A stretch of DNA of 32,000 bases from Fibrobacter succinogenes subsp. succinogenes S85 (GCF_000146505.1 NC_017448.1:300001-332000), one strand, 5' to 3'; shown: positions 1 to 32,000, counted from the stretch's first letter. Notes: a model not told the origin generated them from the letters alone. Translations and numbers: made by a program.

Positions 1-1
1 T

Positions 2-157
2 GTCGGCCGCTATTTAAAAATCAACAACTGTTTCTACAAAATTGAAAAAGGGAAATTTCCGATTCAAAAGCCCGAATTTTGCTTCGACCATACAGATTAT
101 AGCGTAAAATTCACCCATACCGATGGCAAATTTATCATGTACGGTGGTGAACCGTAA
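2..157 (+). CDS. 3' end of an unidentified CDS entering from the left edge (partial)
   Basis: Frame 2 is open from the window edge for 51 codons (...DHTDYSVKFTHTDGKFIMYGGEP*), with TAA at 155-157. No motif recognised. Confidence 0.35.
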   Translation, partial: VGRYLKINNCFYKIEKGKFPIQKPEFCFDHTDYSVKFTHTDGKFIMYGGEP

Positions 158-174
158 CCACTATTAACTATTTT

Positions 175-1062
175 ATGGGCATGCATTACAAACCTTATCG
201 CGATTTACTTTTGGAGCTTTTCCCCAACTATCTCAAGGTGCGCAAACTCCCGCTCAACGGCGGCATGAGCTGCCCAAACCTCGACGGAACCAAAGGGTTT
301 TCGGGTTGCAGCTACTGCAACAACCGCAGCTTTAGCCCTGTCTTTGATGAAGCTAAAGTCTCGATTCAGGAACAGCTCAAAAAGTACATTCCGAAGCTTC
401 GCGACAAGTACCCGAATGCAGGCATCCTCGCCTACTTGCAGCCGTACACGAATACGCACGCGCCGCTTGAACATCTGCGCGAAATCATCGATCCGATTAT
501 CAAGCACAAGGAAATTGCAGGGCTAGCCATTGGGACGCGCCCGGATTGCCTTGAAGACGAAAAGATTGAATACCTTGCTGAGCTCAACCACAAGAAACCA
601 ATTATCGTTGAAATCGGCCTCCAAACAGCAAATGACTTGACGCTCGCGGGCATCAACCGCAGGCATACGCTTGCGGAATTTGAAGATGCTGTAAAGCGCT
701 GTCAAGCCGCAGGCCTCACCGTCACGACACATGTGATTGTTGGGCTCCCTGGCGAAAAGATGGAAGACTTTAAGCACACGGCACAAGTCGTTCACGATTT
801 GAAACTTGCAGCGGTCAAAATCCACCCATTACACATTGTGGTCGGCACGGTCATGGCGCAGGATTACGCCAATGGCGAAGTCAAATTGCTCTCGTTCGAG
901 GAATACTGCGAAGCGGTTGCCGAGATGATCAAGATTATTGGCAAGGATATCGCGATTGAGCGATTCAGCGGCGAAAGCCCGAGCGAGCTTTTGATTGCAC
1001 CGAACTGGTGCGGAGAACGCGACAAGATTATTACAACAGTCGAAAAACTGCTCAGCGCATAA
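175..1062 (+). CDS. Radical SAM protein, TIGR01212/YhcC-like family
   Basis: 295-aa ORF. The N-terminal Cys cluster GGMSCPNLDGTKGFSGCSYCN (CPNxDG...GCxYC) and the overall layout are typical of this family. An alternative ATG lies at 181. Confidence 0.8.
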   Translation: MGMHYKPYRDLLLELFPNYLKVRKLPLNGGMSCPNLDGTKGFSGCSYCNNRSFSPVFDEAKVSIQEQLKKYIPKLRDKYPNAGILAYLQPYTNTHAPLEHLREIIDPIIKHKEIAGLAIGTRPDCLEDEKIEYLAELNHKKPIIVEIGLQTANDLTLAGINRRHTLAEFEDAVKRCQAAGLTVTTHVIVGLPGEKMEDFKHTAQVVHDLKLAAVKIHPLHIVVGTVMAQDYANGEVKLLSFEEYCEAVAEMIKIIGKDIAIERFSGESPSELLIAPNWCGERDKIITTVEKLLSA

Positions 1063-1082
1063 GCAACGAATGAGAGGGGAAA

Positions 1083-1598
1083 ATGAAACGTATTGAAGAT
1101 TACATTATTGCGGTTCCGGATTTTCCCAAGCCGGGAGTTTTGTTCCGTGACATCACAGGAATTTTGAGCGATCCCGATGGATTAAAGCTCACGCTTGATA
1201 CTTTCTATAAGACGCTTGAAAATGTTGATTTTGACGTAGTCGTAGGGCTAGAAGCACGCGGATTCCTATTTGGTGTTCCGATTGCAGAGCATTTCCACAA
1301 GCCGTTTGTCCCTGAGCGCAAAAAAGGGAAACTCCCCCGCGAGACTGTAGAAATCACTTACAATCTCGAATACGGAACCGCCTGTATGGAAGTCCATAAA
1401 GATGCGATAAAGCCAGGGCAACGCGTTGTTATCGTCGATGACTTGCTCGCCACTGGCGGAACTGCAAAAGCTGCCGCCCATCTTGTAGAGAAAATGGGCG
1501 GTAAAGTAGAATGTTTTGCTTTTGTCATTGAGCTTGCGGACCTTAAAGGTAGCGAAGTTCTTGATGGCTACCGCGTGGAATCGCTGACGAAGTTTTAA
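1083..1598 (+). CDS. apt: Adenine phosphoribosyltransferase
   Basis: 171 aa. The N-terminus IAVPDFPKPGVLFRDITGIL and the PRPP-binding loop VVIVDDLLATGGTA are classic Apt. GAGAGGGGA Shine-Dalgarno sequence upstream of the ATG. Confidence 0.95.
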   Translation: MKRIEDYIIAVPDFPKPGVLFRDITGILSDPDGLKLTLDTFYKTLENVDFDVVVGLEARGFLFGVPIAEHFHKPFVPERKKGKLPRETVEITYNLEYGTACMEVHKDAIKPGQRVVIVDDLLATGGTAKAAAHLVEKMGGKVECFAFVIELADLKGSEVLDGYRVESLTKF

Positions 1599-2824
1599 AC
1601 ACGCTTGAAGATAAGCGAAGTATTGATGCCGCCGAACGCAAAGTTATTCGACATAAAATATTCCGTATCAATTTCACGCCCGGAACCCGTGATGTAATCC
1701 AACGGAGCGCATTCCGGGTCCACATTTTTCAAATTCAAATTCGGGCTAAACCATCCGCGATTCATCATGTTGATGCCAAGCCAGGCCTCGATACCGCCGC
1801 ATGCGCCAAGCGTATGGCCCATGTAGCTCTTGAGGCTAGAAATCGCCACGGCACGCTGCTTAAAAGCGTTGTATGTCGCCCAGCTTTCAGCAATATCGCC
1901 ATGATGCGTTGCGGTACCATGGCCATTCACATAGCCAATCGCATCCGTTGAAATTTCGGCATCTTTTAAAGCCAATTCCAGCGCACGTTGCATCGTATCT
2001 TTCTTAGGCTGCGTGATGTGTTCGCCATCCGTATTATGCCCAAAGCCGACGAGTTCTGCATAAATGTGTGCGCCACGAGCTTTGGCATGCTCATATTCTT
2101 CGAGCACAAGCGTTCCCGCGCCCTCGCCGATAACAAGGCCGTCTCGGTCGCGATCGTACGGAGCAGGCGTAAGTTCGGGCGTTGAATTTTTAACGCTCGT
2201 TGCAAAAAGCGTGTCGAACACAGCCGTTTCTGTAGCAGCAAGCTCTTCGGCACCGCCTGCAATCATCACATCTTGCATACCGTACTTGATGGCTTCATAA
2301 GCGTAACCGATGGAAAGGCTACCACTCGTGCAAGCAGTATTCGTTGTGATGAGTCGCCCCGTAAGGCCAAAGAAAAGGCTTACGTTCACAGCGCATGTCT
2401 GCGGCATGGACTGAATATACGTCGTCACAGAAACGTTTGCGCAGTTGTACGGCGGATTCTGCATGGAGACAAAATCCAAAAGCGGACGCACGCTCCCCAT
2501 CGAAGAACCGTAAGCAACGCCCACACGGCCAGACTTGAGAAGTTCCTTTTCACCCGCAAGGCCAGCCATTTGCATAGCCTTATCCGCAGATGTAATCGCA
2601 AGCACGCCCACACGGCCTGCACCGCGAACTTTTTTGCGTGGGTATTCCGGCAAATCATAGAGAATCGGGCCCGCCAGGCGCGTATTCATTTGCGCATACT
2701 TGTCCCAATCATCCATACGGACGATGTGATTTTTCAGAGACTTAAGTTCCGAAAAAATATCATCCAATTCCATCCCTAAAGATGTAACGCAACTGCCTCC
2801 GGTAACGACAACTCGACGACTCAC
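1595..2824 (-). CDS. Beta-ketoacyl-ACP synthase (KS), APE-cluster type (ApeR-like)
   Basis: 409 aa. Begins RRVVVTGG. Active-site Cys in NTACTSGSLS and the two His in HGTATHHGD and GHTLGACG. GTG start overlaps the upstream stop (GTGA). Confidence 0.9.
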   Translation of the reverse strand: MSRRVVVTGGSCVTSLGMELDDIFSELKSLKNHIVRMDDWDKYAQMNTRLAGPILYDLPEYPRKKVRGAGRVGVLAITSADKAMQMAGLAGEKELLKSGRVGVAYGSSMGSVRPLLDFVSMQNPPYNCANVSVTTYIQSMPQTCAVNVSLFFGLTGRLITTNTACTSGSLSIGYAYEAIKYGMQDVMIAGGAEELAATETAVFDTLFATSVKNSTPELTPAPYDRDRDGLVIGEGAGTLVLEEYEHAKARGAHIYAELVGFGHNTDGEHITQPKKDTMQRALELALKDAEISTDAIGYVNGHGTATHHGDIAESWATYNAFKQRAVAISSLKSYMGHTLGACGGIEAWLGINMMNRGWFSPNLNLKNVDPECAPLDYITGSGREIDTEYFMSNNFAFGGINTSLIFKRV

Positions 2825-3549
2825 GCCAAGCCTCCATTGACCGAAATGACTTGACGCGTAATGTACGCAGCACCTTCAGAAAGCAGGAAAACGACGGTTG
2901 CAGCGACTTCTTCGGGTTTGCCCACGCGTTTCATCGGGATGGTCGGGAGAATCATATCGAGCGGAGCATCCTTGATCATTTCGGTTTCAATGACACCCGG
3001 AGCCACACTATTCACGGTGATGTTGCGACTCGCAAGTTCAGTTGCAAGCGCTTTTGTCGCCCCAATGAGGCCAGCCTTTGAAGCACTGTAGTTGACCTGA
3101 CCGCGGTTTCCAATCACGCCAGAAACAGACGAAATCGTAATAATGCGGCCTTTGCGCTTACGGCACATCGGCAACACAATCGGATGGACAACGTTGTAAA
3201 AACCGTTCAAGTTTGTATTTAGGACTTTGTCCCAAAATTCGTCGGTCATAGCCGGGAATGCGGCATCAGCACAGACGCCAGCATTTGTCACAACGCCATA
3301 GTAAACGCCATTTTCGGCAATGTCTTTTTCAAGAACTTCTTTGCACTGTTCACGGTCGCAAATATTGAACTGCAATGTGCGAATTTTACCGCCATTGGCT
3401 CGGATGCGTTCGGCAAGTTCATCAATCGGTGCAGAATTTCTATTGTAATGAGCAACAACTGTGTAGCCTTCTTTCGCTACAGCTTCGGCAATGGCAAGAC
3501 CAATTCCGCCACTAGCACCCGTAATCAAAACTGACTTTTCATTTTCCAT
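2821..3549 (-). CDS. 3-oxoacyl-ACP reductase, SDR family (FabG/ApeQ-like)
   Basis: Rossmann motif VLITGASGGIG, NAG, and the catalytic YSASKAG. The ORF is open from TTG 3567 / ATG 3564. I prefer ATG 3549 because AGAGG lies 6 nt upstream and the N-terminal length is typical. Confidence 0.9.
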   Translation of the reverse strand: MENEKSVLITGASGGIGLAIAEAVAKEGYTVVAHYNRNSAPIDELAERIRANGGKIRTLQFNICDREQCKEVLEKDIAENGVYYGVVTNAGVCADAAFPAMTDEFWDKVLNTNLNGFYNVVHPIVLPMCRKRKGRIITISSVSGVIGNRGQVNYSASKAGLIGATKALATELASRNITVNSVAPGVIETEMIKDAPLDMILPTIPMKRVGKPEEVAATVVFLLSEGAAYITRQVISVNGGLA

Positions 3550-3563
3550 TCCATACCTCTGCA

Positions 3564-4034
3564 TCAATTTAAATTTAACGAACTTTTAGGGTCATCGACT
3601 TCGACCGTATTGAGTTTCGCCGTTACAGCAAGCGTTCCGTTGACCGTTGCAAAACCTTCAAAAGTCACCGCCTTGTCCATACGGATGTTCTCAAGAACGT
3701 TGACCACAACGGTTTCGCCCTCCTTAAAAACAGGGACATCGGCCTTGAAGCCACTCACGCTCATGATAAATCCGGTCTTTGGCTTTTCACCTTTGGCACG
3801 GCCACAAATTCCAGACAACGCAGAAACGCTTTGAGCCATATATTCAAAAGCAACCCACACAGGTACGCCACCAAGCTCGTCTTCATAGAACATGTTATCG
3901 CAAGCGATATCAATTTCAGTCGTGATGGAATTTTCTTTTAAATCGTAATCGCGGACACGATTGAGCAAAAGCATTTTGCCCTTGTGCGGCACAAGTTCAC
4001 TGACTAAATCTTTTGTATCAAAAACTTCTGTCAT
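3564..4034 (-). CDS. Hotdog-fold 3-hydroxyacyl-ACP dehydratase (FabZ/ApeP-like)
   Basis: 156 aa. The LVPHKGKMLLLNRV motif resembles the FabZ LPHRYPFLLVDRV. ATGA start/stop overlap with the upstream KS. Confidence 0.8.
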   Translation of the reverse strand: MTEVFDTKDLVSELVPHKGKMLLLNRVRDYDLKENSITTEIDIACDNMFYEDELGGVPVWVAFEYMAQSVSALSGICGRAKGEKPKTGFIMSVSGFKADVPVFKEGETVVVNVLENIRMDKAVTFEGFATVNGTLAVTAKLNTVEVDDPKSSLNLN

Positions 4035-5281
4035 GCCAAACCATTTTCAACAATCAAAGACACATTACAACCACCAAATGCAAAAGAATTGCTCATGCAA
4101 TATTTAAGGTCTTTTGCTGTCTCGCCTGGTTTTACCAAATGAACTGGCGGGAGATTCGGATCGACGACGCCATCAAAAAGATGAGCCGGGAGGAGGTAAT
4201 CTTTTTCACTACTATTTTTGCAAGCGTCAGATTCGCGACGAGAATTCATCGCAAGGCAGCAGAACGCAAGTTCCAATGCACCAGCAGCCCCGAGCGTATG
4301 CCCCGTGAGTGCCTTTGTCGAGCTGACGGGAACATCAGCGTGACTAGCTTCACCGAAAAGGCGGTTGATAGCACGCGATTCCATGGCATCGTTCAGTTCT
4401 GTACCGGTTCCATGCAAATTCACGTAACCGATTTGAGAGGCATCAAGGCCGGCATCGTTAAGAGCCGCCTTCATCGCCTGATAAGCGCCTTCCCCATCGG
4501 CACGCGGGGCCGTAATGTGGTCGGCATCGGCACTTTCGCCAAAACCAACAATCTTTAGGCCTTCGCATTTTGCAGTGCAAAGATCTGCACAAGGTTCTTT
4601 TGTAACAACAAAGAAAACAGCGGCATCGCCAAGCGAAAGGCCCGAGCGATTTGCACTAAAAGGATTTGTCGGCTTATCGCTCATGGCTTCGAGCGAAGCA
4701 AAACCAAGAATCACCGAGAGCGATGCAATATCGACACCGCCCACAATCGCGACATCGCAGTTGCTTGCGTAAAGATTATTGCGAGCCGAAACAAACGCAC
4801 TTGCGCTAGATGCACAAGCCGTTGAATGCACCGAAAGCATCCCCGTGATTCCAAAGCGTTGCGCAATAAACTGTGCTGGAAAATCAGCGCGCTGGTAATC
4901 GAGAACGTAGCCTTCCGGGAACGCTCCCGTTTCTTTAAAGTACTTGAGCGCCGCCATCGAAGCTTCGGAACCATTATCGCACGAACCCAAGAAAATGCCC
5001 ACGCGATCAGCACCGAACTTTTCAACCGCTTTGCGAATCGTATTTTCAATCGCTGAGAATGCCGCTTGAGACAAGCGGTTCACGCGGTTATCAAACTTTT
5101 GTTCAGGGACAGGAGCAAGCGTAGCAGGGTCAATCGTCGCCGCAGGGCGCATGACACCGGCAACATCGTACGTGGTAAAAGTCCCACGTTTGCCATTCGT
5201 GAGCGAATCAAGAACTTGAGCCTCGTCGCTACCTAAAATGCAACGAAGGCTAAAATCATTAATGTACACAGGTCGTTTCAT
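4031..5281 (-). CDS. Beta-ketoacyl-ACP synthase (KS), APE-cluster type (ApeO-like)
   Basis: 416 aa. Active-site Cys in HSTACASSASAF; His residues in HGTGTELND and GHTLGAAG; C-terminal SNSFAFGGCNVSL. Confidence 0.9.
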   Translation of the reverse strand: MKRPVYINDFSLRCILGSDEAQVLDSLTNGKRGTFTTYDVAGVMRPAATIDPATLAPVPEQKFDNRVNRLSQAAFSAIENTIRKAVEKFGADRVGIFLGSCDNGSEASMAALKYFKETGAFPEGYVLDYQRADFPAQFIAQRFGITGMLSVHSTACASSASAFVSARNNLYASNCDVAIVGGVDIASLSVILGFASLEAMSDKPTNPFSANRSGLSLGDAAVFFVVTKEPCADLCTAKCEGLKIVGFGESADADHITAPRADGEGAYQAMKAALNDAGLDASQIGYVNLHGTGTELNDAMESRAINRLFGEASHADVPVSSTKALTGHTLGAAGALELAFCCLAMNSRRESDACKNSSEKDYLLPAHLFDGVVDPNLPPVHLVKPGETAKDLKYCMSNSFAFGGCNVSLIVENGLA

Positions 5282-5307
5282 CGGTCAATGAAACCAAATC
5301 TAGAAAT

Positions 5308-7677
5308 TTAACGTTTGGCGCTGAGCGGAGATAGCACGAAACAGCAAGAAATGCCAAGCAATACGGCTAAGCCAAACGTCCAAACCGGAGTAAAGCCACT
5401 GTACACAAGGCCCCCGAACGAGATGAGCGTTGTTGCTGCAGAAAGCATCACCGCAAGAGCAGTAACCGATTTTTGTCGACCGCCTTCCCTAAAGAACAGA
5501 GCGTAGTCAATACCTATGCCGAGCGTTAAAATGACACCGACAATGGCAAAGAAATTGAATTCAATTCCAGCGTAACCAAAGACTGAAGCCGCAAAGAGGC
5601 TCGCCAAAATCGGGGCTCGCAAAATTTTCAAAGCACCTGTAAATTTGTACACAAACACAAGAATAATGAACATCACAATATAAGCCAAACCGACAAGTGT
5701 CAGCGAAACTCGGGATATTTTCGTAAATGATTCATTGATATTTTGCATTTTGTTCACGACGTAAACGTGAGGCATATTTTTGGCCAATTGCTTTGCATCA
5801 AAAGCATCCGTTGCATGCAGCGGGAAAACTGCGCTATAAAACTTTTTTCCTTGCGAATTTTCAACAGCACCAACCCAAAGCATTTCAACCATTGAACGAA
5901 TTGATGATGGGAATTGATTCAAGTCCTTGAGTCCTACATATTTCGGCGCTTCTTTTAAACTTGCATCAAGCAAAGAATCGTTCTGCACGCCAATGCTCGT
6001 CAGATATTCTTTCGTCAAATCATCTTTAAGCAACTTTTGGGTATTTTCAAAAGTTTTTCTCTGCGTCGCTTGCGAAGGAATAAAGCTTGATACAGCCAAA
6101 TAAGACTTCAACAAATTTTTCTTTTCGGCTTGCAAGAGTCGATCTGTAAGCAGTTCTTCCTGTTCCAAGACATCCTGTTCTGTTGCACCATCTATAATAA
6201 AATAATTTGACGAAATTCCAACATCATTCAATTTTCTATTCAGAACTTCCCCCGCTTTAAGCTTTTCACTCATGGAATAAAGGCTCCCCAAATCCGTATG
6301 AATATTGAGCGCACGAAGCCCAGGCAACAACGCAATCGCAAAAAAGACAAAAAACAGAACAATAACCCACGTGGGTAAATTTGAATAGCACTTTATGAAA
6401 TTTTTAGGAATAGATAGCGGGAGATTCTTTACAGAAAAAGTCCTATTTTTCGTTCTGACATTTCTCGTTTTTTCAAACAAAGCATGGAACAAAAGTGTTA
6501 TCGTCAAGAACGAGCTCAAGAGCCCGACGATTGAGAATACAGCCATCTGACGCAGCAACGTAAAATCAGCAAAGGTGAGCGATACATAGCTCACTTCTGT
6601 TGTCAAGAACCCAAGCAACAATCCCTTAAAAATTTTGGAACGGACATTGCGCTCTCCAGACTTCCAATTTGTAAAGAAATGTACCGCATAATCAATACTC
6701 ACGCCTATGACGCTCGTGCCAAAGACAAACGTAAATACGTGAACATTGCCAAACACGAACCACGTAAACGAAAGCGCCGTAAAAATGGCAACTGCAATCG
6801 TTGAAAGTGTTGCCAAAATCGGAACCGCCGAACGAAATACGTAAAGCAGCAATAGAAGAATTAGTACAATAGAAACACCCGAGATCCACGCCACCTCACG
6901 CTTAGCTTCACTCGAGCTTTCGTAACTGTGGAACGGCACGCCCGAAGCAGAAATACGCAATCCTAAATTCGCATTTTCTAAAGAATCGAGCACTTGATTC
7001 AAACGGCCAATCACATGATCATCTGTTGCAAGAGATGATACATTTTCAGAAAGCACCGCGTTCCACATCACGTACGTCATGCCAGAATCTTGCGCCGCAA
7101 GGACACCATCGCGCAAGCTAAAATGCGTAGACGACGTTAGCGTTTTTTTCATGAAATTATCAAAGGAGGCTTCGCCAAGCAAATACGGGTCTTCATCCAG
7201 GCGATTCAAATTCGCCATAGAAAACGAGCCATAGATTTTTTGCAACGCAGCAAGTTCCAAAAATTTATGATTCAAATTAAAGAACGCCTCACGAACATTT
7301 TCCCCTTGAATCGTATAACGATGTTCGAATAGAAATTCGCGAGTTTCATTCAGCGTCTTTTCATCAACATAAAGTCGGGATTCCTCAATGGAGGAGTCGC
7401 CCTTGAAAATGCTATCGAGAGAGGCAGCAACTTTGCGAGCCACTTCAAAATTTTCATGCCCAACTAGTACCGTTATGTTGCGCATAGAACGTGAGCTAAG
7501 CGTTTTTTCAGCAGCGCTCACATTCTTGATTTCGTTGGAATCCGGCAGAATCGAATACAAGTCGGAATCCATCTTCCACGGCACAGAAATGCCGAGAATA
7601 ATCAAGATGGCGTGAATCACCACCCACAGGATAATTCCCGATTTTGCGTTCAAATTCTTCCCTCCAACATTTTTCAT
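5308..7677 (-). CDS. MMPL/RND-superfamily membrane exporter (ApeM-like)
   Basis: 789 aa. Two blocks of about 5-6 hydrophobic helices (aa ~270-400 and ~640-789), each preceded by a large soluble loop. This position is conserved in APE clusters. ATGA overlap with the upstream gene. Confidence 0.8.
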   Translation of the reverse strand: MKNVGGKNLNAKSGIILWVVIHAILIILGISVPWKMDSDLYSILPDSNEIKNVSAAEKTLSSRSMRNITVLVGHENFEVARKVAASLDSIFKGDSSIEESRLYVDEKTLNETREFLFEHRYTIQGENVREAFFNLNHKFLELAALQKIYGSFSMANLNRLDEDPYLLGEASFDNFMKKTLTSSTHFSLRDGVLAAQDSGMTYVMWNAVLSENVSSLATDDHVIGRLNQVLDSLENANLGLRISASGVPFHSYESSSEAKREVAWISGVSIVLILLLLLYVFRSAVPILATLSTIAVAIFTALSFTWFVFGNVHVFTFVFGTSVIGVSIDYAVHFFTNWKSGERNVRSKIFKGLLLGFLTTEVSYVSLTFADFTLLRQMAVFSIVGLLSSFLTITLLFHALFEKTRNVRTKNRTFSVKNLPLSIPKNFIKCYSNLPTWVIVLFFVFFAIALLPGLRALNIHTDLGSLYSMSEKLKAGEVLNRKLNDVGISSNYFIIDGATEQDVLEQEELLTDRLLQAEKKNLLKSYLAVSSFIPSQATQRKTFENTQKLLKDDLTKEYLTSIGVQNDSLLDASLKEAPKYVGLKDLNQFPSSIRSMVEMLWVGAVENSQGKKFYSAVFPLHATDAFDAKQLAKNMPHVYVVNKMQNINESFTKISRVSLTLVGLAYIVMFIILVFVYKFTGALKILRAPILASLFAASVFGYAGIEFNFFAIVGVILTLGIGIDYALFFREGGRQKSVTALAVMLSAATTLISFGGLVYSGFTPVWTFGLAVLLGISCCFVLSPLSAKR

Positions 7678-8294
7678 TTTTTCGAGACCTTATAATTCAG
7701 AAAATCCAAAGTCGTTGGAATTTTTTCGCCATCCGTAATAACAATCCTATCCACGTTTTTGCAGGCATCCATCACGACGTTATCCACGAGCATGCGGATC
7801 ATCGCCTCACGCGGAATCAGTCCGATTCTAAAACCGCAAGACTTTTTTTCGTAAAAGACCTTGAAGTTTTTCTCCAATTCCGTGACTTTTCCAGAAAACA
7901 GCGATTGGATATTATTCGAGACTTCTGCAAAGATAGGATTTTCCTTTGGTAGCAATGTGCGAATTTGTCCATTAGTATCGCGTTCGACAATGCCCGCGTT
8001 ATGGATAGCGAGCTCAGAGAATACGGGCTTTTGCGTTTTCCAGATGATTCCCGCCTTTTTAGAAATGCGGAACGTTCCCGTCGAAACAAATTCGCGATTG
8101 AGCTTTTGGATAGACTTGGTCTGCTTAAAATCGCCCGAAGCCACCTGATAATCCATGACTTTTGCCAAGGATTTTTCAAGTTCCGGCCTGTTTTTAGCAC
8201 TCAACGGGCGTTCAAAGACATCCGCCATTGATGAACCAATGCCAAGCAAAACTGTCAAAAGCAAAACGCCAATATTTCGACAGGACATACGCAT
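7674..8294 (-). CDS. LolA-like outer-membrane lipoprotein carrier protein (ApeL-like), secreted
   Basis: Signal peptide MRMSCRNIGVLLLTVLLGIGSSMA when started at ATG 8294. The longer ORF (to 8342) would overlap the thioesterase gene. The GDFKQTKSIQKLNREFVSTGTFRISKKAGIIWKTQKP pattern fits LolA-like proteins. Confidence 0.65.
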   Translation of the reverse strand: MRMSCRNIGVLLLTVLLGIGSSMADVFERPLSAKNRPELEKSLAKVMDYQVASGDFKQTKSIQKLNREFVSTGTFRISKKAGIIWKTQKPVFSELAIHNAGIVERDTNGQIRTLLPKENPIFAEVSNNIQSLFSGKVTELEKNFKVFYEKKSCGFRIGLIPREAMIRMLVDNVVMDACKNVDRIVITDGEKIPTTLDFLNYKVSKK

Positions 8295-8295
8295 T

Positions 8296-8733
8296 TTACA
8301 CCACCTTATCGTTTGCCAAGAACGCTCTGACCTTGTCCACAAAGCAAGTCGGGCAAGCCCAAAGCGAATCTTTCGTTTTCATATCCACCGCCATCTGGGT
8401 ACTTTCTGCTTTTGTGAGCACCGCACCCGTTTCGGCATCCATAAACTTGTACGACAGTTTCATGCAGACTTCGTATTCCACAAGTGTCACCTCGGCACGA
8501 ATCCTCTGCATAAAAATCATCGGACGGATATATTTAATATGCAAATCTACGACGGGCCAGATGTAACCGCTACGCGTCATTTCGTTGTAATCATACCCAA
8601 TTTTACGTAAAAGTGCGCAACGGGCGACTTCCATGAACTTTACATAATTGCCATGCCATGCGACTTGCATAGAATCGACATCGTAAAATTCAACTTGGAA
8701 TTCGATCGTTTCCTTAATTTTTTTAACTGCCAT
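8296..8733 (-). CDS. 4HBT/YbgC-type acyl-CoA/ACP thioesterase (ApeK-like)
   Basis: 145 aa. FQVEFYDVDSMQVAWHGNYVKFME matches the hotdog thioesterase N-terminal motif, including the catalytic Asp. Confidence 0.8.
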   Translation of the reverse strand: MAVKKIKETIEFQVEFYDVDSMQVAWHGNYVKFMEVARCALLRKIGYDYNEMTRSGYIWPVVDLHIKYIRPMIFMQRIRAEVTLVEYEVCMKLSYKFMDAETGAVLTKAESTQMAVDMKTKDSLWACPTCFVDKVRAFLANDKVV

Positions 8734-8749
8734 GCGAATTTAGGTCCTT

Positions 8750-10276
8750 TTATACAGCGTAAAATTTCTGGCGAATCAGCTCCAGCGTATTGCGCAAATC
8801 CTGTTCCAATTGACGGTCACATTCAAGCGGAGCAAACTTCGAGAATACCTGATTGTAAGTCTCTTGAAGATTCTTGAGGCGGTCTTCCGAAATTTCATTG
8901 CGTTCCAAGCGTATGCGAAGTGCCTGAGCCGAAGCCAGAAGCGTTGCCGCTGCCACCTGTTCCGAAAGCTCCAAGACGCGGATGCAGTCGCGGGCCGCAA
9001 TCGTACCCATGCTGACCTTGTCTTGGTTGTGGCATTCCGTCGAACGGCTGAACACGCTCATCGGCATTGTCAAATGCAAAGCTTCAGCCGTCCATGCAGA
9101 AACGCCTATCTGCACCGCCTTAAAGCCATGATTGATATCGTAATCGCCCTTGCTCCCCGCAAGATTCGGTGGCAAGTTACGGTTGAACTTGATATCGACA
9201 ATCATCGCCAGCTGACGGTCCAAAAGGTCCGCAATGTTTGCAACCATGTTCTTGAGCGTATCCATCGCAAGGCAAATATGCCCGCCATAGAAATGCCCAC
9301 CGTGGAAAATATTCTTTGTGAACGGATCGACAATCGGATTGTCATTAGCGCTGTTGAGTTCAATTTCAATCAATTGGCGCAAGAACGCGCTAGAATCATA
9401 GAAAAGTCCAATCACATGCGGAGCGCAACGCAGAGAATACGGATCCTGGATTTTCTCGGGAACCACATTCTTCGCCACATCGAGATTCAAGGCTTCACGA
9501 ATTTTCTTTGCAGCCAAGCCAAGTCCCGGATGCGGTTTTGCTTCGAACAAGCGTTCATAATAGTGATACGCATTGCCCTTCATTGCAACCGTAATCATCG
9601 CTGTAATTCGGCAAGCGAGGTCAGAAAGGTATTCTGCACGGGAATAAGCCATGCAAGCGACCGCATTCATCGCCGCCGTGCCGTTCATAATGGCAATTGC
9701 TTCTTTCGGGCGAAACTTGTGCGGAGTAATTCCCAATTCCTTCATCACGTCCAAAGAAGAACGACGTTCGCCCTTGTACATCACATTGCGTTCACCAATC
9801 ACGGCACCTGCCAAATACGAAAGCGGAGTCAAGTCGCCACTTGCGCCCACGGAACCTTCCTGCGGAATGAGCGGTAAAATATCGTTCTGTAAAAACTGCG
9901 TAATGATTTTCAAAAGTGCATAGCTCACACCAGAGAAACCTTGCGCAAGCGTATTCAAGCGTACCGCCATAATCGCGCGGGTCGTCTCGGCATCAAAGTA
10001 ATCACCGAGGCCGCATCCATGGAAACGCGTCAAGTTAATCGGGAGCTGGCTGTAATGTTCCGGCGGCAACACCTGCGTGCAGGAATCACCATATCCCGTT
10101 GTCACGCCATAAATGCCACCATGTTCTGCAAGCGCTTCGTCCAAGAATTCTGCACCAGAATCAATCTTTCTCTGGAATTCCGCAGAACTATCAAGTTCCA
10201 CTGCGACTTGCTTTTTCGCAATCGCAACAACATCTTCAATCGAAAGCTTACCACTTCCAATAACGACGGTTTTCAT
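8750..10276 (-). CDS. Aromatic amino-acid ammonia-lyase (HAL/TAL/PAL family, MIO-dependent)
   Basis: 508 aa. MIO-forming triad in GSVGASGDLTPLS (Ala145-Ser146-Gly147, nt 9836-9844), YGVTTGYG, NSANDNP. The selectivity-switch pair reads Phe85-His86 (nt 10019-10024). Confidence 0.9.
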   Translation of the reverse strand: MKTVVIGSGKLSIEDVVAIAKKQVAVELDSSAEFQRKIDSGAEFLDEALAEHGGIYGVTTGYGDSCTQVLPPEHYSQLPINLTRFHGCGLGDYFDAETTRAIMAVRLNTLAQGFSGVSYALLKIITQFLQNDILPLIPQEGSVGASGDLTPLSYLAGAVIGERNVMYKGERRSSLDVMKELGITPHKFRPKEAIAIMNGTAAMNAVACMAYSRAEYLSDLACRITAMITVAMKGNAYHYYERLFEAKPHPGLGLAAKKIREALNLDVAKNVVPEKIQDPYSLRCAPHVIGLFYDSSAFLRQLIEIELNSANDNPIVDPFTKNIFHGGHFYGGHICLAMDTLKNMVANIADLLDRQLAMIVDIKFNRNLPPNLAGSKGDYDINHGFKAVQIGVSAWTAEALHLTMPMSVFSRSTECHNQDKVSMGTIAARDCIRVLELSEQVAAATLLASAQALRIRLERNEISEDRLKNLQETYNQVFSKFAPLECDRQLEQDLRNTLELIRQKFYAV

Positions 10277-10290
10277 TTAATTGTTCTCCA

Positions 10291-11244
10291 CTATTTTTCT
10301 AACCTGTCCCAAAAATTGTAGAAATTGTACCACTGATAAGGATGTTCTTTACACAGCCTTTCCAACAACTCAGTGTATTCCTGCAAAAGCATTTTCAAGC
10401 GCATAGGGCGTTCCTTGCGCGAGCATTCCAGATTCGTCTTGGCACGCACCACATGCATTTCGTAAGGCGAACGGATATTAAAGTCATGTTTGCGAATCGC
10501 AAATACAAAATAAACGGGAGCATTCAAAATGCCCGCTAGCGAAAAAGCACCTTCTGGGAAGTTCGCCGTTTCACCTAGGAACATCGTTTCAAGCACGCGA
10601 CTGCGCGTATGAGCAGATGTACGATCTCCCGCAATCACCACAAGATTTCCATCTGCAATTTTCTCTTTCATCCAAATGGCAGAATCCACATCAATGGAAT
10701 TAGCATCAATTACATTTTCCATCAATTCCGGATTCAGTTCACGCAAAAGCGCATTGAACTTTTTGGAGCCCGACAAATCGACTACTGGGAAAACCTGAAA
10801 CTTTCGCGATGTATGGAACTCGCCATATTCAGTGAGCGAACGGAGCATTTCCATATTGCCTAGATGCGAACAAAGCAGAAACGCGCCCTGCCCTTGATTC
10901 ATTTGCGAAACAAGCATCTGCAAATCGTCATTTTGCGATTCGATCTGATTGAGCTTGATAGCGCCCTTCCAGCCTCGTAACTTTTCAACCATCGAAAGCG
11001 CAAACGAAAGGATGTGCTTATACGTTCCAAACGCACCCACGTATACGCCCAATTTACGCAAGTGTTCCAAATAAATTTTAGAACGCGCACGAACAGGTGC
11101 AGCCCCAAGCCAGAAAAAGAAGCATATTACAGCCGTACACAATTCAACAAGAAACAACGGCAAATGGCACACGATCCAAAGCATAAAACGGAAATGCCAA
11201 ACACTTCCGCCCACTTCTTCAATTTCGGACCAATGCTTGCTCAT
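10291..11244 (-). CDS. LpxL/HtrB-family (lysophospholipid/lipid A-type) acyltransferase
   Basis: 317 aa. N-terminal TM segment and the family motif CSHLGNMEM (HxxxxE/D). Sits inside the APE cluster. Confidence 0.7.
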   Translation of the reverse strand: MSKHWSEIEEVGGSVWHFRFMLWIVCHLPLFLVELCTAVICFFFWLGAAPVRARSKIYLEHLRKLGVYVGAFGTYKHILSFALSMVEKLRGWKGAIKLNQIESQNDDLQMLVSQMNQGQGAFLLCSHLGNMEMLRSLTEYGEFHTSRKFQVFPVVDLSGSKKFNALLRELNPELMENVIDANSIDVDSAIWMKEKIADGNLVVIAGDRTSAHTRSRVLETMFLGETANFPEGAFSLAGILNAPVYFVFAIRKHDFNIRSPYEMHVVRAKTNLECSRKERPMRLKMLLQEYTELLERLCKEHPYQWYNFYNFWDRLEK

Positions 11245-11246
11245 AA

Positions 11247-12017
11247 CTATTTCTTTTTAAATAAGCGGCGAGACAAAAGCAAAGGAAGCCTAAAAAACAT
11301 GCCTATGCAAAGCATCGTATGCGTCATCGAAATCACAACGTTGTCATGGAACATTCTAAAGTTCGAAACGCCATCTTTCGGGTAATTCACCTTCACCGGG
11401 AAAAAGCGCATCTGCACGCCCGCCCACGCAAGACGAACAATAATTTCAATATCAACGCCCATGCGGTTGTTGTGCAAACGTTTCATCACCGGCCAAGACG
11501 TTTTGAGCGGATAAATTCTAAAGCCGCACATGGCATCAGGAATTTTGAGCGAAAGCGTTTCAATCGCCACCCAGAAATTCGTAATCTTACGACCCTGTTC
11601 ACGAGCCTTGGGTACGGATTCATCGTATTCCGGGTAACCGCAAATCAAGTCTTCAGGATGTTCCTTCGTCTCGTTTATAAAAAACGGAATCGCCTTCATA
11701 TCGTGTTGGCCATCGGCATCGACCTGCAAAGCGTGCGTGAATCCCGCCACAATAGCAGCATCCATGCCGGAACGCATCGCAGCGCCTTTGCCGAGATTGC
11801 ATTTATGCGTCACAAGTTCGACATTTGCAAATTCTCTTGCAATTTCAAAAAGAACTTGGTGACCTTCGGGCGTGTTTCCATCGTCAATGAGAATCACAGG
11901 AATGTTCAAATCGACAAGGGATTTCACGACATGGCGCGATGCATTTTCGTGGCGATAAACAGGCACAATGGCGCAAACTTTTACCGCATTATCCACGATT
12001 TTCGCCCTCGCCAGCAT
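11247..12017 (-). CDS. Family 2 glycosyltransferase (ApeJ-like)
   Basis: AIVPVYRHE, IDDGNTPEG and the DxD motif QVDADGQH. C-terminal TM helix. ATG 12017 (GTG at 12020 also possible). The start overlaps the 3' end of the upstream gene by ~29 nt. Confidence 0.85.
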   Translation of the reverse strand: MLARAKIVDNAVKVCAIVPVYRHENASRHVVKSLVDLNIPVILIDDGNTPEGHQVLFEIAREFANVELVTHKCNLGKGAAMRSGMDAAIVAGFTHALQVDADGQHDMKAIPFFINETKEHPEDLICGYPEYDESVPKAREQGRKITNFWVAIETLSLKIPDAMCGFRIYPLKTSWPVMKRLHNNRMGVDIEIIVRLAWAGVQMRFFPVKVNYPKDGVSNFRMFHDNVVISMTHTMLCIGMFFRLPLLLSRRLFKKK

Positions 12018-14355
12018 CACCTGTTGAAGTGTTCATTACCAACGAACCATTTGAATACGAAGTTTCACCATCTTCGCTAGTGTACGCAAACGTCACCTTA
12101 CCCGCATCCGCATCGTACGTGATTTTCACCATTACAGGAACGTCCGGCAAAATGGGATTTGCAAAACGCGTACGGTTCATCTTGGAAAGTTCCTTAGGCA
12201 CTTCCAAGAAGTTCCGCGCCAAGCGCAAAACCATATCCACCTGCACCACTGCAGGCAACAGCTTAAATTCCGGGAAATGACCATCGTAGTAATCACTCGT
12301 CGCCGGGAACAAAAGCTTCGCGGTCAAAGCGCCCGGTTCACGGCGGAACTTGAGAATCTTGAAATTCGGACTTTCGGCAAGGCCAAACAGCGCCTGGATA
12401 TCGCGCATGCGAATCTTGCCTTCCGTATTCTGCGGGAGTTCTTCAAGATAGCGCCACTTCTTCGGTGAAACCGTATTCTCAATAAACTTGAGCAAGTAAT
12501 CGTGGAAATAATTATTGATCGCAAGTTTGGGCGACCCCGCAAACTTTGTGCGTCCAGCTTCGTTCAGCACAATCGCAGCGGCTAGGTATTGGCGTTTACC
12601 CACCATCGGCACCACGCGCACATCTTGTACCAACCCCGTCTGCTTCAAGCGCATTTCCACTTCCGGGAGCGAGATGCGTTTTTCCTCAATCTTCACAATC
12701 GAATCCGAACGGCCCTTGAGCAAGAATCGGCCGTCGTCATAAAGGTCCACCAAGTCACCTGTCGTAAAGCCTTCGGGTTCTAGAATATAACTCGACTTGA
12801 TGTTCAGGCAACCATTTTCGGCAACACTCATCTTGCAAACTTCAAACGGAGTCCACACCGGTCCATTCTTGGATTGCCTATACGCAATGCCACCCGTCTC
12901 GGTACTGCCGTAAATTTCCATCGTCCAAAATCCCGTCAGTTCACAGGCCTTGCGAGCCACCTCTTCGGGCAACGGACCTCCGGACGAATAAATAATCGGA
13001 GTACATTTAAAGTCAATCGGCTTATCCGTTTCTGCAGATAAACGTTTCAAGAACGCAGGGCTCGAAGCGATTACCGCAGCTTCCCCTGCAATATTTGCTA
13101 GTTCTGTCGGAAAATCAATACGGTGCCTGCGGAACGGAAGCCCAGTCGCAATCGGCAAAAGCGCCGTAAACAACAAACCGTAAATATGGTGGTGGTTGAC
13201 AGTGCTATAAACCTTGCGGTTTACCCAGTCATTTCCAAAGACTTTCACAAGTTCAAATAGTTCATTTTCAAATTGCAAAAAGCGCTTGTACACAGCCTTC
13301 GGTTCACCCGTCGTACCCGACGTGTACATCACCATCTCGGCTTTGGACTTGTCGAACTTGCCGAACTTGATTTCGCGAGCTTTGTCACCATCCGAACAAT
13401 GCGCATTTTCATTACCAAGCACATCCTGGATCAAAGTCGCTGGCATTTCGTTCGCGCCAGCAACACTACCAGCAAACGGTTCATCTGTCAAGAATCCATA
13501 TTCAGGCTTCTTGATTTCCTTGATAAACGCTTCTTGGCGATTCGCAGTCACAAGCGCCTTGCGCCCGCTCTGGAGCATCGCTAGCAAAGAAACCGTAAAG
13601 TAATACGAATCTTCGCAATGCAAAATCCACGGCACATTTTCACGAGCTTCCAGGTAATAACGCACCTTGGAAACATCGCTTACAAAATCGCCCCAAGTCT
13701 TACCTTCGGCGACAAACGCACCATCCGGGCGAGAATCACGTTCCAAATCACAGACAGGAACATACGACTGCATTTTACTCTGCACCATTTTTCGAACCAA
13801 ATATTCCACAATGAAAAATAAACCAATTAAAATGTAAGAAATAAGTCCATTGTACAACGACCAAATCTTATCGGAACCCACGAAAACGGTAAGCGCAGAA
13901 ACCGATCCATTCACGACAAAAAAGAGGCACCATGCAAAAGTCACCTTATTGCAATAACGCTCCACCGCCTTAAACGAAGGCGATGTATTCAACGACTTGT
14001 TCCCCAGGCACGCCATTCGGAACGCAAAGCTCGGCGGTCGCCATAGCGTAAATCCGAAAAACGCAAGCAAGCTCAAGTTCACGAGCACCGGATAAAACTT
14101 GACAAATAAAATGTTATTTGCAAAGAATGCGACAAGTGCGCACACCAAAATCAGCGCAACGATAGCCCCCGTACGCCCACGATCCGCCTTTGACTTGCTA
14201 CGCGTAAAATTCAAGAAGTGGTAAAAGCCAAGCGCCAAAAGCATCAAGCTCATGCGCCGTGGCGAAAGTCCCCAGTACCTAATTCCGCAATAGACAAGGA
14301 CCGGATACAAAACAGAAATCGCGGTAAAGAAAATCTTTCCCGCAACCTGTTTCAT
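11989..14355 (-). CDS. Tri-domain fusion: polytopic membrane domain + AMP-dependent synthetase/ligase + hotdog dehydratase (ApeG-ApeH-ApeI-like)
   Basis: 788 aa. Residues 1-190 are hydrophobic helices. The adenylation motifs are MYTSGTTGEPKAV, YGSTETGG, TGDLV and GRSDSIVKIEEKRISL. Residues ~659-775 form a FabA/Z-like hotdog domain (YYDGHFPEFKLLPAVVQVDM). Confidence 0.85.
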   Translation of the reverse strand: MKQVAGKIFFTAISVLYPVLVYCGIRYWGLSPRRMSLMLLALGFYHFLNFTRSKSKADRGRTGAIVALILVCALVAFFANNILFVKFYPVLVNLSLLAFFGFTLWRPPSFAFRMACLGNKSLNTSPSFKAVERYCNKVTFAWCLFFVVNGSVSALTVFVGSDKIWSLYNGLISYILIGLFFIVEYLVRKMVQSKMQSYVPVCDLERDSRPDGAFVAEGKTWGDFVSDVSKVRYYLEARENVPWILHCEDSYYFTVSLLAMLQSGRKALVTANRQEAFIKEIKKPEYGFLTDEPFAGSVAGANEMPATLIQDVLGNENAHCSDGDKAREIKFGKFDKSKAEMVMYTSGTTGEPKAVYKRFLQFENELFELVKVFGNDWVNRKVYSTVNHHHIYGLLFTALLPIATGLPFRRHRIDFPTELANIAGEAAVIASSPAFLKRLSAETDKPIDFKCTPIIYSSGGPLPEEVARKACELTGFWTMEIYGSTETGGIAYRQSKNGPVWTPFEVCKMSVAENGCLNIKSSYILEPEGFTTGDLVDLYDDGRFLLKGRSDSIVKIEEKRISLPEVEMRLKQTGLVQDVRVVPMVGKRQYLAAAIVLNEAGRTKFAGSPKLAINNYFHDYLLKFIENTVSPKKWRYLEELPQNTEGKIRMRDIQALFGLAESPNFKILKFRREPGALTAKLLFPATSDYYDGHFPEFKLLPAVVQVDMVLRLARNFLEVPKELSKMNRTRFANPILPDVPVMVKITYDADAGKVTFAYTSEDGETSYSNGSLVMNTSTGDAGEGENRG

Positions 14356-14612
14356 TACTTAGATTCCGAATTTTGAACAAGATTATAGATACCATCGACC
14401 ACGTTCTCAAGAGTACGCATTTTTTTGAATGCTTCCGGGTCGATGTTTCTCGGCAAAAAAGACTTGAGCTTCACAATCAAGTCCACAGCATCAATGCTAT
14501 CCAATTCCAAGTCTTCGTAAAGGCGAGCCTCTGGAACGATTCGATTTTCTTCCAAATCAAAATCTTCAATAAGGGCAGCTTTAATCTTTTCGAAAATGAC
14601 CTGTTTGTCCAT
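14355..14612 (-). CDS. Acyl carrier protein
   Basis: 85 aa. Phosphopantetheine-attachment motif LELDSIDAVDL. The stop overlaps the downstream start (TAATG). Confidence 0.9.
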   Translation of the reverse strand: MDKQVIFEKIKAALIEDFDLEENRIVPEARLYEDLELDSIDAVDLIVKLKSFLPRNIDPEAFKKMRTLENVVDGIYNLVQNSESK

Positions 14613-14615
14613 GGA

Positions 14616-14891
14616 TTAGCCCTTAGAATTTGCAGAAATGTAGGCAGCAAGCGCATTCACCGAAGCAAAATGCTGTTTGGTTTCTTCCTTAACCGTCGAG
14701 AAAGATACACCAAAATTTTCCTTGATGGCAATGCCCAATTCCAAAGCGTCGATTGAATCCAGACCAAGCCCTTCGCCGGCAGCATTCTTACCAAAAATCG
14801 GAGCAGAATCCACAATATCGGCTGGGGTAATATCTTCCAGTTCCAAGGACTCAATCATGACTTCTTTAATACGGGTATTCAAATCGGACAT
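14616..14891 (-). CDS. Acyl carrier protein
   Basis: LGLDSIDALEL motif. I prefer ATG 14891 (MSDLNTRIKE...). The ORF is also open to 14909. Confidence 0.9.
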   Translation of the reverse strand: MSDLNTRIKEVMIESLELEDITPADIVDSAPIFGKNAAGEGLGLDSIDALELGIAIKENFGVSFSTVKEETKQHFASVNALAAYISANSKG

Positions 14892-14986
14892 ATATTTTAG
14901 CGACCTCAATCAAGGTTTACATTTTCTTGGATAGGCAATATAGAAAAATAATTTTATATTAAGGGAACCTTATTTTTAGAGACACC
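14892..14986. promoter_or_regulatory. Divergent promoter region between the ACP-led minus-strand operon and the methyltransferase-led plus-strand operon
   Basis: 95-nt AT-rich gap between divergently oriented first genes. Contains AATATAGAAAAA (14937-14948), which recurs at 30413-30424. No -10/-35 assignment attempted. Confidence 0.3.
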
Positions 14987-16090
14987 ATGTTCGATTTTTA
15001 TAAAAACGATTCCATCGACGCTGTAAACGCCAAGTTTGAAGCTCAAAAAATTGCATTTGCCCCCCTCAGTTTCCAAGCGGCCCGCGCCCTCAGAGACATG
15101 GGCATTTTAGAAGAAATCAGCAAATCGCGCAAAAAAGGCATTACCATTTCGGAAATTGCTCAGAAGCTAGACATTTCGCTTTACGGAGTAGGCGTTCTTG
15201 TAGAAATGGGACTTGGCATGGGAGCCATCAAGCTCCACAAGGATTCTAGCGAAGATGACCTGCGCCTCACGCTCGGAAAAATTGGATTTTTCCTCTTAAA
15301 CGACGAAATGACGCAAGTGAACATGGACTTTTCGCAGGACATCTGCTACCGCGGTGCCGAAAATCTCGAGCAGTCCATCCGCGAAGGGAAGCCATCAGGA
15401 CTCCCCCACCTCGGTCCGTGGAAAACCGTCTACGAAGGGCTCTCCCAGCTGACCGACCAACAGAAAAAGAGCTGGTTCGGATTTGACCATTTTTACTCCG
15501 ACTTGGCATTCCCCGAAGCACTCCCGATTGTATTCGAAAAGCTTACAGAACTGAAGCAGCCAAGACTTTTTGACATTGGCGGAAACACTGCAAAATGGGC
15601 CATTGCCTGCTGCAAATACAACGCAGACATACAAGTTTCCATCATCGACCTTCCGGGGCAAACCGCAGTCGCCGAAAAGAATGCCGCACAAGCAGGCTTT
15701 AAAGACCGCATTGACACCATAGCCTGCAACGTTCTCGACGACACGACCGAATTCCCGCAAGGCGCAAACGCTGTCTGGATGAGCCAATTCCTGGATTGCT
15801 TCTCGCTCAAGCAAATCACAAAAATCTTGACAAAGATCCACAAGGCAGCCACTCCAGAAACAGACGTCTACGTTCTCGAACCGCTTTGGGACAAGCAGCG
15901 TTTTGAAGCCGCCGCATACTCGCTCCAGGCCACGTCGCTTTACTTTACCTGCATCGCAAACGGCAACAGCAAAATGTACCGCTACGAAGAGCTTAAAAAA
16001 GCCATCGAAATTGCAGGTTTCGAGCTCAAGGAAGCGCACCACGGCGTAGGCCCGAACGCCTATTCCCTCCTCCGCTTCCGCAAAAAATAA
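14987..16090 (+). CDS. SAM-dependent O-methyltransferase (family-2 type with N-terminal dimerisation/winged-helix domain; ApeB-like)
   Basis: 367 aa. Motif I LFDIGGNTAKWA followed by IIDLPGQ, which fits the (V/I)D(V/I)GGG ... DLP pattern of class I O-MTs. Confidence 0.8.
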   Translation: MFDFYKNDSIDAVNAKFEAQKIAFAPLSFQAARALRDMGILEEISKSRKKGITISEIAQKLDISLYGVGVLVEMGLGMGAIKLHKDSSEDDLRLTLGKIGFFLLNDEMTQVNMDFSQDICYRGAENLEQSIREGKPSGLPHLGPWKTVYEGLSQLTDQQKKSWFGFDHFYSDLAFPEALPIVFEKLTELKQPRLFDIGGNTAKWAIACCKYNADIQVSIIDLPGQTAVAEKNAAQAGFKDRIDTIACNVLDDTTEFPQGANAVWMSQFLDCFSLKQITKILTKIHKAATPETDVYVLEPLWDKQRFEAAAYSLQATSLYFTCIANGNSKMYRYEELKKAIEIAGFELKEAHHGVGPNAYSLLRFRKK

Positions 16091-16104
16091 GCCCGGCGTA
16101 AATC

Positions 16105-16779
16105 ATGCAAAAAGTTTTCATCGAAAAAATGGCAAGCTTTGTGCCGACAGAAGCGCACCCCAAGCCAGATGTTTCGTTCGTACCTATGCTGACGCGCCGT
16201 CGCCTCAGCTACATTTCGCGCATGGTGGTTCTCGTGAGCGATCAAGTTTCTCGCGACAACGACGGCAACAAACTCACGCCCTGCAAGGTGACATTCGCAT
16301 CGCAGTTCGGAGAAATCAGCCAGCAACTGAAAATTTCGCAGACGCTTCTCGACACAGGCATGGTCTCGCCCGCGCATTTTAGCCTTTCGGTTTTTAACGC
16401 CTCCATTGCAAATGCGTCAATTCTCGAAACGAACACCGCAGGCTACTCCGCCGTATTCTCCGGGAAGGACGCTTTTACCACAGGCCTCACGGATTGCATA
16501 GCCGCCCTTGAAAGTGAAAGCACAGACACGCGTACATTCATTTTCGCAGACGAACTCATCCCCGAGACCTACGCTCCCGTTGCAGGCGTCCCCTACCCGA
16601 ACGCCGTCTGTGCCATCGCACTCCGCCTCACGACCGACGAATCCAAGGCCGATCCGACATTTAAAAACGTTGATATCGCAAGCCAACTGGCACAGCTCAA
16701 GATGTTGCGCAACAACTTCGATACCGCCGCAGAACAAGCCATCGCTTTCCTCTGCGCCATTGACATGCAAAAGACTTAA
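16105..16779 (+). CDS. KS N-terminal-domain-only protein, chain-length-factor-like (ApeC-like)
   Basis: 224 aa. SPAHFSLSVFNASIANASI resembles the KS N-domain, but the position of the active-site Cys reads AVFSGKDAF (no Cys). The C-terminal His-His half is missing. Confidence 0.6.
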   Translation: MQKVFIEKMASFVPTEAHPKPDVSFVPMLTRRRLSYISRMVVLVSDQVSRDNDGNKLTPCKVTFASQFGEISQQLKISQTLLDTGMVSPAHFSLSVFNASIANASILETNTAGYSAVFSGKDAFTTGLTDCIAALESESTDTRTFIFADELIPETYAPVAGVPYPNAVCAIALRLTTDESKADPTFKNVDIASQLAQLKMLRNNFDTAAEQAIAFLCAIDMQKT

Positions 16780-16781
16780 TA

Positions 16782-17552
16782 ATGGCAAAAATCCGCTACA
16801 TACGCCGTATTTTAGCAAAACTTTTCTGCTTTGCTTTTTTCGGCATTTGTAGCCTAATTCTCGCAATACTTCTTTTCCCCATCATCCATATTATCACGGG
16901 TTTTAACGAAAGAAGATTCAAGATTTTTGTCCGCAAGTTCAACCACCAGTATTTTAAAATTTTCGTCAAAATAGCTGAACTTTTAGGAGCAATTCGACTC
17001 ACCGTCGAAAACAGGGATTCCCTCAAGAACCTCCGTTCCAAAGTTGTCATTGCGAATCACCCCTCATTATTCGATGTTGTCATTCTTTTTTCGCTTATTC
17101 CTAATGCAAATTGCATTGTAAAAGGCGAGCTCATTCAAAATAAATTTATTTCGCTTATCATCAGGAATTTGTACATTCCAAACAACATCCCTTTTGAAGA
17201 GCAACTTGAAATGGCGAAAGCCTCCATGGACGAAGGGAATAACCTTATCATTTTCCCTGAAGGGACCCGTAGCAAGCCTGGCGAGCCATGGGAATTCAAG
17301 AAAGGAGCAGCCCGTTTTGCACTTTATGCACAAAGTGATGTTGTTCCTATTTTCTTTGGTGGAAATGAAAAAATCGGGCTCCGTAAGCATGACAAGTTGT
17401 TACAATTTCACCCGACAGAACGTTATATATACAACTTGAAAATACTCAAGCCCATTCCGGTAAAAGAATACGAGAGCATGCCACTCACTAAAAGTGCAAC
17501 CAAGCTCACACACAAAATGAAGGAAATTCTTGAAAAAGAATTGCCAAATTAA
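16782..17552 (+). CDS. 1-acyl-sn-glycerol-3-phosphate acyltransferase family protein (PlsC-like; ApeD-like)
   Basis: 256 aa. N-terminal TM, HX4D motif NHPSLFD and FPEGTRS motif. Confidence 0.85.
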   Translation: MAKIRYIRRILAKLFCFAFFGICSLILAILLFPIIHIITGFNERRFKIFVRKFNHQYFKIFVKIAELLGAIRLTVENRDSLKNLRSKVVIANHPSLFDVVILFSLIPNANCIVKGELIQNKFISLIIRNLYIPNNIPFEEQLEMAKASMDEGNNLIIFPEGTRSKPGEPWEFKKGAARFALYAQSDVVPIFFGGNEKIGLRKHDKLLQFHPTERYIYNLKILKPIPVKEYESMPLTKSATKLTHKMKEILEKELPN

Positions 17553-17557
17553 CTCTT

Positions 17558-17614
17558 TTTTATCACCAAAATAAGCAAATCAGCGTGATTTTCATCCCTT
17601 TTATCACCCAAATA
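17558..17614. repeat. Two direct copies of TTTTATCACC(A/C)AAATA, 41 nt apart, upstream of the OMP gene
   Basis: 17558-17573 ttttatcaccaaaata and 17599-17614 ttttatcacccaaata (15/16 identical) lie in the 134-nt intergenic region. AAGGAG RBS lies a few nt upstream of the ATG at 17687. Confidence 0.5.
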
Positions 17615-17686
17615 TCCATTTGGACATAAAAAGGCTTTTCTTTTTACCTTATAATTACTAGATTAATCCTTAAAAGGAGATTCAAT

Positions 17687-18697
17687 ATGAATTTTTTCAA
17701 AAAGTTTCTTGCAACAACGCTTGCACTTGCAGCTTCAATTTACGCTGCCGAACGCGTCTATTTGGCTCCGTTCAGCATGGTCGGCTTAAATGAAGACTTT
17801 GGCATTGCCGCCGAAAAGCTCATGAACGCTTATATTGATGATAACGGACGCTTTATTTTGGTCAACTACGCCGAAGACGATTCCGTGAAAACCGGCGACC
17901 GCGAATCCGCAAACAATATCGCCATTAAAAAGAACTGCACCAAGTTCATCATGGCTGAATTTACCCGCCTAGGCGAAAACGTCATTACCGCATTCAAGCT
18001 CTATGACATCAACAACGAAGCCCCGGTCTGGAGCGACCGCCTCAAGGCAAAGAATCCCGACGACTTTGATCCGATTATCCAGCGTGTCGCACGTAACATC
18101 GGAACCAGGCACAAGGCCACCAACGATGACGATATCTATACCGTCACCGAACAGGAAACCAAGAATCCGAGAAAGAAGGGCGTGACCTCTTACTGGGGGG
18201 CAAAAATCGTGGGCGCACTCCCGCTCAACCCGTCCGAAGCAAAGATGGACGCAGGCCTTGGCGCATTCGTCTTGTATGACGCAAGAGACCTCCTCTTCGG
18301 TTTTGACTGGACCATCACCAACCTCGGCGAAAGCTACGACAAGACCAGACTTATCGACTTGACCCTTTCTGCCTACTATCCGTTCACGACCTCCAACATT
18401 ACTCCGTATGCCGGTGGCGGCCTCTCCTACAGCTGGCGTGACACGCACATTGATACCGACCGTTTCTACAATTCTAACGAAGCAAATGGCCTTTCTTTGC
18501 AAATCGGTGGTGGTGTGTTGTTCAATCGTGCAAGCCGCGTGATGTTCATTGCCCAGGCAACCTACTTTATCGACTTCTTTGAAACATCATTCTACAGAGA
18601 ACAGTATGATACAGTTGGTAGAATAACCAACATCATTGAATCAAAGCACTACATGAACGGCTTTAAGTTCGGTCTGGGTCTTGCAATCGGTTTCTAA
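17687..18697 (+). CDS. Outer-membrane protein: N-terminal periplasmic domain + C-terminal small beta-barrel
   Basis: Signal peptide MNFFKKFLATTLALAASIYA|AE. C-terminal half has alternating-hydrophobic strands, ending GLGLAIGF (terminal Phe). AAGGAG RBS. Confidence 0.6.
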   Translation: MNFFKKFLATTLALAASIYAAERVYLAPFSMVGLNEDFGIAAEKLMNAYIDDNGRFILVNYAEDDSVKTGDRESANNIAIKKNCTKFIMAEFTRLGENVITAFKLYDINNEAPVWSDRLKAKNPDDFDPIIQRVARNIGTRHKATNDDDIYTVTEQETKNPRKKGVTSYWGAKIVGALPLNPSEAKMDAGLGAFVLYDARDLLFGFDWTITNLGESYDKTRLIDLTLSAYYPFTTSNITPYAGGGLSYSWRDTHIDTDRFYNSNEANGLSLQIGGGVLFNRASRVMFIAQATYFIDFFETSFYREQYDTVGRITNIIESKHYMNGFKFGLGLAIGF

Positions 18698-18698
18698 T

Positions 18699-19265
18699 AT
18701 GAAATCCAAGGTCATTTCCCTCCTATTGCTTGCCGCCGTGTCAGTAAACCTGACCGGGTGCTTTGCAGGGCGTACAGGCGTTGTCGCAAGCCAATACGCG
18801 TCTACGCCTTACGACATTTACCTTAACGGTAAACAAGTCTGCAAAATGGGCAACGATGATGACTGTAGCTTTCAGACTCGAGGCACCCGAGCAGGTGGCA
18901 TGCTTGAAGCCTACCTGAACGGCCAGCGAGTCGGTTCTACAAACATTCATCGCGAAATCACGATGGCGAGCATCTTGTTCGCGCCGTTCACATACTGTTT
19001 GTCCATTTGGCTCTACAAAGCTTATCCTGATGAAATTGAAATTCCAATTGATACTTACTTGTTAAGGAATGGCGGCAACAACGAAGGTTTTGACAACGGA
19101 GGAAGTGTCTGGGATCGCCCCTACAATCTACCGAAGAAGTCAAAGAAAGTTGAAGCCCCCGTCGAAGAACCTACAGAAGAAAATGCTCCGGCAACAGTAA
19201 GAGATGGAGCAACTGAAGATTCTAGCGATGAACCAGCACCCGCACAAAAGAGCGTTTGGGACTAA
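18699..19265 (+). CDS. Lipoprotein with one internal hydrophobic segment and an acidic Pro/Glu-rich tail
   Basis: ATG 18699 gives MKSKVISLLLLAAVSVNLTGC (lipobox LTG|C). The track ORF begins at an upstream TTG at 18681, which overlaps the previous gene. Confidence 0.65.
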   Translation: MKSKVISLLLLAAVSVNLTGCFAGRTGVVASQYASTPYDIYLNGKQVCKMGNDDDCSFQTRGTRAGGMLEAYLNGQRVGSTNIHREITMASILFAPFTYCLSIWLYKAYPDEIEIPIDTYLLRNGGNNEGFDNGGSVWDRPYNLPKKSKKVEAPVEEPTEENAPATVRDGATEDSSDEPAPAQKSVWD

Positions 19266-19293
19266 CAAAATACTCTAAAAATTTTTATCTTTA

Positions 19294-19328
19294 GCCGAGA
19301 AATCATAGCCGATTTCACGGCTTTTTTA
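19294..19328 (+). terminator. Rho-independent terminator
   Basis: GCCGAGAAATC / loop ATAGCC / GATTTCACGGC (11-bp stem, one mismatch) followed by TTTTTTATT. Confidence 0.6.
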
Positions 19329-19341
19329 TTTGAGGTTTACA

Positions 19342-20745
19342 ATGGCTAAGAAGAAAGATACCCAGACTAACATGTGGACGGGCCGCTTTGCTAGTGGCAT
19401 GGCTCAGAGCATGGTCGATTTAAGTTTCAGCTTGCAGTTTGATGCAGAACTCATTGAAGAAGATATCGAAGGAAGCATCGGACATGGCAAGGGTCTTGTT
19501 GAATCTGGAGTTCTTTCTAAAGCTGACTACAAGAAGATTTGCGACGGCCTCAAGAGCATTCTCGATGACTACCACGCCGGCAAAAACCTCTGGTGCGATA
19601 GCGACGAAGACATCCACATGGCTGTGGAACGCGTGCTTACCGAACGCATCGGCGCACTAGGCAAGAAGATTCACACGGGCCGTAGCCGCAATGACCAGGT
19701 CTGCACGGACTTCAAGCTTTACATGCGTCATCGCGCTGCAGAAATCCGCCAGCTCGAAATTGAACTTATGGAAACGGTTCTGGACCTTTCCAAGAAGTAC
19801 TTTGGCAAGATGATGCCGGGTTACACGCACTTGCAGCAGGCTCAACCGATTTACTTTAGCCATTACCTCATGAGCATGTTCTTTGCCGTGAGCCGTGATG
19901 TGAAGCGCCTTGACAACTTCCTCGAATTGCATAGCCAGCTCCCGCTTGGCAGTGGCGCTATGGCAGGTTCTGCATTCCCGTACCACCGCGCACTCGTTGC
20001 TGAAGCACTCGGTTTCAAGGACGTGAGCCCGAACAGCATTGACGCAGTGAGCCATCGCGACATGATGCTTGAATTCAACGCAGACCTAGCCATCATCGCC
20101 AATACGATGAGCCGTTATGCCGAAGACTTTGTGAACTGGAGCTCTAGCGAATTTGGCTACCTCACCTTGCACGATGCATTCTCCAGCGGATCTTCAATGA
20201 TGCCGCAGAAGAAGAATCCGGACTCCATGGAACTCATCCGCGGAAAGTCTGGCCGTATGCTCGGAAACTTCACTGCACTCTACACTCTCGCCAAGGGCGC
20301 TCCGCTCAGCTACAGCCGCGACTTGCAAGAAGACAAGGAACCGGTCTTTGACAGCGTCCACAACGTGAAAGTGATTCTCCGCGTGATGAAGGAAGCTTTG
20401 GAAACGGCACGCTTCAACTTCGAAACGATGCATGCGAAGATGCTCCCGGCTCTCCTTGCAACCGACCTTGCAGACTTGCTCGTGGAAGCAGGCGTTCCGT
20501 TCCGCGACGCCCACCACATCGTGGGAAGCCTCGTCGGCGATGCCGCACGTGCAGGCAAGCAGTTCACGGAACTTTCTGACGAGGCTTGGGCCGCCGCAGG
20601 CGTCCCGGACGTCGCCAAGATGAAGAAGACGCTTACGTTCGAATACAGCGTAAGCAAGCGTAATATTGAAGGCGGTACGGGTCCGAAGTCCGTGAAGCAG
20701 CAGTTCACGAAGGCAGCCGCACTCATCAAGAAACTCAAGAAGTAA
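19342..20745 (+). CDS. argH: Argininosuccinate lyase
   Basis: Fumarate-lyase signature GSSMMPQKKNPD, GYTHLQQAQP and TGRSRNDQV. ATG 19342 has GAGG 6 nt upstream. The track ORF starts at TTG 19330. Confidence 0.95.
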   Translation: MAKKKDTQTNMWTGRFASGMAQSMVDLSFSLQFDAELIEEDIEGSIGHGKGLVESGVLSKADYKKICDGLKSILDDYHAGKNLWCDSDEDIHMAVERVLTERIGALGKKIHTGRSRNDQVCTDFKLYMRHRAAEIRQLEIELMETVLDLSKKYFGKMMPGYTHLQQAQPIYFSHYLMSMFFAVSRDVKRLDNFLELHSQLPLGSGAMAGSAFPYHRALVAEALGFKDVSPNSIDAVSHRDMMLEFNADLAIIANTMSRYAEDFVNWSSSEFGYLTLHDAFSSGSSMMPQKKNPDSMELIRGKSGRMLGNFTALYTLAKGAPLSYSRDLQEDKEPVFDSVHNVKVILRVMKEALETARFNFETMHAKMLPALLATDLADLLVEAGVPFRDAHHIVGSLVGDAARAGKQFTELSDEAWAAAGVPDVAKMKKTLTFEYSVSKRNIEGGTGPKSVKQQFTKAAALIKKLKK

Positions 20746-20764
20746 TCCGCCAATTACAATTGTG

Positions 20765-20798
20765 AAAATGCCGCGCAGTTGAACTGCACGGCATTTTT
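20765..20798. terminator. Bidirectional rho-independent terminator between convergent genes
   Basis: AAAATGCCGCGCAG / loop TTGAA / CTGCACGGCATTTT. One mismatch, with an A-run on one side and a T-run on the other. Confidence 0.55.
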
Positions 20799-20819
20799 GC
20801 TAAATTCAAAATTCTTTTG

Positions 20820-22133
20820 TTATTTCTTTACGCAACGAACGGAGTATTTATTCTTTTTGTCATAAGACATGAATGAAGGCACCTGATCGTAATAGTTAAT
20901 CCAGAAAGTAGATGCTTTAGATTCATCCGAAAGATTTTCATTCACCCAAAAATAAGCGCTAGCCTTCAAATCAAAGAAATCCTTCCCGTCCATTCCGCCT
21001 GCCGGTTTTGCATCAAAGCCCCAGAAGTTCAGGCCCTTTGATGCATTATTGGACCAGCCCGACGTAGAGCGCAAAGCGGCATTAGTCTTTGCATACATCT
21101 TCAACGAAGAATATTGCGTTTTTGTAGGCAGTTGCCACCCATCCGGGCATATTTTCAATGCGGCTTCATAAGAATAAAGACGGCCAAACTCCTTGCAGTA
21201 TTCCTTATCGTCGTTATAGCAACTACTCCCATCATCATTGACATTTACGTTATCCGCCATCCAGGTGACACCATCAATTTCAATTGTCCTATAAGATTGA
21301 TCCCCGATTTTCAAAGTACCATAATCTTGAGGAATTTTCTCTAGATATGAAGAATCCAAAACATCCTTCCCCGTCACAATATTTGCAGAATTCTTATTGG
21401 CAACGCAGCGTACCGCTAAGCCATGGTCTTTGTAGAAATTGCCCAACTGAATCACACCAACATCATGACGGAGCTGCCAACCTTCGGCCGTACCATTATC
21501 ATGTTCATTTGAAGACCAGAAGAAAGCGATTCGGCCCGTACTCATAAAGGTTTCGCCATCATTGTTGCGACGACCAGAAGCTTTCGCACCGAAGCCAAAA
21601 CGGTTCGTCGGCTTACGGACTTCGTCAGAAGCACTCCAAGTTTCCGTTGACTTTAAACTCGTACCAGAGCCTTCACCACCGTTATTAGTTTCTACATAAT
21701 TAACTAAAGAAAGCCAATCGTTCCCAGACGGAATTCTCCAACCATTGGGGCAAATTCCCTTCGTCGATGAAACATAGCCTACGCTTGCCGAATTGAACTT
21801 TTTATCATAATCTAAAGCAGCCGTCCAGGAATAAAGCCGTCCATATTTTTCGCATTTAGCATCATCCTCATGACACCATGTGTTTCCTGCAAGATTTTTG
21901 GTACTCACAGAATCAGCATAACGGAGATTTTCAGTCATCCAATACAGGTCGCCAATCAACGCCACGCCGTATGAATTATTATCTCGTGGGTCAATAATCT
22001 TTCCGTCTCTAAAGACAGGATTATTTTCATTAGAATAGACAATGCTTTCTTCGGAGGAACAGCCGACTATACTAAAGAAGGAGGCCGCAGCGGCCAAAAG
22101 AACTGTATTTTTGAGATTGAGGACGGTATTCAT
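20820..22133 (-). CDS. Lipoprotein with two 'Fibrobacter succinogenes major paralogous domain' (TIGR02145-like) copies
   Basis: Lipobox FFSIVG|C. Two homologous halves each contain W(M)xxNL, (Y/F)GRLYS(W/Y)xAAL, CP(N/D)GW(R/Q)(I/L)P, FGFxAKxxG, (F/Y)FW and (A/S)VRCV. Confidence 0.85.
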   Translation of the reverse strand: MNTVLNLKNTVLLAAAASFFSIVGCSSEESIVYSNENNPVFRDGKIIDPRDNNSYGVALIGDLYWMTENLRYADSVSTKNLAGNTWCHEDDAKCEKYGRLYSWTAALDYDKKFNSASVGYVSSTKGICPNGWRIPSGNDWLSLVNYVETNNGGEGSGTSLKSTETWSASDEVRKPTNRFGFGAKASGRRNNDGETFMSTGRIAFFWSSNEHDNGTAEGWQLRHDVGVIQLGNFYKDHGLAVRCVANKNSANIVTGKDVLDSSYLEKIPQDYGTLKIGDQSYRTIEIDGVTWMADNVNVNDDGSSCYNDDKEYCKEFGRLYSYEAALKICPDGWQLPTKTQYSSLKMYAKTNAALRSTSGWSNNASKGLNFWGFDAKPAGGMDGKDFFDLKASAYFWVNENLSDESKASTFWINYYDQVPSFMSYDKKNKYSVRCVKK

Positions 22134-22171
22134 AACTATTCCTTATAAAGTTTAGTTATGAATAATATACA

Positions 22172-22837
22172 TTACTTTTTGTCTTGCGGAACCAACCGAT
22201 CCACGATTCTGAACAAATCGTTGTAAATTTCGAGGAAGTCTTCAATCCAAATCGGGTCGTGTTCACCAACTATGTGGAACGTTTCTTCGAGCGTATGGAG
22301 CGAGTTGTAAAGGCCCACGGTCGAACCGGCCGGCTGGACGTATCCGCCACTGTACGCAGACGATGCGACAATGCGGGCGCGGTAACTGCGGCGGAGTCGT
22401 GCAATCAAGGCACTGCGGAGCGCCAAGAGTTCGTCGTGCGCGACAAGGTATTCGCCTTTCTGGATCCAGCCATCGACAATGTTCAAACGGCGATTGATGG
22501 AATCGCGTTCCGTAGACGGCACGAGCATTTTCTTTGCATTGAGCGTTGTACGGATGCGCTTCACAATGTTGTTCAGCAAGTCTGCATTCCAGAAAATCAT
22601 CGGCGGGCGCGCATCGCCCTTGTTCGTCTCGAGAGCGGGCTTGTGGGCTTGAATCCAGCGGTCCAACTTCTGCGCGACTAGTTTTGCCTCGGGATAACGG
22701 TCCACCGCCACATATTCCTGGGCGCGCGTGTAAAGCGTATCCGCATAAACCATCCGCCAATGCGAAAGCTTACCAGTCTTGCGAATGGCATCGATACTAG
22801 CCTTGATTTCGGACAGTTTTTCGGTAAGCTCTTCCAT
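22172..22837 (-). CDS. Hypothetical cytoplasmic protein, helical-looking, translationally coupled to the MotB-like gene
   Basis: 221 aa. No signal peptide, TM or catalytic motif recognised. The ATG overlaps the upstream stop (TAATG). Confidence 0.6.
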   Translation of the reverse strand: MEELTEKLSEIKASIDAIRKTGKLSHWRMVYADTLYTRAQEYVAVDRYPEAKLVAQKLDRWIQAHKPALETNKGDARPPMIFWNADLLNNIVKRIRTTLNAKKMLVPSTERDSINRRLNIVDGWIQKGEYLVAHDELLALRSALIARLRRSYRARIVASSAYSGGYVQPAGSTVGLYNSLHTLEETFHIVGEHDPIWIEDFLEIYNDLFRIVDRLVPQDKK

Positions 22838-23487
22838 TAGGGCGTTACCTCAGCTGTTTTGTTGGACTGGAGCGGGGTCACACCGATTTCCACGCGACGG
22901 TTCAAACGGCGATGTTCTTCGCTATCGTTCGGGTATTTCGGGCGGTGTTCACCAAAGCCTGCAGCAAAGAGTCTATCGGGCGGAAAGCCCATTTTCACGA
23001 GCATCTTGACCACGTTCACGGCACGTTCCGTAGAAAGGTTCCAGTTCGTATAAGATGTCGAGCCGCTAAACGGAATGTCGTCCGTAAAGCCACTCACCAT
23101 GATCACGTCCGTAGAATCAAGAGCTTCCAAAAGACCCTTGCTGATACCGCGAATCACGCCCTCGCCTTCCTTGGTGAGGTTAGCTCCGTTGATCGGGAAA
23201 AGGAAACTCGCCTGGATCTGGATTTTACCGTCTTCGAGCGCGATAAGGCCAGCTTCGATGGAGGTCTGCAAGCTCTTGGACAAAAGCGCATTGCGTTCTG
23301 CCGCAATCTTACGCATCTGTTCCTGGCAGCTGAGCACTTCTTCTTCGGTACGCGTGAGGTCTTCCGCTTTTTGTTCCTTGAGGGTCGCCATCGCCACAAA
23401 CGCAAGGATAAAGAGCGAAACGAGGGCAACGCCCAAGTCCGTGTACGCCATCCATGGATTGCTATTTTCGTCTCTATTGCGACGCAT
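22837..23487 (-). CDS. MotB/ZorB-like stator subunit with OmpA-like peptidoglycan-binding domain
   Basis: 216 aa. PWMAYTD(17)LGVALVSLFILAF is the MotB-type TM helix with the conserved Asp. C-terminal OmpA-like motifs are VSGFTDD, NWNLSTERA, GFGEHRP and NRRVEI. Confidence 0.85.
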   Translation of the reverse strand: MRRNRDENSNPWMAYTDLGVALVSLFILAFVAMATLKEQKAEDLTRTEEEVLSCQEQMRKIAAERNALLSKSLQTSIEAGLIALEDGKIQIQASFLFPINGANLTKEGEGVIRGISKGLLEALDSTDVIMVSGFTDDIPFSGSTSYTNWNLSTERAVNVVKMLVKMGFPPDRLFAAGFGEHRPKYPNDSEEHRRLNRRVEIGVTPLQSNKTAEVTP

Positions 23488-23489
23488 GA

Positions 23490-25388
23490 TTAACCTTCAG
23501 CTTTAGGTTGAGCGGGAATTGCAGAACGCTGTGTCTGTTCGAGCACTTCAAGCAAGATTTCCTGAGTCTTGACCGCATTTTCCATGAGCACTTCGCTTGC
23601 GCGTTCATGGAAGGCTTCGAGAGACTGGTTGAGGTGTTCGACAAAGTTATCTTCTTCTTCGTATTCTGCGGTATCGCCAGAGAGCTTTTCGAGAATCGTT
23701 TCAAGGCCGCTACGCAGCATTTCGAGATTGGCGCTGAGTTCGGACTGGTTCACGCGCATAAGTTCTGCGGTTTCCACGATGTTTCCGCCAAGAGCATCCG
23801 TGGCTTCCTTTTCCTTGACCACGCGATTGTCGATGCTTTCGGTGAGCGCCTTTTGAGCTTCGAGAAGCACGCTTGACGTTTCGGAAAGCTTCTGGAATGC
23901 GCCGAGAATGTCGGAAGAAAGGGCGCCGAGCTTTTCGGAAACGTTCTGGGAGAGTTCTGCAGAACCGGCCTGAGCGTTTTCGGCAACTTGGAGAGCCACG
24001 TTCTTGAGCGTTTCGAGACCTTCGCGCTGGGAATCCACATTGGCAGTCGTCTTGTCTTCGAGACGCTGCATAAAGTCAGCCCACTGTTCGCTAGACTGCT
24101 TGACCTGTTCAGCAACGGAATCACCGATGCTCTTAGAAGCTTCGTCCATAGCATCCTTAGTAAGGTATGCCACATCCATCGTGCCCTTCGCCACATCCTG
24201 AAGGCCAGCCTTAACATCGGATGCAACGCCATCAAGGCCTGCTTTAACTTCAGAGGCGACCTTAGAAAGTGCGGTTTCCACATTGCCAGAAACTCCATCA
24301 AGCGAAGACTTAACGCCTGAAGAAAGACCTTCGAGGCTAGCATTCAAGGCAACAGAAATACCATTGAGTTTATCGTCGAGCTTCGACGGGATAGCCTCAA
24401 CAGACTTGGAGAGCGCACCGATATTTTCATTGATCGGGCTGAAAGCGTTCGTCACAGAAGCGCCAACAAGTTCGCCAAACTTCTGCGTTGATTCGTTCAT
24501 GTTAGCCACTGCACCAGCGAGAGAATCATTGACCGTCTTGATAGAAGAAGTCATTTCCGTAGAAACCTTCTGGACAGATTCCACAACATCCTGGTTCAGC
24601 TTCGAAGTCATGGCAGAGAGTTCCTCACCCACCATCGAGACAACACCAGCCAAACCATCCTTCACGGAAGATGCAATCACGGACAAATTCTTTTCAACAG
24701 ATTCAAAGAGGCGTTCAAGTTCGTTCTTGTCTTCTTCAATCACGCCTTCTGCGCTTTCATCTTCTTGCATGTCGAGCGTGAAGGTGTCGAGGTGCGCCAT
24801 GAATTCATCGCGCTTGGAGCTGAGCACCGTGCGGCTTGCGCTCAAAATCAAGGCGGCAAACAAACCACAAAGGCTAGTACCGAAAATGCCCTTCATGTTC
24901 TGGAAAAGCACCTGAATCGTATCAAGCGTACCCTGCGTCGTGGAATTGTCAATCGCGCCACCGGCGGTTGCCACAGACTGCATAAGGCCGAAGAACGTAC
25001 CCATAAGGCCAAGGAGAATGACCGTAGAACCCACGCTGCGGTTGAGCGGAATCGAAGAACCCGACGAAAGCACGTCAAAGGCAATCGTGGAATCCAGGCG
25101 GATGTTCTTTTGCAACAGACGCTTTGCAAGTTCAATTCTCTTCGCGACAACGCCCGTTCCCGGTTCCGGATAAGCGTTCCCTTTTTCGCAAGAATCGATA
25201 ACTTCGTCTTCGGCGATAATCTGCTTCATCTTGCGGATGGCAGAAAATTGCTCCACCAAGTAGACAGCCATGATGGCGATCATGATGATCCAGCCAAATG
25301 CCGGGGCGCCAAAGTAAAGAGCGCCTGCGATAAGGGCTATAAAACCCACCACCGTCAAAATAAGAATCGTATTGAATGCATTTTTCAT
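23490..25388 (-). CDS. MotA/TolQ/ExbB-family proton-channel protein with ~440-aa C-terminal helical repeat tail (ZorA-like architecture)
   Basis: 632 aa. Hydrophobic helices at about aa 5-26, 30-46, 119-140 and 165-188. Channel signature LLGLMGTFFGLMQS. Residues 190-632 are hydrophilic and helical-looking, with 11-residue periodicity. Confidence 0.8.
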   Translation of the reverse strand: MKNAFNTILILTVVGFIALIAGALYFGAPAFGWIIMIAIMAVYLVEQFSAIRKMKQIIAEDEVIDSCEKGNAYPEPGTGVVAKRIELAKRLLQKNIRLDSTIAFDVLSSGSSIPLNRSVGSTVILLGLMGTFFGLMQSVATAGGAIDNSTTQGTLDTIQVLFQNMKGIFGTSLCGLFAALILSASRTVLSSKRDEFMAHLDTFTLDMQEDESAEGVIEEDKNELERLFESVEKNLSVIASSVKDGLAGVVSMVGEELSAMTSKLNQDVVESVQKVSTEMTSSIKTVNDSLAGAVANMNESTQKFGELVGASVTNAFSPINENIGALSKSVEAIPSKLDDKLNGISVALNASLEGLSSGVKSSLDGVSGNVETALSKVASEVKAGLDGVASDVKAGLQDVAKGTMDVAYLTKDAMDEASKSIGDSVAEQVKQSSEQWADFMQRLEDKTTANVDSQREGLETLKNVALQVAENAQAGSAELSQNVSEKLGALSSDILGAFQKLSETSSVLLEAQKALTESIDNRVVKEKEATDALGGNIVETAELMRVNQSELSANLEMLRSGLETILEKLSGDTAEYEEEDNFVEHLNQSLEAFHERASEVLMENAVKTQEILLEVLEQTQRSAIPAQPKAEG

Positions 25389-25395
25389 TTTTTAC

Positions 25396-26313
25396 CTACA
25401 CATTCTGCGCTTGATAAGGAGCGACTGTTTCAAACAAGTTCAACTGACCGCGAGAAAACCCGCGAAGGAAAAGAGACCACTTGCTCTGGTACCATTCGAT
25501 AACCTGAGTCGTAAGCCCCTGAGCGTAATCACAAAAATCATCCGTAAACGCAAGGAAGCAGTTTTCGTATGCGTAATGCGGGTTCCAGTAGCGCCCCACA
25601 TTGCGGGCGCAAGACATTGCGGACGAATAGTAACGGACTGGACCTTTAGAGGCGAACGCCGCCGCAAAACGTTTTTTTGCAAGCGAGTTCAAGGACGTAC
25701 GGAGCGAAACCACCATAGCGTTTTCTTTTTCGCGCAGCGAGGCTTCGAGGCATGGCAAAAGCTTCGACACCGGGTCTACCGCACTTTCAGAAAGCCAGTA
25801 CTTGCAGAGCTTTTCTTGCAACTGCATCACACGGCCATGCATACGCACAAACAACGGTTCGGCATCGCTTACGAGCAAGTGGATCGTTGCCGAATAAAAG
25901 TTGTTGATGTCCTGCTTGTTGTTTTTTACGGTGAGTGCCCAACCCTTTTCTTCGTCATGGACCAAGAAATCACCGCCTTCAAGCAAGAGCCGCAAGACTT
26001 CATCGGTCGAAAAACGCTGGATCCACTTCGCACGGAACTCGCTATAAAGTTTTTCGCAATCCTTGAAAATCTGCGGGAAGCCCGATTCGCAAAGTTTCCA
26101 GGCAGACTCGCTATACGAGATGAGCTCGGAACTGCCGACGTTTGCATCCGGATTGTTGAGCATGGCGTCGAGATGTTCAAAGAGCGCAATCGACCACGTG
26201 ACCATCATGGACTGAGAAAGCGTCGCGACAATAGCCGAGCGATTCGGACGCACGGCCAAGCGTACGCTTGCCCCTGTCATCTTACGTATGGCTCTACGGA
26301 AAGCTTCTTCCAC
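25396..26313 (-). CDS. Hypothetical cytoplasmic protein
   Basis: 305 aa. GTG 26313 has AGAGG 5 nt upstream (alternative ATG at 26280). Ordinary amino-acid composition, in contrast to the R/H/F-rich antisense ORF on the plus strand. No motif recognised. Confidence 0.6.
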   Translation of the reverse strand: MEEAFRRAIRKMTGASVRLAVRPNRSAIVATLSQSMMVTWSIALFEHLDAMLNNPDANVGSSELISYSESAWKLCESGFPQIFKDCEKLYSEFRAKWIQRFSTDEVLRLLLEGGDFLVHDEEKGWALTVKNNKQDINNFYSATIHLLVSDAEPLFVRMHGRVMQLQEKLCKYWLSESAVDPVSKLLPCLEASLREKENAMVVSLRTSLNSLAKKRFAAAFASKGPVRYYSSAMSCARNVGRYWNPHYAYENCFLAFTDDFCDYAQGLTTQVIEWYQSKWSLFLRGFSRGQLNLFETVAPYQAQNV

Positions 26314-26322
26314 GACTACCTC

Positions 26323-27039
26323 TTAGAAACGCGCTTCAATGTTGTGCCACACGTTGCGGCGGACGCGCTTTTTACTCGTCTTCAAATCAGCGGCTTCACT
26401 GCGGATATCGGATTCCTGGTTATTGCGAATCAAGTCCGTATCGCCATCAAGCTTGCCTGCGGTTTCGAGATAAAGTCCATAGACGTTTTCGGAGATGCTT
26501 GTGCCGTTCGAAACGACACGACCAGCCCTCACAGACAAGGCATAACGGTTGTGAGCAAACGTACAACGAGCAAGCGTCACATTGGGGCTTTCATCAACCC
26601 AAAGGCCATAATAGTTATTGAAGAAATTGACGTTTTCAAGAGTACCGCTAGAACGGAAAATCGTATTGCGGAACGCATTCTCGACGGTCAAGTTCTTTAT
26701 TTCAAACGGTTGTGCGCTAGACATGATGTGGAAACCATTCCAGTTTGCCACAGAATCGGCTCCGCTAAAGACAACGGGTTTATCGTTTGTACCCGCAATT
26801 TTTACCGAGCCCTGGATCATGAGTTTTGCAAACTCGCCCATCAAAACGGTCACGCCCGGTTCAATGACGAGCGTATCCGTAGCGCCGACAACCACGCTCT
26901 GTTCGAGCACGTAAGGGCTATCCTTTTCTTGCAAAAAGACCTTGTTGTTTTCGGCCACCGGGAACGGCATTCCAGAAGCGACAGCCACGCTAGCAACAGT
27001 CGCCACAGCAACGAGAGAGGAACAGATTAAATTTTTCAT
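26323..27039 (-). CDS. Secreted right-handed parallel beta-helix (PbH1) repeat protein
   Basis: Signal peptide MKNLICSSLVAVATVASVAVASG. PbH1-like repeats NLTVENAFRNTIF / LENVNFFNNYYGLWV / VTLARCTFAHNRYALSV / TSISENVYGLYLE. ATGA overlap with the upstream gene. Confidence 0.7.
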   Translation of the reverse strand: MKNLICSSLVAVATVASVAVASGMPFPVAENNKVFLQEKDSPYVLEQSVVVGATDTLVIEPGVTVLMGEFAKLMIQGSVKIAGTNDKPVVFSGADSVANWNGFHIMSSAQPFEIKNLTVENAFRNTIFRSSGTLENVNFFNNYYGLWVDESPNVTLARCTFAHNRYALSVRAGRVVSNGTSISENVYGLYLETAGKLDGDTDLIRNNQESDIRSEAADLKTSKKRVRRNVWHNIEARF

Positions 27040-27875
27040 TGAACGTTCCTCAAGGTGATTTTCTGATTGACGTTCATGCTCGGAAGCGTATCGCCTGCGA
27101 CAAGGTCGCGAACATCTATAACAGCCACGAGATTCATTTCAGCAGATGATATAATTCCATGAGTGACATCAAAGAGAACCATGCCATCGCCCACGACATA
27201 GTCGCTACTCTTCAGCTGTAAATTCGAAGTTGTATCCGGGAGTTCAAGGTATTTCACGCCCATGTGTATTTTAGCCATGCGCACGCCATCCTGGAGGAAA
27301 ACGTCTTGCAGCGTGAATGTCTTATAAACGGTCGTGGAACTATTGCCCTTGCCGAAAATCGGCATCTGGCGTTCCCAGGATTCGCCAAGTTTGACCGACT
27401 TTTCGGGGAGAAGCGGCTGGGCCTTGAGGAAAAGCGGAATGAGGTTCAGATCATCTTCGGAAGGCATTTCGACCGCATTTTCGATAGTCGGGTCCGTGAT
27501 GATGCCATCGTGATCAAGCTTGAACTGGAAATTCTGAATGGATAAATACTTTTCAATGTTGCGGAATTCATCAACGGAGCGCTTGTCGCTTGTGTAATCG
27601 ACGGAATCGATTTTCATTTCAAAGCGGCCCGAGCCATCGTCATATGACATGAGAAGGCTCATCGTGCTGCGTACATTCACGTGGGTACGCATGGATTCGG
27701 GTTCGTTGATGGAATCGCCGGGGATGCTTGCATTCAGCGTTGATTCAAGAACGAACGTCTGCGGAGAAACGGTCTTCGTGTTAAAAGAAAGATGGATTTC
27801 GTTCCGTTCACAGGAACAAAGTGTCAATAACGCAATAGAGAGCGCCGAGAAAGCGCTAAACTTGGTAAAATTCAT
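27036..27875 (-). CDS. Lipoprotein, beta-rich, unknown function
   Basis: 279 aa. Signal/lipobox SALSIALLTLCSC. No family recognised. Confidence 0.65.
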   Translation of the reverse strand: MNFTKFSAFSALSIALLTLCSCERNEIHLSFNTKTVSPQTFVLESTLNASIPGDSINEPESMRTHVNVRSTMSLLMSYDDGSGRFEMKIDSVDYTSDKRSVDEFRNIEKYLSIQNFQFKLDHDGIITDPTIENAVEMPSEDDLNLIPLFLKAQPLLPEKSVKLGESWERQMPIFGKGNSSTTVYKTFTLQDVFLQDGVRMAKIHMGVKYLELPDTTSNLQLKSSDYVVGDGMVLFDVTHGIISSAEMNLVAVIDVRDLVAGDTLPSMNVNQKITLRNVQ

Positions 27876-27898
27876 GTAATAAATTTAAGTAAAAAATA

Positions 27899-28531
27899 TT
27901 ACGGAGTTTGCGGTTTCGCGCCAGTATCCCCTTTTTCAAGGCGCATCTGCTGGAAAAAGCCTTTCAGAAGGCCAAGGCATTCGTCTGCGAGAATACCTCC
28001 CGTGACTTCAACGGCGCGCTTGAGGGCGTTGCCGGTAATGACGTCGATGGTGGTGCCACAGCCGCCAAAACGGGAATCCGGAGAACCGTAAACAATGCGG
28101 GAAACACGGCTGTTGAGGATGGCTCCAGCGCACATGGGGCATGGTTCAAGCGTCACATAAAGCGTGCAGCCGTCCAAGCGCCAGTTGTCGAGCGTGCTTG
28201 CGGCAGTACCAATCGCGATGATTTCGGCATGAGCCGTCGCGTCCTTGAGCTGTTCGACCTGATTGTAGCCCTTCCCTATCACGACTCCGTCTTTCACAAT
28301 CACGCAACCGATGGGGATTTCCTTCATGTCAAAAGCAATCTGCGCCTGGCGAAGCGCCATACGCATGAATTTTTCGTCTTCCGACGAAAAATTAGACGAA
28401 AGACGAGAGACGAAAGACGAAAGAGATACGGGGTCGTTCGTAAACTCGCTCTGAGGTCGCGTTGCTTTGAGGTCGTTCGCTTCGCTCACTTTGAGGTCTG
28501 AGGATTCTTCTTTGATTTTTACGTTATTCAT
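27899..28531 (-). CDS. tadA: tRNA-specific adenosine deaminase
   Basis: Zinc motifs HAEIIAIG and PCPMCAGAI. The conserved core begins near MRMALRQAQ (M56/M58, nt 28366/28360). The 55-aa N-terminal extension is encoded by repeat DNA, so the true start is uncertain. Confidence 0.9.
   Translation of the reverse strand: MNNVKIKEESSDLKVSEANDLKATRPQSEFTNDPVSLSSFVSRLSSNFSSEDEKFMRMALRQAQIAFDMKEIPIGCVIVKDGVVIGKGYNQVEQLKDATAHAEIIAIGTAASTLDNWRLDGCTLYVTLEPCPMCAGAILNSRVSRIVYGSPDSRFGGCGTTIDVITGNALKRAVEVTGGILADECLGLLKGFFQQMRLEKGDTGAKPQTP
28394..28426. repeat. Tandem heptanucleotide repeat (AGACGAA) x ~4.7
   Basis: agacgaa agacgag agacgaa agacgaa agaga read directly from the sequence. Lies in the 5' extension of tadA. 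Confidence 0.7.
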
Positions 28532-28539
28532 ACTACAAC

Positions 28540-28842
28540 CTATTCCTTTTTATTGCCGCTTTTACGACGATAAAGCATATACTCAACATAACCTCGAGGA
28601 AACATAAAGACAAGCCAAAGCCCCAATGATATATAGATTCTTCCCAAAACACCACAAGAATTTCTAAAAATATAAAAAACACAACCCAAAATTATCGGCA
28701 ATGCAACCAAACGAATTTTCCATATTTTCGGTTCATTGTATGGATGTTCATTGCATCCCATCAAAATTGGAATTACCAGCCCCGCTACAAAAAAGCAAAC
28801 AAAAAAAATTTCATCAAAATGTAATGTTATAAAATCAATCAT
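28540..28842 (-). CDS. Small integral membrane protein (about 3 TM)
   Basis: 100 aa, three hydrophobic segments and a basic C-terminus. AT-rich gene (about 28-37% GC counted on individual 60-nt lines). Confidence 0.5.
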   Translation of the reverse strand: MIDFITLHFDEIFFVCFFVAGLVIPILMGCNEHPYNEPKIWKIRLVALPIILGCVFYIFRNSCGVLGRIYISLGLWLVFMFPRGYVEYMLYRRKSGNKKE

Positions 28843-28852
28843 ATTTACATCA

Positions 28853-29383
28853 CTACCAATTAGACTTATTTGAATTGCTTATTTCTTCAAGATTTTTCAA
28901 TTTTTGCTCGTATTCGGCTTCCTGTTTCGAGGTATCTTTTCCTTCGCGTTTTTCACGCCCCACTTTCATGGCCATGTCGAAAAGATCGTCAATATTTTCT
29001 TCGACTTCACTGTGATAATTCGTGTTATCCCAAATGTTAGTGTCACGACGAAAAAAAGCGGGATCAATCATAAAGAATGGGAGCAAAATGAACCAAGCGA
29101 AAAAAGTAAGCCCAAGCCACGTGAATACGACATCTAAAGTAAACTCATGATACGCTTTTTCGCCACAAAATAACAAGCAAAAGAAAGCTAGGCAAATGGC
29201 AGGCAACATAAGCACATAGACCTTCCACTTGAGATTTTCCCTTTCGGAAAATTTCTTTTTAGAAAGCCATACAGGGACTCCAGTTATTATTAGCATAAAT
29301 AACAAACAGGGCCATATACTCCCCAACACCTCTAATGGAGAGTCAATCAACTCCTGCAAAAATTTTATTCGGCGTTCCCACAT
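28853..29383 (-). CDS. Membrane protein (about 3 TM) with a charged C-terminal tail
   Basis: 176 aa. The ATG overlaps the stop of the radical SAM gene (TAATG). AT-rich. Confidence 0.55.
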   Translation of the reverse strand: MWERRIKFLQELIDSPLEVLGSIWPCLLFMLIITGVPVWLSKKKFSERENLKWKVYVLMLPAICLAFFCLLFCGEKAYHEFTLDVVFTWLGLTFFAWFILLPFFMIDPAFFRRDTNIWDNTNYHSEVEENIDDLFDMAMKVGREKREGKDTSKQEAEYEQKLKNLEEISNSNKSNW

Positions 29384-30375
29384 TACTTAAGTCCGCGACC
29401 GTATGCACAGTAAGAATCCTCTTGCATAAAGTCACCATCGTGGTAGTATGCTGCACGGGCACGGCAACCGCCACAGCGGTCATTGAACTTGCACTTGGAA
29501 CAAGCGCCCTTGTAAGCCTTTGTACGCAACTGCTTGAAGATTTCGGCATTCGCCCAGATTTCGTCGAACGGAGTGTCGTGAACATCGCCCGCTTCTTCCA
29601 TCATGTAGGCGCAAGGGCGAACCTTGCCGATAGGGCTTACGATGCAGTAGTCGAGGCCAGCGAGGCAACCGCGGCTGTAACGTGTCTTGATATCGAGCTG
29701 GTCTGCAATGCGGAGGAACTGCGGAGCGCATGTGGGCTTCACTGGAATTCCGAGCGTGCGGCTCTTTTCCATAATTTTGCGGAGGAGTCCTTCGTATTCG
29801 GCAACACGGAGCGCATGTCCTTCGATTTCCTTGCCGCGACCCACCGGAATCAAAAAGAAAATCTGATGGTTCACGGCACCGATTTCCTTGACCCAGTCCA
29901 TGATGTCAAAAATTTCGTTCTGGTTCCAGTCCATAATAGTCGTATGAATCTGGAACGGGAGGCCAGCCGCCTTGCAGTTTTCGATGCCCATCAATGTGAG
30001 TTCAAACGCATTCGGGAGACCGCGGAAATCATTATGACGAGCAGGGTCAATGCTATCAACGCTGATGCCCATCGCCATGGCCCCCGCTTCCTTGAGCATG
30101 AACGCCAAATCATGCGTAATAAGCGTTCCGTTCGTGCCAAACACCGGGCGGAGTCCACGTTCGCGGGCATGGGCCACAAGTTCCACGATATCCGGGCGCG
30201 TCATCGGTTCGCCACCGCTGAAAATCATGATCTTGAATCCGGCCTTGGCAATCTCGTCGATGAGCTTGAGCGCTTCGTCAGTCGTAAGTTCTGCCGACTT
30301 GTTTTCGCCAGCATCCTGGTAGCAGTGTTTGCACGTCAAGTTACACTTATTCGTTGTCATCCAAGAGACGATCAT
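29383..30375 (-). CDS. Radical SAM/SPASM-domain protein, AhbC/AhbD/NirJ-like
   Basis: CNLTCKHC (CX3CX2C), FSGGEPM, GTNGTLIT, IFFLIPVGRG, and a C-terminal Cys cluster CSKCKFNDRCGGCRARA. ATG 30375 has GAGG 8 nt upstream. The track ORF starts at TTG 30393. Confidence 0.8.
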   Translation of the reverse strand: MIVSWMTTNKCNLTCKHCYQDAGENKSAELTTDEALKLIDEIAKAGFKIMIFSGGEPMTRPDIVELVAHARERGLRPVFGTNGTLITHDLAFMLKEAGAMAMGISVDSIDPARHNDFRGLPNAFELTLMGIENCKAAGLPFQIHTTIMDWNQNEIFDIMDWVKEIGAVNHQIFFLIPVGRGKEIEGHALRVAEYEGLLRKIMEKSRTLGIPVKPTCAPQFLRIADQLDIKTRYSRGCLAGLDYCIVSPIGKVRPCAYMMEEAGDVHDTPFDEIWANAEIFKQLRTKAYKGACSKCKFNDRCGGCRARAAYYHDGDFMQEDSYCAYGRGLK

Positions 30376-30492
30376 GCCATAGACCTCATTCAAAATGTTT
30401 TTTACGCTTGCAAATATAGAAAAAGCAAATATATCCTATTATACCCCTATATAATTACCGTTACTATCGCAAAAAAGCTATTTTAATTTCAT
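30376..30492. promoter_or_regulatory. Divergent promoter region (radical SAM-led minus array / fabF)
   Basis: 117-nt AT-rich gap between divergent genes. Contains GCAAATATA twice and the 12-mer AATATAGAAAAA (30413-30424). Confidence 0.3.
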
Positions 30493-31746
30493 ATGATGAA
30501 TAGAAGAAGAGTTGTTATTACTGGTATGGGTGCGGTGACCCCCGTAGGCAAGTCCGCCCCCGAACTTTGGAACGCCATTAAGGCAGGCAAGTGTGGCATC
30601 GGCCCGATCACTTTGTTCGATGCTACGAACTGCCCAGTGAAAATTGCGGCAGAAGTCAAGGATTTTAAGCCCGAAGAACACGGAATCGACCCGAAGGAAG
30701 CCCGCCGCATGGCCCGCTTCACGCAGTTCCTCGTCGCCGCCGCTAACGAAGCGGTCAAGGACGCAAGCTTAACGAAGGAAGAAATCGCCGCCGACACGAC
30801 TGGTATTGTCGCTGGTAACGGCCTTGCTGGTATGGACGTTGTTGAAGAAACTTACAGCAAGTACCTCGAAGGTGGCCGCCGCCGCGTCTCGCCACTCGCC
30901 ATGCCCGAACTGATTGCAAACGAAGCATGCGCCAACGTATCCATCGCTCTTGGCATCACAGGCTCTGCCTGGACAGTCTGCACCGCCTGTGCCTCCGGCA
31001 CAGACGCCATCGGCGTTGCCCTTGACGCCGTCCGCTCGGGCAGGCTTGACGTCTGCCTCGCCGGCGGTTCTGAAAGTGCTATCACGGACTACTCCATCAA
31101 GAGCTTCGCGGGCATGCATGCCCTCACCGACAAGTTCAACGACGCCCCCGAAAAGGCTTCCCGCCCGTTCGACAAGGACCGCAGCGGTTTTGTCATGGGT
31201 GAAGCAGGAGCCATTCTCGTGCTCGAAGAACTCGAACACGCCAAGGCCCGCGGTGCAAAAATTTACGCCGAAGTCGCCGGTTACGGTTCTTCTGCCGATG
31301 CTTACCACATTACAAGCCCGCGCCCGGGTGGAGAAACCTGCGCGAAGGCTATGGTCAAGGCATTGAAAGATGCGGGCATCGCCCCGACGGATGTAGACTA
31401 CTACAATGCCCACGGCACCTCGACGCACCTGAACGACCTCACCGAAACACAGATGCTTAAAATAGCACTCGGCGAACATGCCTATAAAATCAAGGTCTCT
31501 AGCACCAAGAGCATGACCGGCCACTGCGTCGGTGCAGCAGGCGTTATCGAAGCGATGATTAGCACGCTCGCCATCCGTGATTCGTTCTACCCCGCCACCA
31601 TCAACCTCGACAACCCGGACGCAGAATGCGACCTCGACTACGTGCCGCACAAGGGCGTTGAAGGGAACATCGATGTTGCAGTATCTGCATCGCTTGGCTT
31701 TGGCGGTCACAACGGCATCGTCGTCATCAAAAAGTTTAAAGATTAA
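30493..31746 (+). CDS. fabF: Beta-ketoacyl-ACP synthase II
   Basis: 417 aa. RRVVITGMGAVTPVG, active-site Cys in CTACASGTDA, His residues in HGTSTHLND and TGHCVGAAG, and SLGFGGHNG. Confidence 0.95.
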   Translation: MMNRRRVVITGMGAVTPVGKSAPELWNAIKAGKCGIGPITLFDATNCPVKIAAEVKDFKPEEHGIDPKEARRMARFTQFLVAAANEAVKDASLTKEEIAADTTGIVAGNGLAGMDVVEETYSKYLEGGRRRVSPLAMPELIANEACANVSIALGITGSAWTVCTACASGTDAIGVALDAVRSGRLDVCLAGGSESAITDYSIKSFAGMHALTDKFNDAPEKASRPFDKDRSGFVMGEAGAILVLEELEHAKARGAKIYAEVAGYGSSADAYHITSPRPGGETCAKAMVKALKDAGIAPTDVDYYNAHGTSTHLNDLTETQMLKIALGEHAYKIKVSSTKSMTGHCVGAAGVIEAMISTLAIRDSFYPATINLDNPDAECDLDYVPHKGVEGNIDVAVSASLGFGGHNGIVVIKKFKD

Positions 31747-31760
31747 ACAAAGGAGCCGCT

Positions 31761-31892
31761 ATGTCTGATTGGCTTTTCAAATCCTGGGTTAAAGCAACCA
31801 TCTGCAGCGCAGTATTGTTCTTTTTCTACCACCTCTTCATTTCGCAGAAGTTGGAAGAAGAAGTTTCCACAAAATCTAAAGAACAAGAGTAG
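31761..31892 (+). CDS. 43-codon single-TM micro-protein (putative)
   Basis: AGGAG lies 5 nt upstream of ATG 31761. Translation is MSDWLFKSWVKATICSAVLFFFYHLFISQKLEEEVSTKSKEQE*. Below the ORF-track size cut-off. Confidence 0.4.
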   Translation: MSDWLFKSWVKATICSAVLFFFYHLFISQKLEEEVSTKSKEQE

Positions 31893-31895
31893 CTT

Positions 31896-32000
31896 ATGGA
31901 ACAGAATAAAGATATCGCCGACATCCAAGCGGCCGAAGCGACCTTCCAAAAGAAGAAGAAGTTCATCCTTTGCTACCACAGCTTTAGCGTGAACAACTTC
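31896..32000 (+). CDS. 5' end of an unidentified CDS running off the right edge (partial)
   Basis: The ATG at 31896 lies 3 nt after the previous stop. The frame is open for 35 codons to the window end (MEQNKDIADIQAAEATFQKKKKFILCYHSFSVNNF...). Confidence 0.3.
   Translation, partial: MEQNKDIADIQAAEATFQKKKKFILCYHSFSVNNF

What the first reader, a model, noticed from the sequence alone, without database searches (positions are those of the whole stretch)
22172..26313. ZorAB-like stator (MotA-like channel with ~440-aa cytoplasmic tail + MotB/OmpA-like anchor) paired with two unassignable cytoplasmic proteins: candidate undescribed stator-driven system
Seen in sequence: the 632-aa protein (23490-25388) has four hydrophobic helices, and the MotA/TolQ/ExbB signature LLGLMGTFFGLMQS sits in the third. 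After the last helix, ~440 hydrophilic, helix-prone residues follow. K/R-rich loops after TM2 and TM4 place the tail in the cytoplasm. Two nt downstream, a 216-aa protein has the MotB-type TM helix with the conserved Asp (AYTD17L) and an OmpA-like peptidoglycan-binding domain. Established knowledge: the described stator family with a very long cytoplasmic tail is ZorA of the Zorya anti-phage system. There, a ZorA5B2 complex carries a ~70 nm tail that communicates with the ZorC/ZorD effectors. At 1.5 A per residue, 440 helical residues would span ~66 nm. The partners here are not Zorya partners. No ORF is the size of ZorC, ZorD or ZorE, and I saw no helicase, HNH or Walker motif. Instead there are a 305-aa protein (25396-26313, 7-nt gap) and a 221-aa protein (22172-22837, TAATG overlap). 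Neither has a signal peptide, TM segment or any motif I recognise. No flagellar, TonB, TolA or TolB genes are present in the window. Inference: this is a proton-motive-force-driven signalling or defence module with novel effector or adaptor subunits.
Basis: partly seen in the sequence, partly recalled or inferred. Interest (0 to 1): 0.8.

Follow-up and report, generated by a model that had tools for sequence, protein, structure and literature searches.

The report
Divergent type III Zorya-like stator locus
This four-gene Fibrobacter locus encodes a membrane proton motor with a long internal tail and two small helper proteins; it is a very diverged version of the known "type III Zorya" anti-phage system, not a new kind of machine, although standard detection models miss its helper proteins.

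Summary
Four tightly packed minus-strand genes encode 305-, 632-, 216- and 221-aa proteins. The 632-aa protein has a MotA/ExbB-type head and a ~437-residue tail with one coherent 3.65-residue (11/3) hydrophobic repeat. The 216-aa protein has the transmembrane Asp17 and an OmpA domain.

This locus has the same order and similar sizes. ZorB matches PADLOC ZorB3 (6e-42). The ZorA head matches canonical type III ZorA (hhalign 97.8%).

The 221-aa protein is a remote DUF2894 homologue (hhalign P 3.5e-5, 172 columns; decoy scores at most 17.7 against 38.5). The 305-aa protein shares only an in-register N-terminal segment with DUF3348 (P 0.002). No Pfam, PADLOC or NCBIfam model detects either partner.

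Both partner families were found only in Fibrobacterota, and they co-occur in every adequately sequenced locus that carries one of them, apart from one lone fusion gene. Twelve loci keep partner, tail-only protein and partner but have lost the motor head and ZorB, and one protein fuses the two partners. The partners therefore probably work at the tail tip.

Verdict: a new variant of a known kind. A defence role is inferred, not shown.

The parts
25396..26313 (-). 305-aa soluble all-helical partner in the position of the DUF3348 gene of type III Zorya (called 'F-like' here)
   Evidence: It has no TM segment and no Pfam, PADLOC or NCBIfam hit. The AF2 model has pLDDT 78 and pTM 0.72, a helical bundle with one beta-hairpin. 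Foldseek found no PDB match below E 0.04. The family has only 60 clusters at 50% identity among 1.84 billion proteins. Every source name is Fibrobacter or Fibrobacteria. hhalign against 59 canonical DUF3348 proteins gives score 29.4, P 0.0023, over 46 in-register N-terminal columns; the controls scored 14.6 to 18.7 (best shuffle 14.6, reversed 15.6, DUF2894 profile 18.7). Cognate HMM scores exceed non-cognate ones.
24804..25388 (-). ZorA-like head: residues 1-195, four hydrophobic segments, MotA/ExbB/TolQ-type channel core (LLGLMGTFFGLMQS at 125-138; GIFGTS in the last helix)
   Evidence: Hydropathy is. The Pfam MotA_ExbB hit is weak (0.014). PADLOC ZorA3 gives 1e-12. hhalign of residues 17-209 against 56 canonical type III ZorA proteins gives Prob 97.8%, E 7.5e-13.
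23490..24803 (-). ZorA-like cytoplasmic tail: residues 196-632, continuous hendecad-type amphipathic helix with a conserved tip (about residues 470-625)
   Evidence: The hydrophobic period is 3.65 residues with power 244, against a shuffle maximum of 107; there is nothing at 3.5. Identity autocorrelation peaks at 11 and 22. Close relatives differ by 11-aa indels (621, 632 and 643 aa), and total length ranges from 491 to 643 aa in the Fibrobacteraceae loci. The middle of the tail is variable and the last ~230 residues are nearly invariant. The tip HMM recovers the middle gene in all related loci.
22837..23487 (-). ZorB-like anchor: one TM helix with Asp17 plus an OmpA-type peptidoglycan-binding domain
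   Evidence: PADLOC ZorB3 gives 6e-42 over 6-212 of 216, against ZorB1 3e-22 and ZorB2 1e-6. Pfam OmpA gives 3e-16. Identity to proteobacterial type III ZorB is 34-36%, with D17, W12 and NRRVE invariant. The PDB matches are MotB/PomB peptidoglycan-binding domains at 6e-18.
22172..22837 (-). 221-aa soluble helical partner, a remote homologue of the DUF2894 protein of type III Zorya (called 'G-like' here)
   Evidence: It has no curated-model hit. hhalign against 63 canonical DUF2894 proteins gives Prob 71.6%, P 3.5e-5, score 38.5 over 172 columns. In global mode it gives Prob 84.8%, P 7e-7. The reversed decoy scored 17.7, the best of 40 shuffles 16.3, and the DUF3348 control 13.1. The shared C-terminal motif is G-[PLx]-[LY]-N-[SN]...[SD]-P-x-[WY]-[LIV]-x-x-F, with G175 invariant and N178 near-invariant in a joint alignment.
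26323..27875 (-). Two upstream same-strand genes: a 279-aa lipoprotein and a 238-aa secreted beta-helix protein. They are conserved next to the cassette in the Fibrobacteraceae loci L005-L023; membership in the system is unproven.
   Evidence: The junctions are a 4-nt overlap and a 9-nt gap. The 238-aa protein hits Pfam Beta_helix/NosD, and the 279-aa protein hits DUF6263 weakly. ORFs of matching sizes at the same positions are seen in those loci L005-L023 whose sequence reaches that far upstream (not compared by sequence). The beta-helix gene is missing in L085 and both are missing in L095.

Best explanation
The locus is a highly diverged, Fibrobacterota-specific version of the type III Zorya cassette (DUF3348-like, zorA, zorB, DUF2894-like).

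Shown:
- The 632-aa and 216-aa proteins are homologues of type III ZorA and ZorB, with the channel core, the essential TM Asp and a peptidoglycan-binding domain.
- ZorA carries a ~437-residue tail with a single hendecad-type periodicity.
- The two flanking proteins keep the order, strand, size and all-helical nature of the type III partners.
- The downstream partner is a remote DUF2894 homologue. The upstream partner shares an N-terminal segment with DUF3348.

Inferred from EcZorAB (PMC11946911):
- Five ZorA subunits surround two ZorB subunits, and ZorB anchors to peptidoglycan.
- Proton flow through Asp17 drives rotation after an envelope disturbance such as phage entry.
- The ~64 nm tail carries the signal into the cytoplasm.

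Inferred here:
- The two partners act together at the conserved tail tip.
- They always travel with the tip, even in loci that have lost the motor head and ZorB.
- One protein fuses the two partners.
- Neither family has conserved catalytic-type residues, so they are more likely adaptors or non-enzymatic effectors than nucleases.
For: - Family models: PADLOC ZorB3 6e-42 and ZorA3 1e-12. The ZorA head against canonical type III ZorA gives Prob 97.8%. The ZorB alignment has Asp17 invariant.
- Architecture: canonical loci read DUF3348, DUF802/ZorA, OmpA/ZorB, DUF2894. The published definition says the same.
- Downstream partner: remote homology to DUF2894.
- Upstream partner: N-terminal similarity to DUF3348.
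- Cross-checks: cognate HMM scores beat non-cognate ones in all four directions, with the matches in register.
- Co-occurrence: all four genes are present in every adequately sequenced Fibrobacteraceae locus. Twelve further loci have partner, tail-tip protein and partner.
- Fusion: one protein joins the F-like and G-like parts.
- Tail: coherent 3.65-residue periodicity.
- Function of the family: a type III Zorya from Stenotrophomonas reduced plaquing in E. coli (PMC8565338).
Against: - Curated Pfam, PADLOC and NCBIfam models do not detect either partner, although they do detect canonical and Polyangiales partners.
- The DUF3348 link covers only about 46-80 N-terminal residues at P ~0.002.
- ZorA lacks the DUF802 repeat of canonical type III ZorA, and the tails do not align.
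- The setting does not look like a defence island. It holds an aryl-polyene-like gene cluster, argH, tadA and radical SAM genes.
- The upstream neighbourhood is conserved across the Fibrobacteraceae loci recovered.
- Nothing was found on viral contigs.
- No phenotype is known for this lineage.
- The Mann-Whitney p values ignore relatedness among the sequences.
Confidence: 0.6

Rival explanations
1. It is a vertically inherited, non-defence module of Fibrobacterota. Its core is partner, tail and partner, serving as a membrane-anchored cytoplasmic scaffold or signalling device. In the Fibrobacter lineage it is coupled to a proton-driven stator for an envelope-related housekeeping role. The type III Zorya genes are relatives, but the role differs.
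For: - Twelve loci keep the F-like gene, a protein with the tail tip but no MotA-head match, and the G-like gene. They have no ZorB match. The five whose gene tables were read show one or two N-terminal TM segments in the middle protein. Four of these five lie beside a pseudouridine-synthase (rluD-type) gene, four beside greA and three beside holA (delta-subunit) genes.
- The Fibrobacter cassette sits beside tadA in all recovered genomes whose upstream region was read.
- There are no mobile-element or defence neighbours and no viral-contig copies.
- Both partner families were recovered, in the searches run, only from sources named Fibrobacter or Fibrobacteria.
Against: - The stator parts are closest to a family with measured anti-phage activity.
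- Tail length and the F-like protein vary quickly among close strains. The best non-identical F-like cluster is 88% identical, and an 11-aa tail indel occurs in the locus (L005) whose ZorB is identical. That pattern suits an arms-race gene.
- No housekeeping partner genes such as Tol, TonB or gliding genes are linked.
Confidence: 0.27
2. This is the first reader's reading: a stator-driven system of a new kind whose two partners are unrelated to any Zorya protein. The synteny with type III would then be coincidental or convergent.
For: - No curated model hits either partner.
- HMMER profiles built from 59 and 63 canonical partners, run with default filters, do not hit them.
- The F-like model has no PDB neighbour.
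- hhalign links only part of the F-like protein to DUF3348.
Against: - Order, strand and sizes match zorFABG.
- The G-like protein aligns full-length with DUF2894 at more than twice the best decoy score.
- The shared G-x-x-N...P-x-[WY] motif is invariant or nearly so across both groups.
- Cognate-specific weak HMM signals appear in all four directions.
Confidence: 0.1
3. It is a decaying or non-functional remnant of a stator operon.
For: Some lineages have lost the motor head and ZorB.
Against: All four ORFs are intact and tightly coupled. They are conserved down to 50-67% identity within the family listings and to about 20% in distant members. The 221-aa protein is 97-98% identical in other named Fibrobacter isolates.
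Confidence: 0.03

Closest known systems
Zorya type III (zorAB flanked by a DUF3348 gene and a DUF2894 gene; Payne et al. 2021, PMC8565338). Examples: Variovorax CP063167 and Azoarcus pAZKH loci.
   Same: Four genes lie on one strand in the same order with similar sizes. ZorB is 34-39% identical to the canonical proteins and is best matched by the ZorB3 model. The ZorA head is homologous (97.8%). ZorA has a long helical tail. Both partners are small, soluble and helical. The downstream partner is remotely homologous to DUF2894.
   Different: Pfam, PADLOC and NCBIfam models do not detect either partner. The upstream partner is longer (305 against about 250 aa) and similar to DUF3348 only at its N-terminus. 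ZorA has no DUF802 repeat and is shorter (632 against 618-1202 aa). The lineage is Fibrobacterota, not Proteobacteria or Myxococcota. Stator-less three-gene derivatives exist.
Zorya type I, E. coli ZorA5B2 with ZorC and ZorD (Hu et al. 2024, PMC11946911)
   Same: It is a peptidoglycan-anchored MotAB-like unit with an essential TM Asp in ZorB and a very long cytoplasmic ZorA tail whose tip is needed for function. This is the mechanistic template used here.
   Different: No ZorC, ZorD or ZorE is present, and no nuclease or helicase domain appeared among the proteins scanned (the cassette and most larger ORFs of the window). EcZorA has three TM helices, while this ZorA shows four hydrophobic segments. 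ZorB1 and ZorA1 models score lower than the type III models.
Flagellar MotAB/PomAB, ExbBD and TolQR stators
   Same: They share the MotA/ExbB-type channel motif, the TM Asp in the B subunit, and an OmpA-like peptidoglycan-binding domain (PDB MotB/PomB 6e-18).
   Different: Those stators have no 430-residue tail. No flagellar, TonB or Tol-Pal partner genes appeared among the ORFs scanned. The Pfam MotA_ExbB match is only 0.014 and NCBIfam TolQ 0.064.

Membership tests
Zorya type III | ZorB: MotB-like protein with a TM Asp and an OmpA-type domain, matched by the ZorB3 model | tested here: met
   PADLOC PDLC00651 ZorB3 gives 6.1e-42 over 6-212 of 216. Asp17 is invariant with canonical ZorB. Pfam OmpA gives 3e-16.
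Zorya type III | ZorA: MotA/ExbB-like head followed by a long helical cytoplasmic tail | tested here: met
   PADLOC ZorA3 gives 1e-12. The head against canonical type III ZorA gives Prob 97.8%, E 7.5e-13. The tail has a 3.65-residue periodicity over about 430 residues.
Zorya type III | DUF802 repeat in the ZorA tail, as annotated in canonical type III ZorA | tested here: not met
   The window ZorA has no PF05650 hit at E<=0.1. The Variovorax ZorA hits DUF802 at 1.4e-31.
Zorya type III | Gene order: DUF3348 gene, zorA, zorB, DUF2894 gene on one strand | tested here: met
   The window order is 305, 632, 216 and 221 aa with gaps of 7, 2 and -1 nt. Canonical loci have the same order. The order zorFABG is stated in PMC11946911.
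Zorya type III | Downstream partner recognised by the curated DUF2894 models (Pfam PF11445 or PADLOC) | tested here: not met
   There is no hit at E<=0.1. As a positive control, canonical proteins hit at 5e-60 to 8e-10.
Zorya type III | Downstream partner homologous to DUF2894 by profile-profile comparison | tested here: met
   hhalign gives Prob 71.6% local and 84.8% global, P 3.5e-5 and 7e-7, over 172-188 columns. Decoys scored at most 17.7 against 38.5. A broader profile gives Prob 49%, P 1.7e-4, on the C-terminal motif. The motif is conserved in a joint alignment.
Zorya type III | Upstream partner recognised by the curated DUF3348 models (Pfam PF11828 or PADLOC) | tested here: not met
   The window protein has no hit. 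No DUF3348 hit appeared among the 31 diverse family members scanned. Canonical controls hit at 3.5e-84 to 2e-5.
Zorya type III | Upstream partner homologous to DUF3348 by profile-profile comparison | tested here: inconclusive
Zorya type III | Protects against phage | not testable with these tools
   Only the Stenotrophomonas system has been tested, in E. coli (PMC8565338).
Zorya type I / II | ZorC plus ZorD (helicase/nuclease), or ZorE (HNH), next to zorAB | tested here: not met
   Among the six cassette and neighbour proteins scanned, only the ZorA- and ZorB-like proteins have PADLOC hits (ZorA and ZorB models, plus one weak PDC-S06 hit at 0.0096). No helicase or HNH domain appeared among the window ORFs scanned.
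Flagellar MotAB / Tol-Pal / ExbBD-TonB | Linked flagellar, TolA/TolB/Pal or TonB genes, and curated family scores reached | tested here: not met
   NCBIfam MotB, MotD and TolQ hits are all far below their cut-offs. No such neighbours were seen in the window or in related loci.

The most novel reading that the evidence does not exclude
The conserved unit may not be the stator. It may be the trio of F-like protein, membrane-anchored ZorA-type tail and G-like protein. This trio is widespread in Fibrobacterota, sits in housekeeping neighbourhoods, works without any MotA head or ZorB in most lineages sampled, and in one case has F-like and G-like parts fused into one protein. On this reading the tail and partner half of a type III Zorya-like system is an autonomous machine, possibly unrelated to phage defence. 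In Fibrobacter the proton motor would be an optional add-on.
Probability: 0.3. Interest if true: 0.7.

Novelty: new variant of a known kind. Interest (0 to 1): 0.5.

Why it matters
- Type III is the least understood Zorya type. Its two partner proteins have no known fold, activity or binding site.
- This lineage extends the family to a new phylum, at a divergence that the HMM models of PADLOC-DB v2.0.0, Pfam-A and NCBIfam tested here do not detect. Surveys that rely on such models could therefore undercount it.
- The Fibrobacterota loci offer natural dissection experiments. These include motor-less trios, a fusion of the two partners, and tails that differ by 11-residue steps among close strains.
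- Together these point to the tail tip as the place where the partners act, and they suggest direct experiments.
- Fibrobacter is a major rumen cellulose degrader, so a conserved phage-sensing or envelope-sensing device there is also of ecological interest.

Tried and rejected
- Pfam, PADLOC and NCBIfam scans of both partners gave nothing. A Pfam scan of 31 diverse F-like members gave only scattered single hits.
- Iterated HMMER profiles of canonical DUF3348 and DUF2894 proteins with default filters did not reach the Fibrobacter proteins.
- The first hhalign runs with shallow profiles were not significant: 0.53 for the F-like pair and 0.041 for the G-like pair. Signal appeared only after both sides were deepened.
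- A similarity between the F-like C-terminus and DUF2894 (E 0.013) vanished with the broader profile, so I dropped it.
- Foldseek of the 305-aa model against the PDB found only generic helical bundles, best E 0.039. PDB sequence searches found nothing for either partner or for ZorA.
- The 221-aa model was too weak (pLDDT 66, pTM 0.44) to search with.
- ZorA tails do not align with canonical type III tails.
- Viral contigs hold no relative of ZorB or the F-like protein.
- Alignment A6 was too diverse for a metagenome scan, so a subgroup alignment was used instead.
- No paper in the library links Fibrobacter with Zorya in substance or describes further Zorya types.
- The promoter and terminator scans were at chance level and did not delimit the operon.

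Full report
**1. Observation**

- 305 aa: 26313..25396, GTG start
- 632 aa: 25388..23490
- 216 aa: 23487..22837
- 221 aa: 22837..22172

The junctions are a 7-nt gap, a 2-nt gap and a 1-nt overlap.

The 632-aa protein has hydrophobic segments at about 7-25, 32-50, 118-141 and 167-185. LLGLMGTFFGLMQS lies at residues 125-138. The remaining ~437 residues are rich in E, S, L, A and V and hold four prolines.

The tail's hydropathy has one dominant period of 3.65 residues (11/3).
- Its power is 244, against a mean of 53 and a maximum of 107 in 200 shuffles.
- There is no signal at 3.5 residues.
- The same period appears in every 110-residue window.

This is what one long amphipathic helix packed as a hendecad-type bundle would give. 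Its length would be about 64 nm at 1.5 Å per residue.

The 216-aa protein has one TM segment containing Asp17 and an OmpA domain. The 305-aa and 221-aa proteins have no hydrophobic segment and no Pfam, PADLOC or NCBIfam hit.

**2. Organism and neighbourhood**

The neighbouring 437-aa protein carries the Fibrobacter succinogenes major paralogous domain. Every named homologue is from Fibrobacter. One Fibrobacter rumen MAG has an identical ZorB (L005).

The rest of the window holds:
- an aryl-polyene or flexirubin-like biosynthetic cluster at about 0.2-17.5 kb
- argH
- a tadA-type deaminase
- radical SAM genes

Nothing here resembles a defence island or a mobile element.

**3. The stator pair**

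PADLOC models place the 216-aa protein in ZorB of type III (6e-42, near full length). ZorB1 scores 3e-22 and ZorB2 scores 1e-6. The 632-aa protein is best matched by a ZorA3 model (1e-12).

tblastn of ZorB against plasmids found about 34% identical proteins on Ralstonia, Caballeronia, Variovorax and Azoarcus replicons. In the annotated examples the locus reads:
- DUF3348 protein, 248-256 aa
- DUF802 protein (ZorA), 736-885 aa
- OmpA protein (ZorB), 212-224 aa
- DUF2894 protein, 235 aa

This is the published definition of Zorya type III (PMC8565338; PMC11890865; gene order in PMC11946911). The window has the same order, strand and approximate sizes.

Asp17, W12 and the NRRVE motif of ZorB are invariant between Fibrobacter and the canonical proteins. 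Residues 17-209 of ZorA align with canonical type III ZorA heads at Prob 97.8%, E 7.5e-13. The tails do not align, and the DUF802 repeat is absent.

**4. The two partners against DUF2894 and DUF3348**

A scan of one genome per species with a ZorB alignment returned 20 Fibrobacteraceae loci and 60 canonical type III loci from Proteobacteria and Polyangiales. From these I built profiles of 59 DUF3348 and 63 DUF2894 proteins.

HMMER with default filters did not link them to the Fibrobacter proteins. Shallow hhalign profiles were not significant either.

I then widened the Fibrobacterota side.
- An exhaustive HMMER search of 1.84 billion representatives with the 305-aa family found only 60 clusters.
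- Every name attached to them is Fibrobacter or 'Fibrobacteria bacterium'.
- Their contigs supplied diverged copies of the downstream partner.

With these additions the G-like profile aligns with DUF2894 over 172 columns.
- Local mode: Prob 71.6%, P 3.5e-5, score 38.5
- Global mode: Prob 84.8%, P 7e-7
- Reversed decoy: 17.7
- Best of 40 column shuffles: 16.3
- DUF3348 control profile: 13.1

A still broader but noisier profile keeps the C-terminal motif at Prob 49%, P 1.7e-4. A joint MAFFT alignment shows G175 invariant and N178 near-invariant within G-x-[LY]-N...[SD]-P-x-[WY]. I take the 221-aa protein to be a remote DUF2894 homologue.

For the 305-aa family the link is weaker. hhalign finds 46 in-register N-terminal columns. 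The Fibrobacter segment ATLSQSMMVTWSIALFEHLDA matches the canonical LSDRLSQWLGWTDAIALSTAL. The score is 29.4 and P is 0.0023, against decoys and controls of 14.6-18.7.

Unfiltered HMM searches add support in all four directions.
- Each Fibrobacterota profile scores its positional counterpart higher than the other canonical family.
- Each canonical profile does the same in reverse.
- The F-like profile reaches 16.5 bits on DUF3348 proteins, against a control maximum of 9.9.
- The best matches lie in register, N-terminal for F-like and C-terminal for G-like.

The Mann-Whitney p values ignore relatedness among the sequences, so they are only indicative. Positive controls show that the curated models do detect canonical partners. 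They barely detect the Polyangiales DUF3348 protein, at 24.8 bits.

Naming is inconsistent. The 2021 paper calls DUF3348 ZorF and DUF2894 ZorG. PADLOC-DB v2 labels them the other way round. I therefore use the domain names.

**5. Structure**

The AF2 model of the 305-aa protein has pLDDT 78 and pTM 0.72. It is a helical bundle with one beta-hairpin. Foldseek found no significant PDB neighbour.

Across either family only a few non-catalytic residues are conserved.
- F-like family: L44, W97, R100, W173, E190, F216 and G285
- G-like family: the G-x-x-N motif

This argues for adaptors or non-enzymatic effectors, not enzymes.

**6. Co-occurrence and variants**

Both partners are present in every Fibrobacteraceae locus with enough sequence, 18 of 18 and 19 of 19. 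The four-gene form also occurs in a biogas-reactor Fibrobacter (53% identical F-like protein) with different downstream neighbours. It occurs as well in a more distant lineage, L095.

Twelve further loci, from MAGs named Fibrobacteria and from metagenomes, have only three genes.
- The first is the F-like gene and the last is the G-like gene.
- The middle protein matches the Fibrobacter ZorA tail-tip profile (E 1e-8 to 1e-30) but not the MotA head profile.
- The five middle proteins whose hydropathy was examined have one or two N-terminal TM segments.
- No ZorB match is present.

One 419-aa protein fuses an F-like domain (3e-31) to the C-terminal half of a G-like protein (2e-7).

In the Fibrobacteraceae loci the last ~230 residues of the tail are nearly invariant, while the middle varies. 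Total ZorA length runs from 491 to 643 aa. Close relatives differ by exact 11-residue indels, giving 621, 632 and 643 aa.

These facts tie the two partners to each other and to the tail tip, not to the motor.

**7. Mechanism**

Shown:
- homology of the stator pair to type III ZorAB, including the Asp and the peptidoglycan-binding domain
- a tail with one coherent hendecad-type periodicity
- type III gene order
- remote homology of the downstream partner to DUF2894

Inferred from E. coli ZorAB (PMC11946911):
- a ZorA5B2 unit anchored to peptidoglycan
- rotation driven by proton flow through the Asp after the envelope is disturbed
- the tail carrying the signal inward, with the tip required for function

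Inferred here:
- the two partners form a complex at the tail tip and constitute the output

Whether the output is anti-phage is not shown. The only functional test of type III used a Stenotrophomonas system in E. coli. The conserved housekeeping setting and the motor-less trios leave a non-defence role open.

**8. Verdict**

The locus is best filed as a new, phylum-specific variant of the type III Zorya architecture, for three reasons.
- Three of the four proteins are demonstrably homologous to their type III counterparts.
- The fourth is probably homologous.
- Both partners fail the curated membership models.

Interest is moderate. The locus extends a poorly understood system and offers natural variants that point to where the partners act. 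It is not a new category.

Noticed in passing
L089, L091-L094, L096-L102 (e.g. L092:5001-8036, L094:5001-7925): There are three-gene relatives in other Fibrobacteria: an F-like gene, a protein that matches the ZorA tail-tip profile but not the MotA-head profile (one or two N-terminal TM segments in the five examined), and a G-like gene. No ZorB match is present. Of the five loci with gene tables, four lie beside a pseudouridine-synthase (rluD-type) gene and four beside greA.
   Followed up: partly
L090:7001-8260: A lone 419-aa protein fuses an F-like domain (residues 18-277, 3e-31) to the C-terminal half of a G-like protein (308-404, 2e-7). It lies between a tRNA-synthetase gene and a histidine-biosynthesis gene on a 1.6-Mb contig.
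   Followed up: partly
window 23490-24803; L005:4133-5998; L006:4067-5998: The ZorA tails of very close relatives differ by exact 11-residue indels (621, 632 and 643 aa). Across the Fibrobacteraceae loci ZorA ranges from 491 to 643 aa. All the length change falls in the middle of the tail, and the tip stays constant.
   Followed up: partly
window 26323-27875: A 279-aa lipoprotein (weak DUF6263 hit) and a 238-aa secreted beta-helix protein lie directly upstream on the same strand, with a 4-nt overlap and a 9-nt gap. ORFs of matching sizes and positions are seen in those loci L005-L023 whose sequence reaches that far upstream. The beta-helix gene is absent in L085 and both are absent in L095. 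They may be an accessory periplasmic pair or just conserved neighbours.
   Followed up: partly
window 175-17552: This is a large biosynthetic cluster resembling aryl-polyene or flexirubin pathways. It holds several ketoacyl synthases, a ketoreductase, an MMPL transporter, a LolA-like protein, an aromatic amino acid ammonia-lyase, a glycosyltransferase, an AMP-binding protein with an ApeI-type dehydratase, an O-methyltransferase and acyltransferases.
   Followed up: no
PADLOC-DB v2 models PDLC00652-00658 against PMC8565338: The names clash. The 2021 paper calls the DUF3348 protein ZorF and the DUF2894 protein ZorG. The PADLOC-DB v2 models label DUF3348 as ZorG3 and DUF2894 as ZorF3. The 2024 Nature paper prints both zorFABG and zorGABF.
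   Followed up: yes
L033:2917-3891, L025:92-601: The Polyangiales type III loci have DUF3348 proteins at the edge of detection (Pfam 24.8 bits against a cut-off of 25). Partner divergence beyond the reach of the models is therefore not unique to Fibrobacterota.
   Followed up: no
window 28540-29383: Two small, unannotated membrane proteins (100 and 176 aa) lie between the tadA-type deaminase and a radical SAM/SPASM gene, on the same strand as the cassette. The 176-aa protein has no Pfam hit; the 100-aa protein was not scanned.
   Followed up: no
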